DNA of 64,000 bases from Euglena gracilis (lineage: Eukaryota). Made by a program: the position numbers and the translations under genes. The notes beneath the pieces are model-generated. The model saw only the letters and a program-made list of their open reading frames with translations. It was not told where the DNA came from and searched no databases. The DNA lies in the NCBI GenBank assembly GCA_039621445.1, contig CP154954.1, positions 24,378,954-24,442,953 of the forward strand. The letters run 5' to 3'. This document shows positions 1 through 64,000 of this stretch, piece after piece (positions within the stretch are counted from its first letter, which is position 1; every line of letters begins with the position of its first letter).

Positions 1-399
1 AAAGAGAAAAGGGGAGATTGATTTTTCCTCGTCCTCAACCCCGGCGAGCCTGCACTAGAAGATACCAAAAAAGAGGCTGGGAAACCCCAGGAGCCCCCCC
101 TTTGCCCCTCTTCAAAAAAAAGAAATGCAGGACCAGGCCTGCACGGAGAATTGGAAACAAAACGCGCCAAAGCGACCCACACGGGGGGGTTGGGTGAATC
201 AACAGGGGGGGGAGACGGGGCGAAAACGCCACCCCAGGGGAGGCCACCACCACAACAGGGGGTTGGGCAAAATGGGCAGGGGGTTGGGCCCTTGGGGCCC
301 CACCCCGGGGGGGGGGGGGCGGGCTGCACGGCACCCCAAAAACAAACCAAACCGGTGCCGGACCGGGGCCAAATGAAACAGTTTCCAGGAGCCACGAGC

Positions 400-2190
400 C
401 CCAGAACAGCGCCACCCCCAAAAATGGCGACCCCGAACACCACCCCGGATTTCTGGGGGCGCTGCCGAGGCAAGGTCCCTCGGACCCCCCGCCTCCCATC
501 TGCCAGGGTTGTAAAAAACGCCTGGTTGGGGGCCCAATCACACCCCGGGGTGGGCAAGGTCAAACCCAGCTGAAGGCCGGGCCGTAATAAAAATTTTTCG
601 GCATTCTTACCAATTACGCTTTTTTGGGTGGTGTGGGTGGCAACCCAGTGGGAGAACGAGAACGCCGGCCACCGACGTGCAGTGGTTTCGGGGGTTGTGA
701 AAGGAGTTTTGTCGCCCTCATGAGTGGGTGGACCACGCCCTTTCCCATGGCTTCGGGTGGCCCTATGCACCACATCTCAGCCCCCCTCCCCCATTGTCTC
801 CCCCAACGCATGGCTTTGGCTTTGCTTGATGCGCTCCCAACTTGTGTTGGACACGTTCAACCCGACGTGGGGGTGATGTGCAGGATGTTCCAAAACGCTT
901 GGCCGCCATTATTTTTTCTTTTCAAAATCAATTTTTTTTCAAACAAGCTCTTGATTTTTAACTTTTTTGCTGTTTGAGTTTTGCGGAAGACTTACCAGGG
1001 GGTTCTGGAGGCAGAGGGCCTTATCCCTCAAGGATGGTTCAATCTCCCCAACCTTCCCCCCCCCCCCAGCCAGCAACTCCCAGCAGGGCTGCATTGTGGC
1101 CAGTTCAACCCAGCTGAACCAAACCGGAAAGTTTCGTCACTTTTCAGTGGAGAGTGCCAAAGTGATGTGCAGTTTGCTTTGCTCAGTACCTCCAACCCCG
1201 TCCCAGCTTTCTTCCCCCCCCCCCTGCATGGCATGAACGGCTCTTTGCAATGAACCAAGCTACTCTGTTGAGTCCGATGTGATGTTTCACCGGCTGGGTA
1301 GGTCCAGGGGGGCATGCACATTCCACACTGGCTTCCCCCCTTCGGGGTTTGGGGTCCAGGCTTTGCCCCACTCTCCCGGCCCAGCATCGGACCCCCCTCC
1401 GACCCCCCCCCAAAAATTGGGCCATCTTAAATCATTTCCGAAAAGTTTCCGGCGCTTCGTGCCGAAACCCACACCAAGGAGCACTGGCCCAGAACCCCCC
1501 CCCCCTGGGGTGGCGACCCCGGACCAAAACACCTGGGGGGGTTCCGAGGTGAAAAGAAGCCAGTCCCTCTTATGGAGCGGCCCTGGTACTGCCCAGATAT
1601 CACCCTCGTACCTGGTACCTCCCTGAACGTCCTTGCCCAATAAACAGGGGTTTCAGACCGTAGATTCAATTAACACCTCTGTGACCGCTCTCACAACAGG
1701 GGGTGGGTTTTCAAAAGTGGGCAGGGGAGTTGGGGCCAGGTTGTTATTTTTTAAAGGTGGTGCCGACCCCACCCCGGGGGGGGGGGGGGGGGGGCTGCTT
1801 GGGCAGGCACTCCAAGGCACTCCCAATCCAACCCCCCCGGGGGGGGGGGGGGGGCAGGGTCACGGCCAAAAGTGCCCCGGCACAAACCCCGGTGCCGAAG
1901 GCGCCGGGAGCCAATAATGGCCTAGTTTCAAAGGAATTTGCCTCGGCGCAGGCCAAAATTTGACCCCGCGGGGGGGGGGGAGGTAGCGCCTGCCTGGACA
2001 AGCACCCCAAGGCACTCCGGACCCCCCCTCCCCCCCAGGGTTGGCAAAAAACGCCCGGTTGGGGCCCTCAACCCCCGGGGGGGTGCTCAATGGGTCAGGT
2101 CTTTTTGCCCAGCTGAAGGCCGGGCCGGAATAAATTTTTCGGCATTCTCGGCCAATTACGGCTGTATTTTGGGTGGGTGGGGTGGCCGGG
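400..2190 (+). repeat. Diverged direct repeat pair (~400-650 and ~1950-2190)
   Basis: cccagctgaaggccgggccg...aaatttttcggcattct...ccaattacg occurs at 565 and at 2108 (offset 1543); the flanks are loosely similar and homopolymer-rich. Confidence 0.6.
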
Positions 2191-2299
2191 GGGTTAACCC
2201 CGAGGGGGGGGGTGCGGTTGAAAAGAGTTGGTGGGTGGGTTTGGGTCCGGGAAAAGGTACCCACCGGTCTCTATGTGAATCTATGGTTCAGACTGTCAC

Positions 2300-2716
2300 C
2301 ATATATATATATATATACATATATATACATATATACATATAACATGCATTATATATACATATTATAGTATAGATAAATATATAGTATATATATATAGTAC
2401 GTATATTATTATGTATATATGAGAGAGTATAATAGATATGTATATATATACAGAGGTAGATATATCCAGCTAGATACATAGATATACATATATATATGGA
2501 TATTATGTATGTATAATATATTGTTAATATGGATCTTATGTATGTATATATATATGACGAGAGAGATATTAGATGAGATGATATGATATATATAGATGAG
2601 AGAGATATTAGATATAGATATAATATATAAGAAGATTATATATATATATATATATATTATATCTATTATATAGATATTATAGAGATATATAATATATATA
2701 TATATATATATATACC
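2300..2716. repeat. Degenerate (TA)n/(GA) microsatellite
   Basis: Continuous AT/GA dinucleotide low-complexity tract. Confidence 0.95.
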
Positions 2717-3654
2717 TTATCTACACAGAAAGTGAGCAAGGGCACCCCCTTGCCCAATGAACGCCCCCTTTCGGGCTGTCCAGATTGTCACCCGAGTGTT
2801 CATTGGGCTTGGGGGGGTTCATCCCCCCATCCTTAGCAAGGCTGGTCCATGACACACCCACCCACCCATGCCAACTGCACTTTCCTCGTACTTTTGTGTG
2901 TCAAGGGGGTGTACAGGGGGGGGGGTGTACAGGGGGGGGTGTACCAGTTGATAAGCATTCTTTGGAAAGCTTTCACATGGGCGTTTGCCGGTTGGGCAGG
3001 CCTCAAGTTAACTTGCCTGCCCAACAAACGGAATCTGTCGGGTCTTCTAAAAGGGTTCAAGCCACGCAATGGAGCTGGCCAGAAAGGACCTTTTGTCCCC
3101 TCCCCCCTTTGGGTTCTGCATTGCCTTTGAGATCCTTGACGGTGCCCTTTCTGCTTCTTTCTTGTTTTTTACTGCCTTTGGCCGTCAAATACATTTTGCC
3201 TCATGGCACTCTTGGTTACTCTTAGTCATTTCTGGCGACTTTGCACTCTTGGTCACTCTTGGTCATTTCTGGCCTCCTTTGGCCACCGTTGGCCACGCAG
3301 GCCACTTTTGGCCATTTTGGCTGCTTCTTGGCTGCCTTTGACAGCTTTTTTGGCACTCTGCTGTTTCAGGCAAATTTTTGGTCACTTCTGGCATAATTAT
3401 TTGCATCCCCACATCCGCTCCAGTACCCACATTCACGTGTAAATTCTTGTGGATTCATAACTTGTAAAAACAGCCATCAATGGTTAAAAGCGATGAAATA
3501 GTGGATAAAATTACCAAACAGAACAAAAAGAAGCATCAAAAAGGTCAAAAAAGAAGCACCAAAATGGGCCACAAAAGACCAAAAAGACCAAAATCGGGCA
3601 AAAATGACAGAAAACAAAGGTGGTTCAAAATGGAAGAGAAAGAAATGCCCCAAG

Positions 3655-4868
3655 ATGGCTTTGCTTGCGGCGCCTTGGTGTGGTGTTTTTGGGTTGTTTG
3701 TTAAAGCGTGGGGAGGAGGTGCCGGGGTGTGTGGGTGTGGTGTGACCAAGTGGGTGGGAAGGACGCAAGATAAGGAAGGTAGGTGCGGGCTGTTTGACAA
3801 GGGAAGCACACAGGAGAAGAAATAGGGTCCACAGGGAATGAAGGGGACGGGTGTCTGCCACCCAATTTAAACCCGGGATCCGCGCAACCAGTTTTGTGGC
3901 AAAGAACCCAGCGGAAGAAGCCCAACCCTTGAAGGACAAAATTGTGTTTATTTGCACAAATGCGCGCATAAACATAATTGTGTTGGTGCGCGCATGTGCA
4001 CAAGTAAACACAGTTTTGCCTTTCAAGGGTTGGCCATGAACTGACGCCGTCGATACACGGCGTGACAAAGGGGCCGTGACGGCGCGAACGGGGGGGGGGT
4101 ACTGCAATCCCTTAAGCAAATGCCTGATTCGGGTAGCTGCGCACCCACCTTCAGGAGATCCTCTATGTCCGTCTTTTGTGGGACCTGTCAGTGGACCAGA
4201 AACGGCACCTTGATACCATGTGCCGGAGGAGACGGGGTGGTCATTTGGGTTGAACCTATTCAGAAATAATTAATGGTAGCTGTTAGAGGTCCAAATGAAG
4301 CCGCTTTTTACTCCTCCATTGGTTGTTTATTTGCACATTTGTGCGCATCACTTTGTTGGTTGGCGCAAATGCGCAAATGAGCCAGATGCAAATTGCGCAA
4401 TTTTTCATGTTGTTCATTTGCACGAACAAATATAATTATGTTTATGGGCGCATTTGCGCCCACCAACACAATTTGTGTTGGTGGGCGCAAATGCGCCCAT
4501 AAACATTTTTTGTTACACCCCTCTGTTGGAGGGGATTAACTCCCGGTGTTTTGGTATGCATGCTGCTTACCGAGTGACGCGAAGAGGGCCGAGGGTGAGA
4601 CTGGTGCTCTCGCACATCAAACAGGTTGGAAGCACACACCCGCTGTTACGACTACTCGTACTGGTGCTGAAATGGTGACTAAACTTGCTTGGATACTGAC
4701 AGCCGCCCGTAAGAACACACGGAGCCTTATTACATCACATACGACTATACTACGATACTACGACAGCCAGAGTTCATAAGCTGTTTTCTGTGTGTGCAGG
4801 GTACAGATTTGCGCAAATGCGCCCATTTCAAAGAAAAAACCCTTAAGTGCGAATCCGGCCGCCTAAGT
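3655..4868. mobile_element. Hairpin-punctuated element 'A', copy 1 (decayed DNA transposon, superfamily uncertain)
   Basis: 3655-4088 aligns directly with 48135-48560. 4127-4350 and 4511-4770 align with copy 2 in reverse complement. Both copies share the terminus cccttaagtg(c/t)gaat..ggccgcctaagt and carry TTTGCGCA/TGCGCAAA motif clusters. Confidence 0.75.
4090..4126. mobile_element. Solo terminus of the CAGGCTTTTGCTTAAG MITE family
   Basis: ggggtactgcaatcccttaagcaaatgcctg matches the end of the MITE at 39737-40169. Confidence 0.8.
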
Positions 4869-5764
4869 TAGTCCACTTTTCACTTTTCCTTTCTTTGATC
4901 ATTTTTAACCCACTTTTGGCCAAAAATTGGGGCATGTGAGGCCCCCAACTTGAGTGTGGGGGCTCCACATGTAGGGGTTCTGTGCTATGATAAATGGACC
5001 AAAAATGTGTCAAAAATGGCGAAATTTGGGGTCAATTGGCAGTTTTTTTGGGGGGCATATTTGCGATTGCATTTATTTATGCGATCTCATTTACCTGCTT
5101 CGACCCTGGGTCTGGCTCAGCCCCAGCCCAGGACCAAGCACCAAAAGTAAAAATGGCCGAAAATGGCCGAAAATGGCCGAAATGGCCGAAAATGAGAAAA
5201 AAATTGTTGCAATTCTTTTTCGAATTTATTTTGCCTAATAGTTTCTTTTTCCCTGAAGGGCAATTTCCAGTGCTACTGATTCTTGTCTCTGTACAGCCTC
5301 TCTTCTCCTGCTGTCATGCCTGGCCCTGCAACACATGCTGCTCTAAGAACCACCTCCGAATGAATGGGTTATTTTGGGCCAAAGCTGAAGGTTTTGATGA
5401 TATTTCAGAAAAATTTTTTGACAAAGGCGGCACTGGTATTTTTTTTGTATATTTTGAAGAATTAAACCCATTTTTGGGATAATTTCTCCACAAATCTCCA
5501 ATATTACACCCATCTGGGCTATTTTGGATCAATTTTTGTTAATTTTGGGGTATTTTGCACTGATTTGGCAAATATTAGGCCATTTTATGGCATTTTGGCC
5601 ATTTTGCACCATTTTGGTGATTTTGGGCTATTTTTCACAATTTTTTGTGGACATTGTTGGCGTTTTTGGGCAATTTTTGGTTATTTGAAGCCATTTTAGG
5701 TGATTTTAGTTGTTTTTGGGGGCTTTTTGTGGTCAATTTTGGGTTTTTTGTGCTCCTTTGTTTT

Positions 5765-6240
5765 GGTCCGGCATTCACAATATCGTCAGCTGCGCGGACT
5801 GGGAGCGCCTGCTGCCCATGCGGAGAGCGCACCATGAGCCACCGCATGCTCCACGCCCTCCTCCACCGCGGCCTCCTCACCCACGCCGACGTGCAGCTTG
5901 TTTGCACCACCCACGCCCGCTGCCAGTCCGATTTCGGGTCTACACCGAGGACCAGCTGGCCAAGGTCAAGCTGTCCCGCGTCTACGGCCGCGGTCCCTAC
6001 TGGGACGGCACAGAGTACTGCCACTACGAGATGACCACCAGCGGTTGGAGCTACCGCTCGTTTTACCTGCAGCCCGTCTTCAACGTCGTCCTCGAGGACT
6101 AGGCCGTCCGCATGTTCGACCTCTGCCGGCCCATCCCCCTGCACGCCCTCATCCAGATCAACATCGACGCCGTGAAGTACCACATCCGCCCCGAGCACCA
6201 GCACGCGGAGTGGGTGCGCACCCTCGAGAACCACCGCTAG
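5765..6240 (+). pseudogene. GC-rich coding remnant, tentatively a B-family DNA polymerase fragment of Polinton-like virus type
   Basis: C/G-ending codons inside AT-rich flanks. Across frameshifts and one stop it reads ...LLPMR/GERTMSHRMLHALLHRGLLTHADVQLV...FYLQPVFNVVLED*AVRMFDLCRPIPLHALIQINIDAVKY; INIDAV resembles PolB motif C (xDTDS). Family call is from memory only. Confidence 0.45.
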
Positions 6241-6888
6241 AACATGGACGGTGCTGACACTGCTGGACAAGATGCACATCTGGACAAGGTGCAGACGTTG
6301 GGCAATTGGGTGAGCATATTTGATGTCAATATTTCAACATAATGGGCCGATCACATGTTTGCTTGCTTTTGTTCTGCCGCTCGAGCTGAGCGCAATTTCA
6401 CCCAATTTTGCCACATCCAGATGGATGATTGTCTCAACATGACGGATGAAGTTTTACATCAAGGCTTCTTGAAGTCATGGATGTGTGCCATTTAGGTTTT
6501 TCACCATGTCAATTATTTGTGAGAGTTTCAAACAAAAAAAATCCTGCTTCGTCATTCGGCAACGTTCTCTTCATTCCGATTGAGTTCAACTTCCCACGAC
6601 ATTTATTTTATTTGTTTCTTTTGAAACCATTCAAATTAGCACCCCCCCCCAAGTTCCTTTTGTGGATTCCAGTTGGAGTTTATCCAATGTTCGGAAAAGA
6701 AGCTTATTCCCAAAGCCTTGCATTTGCATATTGCAACCAAAAACTTTTTAATCCCGACCACTCATTCCAAACGGACCTCCTTGGATGTGTTCGCTTGATG
6801 GCCGAAAATGGTCGAAAATGGCCGAAAATGGCAAAAATCGGGGTGGGTCAACTACGGGTGCTTGCCCGGGACCCAATGGGGGGGGGGG

Positions 6889-7532
6889 CAGGGCAGAACG
6901 GGAATCGGCCGAACAGCCAGGGTGGTGGGTGGGGGGGGTCGACCCCCCCCACCCCCTGCCTGGTGGGTGGGGACCCCTCCCACCCCCTGCATGGTGGGGG
7001 GGGGGTCGACCCCCCCACCACCTCTTCCCGTATTTCTGGGAGCGCCAATTTTTGGACCCGAAAAAATTTTGCTGCGCCTTTGGCGCCGGGTCTTTTTTTT
7101 TGGACCCATTTTGGGACCCATATAGGGTGTCCTCCCAAAAACCACCCAAAACCCCATTTTTTCACACTTTCCAAAAATTCAACGTTTTCTAAATTTTTTG
7201 ATTTTGAGTGGTTTTGAAGCAGAAAATGCCATTGAAAGTCCAAGAAAATTCAAAGAGAAAAAATGTCAGTAAAATTTGACTGTGCCAAGATTTTGTCCAC
7301 TTTTTTTTTGACCTTCGTTTTTTTTTACCCCCCCCCCTCTTAAAAACTACCATTTTTTAACCCTGATTTTTTTGAGATTTTTTTGCGAAAAAAATGTGGT
7401 TTTCCCTCAAAAAATCATGTGTTTTGGGTTCTTTTTCTGGCCAACATCCCCGTTTTCCCGAAATCGGTGAAAATGCTGTGGTGGGTGGGGGGGTCGACCC
7501 CACCCCCCACCAGGCTTTCCCGTTCTGCCCTG
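6889..7532. mobile_element. hAT-type MITE (TIR CAGGGCAGAACGGGAA) inserted in a poly-G run
   Basis: cagggcagaacgggaa at 6889 and ttcccgttctgccctg ending at 7532, with at least 8 G on both sides. Partial relatives at 19456-19711, ~20440-20625 and 40741-40965. Confidence 0.85.
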
Positions 7533-7982
7533 GGGGGGGGGGTCAGTCAGCAGCATTTTTCCAGCCAGCCCAAATTTCCCAAATTTCGTTAAAAAACACA
7601 CTGTGTGTTTTTTTTGATCCCGACACCCCATCACAGCGTCGGAACCGTTCCCAGGAGCCGTTCGAGCCACATCGCACCCGCAGTCCAAGCTCTGGCACAA
7701 CGTTATTGTAGCCCCCACTCCTTCCCTGACCCAGTCCCCGCATAGCCTCAGGCGGCCGACTTTGCCCGGTGACTTTTCGGGGAAACCCACCCATGTTGTG
7801 TTCATCATTCCAGGGGCCCTGACCTGTGTGGGACAGAGGGCCGATGGCACAGGCACCCCTGCTTCACGTTGCACACAGACACAACAAGTTCCTTCATCCC
7901 CCCGCCGGGGCTCCCTCCTTTCCTCAAGGCCAATTTTATCCCGCCAAAAATCTTTGGTTTTGCAGACCTGTGGGGGGGGGGG

Positions 7983-8346
7983 CAGGATTTTTTAAGGCAT
8001 TTATGGCCCTATTTTTCAGGGCGGTCAAAGGGCTGTCCAGGCATCAAACCAACATATCTGATTTTCTTCGTTCGTCCAATATCAATAAAAATTCAAAAAA
8101 AACACATTCTTTGAGTTTTGGCAGGATAGACCATGACCTTGCGATACCAGCAATCATTTTTCTTCCCAGAGCTCGCATTTTTTTGCCAAGGCTTTGTGCA
8201 ATTTTTTCCTTTTGGAGAAAATTCTTCCAACCCAGAATTTTAAGGCATTTCAAGGCATTTTGGCCAAAAGATTTAAGGCGCATTTTAAGGCGCATTTTAA
8301 GGCGCATTTTAAGGCACTTTAAGGCGCCTTAAAAAAATCAGGGCTG
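7983..8346. mobile_element. MITE-like element with TTTTAAGG(CGCA) subterminal arrays
   Basis: Starts caggattttttaagg and ends with a 12-bp tandem ttttaaggcgca then ccttaaaaaaatcagggctg; same motif arrays as 11395-12664 and 32347-32772. Confidence 0.55.
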
Positions 8347-8387
8347 CTGCAGCTAGCCCTGATTTTGGCCTCAGCACCCCCCCCTCT

Positions 8388-8659
8388 CAGGGTTTTTTTT
8401 AGCCTTGGACCCCCGGGGGAGTGGGGGGGGGTAGGGTGGATAGGTCCGGCTGAGCCCCCCACCCCCCTAGGGGGGGGGGTCGCTCCGGAGGGGGGGATAT
8501 ATTTTTTTCCCGGCGCCAAAAACTTAAAAAAAAGGTGCTTGTTTTAGCAGTTCGCGATTTTTGGCCATTTTCGGAGAAAGGTGGGTGGAGAAAGGGGGTC
8601 CCCCCAGGACCCCCCCCCAGGGCTGCCCCCACCCACCCCCCGGTCTTAAAAAAAAACTG
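8388..8659. mobile_element. hAT-type MITE (family of 35513-35812)
   Basis: cagggttttttttag ... cttaaaaaaaaactg in C-rich flanks; internal similarity to 35513-35812 and 23704-23925. Confidence 0.7.
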
Positions 8660-11169
8660 CCCCCCCCCCCCTCCTGGGGTATGGGGTCCCTTTTTGCTGG
8701 GTCCAGCCCGAAACTTTTCAAAAATAGCCAAAAATGTTTTGGGGGGTTTTGGGCCTTTTCGGGGCTGTCCTTCAGTCCTTTCAGTTGTCATATTCTTTTC
8801 AAAACTGCGTTTTGCAGGACATTTTTTGGGGCATTGTCCGATTTCGGCCAAGCCTGGCCGAAATCGAAAAACAGATGTATGGATGTATGGATCCCACTGA
8901 CACTGTGGTTCCAGATTTGTGGAGGTGGGAAAGGAGGGCCCTGTTGGCTGTGGTCATGCTGTGAAGCGGCACACTGATTTCGACCCAAGAATCTGATTTC
9001 AGTGGCGAAACACCGTGCAATGTGCAACCCCCCCTTCCCGAAACCGGTATGCCTGTGAACCTGTCAGGGTTTACTGCCAGGGTTTGCCAACCTACCAGTA
9101 CCGGAAGTCGTGAGGGTTCCCACAACACCATCACTTAAGGTGTCTGTGTCCCCCCACGCCCCCGGTACCGACTGGCCTGTCGCGTGACAGTTCCTGGGGG
9201 GGGGGGGCACCCCCTTTTCCCGAAGCCCCACGGGTGCAGTCGGCCGGCTCGGATCGCCCCTCTCCGCTGCCCCCCTCCTCCGCGGTGGACCGGGGGGCGC
9301 GCTCTGCCTCGCCGCCGTCACCGCCGGGGAGTGTCCCCTCCTCTCGCCGTCGGCACCAAAAGCCTGTGGTCCCCTGGCCTTGGGGCGTCGCACAGGGGGC
9401 TGGGCGGGGACCCCCAAACCCCACCGGTTTTGGCCCGAACCTCCCACCCCCTCCCGTATTTTCGCTTGCGCTGTTTTTGGTCAACTTTTCCTTCGGCACC
9501 GAAAGAACCTTTCCTCGTGCAATGGTGGGTGGGGAGTCTCTCACCTCCTGGCTTGGGGGGGGTGGCTTCTCATACTGCCCTGGTAGGTTGAGGTGACCAG
9601 GCGACCTCGACGGTGGTTGTGGGGGATGTGACATCTCCCCTTTGGGCAGATTCTCTTCCCTGGCGTTTTTAGTCGAAATGTTCATACGTTTCTGCTTTTT
9701 TGCCAATTTTTTTGGGCGGCCAATCTTGCACTGTAAGCGTGTTGCCTTGAACTGTGCAAACCTTCCATTTTTTTCCACTTCCTGAAGCTTGGGTTCAGGT
9801 TTTTGAGGTGCCTGGCGACCCACCGGTCCTCTGTGCGTTGATCTTCACCATTTTCCAGGATTTTGAAAACTCGGTGAAAGACGAAGGTTCGTCATTTCTT
9901 TTGCCCTTAAAATTATTCCGAACCTTGGGGGGAAAGCCGAACAAGTTAATTCTCAAATTCTTACACATCATTGGCTGAAACGGTTAGGGAGGTGAATCAG
10001 AAATCCTAAAAGACGCATCCCCTTTCGGGGTCTGGAACTTTTCGGGTCTGGAAATGATGAACACAACCACGTGTAGTCTCACAACAACAGTGACAAGTGC
10101 CCTTTGTCAAGCTTTTTTTGGAGTCGTGTTGCAAAACATGGGGAATGAAAGTTTCATAAAGCAATTGATGATCCCTTTTCACACCGGACCTCGTTCTTTT
10201 TGTACAGATAATTCTCCTTCAACTTTGTTCAATGTGTGCATTGTTGTCTGAACCCATCTGGGATGCTCGGCCCCTGTATCATCAGATTAAACGCCAATTA
10301 AAGGTTTCATACCTGAATAAGAGATGAGGTTCGCACTTGTCGAGTGATAAAGAAAAGTACTTCCGCTGTGAAAGGATGGATGTGTTGACTGAAAACGCTT
10401 GGCATTCAGGTGGTATATGATGCAGTATCGCTAGCTGGAGTCAACTTGAACCCCAACGTTGGCCCTGGGCGGTCGCGTGCCAATGGGGCTGCGGGGGTTC
10501 AATGGGTTGGCGGGGATGCCGCGCACCGTGTGTCGGCATCTTTATTGGACAAATCCCCTCAAAAAAAATGCCGGGAATTATTTTGAACAATAAAGTCTCG
10601 CGAACCTGAAGAGAGTTTACACCAAATCCTGAGGTTTTCCCAAGTCCAAGAAACACAAGAGTTCTTAACCTCCAAAATTGCCGAATGAAGCATGCAGCAA
10701 CAGGTGATTTGTGAAGGAAATTATTCTAGGATTGGCGCAAAGCGCCAAATAAATTTTTTGGGCGTTCATTGAGGAAATTGTATTTTTTCTACATTTTATG
10801 GGGAAGACCTGGACGGATATGAATCAAGAATATTTCCTGCTGTTAAAGTCCCCCCCGGCATGGGCATTCGCCAGGCTTTGACTCGGAATACTCCGGCATA
10901 CCGTGCACACACCTGCCACCGGCCGAGGGACGATAAAGTAAAGGGGGGAACAAGCAGCGGAGTTTGTGTTTTTTTGGGGGGGGGAACTACCAGAAAAAAA
11001 AATGGTTGAAATAGAATTCCAACGATATTTGGCCCCTGTGCTGGCTGAGTTGCCCCCCAGGGTACTGGGTCTGGGCTGGACACGGGGGGGGGGGAGGGTG
11101 CCAGAGGCCGATGGGTTTCGCCACGAAGCCAGGTTCATGGGGGAGGGGTCTTTGCCCCTCCATCCATAC

Positions 11170-12790
11170 AATCTCCGGGGGAGGGTGACTGGTTTTTTCA
11201 GAGTGACTGACTGGTTTTTGGCCTGGACCCCCTCCCCCCGGGGGGGGGTCGACAAAAAGCCACAAAAAGTGACCCGGCGCCAAAGGAGCCGGAATTTTTC
11301 CCCCTTTTTTTCATGTTTTGGGTCAAATTTCCTTTGGATTCCAGAGTGGCCGACCCCCCCCCCCACCCCCCGGGGGGGGGTAGTGAATGACTGGCAGGCA
11401 TTATTTTTCAAGGCGAAATTTCTCAAAATTTTTAAAGGCATTTTTTAAGGTTGTTTAAGCTTGTTTAAGGTTTTTGGAGGATTTTAAAGAAATTTTAAGG
11501 TTTTTTAAGGCATTTTTTCCCTCAGGGAAAAAGTCAGACCCCGAAGACGGCCCGATGGCTTCAGACTCCCCTGTGGCTTCGGAACGCCCAAGGAAGAAGC
11601 CTAGGGCAAAGCATGGGGATCAAGGCGGTCCATGAGGGACAGTTATTGTCAACAGGCAAGCAAATGTCCTGAATAGGGTCAGAAATTTAAAGTAATTGCA
11701 ATGAAAAAAATGGATGTTTCGAGTTTGACCCACTCTGTATCCCATGCAACAAGGCGTTGGGCAACGTGTATGGCGGCACACTGCATGGGCACGCGTTTGT
11801 TATTGCTCACATGAAAAGTCTGATTATTTTCTCGGTGTTCATGAGGCTATCCGGTGTGGGTGCACGGGTTGCCGCATTGCGGGTCTGCAAATCCGCGATT
11901 GCGGTTCGGATATCCACTGTGTCATTTTGCCACTGTTGTTGCAAATTCTCCATCCTACTTGCGATATTCGAGATTTTGGGTGTGAAAGCATGCAAATTCA
12001 GCAGGAATTTCTCCACAATGGCAAGATTTCTGCTCCAAACGAGAAAGTCTTTCTTCCAACTGCTGCACATAAGTGCGGGGATCAAAACTTTCGCGTGCTT
12101 GGGCAAGAAAGTGGGAAAAATTCGCGGAATCACCTAATTGGAGAACGCGCTGTTTCGCTTCTTGAAATGCTGTGGCAAGTGTTGGAAACTGCTCCAGTGT
12201 AGTGAATTTCCCCAAATCGGGATTTTTTTGTTGTTCATGCAACTTTTGCTGCAATTGAACTTTTGAGCAATTTGGGTTGACTCCTCTAAGAATGTCTCAA
12301 GTCATTCAAATCAAGAAAGATGTGGTTGCAAGTTTTGCTTTTCCTGGCCGTGTGTCACAGCCTTTGGTGAACCGAGGCCAACCGAACTATGCCAGAAACC
12401 TTGGCAAACAATCCAGTTTTCATATTGTTTGTTCACAACCACAACCTTTTCTGCATTGACTGGCTTTATGTCTGCTGTTATTTGTTTGGTGCAAGAAAAA
12501 ATTTCTCAGGGAGAATTTTTAAGGTTTTTTAAGGTCATCACAGGGAAGAAAAACTTCCCCGGGGTGATTTTTTTAAGGTTTTTTAAGGCACTTTGGCAAA
12601 AAAATTTAAGGGTTTTTAAGGGTTTTTAAGCTTTTTTAAGGCGCCTTAAAAAGAACAATGCCTGCTGACTGGCTTCCCGAAAAAAGTGACTGAGTGGTTT
12701 TTCGAAAAGTGGAGTGACCCCCTCCCCCCCCCCCCCCCCGGGGGGGGTCGGTAAAAAAGTGTATGCCTCCATCCCGGGGGGGGGGGTGCA
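11170..12790. mobile_element. GTGACTGACTGG-motif element interrupted by the 11395-12664 insertion; relatives at ~14230-14490 and ~16120-16240
   Basis: Repeated gtgactgactgg/gtgactgg motifs with poly-C/G tracts; one motif is the target duplicated around 11395-12664. Confidence 0.6.
11395..12664 (-). mobile_element. Internally deleted hAT-like element with possible transposase C-terminal remnant
   Basis: TIRs caggcatt(a/g)tt..aaggcg; TSD atgactgg (11387-94) / ctgactgg (12665-72); minus-strand peptides FLAQARESFDPR and PKISNIA...NTEKIIRLF loosely resemble hAT C-termini. Confidence 0.7.
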
Positions 12791-14997
12791 GGCCGGGGGG
12801 ACCGGGGATCCCCTGGCCCTGGGGTGTCCCTCGAGAAGCAGCCTGGCAACATCTTTTTCTGTTCTTCCTCAAAATTTGCGCAATACCAACAAAATCACCA
12901 ACAAAATTGACGAAGGAATCTGTCCCCCAACCCAGCCCCTTTCCTTCCAAGTCCAAGCCGGCAACAACGAGATCCCCACCCGTGGTGGTCCGCAGCACCG
13001 ACCTCATGTGCTGGCGATTCCTCTGGTGCCGGCCAAGGATGGCATTGCTGTCCGCTGACTCCATTGTCTGCAATTTGGTGGTGGGTGGGAAGCCTTCCGG
13101 CTCTGAGACAGCCCCCCCCCCCCTTAGTGCTCCTCAAGCTGGCGTGGGAGGTGTTGGGAAGCGTCCCAGACCAATTCTACCACTGCATCACCGATGGCCA
13201 AAACTCGACAGTTTTTTCCTGAACTGCGTATCAATTTCCCCTCAATTTTCAACGATTGCTCATGGTTTTGCTTTTCTCTTCCTGTGTTTTTTTTTTTTTG
13301 GCTGAAGCAGTTCTCACGAGACTCCAACGAGTATTTCTCTCATGTGGAAGAGACCGAAGCCATTTTTTCTTATATCATTTCTTAAACAACATCGAAGGCA
13401 ATACCATATGCGATTTTTTTTCATGAAATGATTCATTCAAAGAAAGGATTTAAATCATTATAAGTATGAAAATGTTTTAAAACAAAAAGATGGTGACCCC
13501 CCAGGGGATTGGGTTTGGTCGCCCAAATATGAAACCTCCTCCCCCTTGCAATGCAAAGCCTGCCAATGGTGTTATTCACAAAAAGCAGAAAAATTTTGGG
13601 TGTATATAATTTTTTCTAGCACGATCCCTCTATTTTTGCCAATGAAAGTTTGATTTCTAATATACTTAATCTAAAAACCCTTTTTGCGGGTCTTCAAATC
13701 CCGTCCAAATATAAAGCCGGGGGAGGAGGCCTTGAATTTTTTGTAGGGTTCACCGGAAATGACATTTTGGGTGTGAACTGCCCAGGTGGGGGGCGTCCCC
13801 CATTTCATCTACTCATTTGCTCAATCGACAAAATGTTTACCTCTTAAGTGCGAAGTTGGCCAACTGTGAATTTGGCCCATCGTTTTCCCCCTTGAAAAGG
13901 GAACTGCTCATTGCGCTTTAACTTATTGTTACTATTGTTGTAGTTGTAGTTGTGGTTTGTTGCCGCTACTGCTGCTGTTAAAGTATTCAACAATGTTGGT
14001 GATTGAAAGGCCAACCGCCCGCACAGGTCAGAAAATCTTCAAGCCACGTGGTTCGCCGCCCGAAGGTCGCCCGGACCATGGCATTGCATTCCAGTGCCGA
14101 CGTTCTGCCCACCGCTGCCCCTGCCATTTGTTTCTCACCCACCCCGCCTTATTTCTCCCTGACAGCCTGACAGGGTTCGACGTGCGAGCTTTTGGGTGGT
14201 TCCCCCGTTGCTTATGGTGTTTTTTAACCCCCCGCCGGGGGGGGGGGTGACTGACTGGGTTTTTGGCTCCCGAGCCGTGGAGTCAGCCGGAAGTTTTCCA
14301 AAGTGGCCCCCAGCGCCGAAGGCGCCCTAATTTTTGGGGGGGGGGGCAACATCCATTGAGTTTGAGCCATTTTTGGCTGGGTGGTCAGAGTGACCGTCCC
14401 ACCAAGGGTGGGGTGGGAAGTGGGTGACTGGTTTTTGAAAAGCGATTGACTGATTTTTTTGAAAGTGGCCCCCTCCCCTCCCCCAGGGTTGGTGACGAAT
14501 GGTATTACTGGATCTTTCCCTCCAGTTTTTTTTCCCCCAATGACACTCTGTTCCGGAAATTTCAGCAAATCGTTGGCAAAGGAAACCATGCTCAGCATTG
14601 CATTTTCCCTGTTTTTTTGAGGGCGAAAAATTTGACAAAGTATGATTTTCTGTGAGTCCAGAATTTTCCGTTCTGTTCATGCTTTTTTTTTAACAAGAGG
14701 GAAGTCCATACCCCAAGAGGGAGGTCCACAGCTGCCTTTATATCCAACCCTCCCCGCCTCCTTCCATTTCATGCTGACCTGACACGAGGCCCACACTTAT
14801 GACTGCTGGGAACCTGCATTTTTTGATTTCAAGGAAACATTGCTTTTTTCAAATCAAAAACTTGAAGGTGTTTTCCAGCACATTGATCGAAACACAACGT
14901 AAAGAGGAAATGAGTTGCCCAGCGCTCTTTTGGGAGCATTTTCTTGGGGATATTTTTAACTTTCCTTTTTAAAAAAAGAAGGTATTTTTCACCACTT

Positions 14998-15234
14998 TCA
15001 AACATCTGTGATTAAGTCGGCTGCGGCTGGATTTGACTCCACTTCACTCTGGGAGTTGGGGAGCCTTTCTCCAGCCCTGGAACCCTCACCCTCTTCGGCG
15101 AATTCAATGGCAATAAATTTGGTCGCCAAAGGGGATGCTTCCGCCCGTGCGCACTGTGTGGCACATCGCGTGCACCGCGTGAGAAGAATCCCTTCGGAAC
15201 GTGCAATTTTCACAAATTTCCACCAGTACCCCAT
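14998..15234 (-). pseudogene. Possible BED-finger-like transposase N-terminal remnant
   Basis: YWWKFVKI...RCTRC shows the W..F...CxxC spacing of BED fingers, but no His pair is visible. Confidence 0.25.
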
Positions 15235-18200
15235 TTGCAGTTGATTTCCATATTTTCTTGTCTGGTTTCCTGCAAATCAGCAACTCTTGGCGGTTTTTGG
15301 TCGTTTTTTTTTTGTCCATTTTGGACCGCTTTTGGCTTTTGGTCGCTTTGGGCTGCATTTGGCAATTGAGACCACTTTAAGCTGTTTGAATGCATTTTTG
15401 GCTCATTTATACCAATTTTTGGCCGCTTCTGGCCATTTTTGTGCATTGTGGTCACTTCAGGTCGCTTCTCAGTGCTTTAGCCACTTTTTGCCCATTTTTG
15501 ACCACATTTGTCCATTTTGTGGCCACTTGGACAGACTCAGTGGCCATTGGTACATACTTGGTGAGATCTGATGGAAAAATCAGATGATTTGGGCCAAAAA
15601 AAACAACTAAAAACAATCAAACTGCTGGGACAAAAAAAGTTCAAAATGAGTTGAAACATAAAATACCCCAGGCCAACTTTTGGGTCAAATAACTAATTTT
15701 CCAACGTTTTTCAGAATTTTTTTTTGCAGTCTGGAGTGTTGCATTCCTAGTTGGAGCTCACACAGGCCCAGTTCTGCACGTTCCAGCCCCCCTCCCCTGC
15801 AGGGAGTCTTTGATGGGCTTAAAGAGTACCCAAAACGACGTTTTCAGGTATTTTTTCACCTTAATACCCTGCCAGACCCCCCTCCTTGGCAGGTTCTAAA
15901 AATAGCAAAAAAATTTTCTTCCGGCAGTGCACGCCAAAAAATGAACAAAAAACGTCCTTGACCCTCACTTTTGTGAATAACGTTGTCTTTTTTTTTCTGT
16001 TTTCCACATAAAAAAGTTTTCTGAAAAAGAGCATTTTTGGATTTATATTCGATGAAGAATCAGGGATAATACAAAAAATTTTCCGGCCCTCCTTCAGTTT
16101 CGAGGTAGGAGGAGGGGTCCGACCCCCCCCCCCCCCCGTGTTGGGAGTGTTGTTCCGGACCCCCCAAGGCTTCCCACACATCTTTGGGGTGGGTGACTGG
16201 CTTTTCAGAGTGACTGACTGGTTCTTCTCCCCCATGGGGAACTAGCATGCATTTCAAATCCTCCAAAGCGACATGGGTCTTTCATTAAAATACCAAGTGT
16301 GCTTTAGAGAGGTTGTATTTATTTAGTGTATTTTAGCACAAAGTTTTTTCTCTTGCCAGAGAGTCCAAAATGAACTACAATCAAATTCATAAATTTTCAT
16401 TTGAACAAGCATTATCGCATTAATTGAAACATATATTACAAAACGGATAAAGATTGTATAACTTGTAGAATCATTTTTTGGAGGGGTCATACACTGAGGT
16501 TTTTTTTGAAGGGTTTCTTTTTTGAGTATTTTTCTTTGTTAAAAAACGCCAGGGGAGCAAATTATTTTTATCGTAGTCTTTAACTCCCCACACTAATGCC
16601 CCCACAGGCTCTCCAACCAAACAACGGATGACAAACCCCTGGTGAAGAAAAACAAGGTCGGCCAGGGACGATTTCTTTGGCCGCACCCAAAGCTAATTTT
16701 TTTTGCAATTTTTTACCTTACCGCCAAAGGATGCAATCGGGTCTGGTGGGTCAGCCAGGGGGGTTACAATTGGGGGGGGGTTAAATGAAATCATTGTTGG
16801 TGAAAGTCCCACCAGGTTTTGCCTGAAATGGGAAATGCCTTCCTTTGGTGGTGTGCTGTATGTCAAGGACCGTATACGGAGGTCCAACCCACCACCCCAA
16901 CCAACCAGGCTAAACCCTGGAAGTGGAAGTGCTGGATGGGGGGCTTCCCTTTCCAAATTTCATTCTCCCCGTCAGCCACACATTGCACCTGCGCAGGACT
17001 CTGCACACCCACCCTCCTCTGCGACACGCCTTCCTCTGCCTTTGTCCCCTGTGGCGGTGACAGGCTGTCTTGCACTTGGGAGTCGCCCAAGTCCCGTCCT
17101 CTCATGTGACTGGCTTCGAGCCATTTCTCCCTATTCCCCTGCCAATCATTTACCACAGACAGTGCCTTCCCCACCCTTCAAACACCTGCTGTGCGGCAGT
17201 GGCGCAGTACTGGTCGTATATTGATTTTCTTGATGCTCAATTCGACAGTGGGAAGTCAGAGGGCTAGACATTAGCAAACCCAACCATACTATTGCTGAAG
17301 GTGTGAGGCAGAAAGGCCTTCAGCGTGGAAAAAAAACCATCCATTCCACAGGAACTTCGGCGCTGGGCGGCCATTTTTCTTTGGGCCGACCTGACATGAA
17401 AAGTCCAGTCAGTCCCTCTGCCTGTGCACCAAAATGCATCGAAACGTCTGGCAGTGCAAGCAACTCCGTTGGCATTGCAGGTTCCAGGGGGGAATCGATA
17501 ACTGCAATTTGTCCACAATTTTGCGCAATTCTCCGCAATTTTCCGCAATTTTTTTTTCCCCGCACAAAAGGGCGGAAGGAATCAAGAAACAAGGAGGTGC
17601 AACGTAGCATTAACCTGCGGCCTATGACCAGGGGCTGGTCATTGATTGGACAGGGGGGGGGGGAGGTACCTGTGGCTGGCCAAGCCGCTGCTGGGCTCGT
17701 TTCCCCCACAAGGGGGCATCCATGCAAGGCCATTGGCACCGGCGACAAATGGGGTATTCCGACGATCAGCTCTGCGACCTCATAACAGTTCGCCTCGGAT
17801 CATTCCGAATCCCGAAGGTTGGGCTGGTGGGGCCAACAGCCCAAGGCCCCACAGGACCCCCACAGCTATTGCCGCAGCTGGAGGGCCAATCATTTGGTTC
17901 CCCAAAGGGGGGGCCCTCCCAAACGTTGCCTCGGAAGAATCTGTTTTGTTAAAAAAGGATGCTCCCCATCTCCCATCACTTTGGACCCATGGGCGACAGC
18001 AATTTGTCCCCCTCCCATGCGTGCACAGGAAAGCTTGGTGGGGTTTACACCCCCTTTCTCACCACAGCCTTATGCATAATGACAGCGAAGTCGAAAACTC
18101 CTTCCGCCGATAGGTTCCGAAGGAATATTTTGCCCCGAACCGGCGCCTTTGGAAGGGGGGAAAGGGGTTGGTCGACCTCGTCCACCAACGTTAGGGGATT

Positions 18201-18549
18201 CACCGGCAGCCCTGCCCCTCCCCTGGGGTGAAAGGGTCCTCAGCTATTGTGCTGACCAATGATGACCAGTGACCCACGTCAGATGTCATCTCCACCAGGC
18301 GTTTTTTTTTTTGACAACCCCCAGGGGGTCCAGCTCAGAGGCTGGATAATTTGGGTTGGCTGGAAAGAGGCTGCTGGTTGAACCCTCTCAGGGGTCCCAG
18401 GCTGGAGCTGGGCCGACCCGATTGAAACTGCAAGAAATCCAAAAGAAAGCGTGCAATTACGCAGGAAAAAAAAATCAATTTGTTTTACCCCAAATTTGTC
18501 CGGGCCAGCCTATTTCCGATCCATTTTTGCCCATTCTTTAGCCCAGTTT

Positions 18550-19228
18550 TGCCCAAAGTCATGTTTTTTTGGCCTCCCGGACCTGGAAAAAGTGTTTTCG
18601 GGCCGAAAACGAGCGTTTTTCGACCCGCCCCCGCCCCGTTTTTGGCCCGAAACCCAATTGGGTCAATTTGGGGTTGAATAAGTCGAAAAAAATCGAATTT
18701 TTTTTGCCCGAAAGGAAGGTTTTTGGCCTCCCTGACCTGGAAAAAGTGTTTTTGAGCGAAAATGAGCGTTTTTTTTTACCCCCCACGTTTTTGGCCCGAA
18801 ACCCATTGATTTTGGGTCAATTTGCGGTCAAAAAAGTCGAAAAAATCGAAAAAATTGTTTTTGCCCAAAAGCATGTTTTTTTGGCCTCGCGGACCAGGAA
18901 AACCTCTTTTGGAGCCAAAAATGAGCGTTTTTGCCCCCCCCCACCCCCCTTTTTGGGCCCGAAACCAATGGACTGTGGGTAAAAAAAAAGTCGGAAAAAA
19001 AATCGAAAAAAAAATTGCCCAAACCCATGTTTTTTTGGCCTCCCGGACCCAGAAAAGGTGTTTTTTGAGCCAAAAATGAGCGTTTTTCGACCCCCTGGCC
19101 TCCCGTTTATGCCACAAAACCCTTGCATTTCAGTCAAAAGACCTCCATGGAATGGGCCGGTTTATATGGGAGGGTCAATGAAGGGGTGGGGGCGCACTTA
19201 TTAAGAGCTCAGTATTATTCAAAACCTG
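18550..19228 (+). repeat. ~155-bp tandem subrepeats (about 4 units) ending in a transposon-like terminus ...attcaaaacctg
   Basis: tttttggcctc(c)cggacc(t)ggaaaa...gagcgttttt at ~18565, 18720, 18878 and 19030; the terminus ttaagagctcag(c/t)a(c/t)tattcaaaacctg recurs at 19404 and 23703, and one unit recurs at ~23490-23590. Confidence 0.8.
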
Positions 19229-22200
19229 ATTAACATTTCATTAACGTTTCAGAAATTACCGTAAAAGCACTGAAAATCAACTGTAAATTGCAAGACTGTA
19301 ATTTCGCGTAATTTACAAATGACACAAAATTTGCAATGTTAGGTCTTTTTGGCTTTCCACTGCATGCAAAGTCCCATTAAGAGCTCAGCACTATTCAAAA
19401 CCTGTTTACCCCGGCCATGAGCCAATTAGGCTGACCCCTCCCCCCTAATTGGCTAATGGACCGTGCCAAATTTTGGTCCAGTTTTTTTGACGTGCATTTT
19501 TTTCACCCTCCTTCAAAAAAATATCAATTTATGAACCTGAAATTTTTGAGGTTTTTTTGTGCAACCATGTGGTTTTCCATCAAAAAATCACTTGTTTTGG
19601 GTTCCTTTTTTTTTCCCGGCCAAAAATTTCCCCGACCAGAATCCCCGTTTTGCCAAATTTGGTGAAAAATCTGCGTTAGGCGCCCCCACCAGACCTTCCC
19701 ATTCTGCCCTGCCCCTCCCCCTGGGGGCGTTTAAGAAAAAATTTGCTCGGAACCATTGATGGCATTGGTTGGTGACATTGCGGCTGGTCCCAGCCCCCCC
19801 CCCCCCCTGGCGTGCCTGTGCGACCCCTCCCTTCAGAGGCATCCGATGGGCTGCGCCGCCTCGTGCCCCAGCGCCGATGCCTGTGCGGCGGCCCCCCCTG
19901 CCCCCCCGGGCGCCAAGTTGGGAGGCCCCAAGTGGGTCGGCCCCCCGGCCAAGCGAAGCAACGAGGGAAGCGCCCAGAGTCCGGGGAACAGCGCCTTGAG
20001 GGAGCTGGTGCGGGCGTGGGGTGGCCGCTGGGAGACACATGGGGCCGGGGTTTGGTCTCGTTGGGGGGACGGCGGCCAGTCTCGCCCGCCCCGGGCCCTC
20101 CGCCCGCCGCGGCCCCGGTCCCCGGCCACAGCGCCGGGGGCCTCGCTCTACGCCGGCCGCGGTGCGCCGCCGCCCGGCCGCCGCCGGCGATGCGACACCG
20201 CAGCCCCTCGTTCGACCGGCTGGAGCAGGTGGACCCGGAGCCCTCTCCCAGCCAGGCCTCGGGTGGCCAGCGGGCAAAAGGTCCGTTCATCTCCAACAAT
20301 GACCCCCCATCGGGTGTTAACCGAGTGATGGTTTTTTGGGGTTAGACCACCCCAGGCCTGGGGGGGGGGGGGCCAGCCCCCCCCCCCTCCCCCGGGGCGA
20401 GCCACCAGTACAGCTGAGACGGGACCTCCTTTTTTTTCGCGGCAGGAGGTCAATTGGGTCGTATGGGGGAAACGGGGCGGACGTAAAGTTGAGGCAGCTC
20501 TGCGCCTGTGACCCCCCCCCCCCCCGGGGTTTTCGGGAAGGACTGGTGGGGGGTCAACCCGGGAGGGGTGGTGATTTCCCCACCCACCACCAATAGGGTT
20601 TGTGGGGATTCCCGTACGGCCCTGTTCAGGGGGAGGTCCAGCAGTGAAATGATCTGGGGTCCTGGGACCCAAAAAAGATTTCCGGCATTTCGCACCAGGG
20701 AAGATGGTAAAAATTTTGGAATATCTTTCAGCCAATTTTTTTCAAAAAAGTGTGTGAAATCGCGATTTCGGGCTTTTTTTTTAGTCCCGCAATTTTTTTT
20801 TCTGTCGCTTTGTGCTGGAACTTGTTTTTTTTTATAGAAAGGCTCTGGGGTTCCAGACCCCCCCCCCCAGCGTTTCTCAAATGGATGCCTGCCACATGAC
20901 TTTTATGAGAGGAAGCATGTTGTACAAAATTGCTCAAAATGCTTTTCCACTTCTGGGGGGGGGTGATCACCCAGCCACAAGTTTGCTGCGGTCCCAGCCA
21001 CAACCTATGTGGGAGAACCCAGGCTTATGGGCCGACAAAGACGCAAAAAATGAACATCGTCCAAATAGAGCCGAATTCGAGGGAGGGCGGAAATGAACGG
21101 GTCATCATTACAGGGACTCATGTCGATGTGACGTTTGGTTGTTGTTTCTTTTACCTTCTGTGGATTGTGAAATTCAATTGTGAAAATGTGTTTTTACATC
21201 GAAAATCCTTCATCCAGGCGTTTTGGGCTTTTTTTGTTGTTTATTGTATTTTGTCGTTTTTTTTTAGATTATTATTTTCAAGAATCGTTCTGGCGAGAGC
21301 ACTTGTGGTACACGTGTGCGCATTAGGAGCCCGTGAGGGGCCACTTTTCGCCTGCCCCATCCACCTCCGCCCGTTGTTTGCAGAGGAGATGGTCCATTCT
21401 CCGGCGGCCCAGGGGAACCCTCCGCCAAAGGAGCGGCGGAACGCCGTCATCTTTGTCCTCCCAGCTGAGCCCGGGCTTCCCCGCCCCCAGGGGTTCCACG
21501 ACCTGCCGTTCGCCTTTGCCAAGGTTGCTGCCATGGTCTCTGCCGCTGGAACGTGCCTTTGCATGTCGGCTTTTTTTTGCGTTGTTTATATTCTTTACAT
21601 TGTTTATATTTTTTTTTGGAAAGCCTGGCTGCGATATTTGAAGGCATGCCAGAGTACAGACAAAATGGACATTGAGAACGCAACGTTGTGCTTTCGTTTT
21701 TCTCTGTACAGCACTCCTGGTCATTAAATGATCAGATTTGTTCTAAAACAGCATTGGGAAATAAAATGGAAGAATGTAGTGTTGTTGAGTGTTTAAAAGT
21801 GGCTGAAAGAGGGGGGGGAGTGTGGACGTTTTTTTTTGTAATGTGTATTCCTACATAATTTGATTTTTTTAATTTTCATAATGAATGTAAAAATTTGCGG
21901 CTGTTTTGCATTTTCTCCTCCCAATCGAACAGTTTTTTTTAATAATATTTTTTTTGGAAAATGCACACAAGGTTTGCCCTCCTGCTAAGGGATCCCAAGG
22001 GATTCCCAGACAATTTGAAGCTGAAATTTCCACTTTTTTGCATTTTTTTCCATTATTTTTGTTGCTTGATGAAGCTCTTTTGTTATTTTTTGAAAGGAAA
22101 CGTGAATGATTATTCAAAACATTGTTGCACAATGAAAATAATTCCTCCAGCAGAAGTGGAAAAAAAGGAGATGTTTATAGTGCGGGGAGGTCGTAACAGA

Positions 22201-23703
22201 ACTAGCATGAGGTTTGCATTGTTTGCATTTTTCCCATTTGTTTTCCTTCTTTGACCACTGCATACCTTGTTGCACCCCCCCACTGACAGCAGTCAAAATC
22301 ATAGAATAAAAAGCAGGAATTTTTTTTTCGCTTTGCTCCCACAAAAATGTCTCTTTTCTGCACACTGCATATGCTTCCTTTTCTGGATACAGACCCAGGG
22401 CTGCAACACTGTGTCTGGGCTGTGCTGGGAAAGGACGGTGCCGGGATGCTCCAGCAGAGGCCACCCCCCTCTGCTGCGGCGCACGTCCCTGAGAAGTGGG
22501 CCGAACCCCGATCGCTGTCCCGCACTAGCCGCATCATTCCGGTTCATGCCATTGCCACAACGTTGTTTGTGCCAAATTCTCCTTCCCAAGGCCAAATCAT
22601 GCCATGGAATCCCAAATCCAAGATACCAAGGAAAAGTTTTGTACAGAGGGAGCAACGTCCAGACCATCCCGGTCCACCCCGGAACCCAAGAAATTTTGTG
22701 CACAGGAGAAGGGGGGTCCAGAATCCCCCCCACCCCCCCCTCCCCGCTCATTTGATCCCCTGCCCAAAGGTGTCAGTGACCGACTGGCTGTCTCATTGGG
22801 ACGTCGCCCACTGGGAGTGGTCCGCAGCGGCCTGCCCCATCCCAGCCTTCCCACCGCGACCTTCCCGGGCTGCCCCCGACCGCGACGCGCCGCCTCCGCC
22901 ACCAACCTGTCTGGTCTGGGTCTGAGTGCGCCTCCGCCGCCGGCCGGCTCGATGGCCCGGGCGGTGGCTCCCGACCCCTCGTTGAGACTCTGCCTTGCAG
23001 CCTCCAGGCCCAGCACCCCAATTGCCAAATCCCCACCGTTGCGGTGAGCCTTTCCTTTCCGAACATCAAAGAGAGCGGGGCTGGTGATCGAGGCAACCAT
23101 AACCAACCTTCTTTATAAGGAATACCGCACTCTTGCCTGACTCGGAAGTTTCCGAATCACCCTGGGTTGACCCCCAACTCCCCGCCAGGCCCGAGTTATT
23201 CACGCGCAAAGGGGTCCAAACTGGGAAGGATCGGCCCGTCCCCCCCTGGATGATCCCCCCCTTTGGACTCTGCCATTTCGGGTCCCAAAATCGATATTTT
23301 CAAAATATCTTGCAAATGATGGAAAATCAAAGGAAATGTCCAGAGACCTAATTTGAAGCCCTTGGAATGCCCCATCTACTGGTATTTTGATTTCCCCGCA
23401 ACTCTCCGCCTGGCCCGAGATACGGGCGTTTTTCGGCCAATTTGGGACGTTTTGTACACTTTTTTCCACTGTCAGGCTCGTTTTCAGACCAAAAAAGTCG
23501 AAAAAAAATTGGCCCAAAACCCATGTTTTTTTTGGCCTCCCGGACCCGGAAAAGGTTTTCTTGAGCCGAAAACGAGCTTTTTTCGACCCCTTGTCACCCT
23601 CACATTTTAATTGAAAAACGTCAATTCAGGGAGCCGGTTTATATAGGGCATCAAAGATGGGGGTTGGCACGCATATTAAGAGCTCAGCACTATTCAAAAC
23701 CTG

Positions 23704-23925
23704 GTGGGGTCTGGCCGAGCCCCCACCCCGGGGGGGTATCCCCCGGGGGGAGGATATACTTTTCGGCGCCGAAGGCGCCGAAATTTTTTTGATAAATGTG
23801 CTATTTCTAGCATCATTCGCGATTTCTGGCCATTTTCGGGGAAAAGTGGGTGGGTCCCCCGGACCCCCCTGTGGATGGGTGGGTGGGTGAGGAGGGGACC
23901 CCCCGGTCTTAAAAAAAAACACCTG
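23704..23925. mobile_element. 5'-truncated MITE (family of 35513-35812)
   Basis: Shares gatatacttttcggcgccg(a/c)aggcgccgaaa and the ggtcttaaaaaaaaacacctg end; the left end is replaced by the terminus at 23703. Confidence 0.7.
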
Positions 23926-26900
23926 GGTGGGAGTGGGTTGGGAGCCTGCCCCTCCCAGTGGATGGGCGCTGTGCAGAGGAGTTGGGTGGAAACATTCTGA
24001 TGCGCTGCAAATCTGTAAATTTTGTAAAAAGAAGGGAATAATGGCCGAAATTGATGTGAAATTGGGTTTTTATTTATCCCGAGACCAGAAGTTTGGTTCG
24101 AGGGTATTTTGGCTATCCAAAATAGCCGTCCACGCAGGATAATTGACAAAATTCGTCAAAATGGCATCTTTCATCTTTCACAAGTTTTGATTGAAAAAGA
24201 AATGCAAAAATAGCACAAGTTAATGCCGCTCATCTTTCATTTTGCTCCACCAGAGTTGGGGTATAAGAGATATCGAGGTCTCTGGTTCGTCGACTCCAAG
24301 ACGGGTTACAAGTGGGAGGCCCCCCCATCCACACAGTTGGGGGTGGTCGACCCACCCACCCACCCACAAAATTGAACAGGCATAAACGCCATAAAAACAA
24401 GGCCGGATTGGGCCTCGATACAGCCCCCCCCCCCCCAACTCTGGAACATGCCCAGGAGAGGGGTTCATACGAGGTTAAACTGTTCAATGAATGTGTGCTT
24501 GAGGGCTTGAATGTCTGGCCAGACAGTCATATCTCTTTCCCTGGATTGCCTTGACCTGAGTTTGAACAGGAGCCTCGGGAGGAAATTTGATCGGCACGCT
24601 CGCAAACAAGAGGAGGAAAAAGCCATTAAAGCCCAAAAATGGAGGATTGCAGGCTGAGGGGCAATTTTAATATCACATGAACAGGATGGTCCATCCAAAC
24701 ATGGAAACATTATCAGAAAATCTGGTATTTCCTGTGATTTTTGCCTCCTGTGGTGTTTTTTCCAGGTTGTAAACAAGATTGCACCACGGGGTCACCGGCC
24801 CATGCTGGTCCGGCGTAGGCCTCCCCGACCACCCAGTCAAATTTCCAAAAGAATGACCGTTTTCTGAGTGAGCTCGGGCCCAAACCCCTGCCCTCTGAGG
24901 GGGGTCAAAAAAGCTGCCCCCACACGTGCCCAAAGAGCCACAAATGCGCTTTTGACCCTGGGGGACCTCCGCCCACCCAGCACAGGAAGGTCGCGAAGAA
25001 ATGCCTACCAATTCTTTGGGGTAGATACACCTCCCCCTCCCCAATTACCCCATAAAATCCCACCTTCGGCCGGCCAAGCAAACCAGATTGTATTAACGCC
25101 GGGGGTTTTAAGTGGTTTGAGGTTTGACAAGGACAAAAAATGATTGGCTGGCAAGGGTGCTGGGATCATAGAATTCAGATCTCCTCGGTAAGTGTGCGTG
25201 CCCCACCTCCAGTGTTCACATCCTGCAGCTTGCTTCCTGTGGGATGTGGGGCGAGGGGGCGCAAACACGTATTTTTGTAGATTTTTTTTGTTTTTTTCCC
25301 TATTTTTTGCAACATTTTCATTTTCCCCGTTTTTCCCCTCCGTTTTTCTGTGGTCTTTTCCAGTTATTTTTCAATTTCTGCTGGATAATCTTTTGACTTC
25401 GAAAACCGCCCCAGTTTCCCCTGGGACCAAAAGTTTCTCAATTTTTTTGTCATTTTGCATTTTTTTGGTCAACAAATTGCATTTTTATGTAAAACAAAAT
25501 TTCTCCCTGGCAGAGGTGAATTTTTTCTGAGTCCTGTTCAGGAGATATTCCCGGGGCGGGCCCTGAGGGATTTTCATGCAACTTGCATTTTATTTGTATT
25601 TATTATTCATTTGCTTTTATTTGTTGTTTTATTATTATTATTATTTATTCACATTTATATTTTATTATTACTTTTATTATTGCCTTTTTTGTATCTCGGT
25701 TTTGGAGGGCACATGCTGCGTCCCCGCCCCCGCTTCTTGCCTTCAATTGCCTTCTCCACCCCCCCCCCCCCCTCACATCTGCCTCTGCTTTTCATGTGAG
25801 GAGTGATTTGTGTCCGACCCCCTCCCCACCCCAGGGTTGTACAGGAGGTCGACCGCGCCCCCCCCCCCCATCCCGGTCTCCCCACCAGGCCTTCCTGTAC
25901 AACCGTGCCCCACCCTGCCCACCAACTGACGCCTTTCCATCGGGACGTTGACTGCCAACAGCCATCCCGTCCGGTGGTGTGCCGCGGTGGGACAGAACGG
26001 GAAGTATTCCCAATCCAATACTCTCCTCATTCCGCATTGGATCGTTTGCTTTTGCATTTCTCTGAGCACAAAAAGGAGAGTCCTCCCCCAAGCCCAATTT
26101 TCACACAGTCCCATCCCTGCAAGGGTGGGGTGGTGTTGAGCATCCTCGAAAGATAAGCAAATGCCGGGCAATAGAAAGCTTGTTTCTTCCCCTTCAGTTT
26201 CCACCATTTTCAGTATTTTCTGTAACGGTCGCTCGGGTTTTTAACGTGTGATTTAAAATTTGATTTAAATTAGATTTGTGATTTTGATTTAAACTAGTGC
26301 GTTCATTTTTACTGGCAACCTTGACCCTCATTGTTCCGTCTGGAACACTGGGTTGGACTTCAGGCAGAGCGACACATTTTGTCCGTTGTCTTCAATTCTT
26401 CGCCCTGCCTCCCACCACATCAGCACCCCCCCCGCAACCGATGGGTTGCCAGCCACCCCAAACATTTTTTATCTACACGCTGACACAAACATGCATGTGC
26501 ATGTGCACGTGCATTTCATCAGCCTAGGTCTATACCACTCCTCGCAGCCGTGGTTGCTGCCCCTCACACGACGTCCCGTCCGTGGTCTGGGGCAGGGGCC
26601 TGCACCCGTATATGGGTGATGTGCTTGTCCCTCGTATTCATTCACTAATGCCCCATGCTGTGGTGTGTCCTCACATGCCCAACTTTCAGTAGGTTGGGGG
26701 GGCAAACACATCCAAGCACATTTATTTTTTTGATTTTGACAAGATTTGTTTTCTGCTCGTGTGCGTGTGTGTGGGTGGGTGTCTTCCTGGCGGTTTTGTT
26801 ATTTTTTTTTCGCAGGAAGTTTTTTCGACATTTTAAAAAATTCACACGTTGGGCCCGTTTTTTTTTTCCGTGAGACCAATTTTCTGCATATTTTGAACAA

Positions 26901-27450
26901 AAAGTGCATTTTTTTTTTAAACAAGTGCATTTTTCCGAATCAGCATCTTCCCAAAGCCTATTCAAATGTAGACATCAAAATGCAGTGGCACATTATGTTT
27001 ATGCAACCATATGGACAATGTTGCATATGGTTCTCTCTGCAGCAGAGAGCCGGGAGCTTCTGGAGGAAACCACATGTAACTAGCGTTTTTTTTGCGTCTT
27101 TTTGCGTCGCATTTTTCATTCTTGTGACCCCCCCCCCCTGCCCAGGGAACCTCTGGGAAACCAGTCCTTATTCGGAATGGCATCAGTGGAGCCACTGGAT
27201 TGCCACGTGTCGCGTGTGTGACGGTGCACCTGATCACCAGCATTCATCATTGGAAGGATTGCATCATTGGGAAAAGTCATGCATCATTGGGAAGTTGATT
27301 CCCAATGATTCCAAGGAAGGCGCTTGTGCAGTGCAAAACTGTGTAGTGAACGGCTGGCTGATTTCGCGATTCATAATGGCGCAAAGGGAGAGAGCGGCAC
27401 AGGGAGGGGAGGGCTGTGCGTCCAAAACAACGTGTGTGTGCACAATCCAC

Positions 27451-27681
27451 CAGGCTATTGCTTAAGGGTTCGCAGCACCCACCCGGCGGGGGGCTGGACT
27501 GCAGCTAGTCCACATTTGGCCAGTGGAAATCCTTGTCGACCCTCCCCCCGGTCAACATGCAGCATATGGGATAAAATATTTTTTTCCCCAGACCCCCCCG
27601 GAGGGTTTCGCCAGTGGCTTTTTGCAGCGTCTAGCAAAATAGCAGCCAGTGCACCCCCCAGGGGGCTTAAGGAATGGCCTG
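27451..27681. mobile_element. hAT-type MITE (CAGGCT(T/A)TTGCTTAAG family, shorter copy)
   Basis: caggctattgcttaag ... cttaaggaatggcctg; TSD caatccac / caagccac (7/8). Confidence 0.85.
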
Positions 27682-29691
27682 CAAGCCACTGACACCCTCA
27701 ATGTGCGCGGATGCGTAATGTGTTTGGGAGTGCGCCGGAAGAATGGGTCCCGGGCCTGTCCGCCGGCGCATTTCTCCGTGAACGGGAGGAGGGTGAGCTT
27801 GGTTGTCAGCACCTGCCGGGTGGTCCACACCCGGGGGGGGGGGGGTGAGGCTCCGGCTCAGGGCTGGGCTGGCGGGGGGCTGCGCAGACGCTGCTGATGG
27901 GGCCTCCCGGAGACCGCCCCACGCCCTCCAGTACACCCCTCCTCCCTGACCGTTGCCCCATCCAACCGCTGACACTCCCCCACTCCATAAAGCTCCGAAG
28001 ACGCGACACGAGTCTCTTCAGCTTGGGGCCATCTCGCTGCTCTGATCGCCTTCTCCTTTGAGCCCCCCCCCCCCATAAGTACCTCACAGCGGCGGTTCCT
28101 GCCTGATGACGGAGGTTGTGCCCTGTTACCCTATGCTTCTCAGCTGCGCTGCGTTCGAGTGTCGTGGGGGCTGCGGCGCGACTGCCGCGGTCGGCATTCG
28201 TTTGGAGTGTGCTGCATCTGTTGCCGTTGCTGCGGGGGAGCTCACTCGTTTGACCACAAATTCACAGGGATCATTCAATTCAAACGGGTAGTCACGTGCG
28301 GAGTGGATAACTGCTGAAAGCATATCAGTAGGAAGCCCACCTTAAGATAAGTACTCTTCATAGGTTACGGTAAGACGAACCGTTTGATAGGTATTAGGTG
28401 TACAATTGGTTGTTGTCCCCCCAGCACATTGCTTTAACATTATCAAACTGTGTTACATTTTATGAATGGTTACATACTGCATCCCTGAAATCCTGAAGCA
28501 CAATCTTTGTTCTCGAAATATAACATTATTGTAACATTACGTAACATTACATCTAACAGTATTTATCTCCTAATTGCTCATATGATTGGCCAGGAGTGAT
28601 ACGTTGTGTTTATTTTTGAATCAGCACCTGCCAAATCTCATTGTTGTTTCTCTGTCCGTTGCATTCACCCTATACCAACCTCTTCAACACAACGACCATG
28701 CCCCTTTTTCCTTCAAATTTCAAACAGACTTTACAGACAAAATATCAACCTTTTCTTTTGAGCCATTGCATTCTTGTTCCAAAATGGGCATGGCTTTGTT
28801 TGGCTGAAGCATTCAAAGTACTCAGGGCTTGAATGAGGCCTGGGATAATTGTATCTGCCAGAGAAACAGGTCAACCGTGTTGTGCTTTGCTTCCTCTCAG
28901 CAATATTTTCCCTCCACCCCCAGGCTGTATGGTTTGCCCTTGTTCTGCTGGCACACCCACACCTGACAACAGTTTGCATGATGAAGACCTGCCCATTTGA
29001 TTTGTAACCCCCGAAGACGAGAAGTGATAAAATCTGGTCCAGAATGATTTTAATTCAATTTAACAAAATTGCAAATGTGTACTGCGCATCATGGGTGCTC
29101 AACGCCCCCTAGGTCTGATGAAAGGCAATTCAGTGAAGAAACAGGCTTAAATGTATGTGTTTTCCCCCTCCTTGCATGCAACTGCAGGTGACCTTCGGTC
29201 TTAAACTTGCGATCGTGGCTTTATTTCTTAATGTTTTGGCCTATTTCAATATGCTTTTGATTCCACTTTCACTTTGGAAAATTTCTAAAAAAGTTGCTTT
29301 ATTTTCAAGCCAGTTGAGGTCAGTGATTGCGAGTGCCGTTGACCCCCCCCCCCTGCACTTGGCTTGAGGATTGAAGGTAGGGGGTCAACCTTGGGGGCCA
29401 AGTTTCCATGTGAAGAATTTCGGCGAGACAAGTGCCCCTGATGACCACAGAATCCTGCACAAACTGCCAACGTTTTTTTTGGGGAGGATGGGGGAAACTA
29501 GCATTATTATTTCAAGTGCCTTAATTTTTCCGCGAATGAAAAAGTGAGTTTTAGGGAAAGAAATTTCTTGTAGAGTTCTTGAACTTAGGGAACCACAGGC
29601 ATCAACAAACAGAATGAATATGCCATGGCACAGGAAAGGGACCAAGATGCTTCACACTTGACCTTGGTGCAGTGGGGGTATTGGAAACTGT

Positions 29692-29745
29692 TTATACATA
29701 CATACATATATATGTGTATATATGTGTGCATATATGTATATGTAC

Positions 29746-29843
<98 letters not shown>

Positions 29844-29974
29844 ATGTATTATATGTATGTATATGATATGTAATGTATATGTATATGTATATGTATATGG
29901 TATATGTATATGTATATATGGATATAACTATATATATATGTATGTGTGTATATATATATATGTGTGTGTGTGTG

Positions 29975-30039
<65 letters not shown>

Positions 30040-30040
30040 G
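29692..30040. repeat. Compound microsatellite (TATATG)n, (TG)n, (CA)n, (TA)n
   Basis: Directly visible; a similar tract at 31225-31355 flanks the other end of the 30041-31224 element. Confidence 0.95.
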
Positions 30041-31224
30041 CACTCAGTTGTGAAAGTCTTCATACCCCTGGCGTGTCAAAAGTCTTCACACCCCCACTTT
30101 TTTTTGGAGAACTTAAACAGGGGTTCAGTTCACCCCGGTACCTCCCCCCCCCCTTGTCCAACGACCGGGCTTGTCTAACGACCCCCCCCCCCCCGGTCAG
30201 AGACGATCTTTTTGTATACAATGTTGGTTCGTCCAAAATTGCTAAAAATTGGCTAAAAACAGTCAAAAATAACCCAAAATGGCCTAAAATGACCGAGGGA
30301 TGGCTAAAGGTGCCCAAAAAGTTGCCAAAAAATAGCAAAAATAAGGCAAATATGGCCAAAAGTAACCAAAAACAGCCTAAAGTGGCCAAAAATGAGCAAA
30401 GGGGGCCAAAGTGTGGCCAACAGTTGCCAAAAGTGGCCAAAAGCGACCAAACATGGCGAAAAGCGGTCAAAAATGCCTAAAAATTCCCAAAAGCGCCCAA
30501 AAAATGTCCAAAAATGGCCAAAAGTGGCCAACTGTAGTCAAGAAATAGCATAAATGGCCAAAAACAGCCCAAAAATGGCCATATACCCCATCTATGGTAA
30601 ATTTTCCTCTGATTTGGGGGCCACCCCGCTTGTCTAATGACCACCCCCCCCTGGTCGGAGACGAACATTGGCCATTTTAGCGACCGCCCCCCCCCCCCCG
30701 GTCAGAGACGAACATTATTGGTGAGGTATGTCAAAAGCCGCACATAAGAAGGATGTGCGCAAAGGTTGCCCATGGTCCCTGAATGGAAGGCACAATGAAG
30801 TCACACACCAGGTGCCAGCAGCAAAAACACACGACAATTACTGCACACGACTGATTACTCTTTAGGAAAGAAATAGCAAATTAAACAGAATGATTCAGTA
30901 CAATTTTTGTTGTGAAGATAAGCCGAACAATTCTTTTTCCCCATCCAACTGACTAATTATCCCGAAGGGCGATCAGCTGTGTGCGATGTTTTTGCTGCTG
31001 GCACCTGGTGTGTGGCTTCATTGCACCTTTCGTTCAGGGACCATGGGCAACGTTGCACACACCCAGCAGCATCACATGTCCCCTATGCAAGCATTCTTAT
31101 GTGCGGCTTTTGACATACCGGGGTGAACTGAACCGCTGTTTAAGTTCTCCAAAAAAGTTTGCAAAAAATTGGGGTGTGAAGACTTTTGACACGCCAGGGG
31201 TATGAAGATTTTTGCAACTGAGTG
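30041..31224. mobile_element. Non-autonomous Tc1/mariner-like element with long TIRs, inserted in a microsatellite
   Basis: cactcagttg...ttcatacccctggcgtgtcaaaagtcttcacacccc...caccccggta is mirrored at 31115-31224; the TIR continues 30727-30835 vs 30975-31115. Confidence 0.85.
30141..30726. mobile_element. TA-flanked CCTC...GAGG element nested in the left TIR of 30041-31224
   Basis: TA at 30139-40 and 30727-28; removing the insert restores ccccggtatgtcaaaagccgcac, the exact mirror of the right TIR. Confidence 0.85.
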
Positions 31225-31233
31225 TGTATATAT

Positions 31234-31288
<55 letters not shown>

Positions 31289-31410
31289 ACATATGTATAT
31301 ATGTGTGTATGCATATACATATGTGTGTGTATATATGCATTTGTATATATGTATAAATGAAAACGGCAAAGATGAGAGCAGCAGGGTGGGTTCTTCCCTT
31401 GATTTTTTTC

Positions 31411-31558
31411 CACCCCCCCCCCCCCCCTAGTCGTACGACCACCCCTCATTTACGACCACCCCCCGGTCACAGGTTGCAGGTCATGGGGGTGTTACGACCC
31501 CCCCCCCCCCGGTCACAGGTTGCAGGAACCCGGTCGTACGACAAGGGGGAGGGGCGGG
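31411..31558. mobile_element. Short TA-type MITE with (c)nggtcacaggttgcagg subrepeats
   Basis: gtcgtacgac inverted motifs, ends ggggcggg|ta; same family as 34183-34747. Confidence 0.7.
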
Positions 31559-32346
31559 TACCACACGTTGCACGTCGGAAGACGTACGACCCCCCCCAAC
31601 GATGGTTCACGGGTTGTAGGGTGTGGTCATTTGACAAACTGTTATGTCGTACAATTTGTCAGTCTACAAACTGTTCTGCCGTACCCTGCAGCTCCACTTA
31701 TCCCTCAGAGCCGCGTTGTGAATGGCCTTGCCGACGAGTTTCCTGCTCCATCTGATATGTGAGTCTGATTTGGACTTTTGTGCTATCCACAAACCCAGTG
31801 GTAGGACCGTCAAATTGCTTGATCAGAGGGGCCCAGGGCCCAGGGCCCCCCACTGTGGCACTGTGCATCTAAAGCCCCTTCTGCACCAAAGCTGTGGATG
31901 GGGAATTTTCACCTAAAACCCCCGCCCCAGAAAAGAAAAGAAAGAGCGCCCCCCCCCCCCCCTCCTGAGGGGGCCCATCCAGCCAGCCAGCTCCCTTTTG
32001 TTTCCCAGCCAGTGGCTCCCAGGCTGGCTGTGGAGCCCCCCCCCCCCCAAGAATCCGCTGGAATGCAGTTGGAGGCACAGCACAGGGCTGGACCGAAAAT
32101 GTTGAAAAGGGGGTCAAGATAGCCAAAATGGTGTATTTCAGAGTTGGGGCTTTGCAAATTACCTCCCCCCTCGGGCGCTTGGCTCCCGTCCTCCTTTCAT
32201 ACAACTTTGCCCCCCCCCCCCCAAATTGGCCTTCGGCCTTTTGCCTATGGCCGCCAGAATCCTTAACATGCAAACTTGGCCTCCACACCCCCCGACCCCC
32301 TCCCACCCTCAGGGTCCAACCAACACTTCCAGCCGGCCTGCTGGAC

Positions 32347-32772
32347 CAGGGGGTATTATGTTTTATGTTTTATGTTTTAAGGTGCAATTTTTTTAAAACA
32401 TTTTTACGTCTATTTTTATGTCTATTTTTAACGTTTTTTTTGCGTCTATTTTCAAGGGAAGTCCAAGGCCATCGTCCCAGCATCGAACGGGGTCCAACGG
32501 GGTCAAAGGAGTCTAAAGTTTCATTTTTTGTCGAGTTTGGGTGGATAGAGAATGTTCCTGTGATGTGAAAAATCATTTTTTTTTTGTCCGAATTGTCTTG
32601 TTTTTGCCGAGATTTTAATGGTGACTTCATTTTCGGATCGAATTTCAAAAACAGAAGAAATTTTCAAATTTTTTTTTCAAGGGGCTTACAGGCAATTTGG
32701 CCAAAATTTTTGAAACATTTTTTAAGGTTTTTAATATTTTAATATTTTTTAAGGCGCATTGGAAACCGCCTG
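32347..32772. mobile_element. hAT-type element with TTTTAAGG arrays
   Basis: cagggg... / ...ccgcctg termini; TSD tgctggac / ggctggac (7/8). Confidence 0.65.
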
Positions 32773-34182
32773 GGCTGGACCCCCACCCCCCGGGGTCCCC
32801 AAGAAAGCCCCTGATTCGGGTCCCAGCCCAAATGATTGAACCAGAAAGCGGCGTTTGAAAGTTGGGTTTTCTTTTTTTTTTGAGCATAGTGGGTGGGTTC
32901 ATTTACGTGGCTGCCCCACGACCCTCTGGTGCTCCACAGGCCACTGGATCCACATCGCACCCACAAGCCAAATGCCGGCGCATAACCGGCGTTCCTTCCC
33001 CTCTCCACGTGATGCCCACCGGCTTAGACGACCCCCGCGCCTTTTTATATTCCGAATTTTTTTTGCTCATCCTGCCTGGGGGGCAAAGGATATGCCGACG
33101 CCCCGTGTTCCACCCCATGGTGTTTCTTGTGCGTCGGCCGCGGCGCGTCGTTTAAGGAAATTTGACCCCATCCTCCAGGGGGGGGGGGGAGGGGCAGTCC
33201 AGCCAGCAGGCTGGAAAAAGCCGTGGACCCTTCCCCCCATCGACAGGAATTCTTTACCTTCGGGCGGCTGGCGGGGGCAGATCCTTTTTTGCATTCAAAG
33301 AATTTTATGAGAAAGACGCGTTTTTGCGGTTTCGATTGGTCGGTGCCGTTTTGACCCCCCCCCCCCCAATTCGGCCCAGTTCCAGCAGGGGACCCCAATG
33401 GAGAGGTTCAGCCAGCACCCCTTTTCCAACCAGTCACAATTTTCCAGGCTCTGGGTGGCATCCATGGGGGTTGCCAAGCGGTTTTTTCAAGTCTTATCTT
33501 TGACCTTTTGGGGGACTGGATATCTAAAGACCATTGTAAAACTGACAAATAAGGCTGTGTGGGGCTTCAAAGGGGAAGATGGTGTGGTCCAGAATTTCAC
33601 AGAATTGACTGGGGAGCAGGAGGATACAATGGAATGAGATTGAGTGGCAGGCCCAAGGGTAGTGGTGGAAATGGGTTGGCAAGTATTTTTGTTTTTTTTT
33701 TTATGGTGGTGAAAGCTTGGGTGAGACAGAATAGGCGGAAAGACTGAGAGGAAGCTTCCATATTTGCATATATTTTTAGAATTGAGGGGAGAAGAATTGA
33801 AAGCTTGCTTTTTGCATAATTTTTTTTGTATAATGAAAAGAAAGTTTTCCGTTTTTTGTTTTTTTGCATACTTTGCTCTGCCATTTTTTGATAAGATTTT
33901 TTTCGGGAGGTTGCATAGGGAAATTTGTTTTTTTTTGCAAACATTTGCGCTTACACATTTTGGGACCAATTTCACATTAAAAGTGAAATTGAAAATACAT
34001 ACAGCGTGTCAAATAATGCCAGTTCCCACTCGTGTCGCAAAGTACCACAATTTCATGTTGTATTTTCTTTTGGTGTGCTATTTATTTTTTATTTTTTTAT
34101 TTTTGTGGCATTTTTTTTTCGAAAAATAATGTGCAAGGTACTATTTTGCAAATGATTGTCCAAAGCATGCACTTTTTTTCTA

Positions 34183-34747
34183 CCCGCCCCCCCCCCCTTG
34201 TCGCACGACCGCCCTTCATTTACGCCCCCCCCCCCGGTCACAGGTTGCAGGTTATGGGGGTGTTACGACCACTCCCCCCCCCCCGGTCACAGGTTGCAGG
34301 AACCCGGTCGTACGACAGGGGGGGGGGCAGGGTTCGATATAAGGAGGGCGTACATGGTTTAGGTGGGGGGTGTCCCCCCCACCCCCCCCCCCCTGGCCCG
34401 CTGGGGGGTGGCCGGACCACCCCCCCCCACCTGCAAGGGGGGTCCGGACCGACCCTCGGGGGCAAAAATTGACCCCCCCCCCAAAAAGGGTCATTTTTTT
34501 CCTCCGGCGCTTCGCGCCGAAATTTTTTTGCATTTTTGGCACATTTTTGCCCAAAAAGTGCCCAAAATGGCACTTTTGGTCGTTTTGGGGGGTCAAAAAT
34601 TTTCGGGCCGAAAATTCGGCCACCCTGACCGCGCACCTGTTTAGCTGGGGGGGGTGTCCCCCCCCCCCCCCTCCTGGCCCGCAGGGGGGGGGGTCCGGAC
34701 CCCCCCCCCCCACCTGTCCTTATATCGAACCCTGGGGGGGGGGCCGG
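34183..34747. mobile_element. TA-flanked MITE carrying a nested hAT MITE in its right poly-G tract
   Basis: ta|cccgccccc..ttgtcgcacgacc ... gtcgtacgacagggg[insert]ggggccgg|ta. Confidence 0.75.
34328..34734. mobile_element. hAT-type MITE (TIR CAGGGTTCGATATAAGGA)
   Basis: Perfect 18-bp TIR cagggttcgatataagga / tccttatatcgaaccctg; poly-G on both sides. Confidence 0.9.
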
Positions 34748-35512
34748 TACAAAAATAATCTGCCACAATGAAAAATAAGGCCAATATGGGACGATTTCTA
34801 ATATCTATCCTTGGTGTAACTTCACGCACTGCTCCAGCAACCCGGCATTGTTTTTCCTCCTGAGACTTGTGTGCGAAGCGGGCCACGGGCGACGGCGACT
34901 TTCTGCGTGCCCCTGCGCGGCGTTGGACCGGGAGGGAGGGGCCTCGCCCCACCTCGCCGCCGTCATCGCCAGCCTCCCTCCCCTGCGCTGCTCTCCGCCG
35001 TTCGCGCCCAACCCTGCGGCTCGCTGCCTGGGTCGGTGGTGGGGTGGTGCTGGTCAAACACCTCCAGCGGCAAATCCCGACACATCCCGACAAATCCCGA
35101 CAACCCTGTTTGGGCCTCCTGTAGGTGGGGTTCTGACGAATCCCGACACATCCCGGCAAATCCCGACAACAGCTCCATCATTTTTGCAACAGAGATGAAA
35201 TTGCCCAAAGAAGGTTGTTTGATCGGTCATTGGTTTACACAACCTGGTTTTTTTGGCTATGATTTTATTTGGTGACTCTTCTTTTGTTCTCTTTTATTTG
35301 GTGACTGATTCTTTTCAAAGTTTTTTTTGAAAATGAGAGTTTAATGTTTTTGTTTTTTTTTCAGTATTTTGGCACAAGAACACCCCACATCATTGCTCTT
35401 ATTCATCGGTATGGGTTTGACCAAAGTCGCCAGTTTTTCTGCTTTTTTTTAGGTTTTGTTTGGTTAATACCCCCTCCCCCTTTGTCCTTGGCAACTGCAG
35501 TTCTATGACACC

Positions 35513-35812
35513 CAGGGATTTTTTTAAGTTTGGACCCCCGGGGGGGGGGGAGGGGTGGGCTAGGTTGGCTGGGTCTGCCGCACCCCCCCCCCCCCCGGGG
35601 GGCGGTACCCCCCGGAGGGGGGTGGGATATACTTTTCGGCGCCGCAGGCGCCGAAAAAATTCTATTTTTAGCACTTTTCGCGATTTTTCGGCCATTTTTT
35701 GTGGGTCCCCCGGACCCCCCTGCCCCCCCCGGGGGGGCCCCCCCCCCCAGGGGGCGGGGTGGCTGGGGGGGGCCCGCCCCCACCCCCCCCCCCGGTCTTA
35801 AAAAAACCCCTG
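35513..35812. mobile_element. hAT-type MITE with perfect 8-bp TSD
   Basis: cagggattttttaag ... cttaaaaaaacccctg; TSD atgacacc at 35505-12 and 35813-20. Confidence 0.9.
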
Positions 35813-36049
35813 ATGACACCCCCCCCATGTCAATCACAATCACATTTTCCCTGTACTTTGGCAGGTCAAGGACAAGGACGGGGGGGGGGGGGATGTACAA
35901 GGCCTCAGAAAGAAGCTTGGCAGAAGTGTTTGAAATCATCAGTTCAATGGAACTGCTTTAGAACTGCTTGGAATCCTCCAATTGTTTTGGGGCTTCGTTG
36001 CACCTTCACTGTTCTCCAGCCCTTAAGCTACTCGCTTTCCCTACCACAT

Positions 36050-37260
36050 GGGAAACGTGCGGTAAAAGTGTAGGGGGTAGGGGGGCGGCGGCTTTCTCTT
36101 TACCCCTGGAGTAGGAAACGGTGTTTTCGGTTGTTGAAAACGTTGTGGCAAGGCGGGGGGACGTCTGGGGAGACGGATCGGGGGAAAAATTAGGTGGTGA
36201 AGGTTGTGTGCATGCAGTAGTACGCAAACCAAGGGAGGGGCAATCCACAACCAGGCGGTTCTGACGCAAGAATGGAAAACCCAAAATTACATCAGAGCCG
36301 CGGACACCCGATTCGTAACTCCAGGTACCCAGAAAATTTTGTATTTGTCGGGGTTGTGGGTGGTGCTTGGGGATGATAGGGAGGAGTATGTCCAAATAAG
36401 CATCCCAAGAAACCACCGCACATGGGGCTGTTGCCAGCAGTCATGATTTTGATGAGGTATTTGGTTTTCACCAAGAGGGAGTTGGGAATTACTCCTGTTC
36501 GAAAGAGAAGGGGAATGCGACACCCTGTGTCGGCCAAAACTTTGCATTTGGTTGAAAAATTTTGTGTTCGGATTTCCGCCTGGACCAAAAGTTCCATGGG
36601 GAGTACGCAAAGGGCAGGATCTCGCGTAAGCCCAATGCTCTCTCGCGTCTTCCGAACATGGAGGGGAAGGGCATCAGCAGGCATCTCTTTATGGTTTTGC
36701 AGACCCGGAGAGAGGGTTGCCAGAAAGGTGCAGCGCTCTTGGTGCCTCTGATGCTCCGGTGCCCAAAAGTCATTCAGAAGGGAATTTCGTCTGGTTGGGA
36801 CTCAGCCCGGATATAAACCAGACCCCCCAGGTATGTCGGCCGCACTTAACGTGAGGGGTTCTTAAAGTGCCCGCGCCAATGTTTTGCGTTGATGACCCCG
36901 ATGCCAGCAACGAGCCCAGCAACTGCTTAGCGGGTCACGGGTGGCACGCTGCGCTGTCCCTCCGCTGCCTGTGAGACCGTGAGAGGTGGTTGGCCTGCGC
37001 TGACCCCTGCTGTGACAACAGGACACCGTGGTGCAGCTGCCTCTCGAGCTCAAGGCGCATCGCGTGCAGGTTTCTCTATTTGATCGGTATTCTTTCCGGG
37101 GCGTCATGTTATGTCGCAAGGTGGCTATTCTGGATGGGGATGGGAATAGCTGATGGCGAAGTTCAAACTGGTCCGCAGCGAATTCCCTGCGATCCATGGC
37201 CATGGATTCATTTAACACCTGCGTGACCCCTCCGGGGGGATTTCGCGAGTAGGTGGGTGA
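36050..37260 (-). pseudogene. Decayed Ty3/Gypsy LTR-retrotransposon gag-protease fragment
   Basis: Degenerate zinc knuckle CWARCWHRGHQRK, then retropepsin motif KVLADTGC, then (after a frameshift) SDVILGFPFLRQNRLVVD; no RT or integrase downstream. Confidence 0.8.
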
Positions 37261-38373
37261 GTGGGTCGCTCGACCCCCTCCCTGGGGCGTGCCTTGATCC
37301 TTGGGCAGGATTCTTTTTTTTGGGAAGTTTGCACCCCGAGGCTGCTATGGGCAGGCAGGAGGGTAGGGCATCAACCCCTGGGGGGGGGTTGGAATTTGGG
37401 CATGGGTGGTGCTATAGCACACCCACTGATTATTAGGCTTGCTTGGCAGGCATCGGGCCCAAAACCTCCTCGGGGGGGGGTGCCTGCTTTGAGCAAGCAC
37501 CCCATATCACAAGGCATTCCCTTCCCCGCATATGGTAGGCTGAAGATGACACGAAGAGAGGGACGCTCTCTCACCCACCAAACACCCCCCCACACTACCT
37601 CCACGCCCCCCACAGTACCCCACACTTAGCTGTGTGGGCTCCACTTTATGACAACCCCCGGTCAAGTGACATCGCAGCGTCACCCTTCCGGGACCGGTTG
37701 GTTGGCATGGTCCTTTCGGACTTGACTGCACTGCCCTCCCTGCATGGGTAGCAGGGGCGCCCGAGGGACCACACAGTCGAAGGCTTGTGGCTGTCTGGCA
37801 GGCCCTTCCGGGGCCATGTTCCAGGACAATCATATGGGGGAGGTGGGGGTGTGTGGGACTGTGGAGTTGTGGGGTACTGTGGCCAGCAATGACCAGCAAC
37901 AGCCGATTTTTTCCCTTTCTTTGAACGTTCTCCCCTGGAAATACCTTTCAATCAAGGATTAATTTCTCTATTCCGATAAATTGTTGATGAATTAACCGGT
38001 CGGAGAGAATGGGGCATTGAAGTTGTCACTGCTTTTAACAGGAAACTCGTGAAATTTGGTGAGTTGGATGTCTTCTGCAACCTCGGGACAAAATATTTCC
38101 ATGATTTCTCTGAGGACGAAATGAAACCAGCATTGAAACACAGGGCCGTCTTTTTTTTGTTTTAGAAATTTCCATCGCATCACATTCAACAATCCTCCAG
38201 AGAAAGCACCAAATATGCCCCACTTCCCCTGGTTTGGCCCCTCTGCTGCTTACATGCAAACTTGGTCCCCTAGGCCAGGCGGCCAACCTTAGGGGGGGAG
38301 GTCAAATTTGAATGTTAAGAATTTCAGCGGCCAAAGCAAAAGTGCAAAAGCTAAAGGTCAACTTTAGGCTTTA

Positions 38374-38731
38374 CCTCCCCCCCTTGTCGTTGACACGGCG
38401 TGTCGTTGACACCCCCCCCGTGTCAACGACACTTTCCTGGAACATATTTTTTTCTTTTGCGTTGGCCACAGTTTCTGACAAATTTCAGCCAGGACATTTC
38501 AAAAATGGGTTGAATCTTCTTTCCAGCCATGGCTTCGAATGTCATCCTCATTCGCACCGGCCACAGTGTGGCGGACATGCATTCATGGGGTCATTCATTG
38601 TCACTGGTGCGGTCGTTTTTGTTTTTTTGGGTATTGTGTCGTTGACACGGCGTGTCGTTGACACCCCCCCCCCCCCGTGTCAACGACACTTTCCTGGAAC
38701 ATTGGCGTGTCAACGACAAGGGGGGGGGAGG
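38374..38731. mobile_element. TA-flanked MITE (TIR CCTCCCCCCCTTGTCGTTGACACG)
   Basis: TA at 38372-73 and 38732-33; long TIR with repeated gtgtcgttgacac/gtgtcaacgacac motifs. Confidence 0.9.
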
Positions 38732-38859
38732 TATTTTCAATCATGGCCCTGGCCAAGCGCACGGGGGGGGGGGGGGGGAAAATGCCCTTTGTATTAGGGG
38801 AAATTTTTTTCTCCTTATCCTTCCACCCAATGCATCAAAACAAACACTTCCCCACCCCT

Positions 38860-39579
38860 CCGCGGGAGGAAAGCTGATTCCCAGCTTGGTGGCGGTAATT
38901 GCTTGGCGTCTGCCAGGACGCGGATCACCGGGGCGCGCTGGCCCACAGCGAGGACATCTACCGCGAGGGACGAATCATCGAAGAGCAGGGCTCCTTGGGG
39001 GAGAAGCCGACGGACAGTGTCTCCATCCAACTGGGCTGGGCAACGATGCCGGTCGACTACGGCCAGGATCGAGATGACCGTCGCCGGATCCTCAAACGGG
39101 AGCTGAAGGTGCACCCGTTCCACCCACCGCTCCAGATGTGGGCGCGGGGGTATGATAAGCAGATGGGGACCACCCGGACCCCAAGGCTGCACCTCTTTCG
39201 TCCGCAAGGCGGCGGTGTCCGAGATATCCACACCGGAGAGGAAATCACCGCCCACGAGGCGCACACCGTGCAGGCTCACCACTTGGTCAGAGACCAGGTC
39301 CGGGGCCAACGCGCGCAGCCATTTAGGGTTCAACCGCGTGTCGTAGACGCGGATGGGGACGTCCGGGGCGACAGCTGGGGGAAGCCCCCAGCCGGCGGCA
39401 CGCAATGTACCAGCAAGTTGAAGGTCCCGTAGCTGTCGCGGTTCTAGTCGTACCGCTGCCGTCAGTGTGCGTCGTTGCGCGGAAGCCGAATTCCCGTGCA
39501 GCGCATGTTGTCGCCGGTTCCGGAGCCGCCGGTTGAGGGACCAGGGTGTTGAGGGAGCGGGCAGCCTAGGGGCGGCCAT
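38860..39579 (-). pseudogene. Probable N-terminal half of the LINE ORF1, inverted relative to the element body
   Basis: Open GC-rich frame MAAPRLP...WESAFLPR with a gccgccaagATGg start context; it stops at an abrupt composition change and joins in frame to NKVLVAMR at 40966 (+). Confidence 0.65.
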
Positions 39580-39736
39580 CTTGGCGGCCCGACGGAGTGG
39601 GTCGGTGGAGCTGGAACATCGGGATGCTGAGGGGGGGGGGGGCTCTGAACAATGCTGGCAGCATGAAGCTGCTTCCACACATGGGGGCTTGAGTGCGAGC
39701 CTGTGTGCCTGTGCTTTTGGCAACCAACCTCGCAAC

Positions 39737-40169
39737 CAGGCTTTTGCTTAAAGACCCCGGGGGGGGGGTGCTGGCTAGCCTATCGGCTAGACATTGGAAA
39801 AATTGGACTAGCTGGACCCCCCTCCCCCGGGGGGGGAGGGGGTCCGGGGGTCCCCCCAACTGGAAAAAAAAACTTGGAAAAAAATGGAAATGAGGTTTTT
39901 AATGGGTTTTTGGCTGATTTTGTTTCCAAAACTTCCCAAGAATCGCCAAAAAAGGGCAGTTTTGGTCATTTTTGGGGTCCCAAAAAAATTTCTGACGCTT
40001 CGCGCCAGTCACTGGAAAGAAAAATTCCACTAGCTCGCCCTGCTAGCAGACCCCCCCCCCCCCGGAGGGGTCTGCTAGAAATCCCACTAGCCAAGTTGGA
40101 CTAGCTGCAGTCCGCAGCTAGCCCCCCCCCTGGGGGGTGGGGTACTGCAATCCCTTAAATAAAAGCCTG
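39737..40169. mobile_element. hAT-type MITE (TIR CAGGCTTTTGCTTAA), perfect 8-bp TSD
   Basis: TSD ctcgcaac at 39729-36 and 40170-77; CTAG(C) subterminal motifs; inverted copy at 51403-51839. Confidence 0.95.
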
Positions 40170-40284
40170 CTCGCAACAGCGATCGACCTTCAACAAAACA
40201 GCTTTTCACCAAGAAAAACTGTTTGCAAACTGTTGGGGGAGGGAATCCAAATTGTATCGGGGGGGGATGCCCATTGGGGACCGA

Positions 40285-40700
40285 ATGTCTGGCCGGGAGA
40301 GGGCTCCTCCTCCACCTGCTCCAAGCCATCAACGAGACGCGCTCCGTTGATCGCCCATTCCGGGCGGCGGCGCGCCGGCAACGGGCGGGGTCGCCGGAGC
40401 TGTGGCCAGGGACCGAGGCCGAGGTGGTCAGTGGACGGCGCGCCAGGAGGGCGGGGCCTGGCCGCTGTCCTGAACCGGATCAAACCACAGCGTCAACCGC
40501 GCTGGTCCCCCACGGGGTCGCCCGGCTTCCTCCGGCACCGTCGACCCCACCGGCCTCCGCCCTCCTCTGGTCCCTGGGCGCCTCCCTCATTGTTCCGCCG
40601 GGTTGGGAGGCGGGACCACGTGGGGCCGTTGGGCCCGGCCGGGGGGCTGGGGCACGAGGGGGTGCAGCCCATCGGCTGCCTCTTGAGGGAGCGTCAGGGG
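40285..40700 (-). repeat. Third, reverse-oriented relative of block 19820-20265 / 52785-53190
   Basis: Reverse complement shares gaggca(t/g)ccgatgggctgc and tggagcaggtgga..gagccctctccc(a/g)gccag. Confidence 0.7.
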
Positions 40701-40740
40701 AAGAAGAACTGCACGTCGTAGCCCTGGGGGCAGGGCGGTA

Positions 40741-40965
40741 CAGGAAGACCACGGTGGGGGGGGGTCGACTCCCGCCCACCGTGGCACCCGTTCAAAGAAA
40801 ATTCCTTTGGCACCAAGGCGCCGAAAGGAAATTTTGACCTAAAAACTGGCGGCACCGAAAATACGGGAAGGCCTGGTGGGGGGGACCCCTCTTACCCCCC
40901 ACGAACGTCGACCCCCCCCCCCGACCCACCACCCATAACGTTGCGGGGATTCCCGTCCAGCCTTG
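40741..40965 (-). mobile_element. Half MITE (one terminus of the 6889-7532 family) at the LINE inversion breakpoint
   Basis: Reverse complement caaggctggacgggaatcc...gggtggtgggt..gggggggtcgac resembles the start of 6889-7532. Confidence 0.7.
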
Positions 40966-43900
40966 AACAAGGTCCTCGTCGCCATGCGAGTGCGTCGGGC
41001 TGGGCCGGAGCATCTTCCCCTTCACGGCTCTTGGATCCGTGGCCAAGGATCCAATCAGGGTCAGGCCATCCCTGACCCTGAACCCTCGCCACTTGAGTTG
41101 CTGTGGGTAGAATATGTGGCCCCCCGGCCACTCGGCAACGCCATGTGGCCAAGGAGGCCCGTCGCACGCTGGAGAAGCTGGGTATTTTGTTTGGTCAAGC
41201 ACATCGCCTGCAGCAGGTGACCGAATCTCACGGCGGTGTGACGGCTGTATTGGCCGTCCCGCAGGTGGAAGCAGTGCGATGGCTGCACGGCTCAGACCAT
41301 TCCGGCTTGTTTGTCCGTCCGTACTGGTCAGCAGACACTTCCCTGGACCTGCACCACGGCAAATACAACCTCTTCTGGCTGTGAGGCCGGCGCGGTGAGG
41401 CTGCGGCGCTCTGGATGGCATCGCGGGCCTCTTGCTCTCTGACAAGGACGTGGCGGTCCGAATCTCCGGTGCCGCAGAGTGGTCCGACTTGGAGGCGCAG
41501 ATCCGCTTCCTCCTTGGGGACCCGAAGGTCAACATCCACCAGCCGGTCCGGGATGCGGCTTGGTGGCGACTGGCTCCGCTGGCTGACGCCGACGTATTTC
41601 GGTTGTTTGACCTGATCGCCGAACTCGGCTTGAAGCCCTTGCAGCTACGCCTTGTAGCAGCGGGGCCATTTCGTCCAGCTGCCTATTTCCTGGCTACTGG
41701 TACGCCGTGCAACTCCTTGGACAATGGCGGATGGGGTCACTCTTGCGCCGCGGTTCTCTCTTCTGCTTCCCCGCCGCCACGCACTCCCGTGAAGAAGACC
41801 TCGCTAGGCCCCGCATTTTCACCGTCCTCCACCTGGGGTGCCCGTCAGCCCCCCGGCCCCCCTGCCGTGCCGGCGGTTCAGTCCCCCCTGCCTCGGTGGC
41901 CACCGCACCCTCGGCCTGCGGCCACCAGCGCCCCGAGTTCCCGCGCCGCGAGGCGCACCGCCCAGCGCCAGCAGCCTGCAGCGTGCCAGTCTCCACCTGC
42001 CGCCAGCTTTCCCCCGATCCGCCCCTCGCCGCCCGCATCCCCTCCCGGCTTCACTGACCTGGTCATGGAACTGCGCATCCTGTGGCAGGCTCTCAATCGC
42101 CAGGCTTTGGAGCTGCTGGACCTTCGCCGTGAAAATGCAGATCTCCGCCGCTAGCTCGCCGCTGCCCGCCCCGCCCCCCGCGCGGACCTCTTCCAACACC
42201 AGCCCTATGTGTCTCCCAGCCCCCCGCCTCCCCGATTGTCCGACGCAGCCCTGCTGAGCTAGGATGAGAGGATTGCAGCCGCTCTACAGGACCTGCCGCC
42301 CTTGGCCGTCGCGCGACCCGTCACTCCACCGGACACCATCATGAGGGACGCCGAAGATGACACGCGTGGCTGTGCCCGTGATGCGGGTGAGGCCACTCAG
42401 CAGCCAGGAAGCTCTTGCGCGCCGCCTCGGTGGAGCGCGGGCGCAATGTCTAGCCCGTCAAAGCTGGGGGCTTCTGCCTCCCCTGGGGATTCCCAGGTCC
42501 CCGTCCTCCGGATAGGGACTTGGAACATGTCCCACTGGACGCCTGCAAAGGCCCTCGCTCCGCGCCCCACCTGCCCCGCGGCCTCCTCCCGCTGTCCGTC
42601 TATGCCCCCCTGGACCGCCAAGCCGCGGAGCGTGCTTTGCGGCTTTGACCTCTGTCTCTGCCTTTGACCTCGCCTTCGAGGAGCTGTCCCACTCCTTGGA
42701 CATGCAGGTCCCTACCCTACTCCTCGGCGTCTGGAACGGCTCCGTCCTCCCTTTGCAGGGCCACTCCGGCCGCCGGCGCCACCTGCTCTCCCACCTGACC
42801 GGCCCCAGCGCTCCCCTGGTCGGACGTCCACGCCAACCTGCTGCCCGTGCCCCTACCCATGACCTTCCGCTCGCCCCTCTACTCTGGGGTCGTCACGGCC
42901 TCCCGCATTGACCTGATCCAGCCAACTCCGCCGTCCTCGCTCTACTCCGGTGGACGAGGACTTCCGTGACGGTGGTCACTCCCCGGCGTTCGTCTCCCTC
43001 GCCCTCCCCAGCGGCCGCATCGACTGGCACCCACCGCTTCCGCGTCCGCCCCCCCTACTGTGCGGCCCGACCTCGCCTCGTCCGAGCAGTGGTCCGACGT
43101 GCTGCTCCGATGGTATTCCACCCCGGAGGCCGCTGCCCTGTCCCCGTCTGCCGCACACACCCTGGACTTCCTCTCCCGCGCCATCCACACCGCGCTGGAC
43201 CTCTTGGTGCTCCTGGCTGGCGGCTGGTCCACCCGCTCCTCCGCCCGCCGGCCTGCTTACGACTCCCCGAAGGTGCTCCGGCTCCGTGGCATCCTCACCC
43301 TGCTACATCGCCTGGAGATGCTCTCCTCCACCCCGTTGCCGCCCGGATCCTGGCCTTGGCCCCTTATTAAGCTCCTTGACACCCTCCACCTGTGCGGCAT
43401 CCAGCTGCCCCGGTCTTCCGTGCCGTCCTTGCGCCGCGCTCTGGCTGCAGAAGCCGCTTCCTGCCGCTCGACCGTGGACAAGGAACTACAAGCCCTCCGT
43501 CGCGTGCGGAACTTCCGGTGGCATGACTCCTTACCCCGTCTCTGGCACGAGCGCCCGGCCACCATCTTCCGTTGGCTGAAGGCGGAGTCCATTCCGTTCG
43601 GATCCCGCCCATCCTGGACGCCGCCGGGCAGCCTCTCCCGCCAGGACGTGGACATCGCCGTGCGGTCCTTCTGTGTCAACGACATCCTGCGGCAGCACGC
43701 CAGCCATTGCCCTGCGGAGCAGTGGGCAGCCTTTGTGCCTTTGGAGTTTGGTGCCTACATCCTCTCCGCCGTTGGAATGGCTGAACGCCTACGTGGTCAT
43801 GATCCCCAAATTGGCCAGAGGCGCACGTCCCCAAGATCAGCGCCCCATCACTGTCCTGGAGGTGGTGTACCGCGTCTGGTCGCCATGGGTCTGCCTTTGG

Positions 43901-46226
43901 GCGCCTTCGCGGTCCGCGAGCCCATCGCCGAGGACCGCCTCCTGCAGCTACGGTGGCTGCAGTTCCTCGCCAACTCCCCCTCCCTAGTCGGTACCATCCA
44001 CCGCGCCGTCGCCTGCCCCGCCTCAAAGTGGCGCGAGCCCTCCCCCGCCCTGCAGTCCGCCCTGACGGCCCTCGGCCGGACGCTACGCCGCAATCCCACC
44101 TCCACCCTGGCCTCCGCCTGGCCTCCCTATCCCGGAGCCCGCCAACCGCTTTCCCCTTCCCGATGCAGCCTTCACAGATGGCTCCCTCGGCTCCCATTGT
44201 GGTGCGGCCGTCTGGTGCCTGGACACGAAGACGTCGCGCCTCATCGCCGTTCCCTCCCCGCGCAGCAGTTCACACTGCGAGCTCGCCGCCCTCGGCTCCG
44301 CCCTGTCCCTCCACCCCCCCCCCCCCGGAGGTGTTCACGGATTCGCTGTGCTCCCTCCAACTCCTCCGCCGATGGGGACTCCGTTCTCCGTCCGCCGTCC
44401 TCCGCTGTCCGGATCGGCTCGAGGTCTGCCACGTCCTCGCCCTCGCCCACTCATCCCCGTGCCCACCAGCCCTGCAGAAGGTCAAGGCACTCGACAACAC
44501 GGCCCTCTCCGCCCGCCACCCCCTTGCCGTAGGCAACGACATGGCCGACTCCCTGGCGAAACAAGCAGCGCGTTCCCGCGGTCTCCCCACAAGGGACCCC
44601 CCTGCCGCATGTCACGCTGCGGTGGAGCTGCTCGACGCCATGGGCACCACGGTCCTGGACATCCAGGAGCGGTTCCCCCTCGCTTGGTGGCTCCGCCAGC
44701 GCTGTGCGTGGGCCCTCCAGGATCCCGCCCCCGCCTCGAGTTGCTCTTCCTGCGGGACATGGCGTTCGACTGGATGGCGTCTGCCGGCATCTTTGCCCGG
44801 CTTTGCTTGCGCTCCAACGCCTTCCACCACCCCGTGGCCCCTGCCGTGATCAAGTGGGTGGCTCGTGTACGATCCGGCTGCCCGCCACCCAAGCTCGTCG
44901 CGCGCGGTGCGGCTTCACAGAGGACCCCACGTGCCCGTGCTGCGGAGAGACGGAAGAAGACGACCGCCACTTGCTGGCTGGCTGCCCCGCCACAGGCTCA
45001 GCAGACTGGCCGGAGGCCCTCCCGGAGCTGTGTTTGTCTTCCGCCAACCGCTGCTCCCTCTCCATCCCCCCGCCGCCAACCCCTTGGATAGCGGAGCATC
45101 ATCTCCTCTGACCGCTGCCCTGATCCCAGCGACGATTCTCGAGCACCACCCAACGTCCCCCGGACGCCCTCCGCTTCCTCCGCCGCCTCCATGCTGCCCT
45201 GGCCGAGCGGCTAGCTGAGCTGCTGAGCCGCCGCTGCACCCTGCTGCTGCCCCCCAGCGGCCCCGCTGGAGATCCCACGGCTCCTCCTCTGACCACAGCC
45301 CGCCGCGTCTCCGTCGCCCCTGCCCGCTACCTCCAGAACGCCAGCTCTCCATCCCAGACCTCTGCCGCCTCGAGTGGCTCGCCGTGAGGCCCCCCCCCCC
45401 CCCCCCCCCCACCAACATCGGCACCCATCCCGCCCCACAGTGAAGCCCGACGCCTGTGGCTCCGTGCGCGGCTCCTCCGTCTGCTCCCCGAGGACATGGT
45501 CGTCTGCCCTGCGTCCGCCGGATGCAGCGCCTTCCTCGCCATGTTCGAGTACGTCACATGCGAACCCTTCACTGCCTCCCCCCCGGCACCGTGCCAGTCT
45601 CGTGCCACCGCCCTGGCCCACGTCCTCGGCAACCTCATCCACGAGGGTGCCCACCTCTCCCCTCCCCTCGAGCGCATGCAGCGGCAGGGCATCTGGTACT
45701 ACAACCGTGCCCCCCGTGCGGCCCTGGACACCGACGGCTGGCTCTGCTCCACTCGCGCCCGGAGGCTGCGCACCCCGCAACCGCCCTCCACATCTCGATG
45801 GGCTCCGTCGACGCCTCCCTCACTGTCTGGATCCGGGACCACCGATTCCTCCGCCCCGTCCCCCCAGAACATGGCGACTGCAGCATGGCTCTCCTCCTGC
45901 TTTGGGAGACCGACCACGGCTGCCCCTTCCCTACCACGGCGACATCAGACCCGGCCAGCCGCCCCCCCGGTCGTCCCCTCTCCCCCCCAGCCGGGCGTGG
46001 CGCCCCGCCCCTCCTCTGGTGGATCCCCGGCCCCTGAAAAGGCAGTCCACCCTGTCCGCCTGGATGCAGCCGCCCCGCGCTCGGTCGCCACCCCACGGCC
46101 GGGCAACGGAGGGCCCACCGACCTCGGCGGGCGCAGGCGCGGGAATCTGATGACGGTGATGGCACTCAGCCACTGCCGTTGAGCCCATGCAGCGCCCGGT
46201 GATGGACGACTTCATCACCTACCTAA
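40966..46226 (+). mobile_element. Decayed non-LTR retrotransposon (APE-RT-RNase H-CCHC; possibly I/Ingi-group-like)
   Basis: ORF1 remainder 40966-42154. APE motifs LRIGTWNM, LLLGVWNG, SRIDLI, GGHSP (42500-43000). RT N-terminus EWLNAYVVMIPK...RPITVLEVVYRVW (~43775-43880). RNase H AFTDGS, SSHCELAAL, VFTDSL, KVKA, GNDMADSLAKQAA (44166-44570). CPCCGETEEDDRHLLAGCP (~44930-44990). Confidence 0.92.
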
Positions 46227-46837
46227 CCCCCCCCCCGAGGTCCTTTCCTTGACAAATTTCACTATTTCACAGGCAAGGTGCTGCTTTTCATTCCTCAATT
46301 GAAAAACCAAGGAAGTTGCCAGCTTTGCTCATTTCTAAAAATGTCCTCCTTTCCAAACCCATTCCCAAATCTTTCTTTGGCATTCCAAATATTCTGATAT
46401 TTTTGGTGTAGTGTTATTATTTGTTTTTCACAGGCCCACCTATTTGCGCCAAAAAATGCGACCCAAGAGAGGTTCGCTTTCCAGTGTCTTAATTTTAAAC
46501 GCGTTTTCACCCTTGCACGGCTTCGCAAATGCCATTTTTCTTCTATGAATTGTATTATACAAGATTAATAGATCAATGTCCAACAGTGCCTTTCCAAAAA
46601 AATATATATAAAATAAAATAAAATAATATCGAATGGAAATGAATTTCAAAAGGAATTTCCACAATTTGTTTTTATGGGGAGAGCCGTATGCAGGTCTTGT
46701 CACTGATGCAGATGCCGAAATGAGTGTGGAATTACAGCGATGATTTATCCCGATGCGGCATTTCATTCGTGTTTTTCTTTGGTGCGTTTTTTTTTGTGTG
46801 TGCGTTCTGTGGAAAGTGATTGGAAGTCGCTCTGCAA

Positions 46838-47970
46838 CAAGGTTGGGTTTTGTTTTTGTATTTTTGGGGAGCTCCCCAAAACAACCCAAAAATTTTGGGT
46901 ACCCCCAAAAAATAAATTTTTGGGTTTGTACAAAAGCTGTTGAGCGGACTTAAAAGAATCCTCCTCTCAACAGCAGCCAGCCTCGACACTTCTTTTGTGT
47001 TTGAGGTATCACAGGTGGGCACCTGTGTGTTTGCATTGGTGGGCACAACCAATGCAAAAAAGGACATAAAATTTTTGGTATTTCTCTCTGACTTTTTTGC
47101 GGGGACCCCAGTAAATTTGCTTAAACGCCAGTGAATGCTACAACTCCCCAAAAAGCATACACCAGGAAGGCTGGGAATTGTTGTGCATCTTTATCTGTTC
47201 CCCGCTAATTTCTTTGTAATGATGTGTGTGAATTTTCTGCAAAACTTTTCATTGGGGGTGGTGCGGGTCACGGGGGGGGGTCACGCCCGGATCTAGGGGG
47301 GGGGTCACGGGGGAAGTTTGTCTCTTTGCAGGTAGGGTTGCTCATTTTGCGGATTTTTTATATTATTTTTTACTGGAGAAAATTCAGAAAAAATGCGGAA
47401 AAATTGGAAATATTCCCATATTTCTCCATGGTAAAAAAATGACCCGGGATGGGGTGAACTTTGGGATTTTGCATCAAAAAGCCACAACAAAATGGGAAAT
47501 TGGGGGAAAATGGGGAAATATTTTCCCACAATTTTCCAACCGGAGAAACAAAATTTGTTGTTGAAATTTTTCCGCACAATTTTTCAGCAATCCTATTTGG
47601 AGGTAGTCGGGAGGCAGCATCAATGATCCCGAAAGGAAAGGTTGAAGAGATGAGGGGTCATGGGGGTCACACGGGAAGCACCCCCATTGTAAAACCAATA
47701 TATTTTTATAGTGAGTGCATTAAACACATTTAATTTGCGTAGGTATGTGCTGTTTAGGGTTAATCGGCAATGGAGAAGGAGCTTGATGTGACAATTGGTT
47801 ACGAATCAATTGCGGTCCACAGGCTTACATTTTCTTGAATGGTGCCATGAAGGACGAAAAGGTCTGCAAAAGTGGGACTAAAATAAGGGGGGGTCCCAAA
47901 AAGCTTTTTTTGGGTACCCCCCCAAAACATTTTTTTTTGGGGGGTACCCAAAACCCAAAACCCAACCTTG
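46838..47970 (-). mobile_element. Internally deleted hAT element with dimerisation-domain-like remnant
   Basis: TIR caaggttgggtttt / aaaacccaaccttg; tctgcaa duplicated on both flanks; ggggtacccc subterminal palindromes; minus-strand GVPAKKSER...VSRLAAVERRILL resembles the hAT IPASSxxSERxFS...RSRL region. Confidence 0.75.
47333..47595. mobile_element. TAGG-type hAT MITE nested in 46838-47970
   Basis: tagggttgctca ... cagcaatccta; TSD tttgcagg / tttggagg (7/8). Confidence 0.8.
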
Positions 47971-48134
47971 TCTGCAAAAGAAATTCCTCCTCCAATTACT
48001 GGCTTTTTTTATTGTTTCATTTTCCCGACGAACGGCATTCTGGTGGTGTGCTTTTGCGCGCACACATGTGTGTTTTCGGCTTTGTCCCCGGGTGTGCCCG
48101 AACTGCCAGCGGTGTGCGTCCTGGGTTTTTGCCG

Positions 48135-50686
48135 GACTGCTTTGCTTGCAGCGCCTTGCTGTGGTGTTTTTGGGCTGTTTGTTAAAGTGCAGGGAGGAAG
48201 AGCCAGGGGGTGTGGGTGTGGTGTGACCAAGCCGGCAGGAGGGACGCAGGGGACGGAAGGTAAGTGCGGGGTGTTGGGCAAGGGAAGCGCAGGGGGGGAG
48301 GAAATAGGGTCCGCAGGGAATGAAGGGGACGGGTGTCTCCCACCCGGCTTATACCCGGGATCCACGTAACCAGTTGTGGCAAAGAACCCAGCGGAAAAAG
48401 CCCAACACTGGAAGGACAAACTTTTAAATGTGTACACCAACATGTTTATGTTTATTTGTGCAATTGCGCAAATAAACATAAACATGTCCTTCAGGGATTG
48501 TGCTTTAGTACCCATGAACTGACTCCGTTGATAAACGGCGCGACAAAGGAGCTGTGAGTGCGCAGACCAACCGGTCGTCCAGTTGGTGGGTTTGTCACAC
48601 TGCTTGTCGACGCACAAGCTTATGGGCGCAAATGCGCGCACAAACAAAATTACATTTGTGCGCACATTTGTGCAAATGCGCAAGCAAACATGTTCTTTGT
48701 TTGTGTGTGCAAATGCGCAAATGAACACAAAGAAGAACGGTGTGACGGAAGCACAACCGTCAATCACCATCAGCACATGTGATTCATTTGCGCATTTGTG
48801 CGCATCACGTTGTTTGTGGGTGCAAATGTGCAAATACACTGCATGAAGAAACTGCATAATTTATTATGTTTATTTGCGCATTTGCACCCAAAAAAACAAC
48901 GTGATGCGCGCAAATGCGCAAATGAACAACCAATGGAGGAGCAAAAGTGATTTCATTTGGCCCTCCAACAAATGCTCTTAGTGGCTTCTGAATGGGTTGA
49001 AAGCAAACCCAAATGGCCACACCGTCTCCTCCGGCATATGGTGTTATTGTGCCATTTTTGGACCATTGACAGGTCCCACAAAAGATGGGGGACAGAGGAC
49101 CTCCTGAAGGTGGGTGTGCAGCCACCCAGTAACGGTTGCACCTCCACCGGCACCAATTTTGGGTCCCAAAGGCCCTGCCGCTGGCCCGCGGCCTCGGCTC
49201 CGCTGCTGCAGCCACATCGGCTGCTGATGCTTCAGCACCCACCAGACCGACATCCCCGGTGCAACAGCACCCACCGAAGCGGCCATGTTATACCCCGCAA
49301 CCGGGGTACAAGGCTGCGGGGACAACGTGGCGCCAGTGCATGGCAACCAGCAGCTGGGGAAAGGTGGCCCTCAAACACCCGTTATTTTGGTTGCAAGGAA
49401 GTGTTGAAGCTTTACCACTGCATTGGGTGCATCAAAGTGGTGGGACTCACTCCCCCCCAAATTATGCACAAAAACTGGTGTGTTTTATATTTTTCAAGGG
49501 GAAAACTGTGGAGAATAACCATAAAACAGACTCCGGCCTGACACATCCCGGGTATTTCAGGTGCCAAATGCCTTCTTGCAACGCAGTACCGTTGCAGAAA
49601 AGGTGTCGAACAGTCACAGGTCGTTTGCACGTCATCAATTCATGACGTTTAACTGCCAAACGGATGACGCCAAAGGAACAGGCCGTGCGGGCCGGGTAAG
49701 AGCAGCACAAATGTACACATGTAAGGCAGGCACGTTTCGCCAGTCAAATGCCGTGTTCCAGTCTATATTGCACACTACCTCTCACCACGCAATTGTGGTG
49801 CAAATCATTGGTTGGCGTGAGGAATTGCGTTCGCCAGCTGTCACGGAGGAGGAGATGGTATCGCATGGTTGATGTCGATGATGGTTGATGTTTGTTAATT
49901 TGCGCATTTGCCCAAATAAACAAATTTTGTTTGTATGTTTTAAGGCTCACTGAAACACATCGCTTTGAAGCGGTTTATTAAATGTTTGTTTGCGCATTTG
50001 CGCAAATGCGCGCACAAACGTAATATTATTTATTGCACAATCGCGCACACCAACACGCCCATCATGTTTTAAAACCTCGTAGGGTCATTGTCGTCATTGG
50101 TGTCTTTTAACATGGAAAGTAAAAATACATGTTTGTGTGCGCATTTGTGCAAGTACGCGCACCAAAAAAGTTTGTCTGTGCGCGCATTTGCCCCCATGAA
50201 TATGTATTTTTATTTTCAATGTTTTGCGTTATATTTGCGCAAATGCGCCCATAAACAAAACGTTTTTTTATTTGCGCAAAAGCGCCCACAAACACACATC
50301 AGTTGTGTGACGGCTGGCTGACGTAGTCTGTGGTGTGTAATCTAATGAGGCTCCGTGTGTTCTTACCGTTGGCGGTAATATCCAAGTCAGTTCAGCCTGC
50401 ATTTCAGCACCATTTCCAAGTGTCGTAACAAGGGGTGTGTGCCTCTCTCCTGTTTGATGTATTACAGCACCAATCTCACCCTCAGCCCTATTCACGCCAT
50501 TTGGTAAGCAGCATTTACACGAAACTACTGGGAGTTAATCCCCTTTAATAGAGGAGTGTCACAGTTCATAATCTGTTATCCGCGCGTCAGGGTACAGGGT
50601 CCAGGAATTTCGTAAAATTTGCGCATTTGCACAAATGCGCAAATTCTAAAGAAAAAACCCTTAAGTGTGAATTTGGCCGCCTAAGT
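48135..50686. mobile_element. Hairpin-punctuated element 'A', copy 2 (longer)
   Basis: See copy 1. Unique coding-like segments alternate with TGCGCAAATGCGC motif clusters/hairpins at 48402-48500, 48620-48725, 48783-48926, 49895-50060 and 50130-50296. Confidence 0.75.
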
Positions 50687-50985
50687 CTGATTTTGGCTGG
50701 GTTGCAGTCAGGCTTGTGCTTAGTTGGGTGCCTATCCACGGTGGGGGGTGCTCGGGGCAGCACCCCATAGCACCCATCCGACCCCCCCCCCCCAGGGGTT
50801 AGGATTTTGGGGGTGCCTGCCCATAGCAGGCACCCCCCTCTGACCCTGGTGCCGGGGTGCCGGAAAAGGCCCTGAATGAAAATTTCAATTCAAAAATTGA
50901 GTTAAAAATTTCTGGGTCCCCCCTGGACCCCGCCGGGGGGGTGTCTGCTAGGGGCAGGCACCCTAAAGCACCCCCCCCCCTCACG

Positions 50986-51214
50986 CAGACATGCGTTTAA
51001 TGTGGTACGCCAAGGTAGTCTTTTTGTGGTTCACCGTGGACACCAAAATTTTTGGTGGTTCACATATGGACACCAAAAATTTTTTATGGTTCACATGTGA
51101 CACCAAAAAAAATATTGTGGTTCATATGTGTGCCACGGCAAAAACTCAATTGTGTGCCGCGTGCACCGCGGGAAAAAATTTGCGCTGCGGAGCGGTGCAC
51201 TAAGTGAAAGTCTG
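50986..51214. repeat. Short element with ~28-bp tandem repeats (tggttcac...gacaccaaaa)
   Basis: About 4 units without spacers; cagac...gtctg ends. Confidence 0.65.
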
Positions 51215-51249
51215 AAGTCAATGTTGCGGCTCTATGAATGTTTTCCAAA

Positions 51250-52170
51250 AAAAAAGGATTTGACAGTTGGGAAACACTTCCATTCATCACGGTGGATGAC
51301 ATAGCACGAATGGCGATTCCCCAAAGAGTTCGGTGTTTGATAGAGGAGGCCAAAAAATTGATTGGTCCCACACCCTGCACCGTTGTGAGCCGTGTCTGGG
51401 AGCAGGCTTTTGCTTAAGGGATTGCAGTACCCCCCAGCGGGGGGGGAGCTGGACTGCAGCTAGTCCAAATTTGGCTAGTGGGATTTCTAGCAGACCCCCC
51501 CGGGGGTTGTCTGCTAGCAGAGCTAGCTAGTGGAAATTTTTTTCCTAGTGACCGGCGCGAAACAATTTTTTTATGGACCCCCCAAAATGACCAAAAAAAC
51601 CCCGTTTTTGGCCATTTCTGGAAATTTTTGGAACAAAATCAGCCAAAAACCTATTAAAAACCTCATTTCCACCCCGGCGCGCAGCGCCGGAGGAAAATTT
51701 TTTTCTCAGTGGGGGGGGGACCCCGCCCCCCCCCCCCCCCCGGAGGGAGGGGGGTCTAGCTAGTCCATTTTTTCCAGTGTCTAGCTGATTGGCTAGCCAA
51801 TACCCCCCCCCCCCCCCGGGGTCCTTAAGCAAAAGCCTGTCTGGGAGCCCGGTGAGGGCAGCTTGAAACCAGCCCAGACACTGCTTATTTTCGGCGTATT
51901 TATCCGAACCGGCGTCCAGGGCAACAGGGCAGGTGAAACATTTGAATTTCGAAGAAAACAGGGTCGGAACATGCGATCGCCTATTTTCAGAGCGCTGTGC
52001 ACTGTGGCTTCTGAGTTCTGAGGGTACCAAGCGAAAGGTCTCGAAGGGAGATTTCAATTGATATGCTGTATGGTTCCTGAGCTGGGGGATTTGACAAATT
52101 AGTATGTCAAATTTTGGAATACACAATCGCTGAAAATAAGAGTTCTGTGCATTACGGTTGAATTCTGTGG
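51250..52170 (-). pseudogene. Possible hAT transposase C-terminal remnant, split by the MITE at 51403-51839
   Basis: PINFLASSIKHRTLWGIAIRAMSSTVMNGSV resembles the hAT dimerisation pattern P+xFW...PxL..+A...+S; frameshifted. Confidence 0.35.
51403..51839. mobile_element. hAT-type MITE (TIR CAGGCTTTTGCTTAAGG), perfect 8-bp TSD
   Basis: TSD tctgggag at 51395-402 and 51840-47; reverse-oriented relative of 39737-40169. Confidence 0.95.
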
Positions 52171-52253
52171 ACATCTGTCAAAAGCCTTTGACAAGAGCTT
52201 TCGGTGGATGGGCAACCCCAATGTCCCAAACATGGGAATTTGGGGTGATTACT

Positions 52254-52346
52254 CAGACGCCGGTTCGGGCGTGAAGCCAGAGCCCCCTAGAAACGATTTC
52301 AAAAACTGTGTCCCAGGCACCGGCTTCACGCCCGAACCGACGTTTG
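52254..52346. repeat. ~93-bp fold-back (25-bp near-perfect arms)
   Basis: cagacgccggttcgggcgtgaagcc / ggcttcacgcccgaaccgacgtttg; no clear TSD. Confidence 0.75.
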
Positions 52347-52784
52347 GGACACAGTTCTCAATATGGTAGTGGTGGATGTTTCTAACCCATGTGAACCTCT
52401 CAATTGACCCTCTCACTTCGAGCAGCTTCAAACAAGCAAATCTTTGGGTTTCACAAACATTTCGGGTGTAGTAGGGCAAGAAAATTACATTTTGAATTTT
52501 CTTTCAAATTCCTTCAAATTCAGGTGCTGAGAGACGTATGGTGTGCGGCATGGAGGTTTTTTTTGAAAAAAGTGGTGTGGGGTTGGGCCTTGGAAAAATG
52601 CCCCCGGGGTCACGAAGTGAATCTATGGTCGGGGGTCCAAGCCAGCATATATTTTCCAGCATGGACCCCCCTGGGGGGTCCTCAAGTAAACCCTGCTCGC
52701 ATCCATTGATGGCAAGGGTTTGCAGCTGGCCTTCTCCCCCCAAACCCCCAGAGGGCAAACTGCATGGGTTTCTCCTCCTGACCC

Positions 52785-55700
52785 TCCCTGCAGAGGCATC
52801 CGATGGGCTGCGCCGCCTCATGCACCCACGCCCTCGCCCCTGCAGAAGCCTCCCCTGCACCCCCGGGCGGGTCGGGAGGGCCCAAGCGGCTCGGCCTCCA
52901 GGCCAGGCAAATAAAAGAGGGAAGCGACCAGAGACCGGGGAATAACACCCCAGGGACTCCTGTGCAGGCGCCGGGCCGATGCTTGGCGCCGAAGCGGCTG
53001 AGTTGGTTCCGTGTATTGGTCCCAGGTACCAAGGCGATGTCTGCCGCTTGTCTTGGCCCCGGTCCCTGGCCATGCCCCTGGCCGGCAGCAGTACGTCGCA
53101 GCCCGGCCGCCGCAATCGGGAAGGCACCACAGCCCCTCGTTCGACCAGCTGGAGCGGGTGGAGGTGGAGCCCTCTCCCAGCCAGGCATTGGGGCAAAAGG
53201 TTCAGTCGTTTCCGACGCACCCCGGCCCAGCCACGAAATGATACACCTTGACCCCTGAGCGGGGAGAGGCGTTGCAGAAATGCCCGCCTGCCACAGGAAT
53301 CCTGGTGAGAGAAATCATATTGTGCGAAATTGCTCAAAATGCCTTTCCACTTCCTAGCTGCGGGCGTTTTAAGTTTGAGGTTGGTCCAAGTCACTGTCCA
53401 TGTGGAAAAAAGCTTGACACATGAGTCCACAAAGACACACAAAGATTTGTGATACAAATAGGTATTGTTCAACTGGAACCAATTTTGAGGGTGTAGAAAT
53501 GAATGTGTGAGCACAGGCAGGAGGTCAATGCGATGTGGGTTTTTTGTTTTGGTTGCTGCGGATCATGGCCACGAAAGCAGTGTTTTCTCTTTTTGGATTT
53601 TGTTTGTCGTTCAGAATTGTTATTTCAAACCATCCCCCCCGGCGAGAGCGCTTTTGCTATGTGCCGTGCGTACGGAGCCCATGGGTTGCCACCTCTTGCC
53701 TGCCCCATCAACCTCCGCATTTTGTCCGCAGAGGAGGACATTGTCCATTCACCAGCTGCCCAGCGTAACCCTCTGCTCCGGTTGCGGAGGAACGCCGTCA
53801 CCTTCCCCCTCCATGCTGAGCCTAGGCTGCACCGCACCAAGGCATCCAGTGGCCTGCCGTTCGAGTGTGGCAAGGCTGTTGTCGTGGGCTTTGCTCTTTG
53901 GGATATTTGTTTGTGGCTGTGTGTGTTTTTGCTTTATTCATTTGCCCCTTTTTGCTTTTCTTTGCCTTGTTGTGGTATTTGAAGTACAAACAAAATGGTC
54001 GAAAATGAAGAAGTATGCAGCATAATGCTGTGTTTGCAACTTTCCCCATTCCCCATGCAGCACTCCTGGTCATGAAATTATCAAATCATATTGAGGAAAA
54101 AGGGAAGAAAGTTTTTAGACTTAAACGTGGTGCAATGCTGTTAAAGTTGTCCAAAGTGGGTGCTGTCGCTTTTAGCAGGGGGGGGCAACAAGGGGTTCAA
54201 ATATGTGGTTTTTCACCCTGAAGAATAGCGATGCAATTTATCCAAAAGGGTGATATCAACTGCAAACTGTCTGGGAATCCCGGCAGGTGGACAAATTTTC
54301 TGCACTATTTTTTTTGAAAATTCACTTTTTTTCCGACATTGGGAGGGGAAAGTATGCAAAAAAATGCAAATGCTTAAAATCATTAGAAAAATGAAAATTA
54401 CGCAGAAACACAAATTAAAAGAAAAACCTCAGCAGGAAAGTTCATATAAATGGTGGAATGTGTTGAGAAAGTGGTTCCATGGAAGAAATATGGCATATTT
54501 TTTTAATTGTTTAATTTGGAGCTGCTGACCTTAGTTGAGATTTTTCAGCTTTTTTTTTGCTTGATATGTGTCATACCCAAAAGTGTCCATGCACTTCTCC
54601 ATACCACATTCCTGTTAGCAGAGGAAGAAGAAAACTAAATTCACCAGTTTGCAAAAATCCGGCGACAGCTCAGGGTCGAGACCAGAGAATGTCCTGTAGG
54701 AGGCACACCTTCGCCACCCATACGCAGGTTGCACAAGTCATGAAAGCATCTGATCTGGGGGGTCCTGAGCCGTACTTTTTTGGGAAACAATTTTTGGGTC
54801 CCCCCCCCCAGGGGCCCGTACTGGGCTGGGTGGGCGGAGGGGGCCTTAAAAGCACCCCCCCCCCGGGGGTTTTAAAAAAAGAAGCCTGGCCGGGGGAAAG
54901 GGCAACACCGGTACCCCTTGCAGCGCCGCAGCAGAGGCCACCTCCCTCCACTACGGCGCCTGTCCCTGGGAGGTGGGCCGAACTCCGGCTGCTGTCCGGC
55001 GCCAGCCGCATCGTCCCCGTGCAGACGATTGCTGAGCATTGGTTGCATCCAACCCCCCCCCCCCCACCGGGGCTGGTGAATGACCAGTTCTCCCCTTTGA
55101 CCGCTACTGGCTGCTTTTTTTTGTCTGCTGTTCCCACCGGTACAACCAGGCTTCTTTTTAAGGAAGTTCGCACCCCCCCCTCCGGGGGGCAGGCAAGTGG
55201 TAGGGCATTTTCGAGCCCCGGGGGGTTTGGACCGGGCAGTGCTATCACCCCCCCCCCCCGGTGCCAAAGTCGACGGAGGCGGATTTTTCAGGGCCATTGA
55301 AAGGTCATTTTTCAAGAAGGGAGAATTGGCTTGGTCGGCAGGGGTGTGCCTGCTATGGGCAGGTGCCCCATAGCGCAGAGCACCTCACCGACTGCGGTTG
55401 GTATAAAGAAGCCTGGCTACAGTCCAGCAACGGTTGCGGAAACCAATTTTCCGTGTCGGGTTCCCGCCTTTCCCGGGGTCCACGGGTGCCACCGCCAAAG
55501 GTGTTAGCGATCGATTGACTGCCTCCCCGCGAGGGCACCCCTCAGCAATGGCGTGCCCCGTCCCGGCCCTCCCCCCGCGGCCCGCCCGGGAACGCCACCT
55601 GCCGCCGTTGCCGCCGCCGCCGCTCACGTGCCCTCTGCATCTGAGGGCGCCTCTGCCACGCGTCGGTCCCGACAATGGCGGCCGGCCTGTTTAGGCATCG

Positions 55701-58700
55701 AAGAGTTTGGGTTGGGGTCTGGGCAACCCCAACCAGGCTTCGTTTGAAGGTGCCGGCTTCTCGTTTGACTCAGAAGACCCCGCTGGGTGGGCTGAGCCTA
55801 CCCTCCCAGAGGAGGGGGTTCGGCTCTGGCTGGCTGGGGGTTTGGGTGGACAGCTTTGGCATAACACGCTGTAAGTTTCGGGGAAATGGCCAAAACTGAT
55901 GGGGAATGGGGGTTTGGAGGCCTTTTTCCCCCGAGGCCAGGAATTGGGGTTTGAGGGCTTTCTGTTTGATGGCAGACCACCCCCTTCCTGAGCTCCTCGC
56001 TGGGCTGGGTGGGCGGAGCCACCTTGAAAAACAATCACGCATTTATTGCTCTTCGGGCACCTGTGGGACTGCAGGCCAGCTGAGGGGGTCCAGAGGTGCC
56101 AGAGGTGTGGTACACTCCCCCGCCCAACGGGTAATATTGCATCCCAGCCAGGTTCGGCCCAGGCAAACCTCCTTTGAAAATGGCCATTTTCTGGCCCTGG
56201 CACCTTTGACACTCAACGGTCTGCTCTAGCTCTAGCTCTAGCACTACCCTCTCCAGCCCTTGACCCTCCCCGCTGGGGGGGGGTAAAGAGTTAAGAAAAT
56301 GCCGATCTGGACTACGCACACAGTGCAGCCTAAACTTACAGTTGGGGATACAGGTGGAAATTATTGTATAATCAGAAAAAGAGGGAAAAGCAACCTTTCA
56401 TGAAGAACCTTTCAATGGAATGATGGGTAATGATGGTGATTATCCTAATTTTAACAAAGATGCCTTCAGCAAAAATACCAACTCTAAAATTAAAATGGCC
56501 AGAATGGTCTTCTGGAGTCTGGTGGTCTTTTGTTGCGATAAAGAGTGCCCCAAACGTTCGTTTCATAAACTTTATGTCAAATTTGCGTGCACGTGAGAAT
56601 GGCGACCCAATGTTTATGGGAAACGTAAAATGGACAAAAAATGAAGGGAAAAATGATGGGAAAATCGAGGTTCCCACATTTTTGTCTCTTGTGATGTTCG
56701 TCCAGATTGTAAGGAGAATATGCACCAAAAATGAGGGACAGGAAACGTTTTTTTCCCCTTGAGAGAAAAAGGAAAACAGGGTGTTGTCTTGTGTTTGAAA
56801 CTGATTTTGGGCATGTGGCTTCTTTCTCCGCAGGCTTTTGATTGCTCTCATGGGCTAACGTGTCGGCTTTTTCCAGGTGCCTGCCGGTTGAAAGAAAATC
56901 TGATGCACAGGCGTTTGTCTGCCATCGCCCTGTTGGGTTGGGGAAAACTCAACTCAAGTCTGGCGTGCATGGCGGATTTGTTTGACCTGAATAAAATGTT
57001 TTTTTAACTCCACCGCATTTTGTGTCCCCATTATTGTTTGAATGGACCATCCCGTTATGTTGGATCAAAATTGCCCCTCACCCTGATCTCCTCCATTTTT
57101 GTTCTTCAAAGTCTTTTCCGTCCTCCTGCCTGCGAACGTGTCCCCCAAACGTCGGCCCGACGCTCCTGCTCAAACTCATCTCAGGGCGGATCCTTGGGAG
57201 GAGATAAAAATTCCTGGCAAGACATGCACACCTTCATTTAACCTCGCCTTCCCTTCTGGGGTTGGTTGGGTGGGAAGGGGTTGCAGCCAGGACCAATCCA
57301 GCCGGAGTTTTGGCTTTTAAAGTCGTTGGTGAATGGGCCGTTGGGGTGAGTGGGTCGACCGCCCCCCCATTGGGTGGTTGGAGAACCCACCTCTAACTTT
57401 TTTTTCGAGTGAACTCCCCAAAAAGTGATACCCCTTATACACCAACTCAACCAACACGAAAAAACACGAAATGGAAAGATGAGTGGCAACAACTCGAAGA
57501 AACTGATTCACAAACTTTTTTTCTGACCAAGAGCAAGGTTATCCAAGAGCAAGGTTATATTGTGAACCTTGAACCATCTCGGCTTCTCGAAGAATCACAA
57601 ACTTCTCCAAAATCTTGAAACCTCGAAAAATCTGGAGGGGGTTCCAAAGTGGCTTAAAATGCAATGAAGCCTTAAATGGTTTAGGGGGAGGTTAAGGTTG
57701 GTCATTTTTTTGCCATTCCTGGCACCTTTGGCCACTCTGGTAATTGTTGACCATTTTTTCGGCAATTTGTGGTGATTTTTGGTATTTTTGCAATCATTGG
57801 CCATTTTTGGGCACTTTTTCCGCCGCCTTTGGTCGCTTCGGCCATTTTTCTTTTGGACAAAACCTTGACAAATCTCGAGGAGGGGGGGTCAAGCATCTCG
57901 ACTACCTTGGAACCCCTCCCCCAAAGTCAAGATCAAGATCCAACCGAACCAAGCGAAATGCCATTCTGAAATAAAAACTTTTCAATAACCTTGCCTGGGG
58001 GTTGCTTTGCAATTAGCCAAACAATTCTTTCATTTAAATCCCCCCATTTACAAACCATGCCTTCGGCCGGCCCAACAAATCAGTTTGTACGGAAGCCGGG
58101 GGGACTTATAAGTGGTTTGGAGGTTTAGCTCCAACAATCGATCACTCACTTCAAGACGAAGGGCAACCTTATTGAAACCTGGTTGGCTGACGAGGGTGCT
58201 TGGTCACTAAATTCAGATCCCTTCGGTGAGTGCCTCGCCGCACCTCCACTATTCACGCCGTGCAGAAGGCTTGCTTCCTGGCCTCAAACCGCATTCTTTG
58301 CTCCCCCTCACCTGCACTGTTTGTGTGAGGAGAGACCTGTGGCCGGTCTCTCCCCACCCCAGGGCTGTCCGCGAGGTCGACCACCCCCCACCCATCATGA
58401 CTGGGGGTTCATCCCCCTCCACCGGACCTTCCCATATTTCGGGGGCGATTTTTTGGTCAAACGTTTCTTGTTGTGGCTGGGGGTGGGTCGACGTCCCAAG
58501 ACCTTCCTGTACAGCCCTGCTCCACCCTACAACCGACATCTTTCTTTCCTTCCCCCCTCCATCGGCCATCCGTTATGGTGTGCAGCGTTTGGACGGAATG
58601 GGAAGCGTTCTGTATCGTTTTTCTCGTCATTCTATTTTGGATTGCAGTATGAATCATCTTGCTCATTTTCTTGGGCACGAAAGGGAGAGTCCCCAAATAA

Positions 58701-60700
58701 AGAAAAGAAACCCACTTTTCACACATTCCCATCCCTGCAAAGGGGGTGGGGGGGTAGTGGTTAAATTAGTGCATGTAAACTGACACAAACGAGAACGTAA
58801 TGCAAAAGGAATGAGCATTTTGCGAGTCCTTATTTTTTTGCAGAGCAAGGTATATTGTGCTTCTGGAGAATTGGGGTTGAACCTAAAACTTTGCTCCTAT
58901 TTCTTCATTTTAAGTTTCGAACTTTTTCAGGATTTAAACCATTTTCATTTGTTTTAAAAATGCCTCCACTGAGCCCCCTTTTCCAGAGTGAGTTTCGTGT
59001 GTTCACGGCGCGCTTCATTCAATCAAATGCTGTTGGGAGGGGGACTGAAAAATGGCGTCCACCCCCCGGCTCACTTCTCATGAAAGGGAGGAGGACCTCG
59101 GTCGTCCGCTCCTACCAGGTGAACTGAGCTGGAGGGGGAGGCTGTGGCATGGGGGGGAGTGGGAGGTTGGGATCAGGTGCCGGCTGGGGGCTGGGCTGCT
59201 GGGGTTGTGCGGGCTGCCGGGAGTGCTGCTGTCCTCCACTGGTTTAGGGCCTCCCCTTCCCCCAGCCACCCACCCAGCCGCTGACACACCGCCACTCCAT
59301 ATAGCTCTGAAGACACCCCACCCCCTCTGCCATCCAGAGTTTTTTCAAAAGTTTCGTGACCCTTGGGGGAGTGGGTGGGTCCCGGCCGAGCCCCCCCCCC
59401 CCCAGGGTTGGGCCAGGTGGATACCTCGCATGGGTCATCACCATTATTGCTTGAATGGAACATCCCGATAAGTTGGATCGAAATTGCCCCTCACCCTGAA
59501 CTCCTCCCTTTTTGTGCTTCAACCGTCCTCCTGCCTGTGAACGTGTCCCCCAAACGTCGCCCCCGACGCTCCTGCTCAAACTCATCTCAGGGCGGATCCT
59601 TGGGGGGAGATAAAAATTCCTGGCAAGACATTCAAATCCTTGCATCACTTATCTCAAGCACACCTTCATTTAACCTCGCCTTCCCTTCTGGGGTTGGTTG
59701 GGTGGGAGGGGTTGCAGCCAGGACCAGTCCACCTGGGTTTTTTGGCTTTTAAAGTTGAGTGGGTCGACCGCCCCCCCATTGGGTGGTTGGAGAACCCACC
59801 TGTAATAAGCGCCTCTGCAATTTCGAGATAAAGTCTGATTTTCTGATGGAAGAAAAGATCCTCGAGGAGAGGGAGCGAAGGCAACGATATAAGACACCCC
59901 ATGGCACCGTTTTTGCCCATGTAAACCTTTTGCCGCTTGCATCATAAACTGAGGTCTTATTTAGCCGCCAAAGTTAGGTGCCCCAAGGGCAGCTCATTTG
60001 ACCACAAACTCACAAAGACCACTTAAAAATGTGTTCCTAGGGTATTTCTTTAACATTATCAAACAATGATAAATTTTCTGAATGGATATTTATTGTCTGA
60101 AACATGCATTTCATGCTGCATAATGCTTGTTGGATTTTTGAATCTTTTCACCAGCAGGAGATGAAGAAGCAACAATTCTTTCAAAGTTCCTCGTCAGGTT
60201 ATTTTTAGATTGCTCATATTTAGTTATGATTGACCGGGAGTGGTTTGGTGAGGTGTGGTTTGTGATTTTTTGTGCTGAAGCAGCACACGATTCCACCTTG
60301 CACTGTCGTTGTTCAGTTGTCCCGTCGCTTGCATCCACCCTATACCCACCTCCTTGATACAACGACCAGGCCTTTTCCAAGGTTCCTGGCGATCAGATCA
60401 ACAAATGAATTATCCACCTCTTCTTTTGAACCAATAGATTCTTGTTTTAAAATGGACATGGCTTCGTTTGGCTTTAGCATTCAAAACACTCAGGAACTTT
60501 GAACGTGGCCTGTAATAATTGTATCTTGCGAGAGAACAACACTGAAGAGGCCGAGAGATGGGCTTTGCTTCCTCTTTGCAATTCTTTCCCTATCCCCCCC
60601 TAGGCCCTTGTTTTGCTGCTTTCCACACCTTGACAACGTAGCTTTGATGCCCATTTGACCCATAACCCCCGAAGGCAGTAAAATGACGAAGGATGAGGAC
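52785..60700 (+). repeat. Large unknown repeat family, copy Y
   Basis: Colinear blocks with 19820-29020 (see copy X). Confidence 0.75.
57020..59802 (+). repeat. Direct repeat pair 57020-57395 and 59441-59802
   Basis: Shared cctgctcaaactcatctcagggcggatccttggg..gagataaaaattcctggcaagacat and gggtcgaccgcccccccattgggtggttggagaacccacct. Confidence 0.9.
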
Positions 60701-63700
60701 AACATGGGCCGGAATGGTTCATTTGGGTGGTAGGGGAGCACTGGAGAGCGTGGTGCGGTCCCAAAGTAATCCTTCCCAGCTGGACCGGGGGGTCCAATCC
60801 CTCCACCCGCCACGCCCAACCTGCCCTTATACCAAAGCCTGCCCCCAACCCCTGGAGTCCAGCCAGCACTTTTGTCCAGCCAGCCGGCCGGAGCTGGCCC
60901 CCAGGCCCGGGTATGGGTTTCAGCACGAAGCACTGGACGATTTTGGGAAATGCTGTCCGACGGCCCAATTGTTGGGAGTGTCCCGGGGTGGTCCCACGCC
61001 AGGCTGGGTGAGGCAAGGGAACCCCGGGTCTTTTTTTTAAAAAAAAAGACCCGGCCCACAGGTTGGGGGGGGGGAGGGTTGGGCGTTTGGGGGATCCATA
61101 GTCTGGCAGGGAAAAAAGGTGCTGGCTGTCTGGACCTCCTCAGGGGGTGGGGTCCCCTGCAGCTTAAAAACTGATAATATGAAGCGAAAAAATAAAACAA
61201 ATATTGGGAGCAGCATCATAGAAGGGGAACGCTGCAACAACAGAGTACACTGGGTTTATCATACATGTGGCTATTTGTCTGCTGGAAACAGAGATGACAC
61301 AGAAATGTGCCGGACAAATCTTTCTAGGCCTTGGTATTTGCGGAGACTTTGCCATAAAATACCTTTCAACGTCTGTTCTTTTGTGTGGACAAATTTATCA
61401 TAACATCATAACCCCTGTGGGAAACTGCTCCAAACAAATCATTGAGCACAGAGGTGGGAGACAGGACCCTATACAGGGGGGATTGATGCCAAAGGAAATT
61501 GGATAAAATTTTGAGATGAAAAACTTCCTTGGTCTCGGCCAAAATAGCAAATTGTGTCCTGCCAATTTTCTTTCAATAGAAAACACTGGTTATTTTCTGG
61601 AAATTCTCAAAAAAAACATATGCAAAATCTGGCAACCTTGGCCAAAATGGTAGAAATTTGGCGGGATTTCGTTCTGCCAACATTTCCATTCCTCGATTGG
61701 TCATTCCCAATTGCCCCCAGTGAAGATACCAGGTCAGCGGGTACAGACGGTAGAGGGCAGTTTCCCAGCCCAGTTTGGGTCAGAGGAAAAAAGCTGATTA
61801 ATATTGATTTTCAGTCGTTGTCACCAGCAATGATCAGCTTACAAGGAGGTGTCACAGTCTGAACCAAAAATGGATTCTTACAGACACAGATTTTTCGGAG
61901 CAATATAGCTCAGTTCGTCTGCAAAACAGACATTAAAGCGAGTTCTTCACTGAATGCATGACTGATTTGCCTTTTGTCAAACTTAGGTGCGTTGAGCATC
62001 CATGCTGTGGGGCATAAAGCTGTCACTCCTCCCGGACCAATCCAACCAGACTTTGCCGCCATATACCTTTGAAGACCCCCAACCCCCTCTGCCCGTACGA
62101 GTCTCCCCAGATTGGACTTATCTCGTTGCACTCATCACCTTCCTTGCGCCCCCGCCCTCCCAAGCGTCTCGCAGCAACGGTTCCTGCTCCTTGCTGCCCA
62201 TGGAAAAGTACCCCCTGAAAAGAACACCCTTGCCCAATGAACAGGGGGTGTTCGGACCGTCTAGATTGCTACCATATGCTTTTTTTTGCTCGGCAAGGAA
62301 GTATTCCTTTGTTGCTTGTCCTCTCCTTACAGATGAGTTCCTCTCAGTTTTCTTTTGGTGGTAATGTTTCCGTTTGACCATCTGAAAACAAACGGATATG
62401 CATTTGCCGTTTCATTGTTGAACCTGAAGAAACTGATTAACAAGCACTCATCACTTGTTTTCTGACCAAGAGCAAGGTTATATTGTGAACCTTTAACCAT
62501 TCTCAAAGAATCTCAAACTTCTCGAAAATCTTGAAGCCTCGAAAAATCCGGAGGGCGGTACAAAGTGGGTTTAAAATGCAATCAAACCTTAAAAGGTTTG
62601 GAAAGGGGTTGAGTTGGCCGTTTTTTTGCTATTCCTGGTCACCTTTTGGCCACTCTGGTAATTGTTGACCAGTTTTTCGGCAATTTGCGTTCATTTTTGG
62701 TATTTTTGCAACAACAACCAGTGGCCATTTTTGCAACTTATGGCTTTCTTGGGCGTGTTTGCTCACTTGGAGCTTTTTTGGGGGCATTTTTGACCGCCTT
62801 TGGCTACTGCTTGCTGCCTCTGGCTCCTGTTGCTTGCTTTTGGCTGTCTTCGGAAGCTCTTGACTGTTTTCCACTGCTTTTTGGTCAGCTTTGGGCACCT
62901 TTTCCGCCGCCTTTGGTCGCTTCGGCCATTTTTCTTTTGGACAAAACCTTGACAAATCTCGAGGAGGGGGGGTCAAGCATCTCGACCACCTTGGACCCCC
63001 TCCCCCAAAGTCAAGATCAAGATCCAACCGAACCAAGCGAAATGCCATTCTGAAGGAAAAAAAAACTTTTCAATAACCTTGCCTGGGGGTTGTTTTGCAA
63101 TTAGCCAAACAATTCTTTCATTTAAATCCCCCTATTTACAAACCTTGCCTTCGGCCGGCCAAACAAATCAGGTTGTACGAACGCCGGGGGGACTTATAAG
63201 TGGTTTGGAGGTTTAGCTCCAACAATCGATCACTCACTTCAAGACGAAGGGCAACCTTATTGAAACCTGGTTGGCTGACGAGGGTGCTTGGTCACTAAAT
63301 TCAGATCCCTTCGGTGAGTGCCTCGCTGCACCTCCACTATTCACGCCGTGCAGAAGGCTTGCTTCCTGGCCTCAAACCGCATTCTTTGCTCCCCCTCACC
63401 TGCACTGTTTGTGTGAGGAGAGACCTGTGGCCGGTCTCTCCCCACCCCAGGGCTGTCCGCGAGGTCGACCACCCCCCACCCATCATGACTGGGGGTTCAT
63501 CCCCCTCCACCGGACCTTCCCATATTTCGGGGGCGATTTTTTGGTCAAACGTTTCTTGTTGTGGCTGGGGGTGGGTCGACGTCCCAAGACCTTCCTGTAC
63601 AGCCCTGCTCCACCCTACAACCGACATCTTTCTTTCCTTCCCCCCTCTATCGGCCATCCTATGTATTATGGTGTGCAGCGTTTGGACGGAATGGGAAGCG

Positions 63701-64000
63701 TTCTGTATCGTTTTTCTCGTCATTCTATTTTGGATTGCAGTATGAATCATCTTGCTCATTTTCTTGGGCACGAAAGGGAGAGTCCCCAAATAAACAAAAG
63801 AAACCCACTTTTCACACATTCCCATCCCTGCAAAGGGGGTGGGGGGGTAGTGGTTAAATTAGTGCATGTAAACTGACACAAACGAGAACGTAATGCAAAA
63901 GGAATCAGCATTTTGCGAGTCCTTATTTTTTTGCAGAGCAAGATATATTGTGCTTCTGGAGAATTGGGGTTGAACCTAAAACTTTGCTCCTATTTCTTCA
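57495..64000 (+). repeat. Direct duplication 57495-58910 / 62425-64000 (runs off the window end)
   Basis: Near-identical from ~57820/62905 onward (ORFs at 58183 and 63271 are almost the same; offset 5088); the upstream part is more diverged. Confidence 0.95.

Follow-up and report, generated by a model that had tools for sequence, protein, structure and literature searches.

Among the closest described counterparts of the elements considered here are the nonconventional introns of euglenids, for which a cis-code has been set out and experimentally tested in Euglena. As given in the accessible text of that report, the code runs through a spacer of 3 nt, CAG, some 12 paired bases, CTG, a spacer of 5 nt and a purine at the exon start, and its testing by knock-ins indicated that end pairing is required and that a 3' spacer of 5-6 nt is tolerated (PMC12501133). 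The same portion of the report places nonconventional introns at 71.8% of E. agilis introns and finds repeats at the junctions, which make the introns 'slidable', in 84.4% of the introns of that species (PMC12501133). The intron sets given there number about 413,000 for E. gracilis (EugrA) and 649,158 for E. agilis (PMC12501133). Both junctions of an intron share a pyrimidine/purine pattern (PMC11282704), and the third base of the downstream exon is preferentially C (PMC4770533).

The origin of these introns and the mechanism of their removal have been open questions since the 1990s. An origin from MITEs was proposed in 2013, when no transposon was known in euglenids according to the available part of that publication (PMC3935182), and the proposal was made again in 2016, in 2024 (PMC11282704, accessible text) and in 2025 (PMC12501133, accessible text); a MITE origin in general is already in print and is not new. 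Within their accessible portions, the publications proposing it leave the source element and its superfamily unnamed, and no publication that ties a MITE origin to hAT transposons or to an 8-bp flanking duplication (TSD) was found in the openly readable literature. The paper on the chromosome assembly of E. gracilis gives a figure of 4.6% for DNA elements and, in its available text, mentions neither hAT nor MITE (PMC11252322), and no hAT family in any euglenid was found in the literature searched.

A second comparison is offered by the introner elements of Micromonas, Aureococcus, dinoflagellates and Amoebophrya, which are MITE-like, use the TSD to supply part of the splice signal, and are cleanly removed from the mRNA after insertion (PMC11282704), as is predicted for the elements described below. 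Introners are excised by the spliceosome, which uses GT/GC-AG or variant sites, and their TSDs measure 3-5 nt (or other lengths), whereas the removal predicted here would proceed by a non-spliceosomal CAG/CTG stem code with both cuts inside an 8-bp TSD.

Results

The DNA analysed is a single stretch of 64 kb, referred to as the window. It was scanned for elements that begin with CAG, end with CTG, are flanked by 8-bp repeats differing at no more than one position, and have inverted ends (TIRs) with at least 11 matches in 14 positions. Nine elements passed this mechanical scan (one 160-bp element being counted twice), whereas 20 first-order Markov simulations of the window each gave none. When all 64 terminal trinucleotides were scanned, only TAT, ATA, TGT, ATG, GGG and GCA returned more matches than CAG, with CCC tying. 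Nearly all matches for ATG and GCA fall within microsatellites at 29.7-31.3 kb or a block of palindromic repeats at 48.4-50.3 kb, and we take the excess for TAT, ATA, TGT and GGG, judged from composition alone, to be microsatellite or homopolymer artefacts.

The CAGG(C/G)...CCTG non-autonomous elements of the window span 160-1270 bp and have inverted ends of 14-18 bp; in most copies 14-18 of the first 20 positions match, and a sub-terminal TTAAGG is common to most families. Every element starts with CAG and ends with CTG, directly adjoining the duplication. Six duplications are informative, three of them perfect and three matching at seven of eight positions, and the repeats cannot be extended past 8 bp. 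The sequence-only reading had described CAG...CTG elements with fold-back TIRs and 8-bp TSDs, and the scan and its simulations bear out that these are real: the three perfect duplications that it listed are present, at 35513-35812, 39737-40169 and 51403-51839; the two imperfect ones at 11395 and 27451 were both recovered by the scan; and the element that it placed at 32347 is present at 32347-32772, though its weak TIR misses the scan threshold.

The focal MITE occupies 39737-40169 (39729..40177 with its TSDs), a length of 433 bp at 54% GC, and lies between two perfect copies of CTCGCAAC at 39729-39736 and 40170-40177. It starts CAGGCTTTTGCTTAAAG and ends CTTAAATAAAAGCCTG, and its TIR (CAGGCTTTTGCTTAAAG / CAGGCTTTTATTTAAGG) matches at 14 of the first 20 positions. 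The 437-bp element at 51403-51839 (51395..51847), which has the perfect TSD TCTGGGAG and inverted ends identical over their first 17 positions, belongs to the same family in the opposite orientation. The two copies are only 78% identical over 470 columns, a level at which recent activity of the family is not evident. A shorter element of 231 bp at 27451-27681 (27443..27689), with the TSD CAATCCAC/CAAGCCAC (7/8) and the TIR CAGGCTATTGCTTAAGG, is 82% identical to the 51403-51839 copy over its 5' ~96 bp.

The remaining elements differ in size and composition. The third perfect TSD, ATGACACC, flanks a 300-bp element of 69% GC at 35513-35812 (35505..35820) with the TIR CAGGGATTTTTTTAAG / CAGGGGTTTTTTTAAG, of which a degenerate relative with 73% identity is present at 8388-8571. 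The longest element, of 1270 bp at 11395-12664 (11387..12672), has the TSD ATGACTGG/CTGACTGG (7/8) and a TIR that begins CAGGCATT, and no transposase domain was found in it. The AT-rich element at 32347-32772 (32339..32780; 426 bp) has the TSD TGCTGGAC/GGCTGGAC (7/8) and the TIR CAGGGGGTAT / CAGGCGGTTT, which is the weak one that falls under the scan's TIR threshold. Two elements have perfectly inverted ends, one of 407 bp at 34328-34734 (34320..34742; CAGGGTTCGATATAAGGA, 18/18 identical) and one of 644 bp at 6889-7532 (6881..7540; CAGGGCAGAACGGGAA, 16/16 identical), and both have eight G residues (GGGGGGGG) on each flank, which makes their TSDs uninformative. Either G-runs are a favoured target of these two CAGGG elements or the true TSD is hidden. 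Runs of 8-13 G or C are common within the MITEs, and a run of 21 C residues is present at 45390-45410.

The 160-bp element that begins CAGGGCTGT, at 58360-58519 (58352..58527), is a weaker case with a low-complexity TSD (CCCCACCC/CTCCACCC, 7/8). Its second copy, at 63448-63607, lies within a 97% segmental duplication. That duplication (57797-58907 and 62881-64000) consists of two 1.1-kb copies with 97.4% identity about 5 kb apart, the second running off the end of the window, and both copies carry the same 160-bp CAGGG element. Copies of the window's elements were also sought elsewhere. A 17-nt TIR led to 115 metagenome loci, none of which contained the MITE, and BLAST with the whole window and with three of its elements returned only matches of 20-36 nt, at chance level. 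A 15-nt TIR word found in one grouper ATAC-seq paper was likewise taken as chance.

These features suggest that the CAGG(C/G)...CCTG elements are hAT-type non-autonomous cut-and-paste DNA transposons (MITEs) of several related families, an assignment to which a probability of roughly 0.75 can be attached. A transposase supplied in trans and encoded outside the window would bind the inverted ends, excise the element and insert it at an 8-bp staggered target cut, and repair of that cut would leave the 8-bp duplication. Pfam detected no hAT or other transposase domain in the 412 ORFs of 80 aa or more that the 64-kb window contains, so the elements are non-autonomous, and any partner that they have lies elsewhere. 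The hAT end motif is YARNG; the CAGGG families match it, and the CAGGC families miss its fifth base.

Compared with known hAT MITEs (relatives of Ac/Ds, hobo and Hermes), the window elements share the 8-bp TSDs, the CAG...CTG termini, TIRs of 14-18 bp and a non-coding interior. They depart from them in the CAGGC families that fall outside YARNG, in their richness in G/C homopolymer runs, and in the absence of an autonomous partner with the same TIRs among the ORFs of at least 80 aa. Additionally, the target sites are suggestive of a partial bias of the hAT kind. Insertions of Hermes, a canonical hAT element, are given in the accessible part of PMC2803484 as having 8-bp TSDs with the consensus nTnnnnAn. 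In the six informative TSDs of the window, half-sites of this consensus (T at position 2 or A at position 7) are present at 7/12 positions against 24% expected (binomial p = 0.012), a small sample, and the focal TSD CTCGCAAC has both.

The length of the duplication is also what would be left by Merlin (IS1595-like) transposons, which have TSDs of 8-9 bp and from which the elements could instead derive. The available text of PMC8101967 describes two Merlin families in E. gracilis, both with 8-bp TSDs, and presents Merlin as the sole DNA transposon superfamily described so far in that species. Merlin elements thus resemble those of the window in combining TIRs with 8-bp TSDs in a euglenid genome. 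Merlin encodes a DDE_Tnp_IS1595 transposase, however, and its TIRs end in a conserved 5'-GG (PMC8101967, same portion), whereas the window elements have CAG/CTG tips, and the suggested partial nTnnnnAn bias fits hAT. A Merlin derivation therefore seems hardly probable.

The setting of the hAT-like elements is a window composed almost entirely of decayed repeats, in which Rfam, Pfam (on the 412 ORFs of at least 80 aa) and a tRNA search identified no recognisable host gene. Rfam gave 0 matches in the window at the gathering threshold and no tRNAs were found in it. The Rfam matches at the E-value threshold were microsatellite and hairpin artefacts only, and one zf-Paramyx-P Pfam match among the window ORFs was spurious.

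On the minus strand at 38818-39747, next to the focal MITE, is an ORF whose product is a member of a ~750-aa protein family that lacks any Pfam domain; the family has 107 representatives, and EG_transcript_3634 is its sole named member. As located by tblastn, the N-terminal third of this protein lies at 39636-38713 on the minus strand and the C-terminal two-thirds at 40966-42427 on the plus strand, with frameshifts, and residues ~280-329 are represented in both of these head-to-head halves. Further along the plus strand, at 42970-45108, there is an endonuclease-like ORF followed by zf-RVT; the sole relative of this ORF, P0001, carries Exo_endo_phos (AP-endonuclease), and the zf-RVT match (44533-45108, plus strand) is weak and below the Pfam threshold. 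The region from 38713 to 45108 looks like a decayed, GC-rich retroelement of the non-LTR type whose 5' part is inverted, as twin priming would leave it. The two halves are separated by 1.3 kb, within which the focal MITE lies; the MITE is a transposon within a transposon, inserted in the 5' region of a decayed retroelement and outside any recognisable host exon. More generally, the copies in the window are apparently transposon insertions in transposon-rich DNA that appears to be non-genic.

A GC-rich repeat with three diverged copies (59-70% identity; 19825-20276, 40268-40751 and 52727-53192) adjoins the retroelement and may be its 5' region. An empty site for the focal insertion was sought in the paralogues at 19.8-20.3 kb and 52.7-53.2 kb, which align only from 40268 rightwards and stop about 100 bp short. 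Several other repeats are present in the window. A dispersed family of nested palindromes with GCAAATG/TGCGCA motifs (3658-4506 and 48139-50686; 77% identical between the two sites) forms near-perfect hairpins, for example at 4438-4506 and 48440-48487, and gives spurious miRNA-like Rfam matches. A tandem array at 18547-19095 has a 154-bp unit in 3.6 copies with 73% matches and related pieces at 23490-23703, and compound (TATATG)n/(AC)n/(AT)n microsatellites at 29693-30040, 31219-31355 and 2301-2714 form large imperfect palindromes.

A cut between positions 5 and 6 of the TSD gives every element the arrangement of CAG at +4..+6 and CTG at -8..-6, a geometry that is potential only. The sequence-only reading had given, as a rule of euglenid introns, that CAG at +4..+6 pairs with CTG at -8..-6, and had reasoned that the spacers of 3 and 5 nt add up to one 8-bp TSD. 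The rule is in print and has been tested experimentally, and the arithmetic agrees with the published code, as far as the accessible text of PMC12501133 extends. The focal element, folded as RNA on each strand together with the 3 nt that precede CAG and the 5 nt that follow CTG, pairs CAGGCUUUU with AAAAGCCUG on either strand and leaves a 5' tail of 3 nt and a 3' tail of 5 nt. The z-scores of the two strands are -5.2 and -5.1, and none of 100 shuffles folds as well. The elements combine CAG/CTG ends, pairing of those ends and a duplication of 8 = 3 + 5, so that the transcript of any copy, whichever way the copy is oriented, would display the cis-code published for nonconventional splicing in Euglena. 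If the cuts fell 3 nt ahead of CAG and 5 nt past CTG, the element would be lost along with one duplication and the original sequence would be restored.

The bases at the predicted junction follow the published pattern less closely. The earlier claim of C at position 5 followed by A at position 6 holds for the three perfect TSDs (3/3) and fails for those matching at seven of eight positions (0/3), and it is a weak, post hoc pattern. Neither C/A (3/6) nor pyrimidine/purine in general (4/12) at positions 5 and 6 was accepted as significant. A purine at position 6 is present in 4/6 TSDs on the plus strand and 3/6 on the minus strand, which is chance level; no selection for a purine would be expected at this position, since the copies are non-genic.

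With this geometry and end pairing fitting the published code, it might be supposed that the window copies are themselves working nonconventional introns in transcribed genes, removed between TSD positions 5 and 6. When the focal element and one TSD were removed in silico, stop-free frames of 324 and 407 codons spanned the junction, and a frame of 343 codons likewise spanned the junction of the 11395 element. The frames over the focal junction are, however, rich in Arg, Pro and Ala, as expected of non-coding DNA of 56-65% GC. The flanking ORFs (of at least 80 aa) are without any Pfam domain, the homologous protein begins downstream of the focal MITE, and the surroundings of the copies are decayed transposons. 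It is decidedly unlikely that these particular copies serve as introns.

Published junctions of E. agilis provide a further comparison. Junctions in the supplement of PMC4770533 were counted by eye at tubB-15 and hsp90-3, -5, -7, -8 and -9, with six strains each; the positions left out were tubB-9 (CTG...CAG), hsp90-6 (CAA...TTG), gapC-2 (CAA/AAA...TTT) and gapC-4 (CAT...ATG). At the six intron positions 29/36 rows start with nnnCAGG and 24/36 end with CCTGnnnnn, where the rows for each position are orthologous and non-independent (PMC4770533).

One published intron is informative as to the position of the cut. Intron 4 of gapC is present in a single strain, E. agilis ACOI 323, and was recently gained; it is a TIR element with a copy of the 8-mer GTCCCAAC on either side (PMC4770533 Table S3), and this 8-mer also fits nTnnnnAn. 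The intron reads GTCCC/aac-CATTACCTTG...CAAGGTATG-gtccc/AAC, with the slashes marking the cuts, each of which falls between repeat positions 5 and 6. This is exactly where the junction inside the 8-nt repeat had been predicted from the window elements (PMC4770533), and the geometry argument is sound, with an unremarked precedent in published data.

For the authors of that study, the 8-nt repeat at gapC intron 4 might be a footprint of double-strand-break repair (PMC4770533), and excised nonconventional introns are circular RNAs (PMC11282704), so that the 8-nt repeats could be ascribed to break repair or to an RNA-level spread of introns by reverse splicing of such circles. Against both, a constant 8-bp repeat at several families with inverted ends outside genes is a transposition signature. 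Break repair leaves repeats of variable length, and reverse splicing leaves none. An origin of the repeats by either route is extremely unlikely, and transposition of hAT-like elements is the preferred reading of them. A likeness of sequence should also be noted: the core CTTTTGC of the TIR in the focal family recurs at the ends of hsp90 intron 6 of E. agilis (CAAGCTTTTGCAC...GTGCAAAAGTTTG). It was noticed by eye and post hoc, and it is a lead and not a test.

Discussion

The elements of the window and the nonconventional introns of E. agilis and E. gracilis have CAGG...CCTG ends and paired termini in common, and the introns range from tens to thousands of nucleotides in size, as the window elements do. 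They differ in that a purine at the predicted exon start is unenriched in the window elements, and the link between the two rests on geometry and one post hoc likeness. On these sequence comparisons the MITE families of the window are a plausible candidate source of euglenid nonconventional introns. That they, as hAT-like MITEs, are the actual progenitors is put forward tentatively, at somewhat less than even odds.

The simplest competing account is that these are ordinary hAT MITEs of an organism without nonconventional splicing, and that their resemblance to the introns is a generic hAT signature. CAG...CTG ends and an 8-bp TSD are generic features of hAT elements, also in organisms without such introns, and geometry alone therefore cannot tie the window families to introns. 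The 8-bp TSD and the nTnnnnAn target are likewise general hAT properties, shown in insects in the accessible part of PMC2803484, and there is no marker gene in the window. The proteins point the other way. The only named homologue of any window ORF is EG_transcript_3634 (eukprot; 46% identity over 263 aa), and identifiers of this style belong to E. gracilis transcripts according to the available text of 10.1101/228015. No database protein exceeds 59% identity to a window ORF, the best match being an unnamed ENA record, and searches of 5.8 billion proteins with two retroelement ORFs gave no more than 1 and 15-19 relatives, a scarcity that fits a sparsely sampled protist and would be unexpected in an animal or plant. 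The host is probably a euglenid. It is accordingly unlikely that the elements belong to an organism lacking nonconventional splicing, and this account retains more weight than a reading of the window copies as functional introns.

If the window families are indeed the progenitors of these introns, the splicing code could be viewed as the RNA image of a hAT insertion, made up of the TIR tips and an 8-bp TSD cut between positions 5 and 6. Such a model would explain the exact removal of the introns and why most of them are 'slidable'. The pyrimidine/purine pattern shared by both junctions would arise because both are the same position of the TSD, and the C favoured as third base of the following exon would correspond to position 8 in a hAT target resembling GTnnnnAC. 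The spacers of 3 and 5 nt would not be arbitrary; they would be what erasing an 8-bp duplication needs.

Should the host not be a euglenid, the elements of the window are ordinary hAT MITEs. Should it be one, free-standing CAGG...CCTG families with exact 8-bp TSDs would supply the missing source of its introns, and the idea of a MITE origin would become a counting exercise that asks whether an intron equals a MITE plus 8 with its junctions between TSD positions 5 and 6. If the hAT-insertion model is true, insertion in either orientation would be tolerated, and exons would become safe landing sites for these elements.
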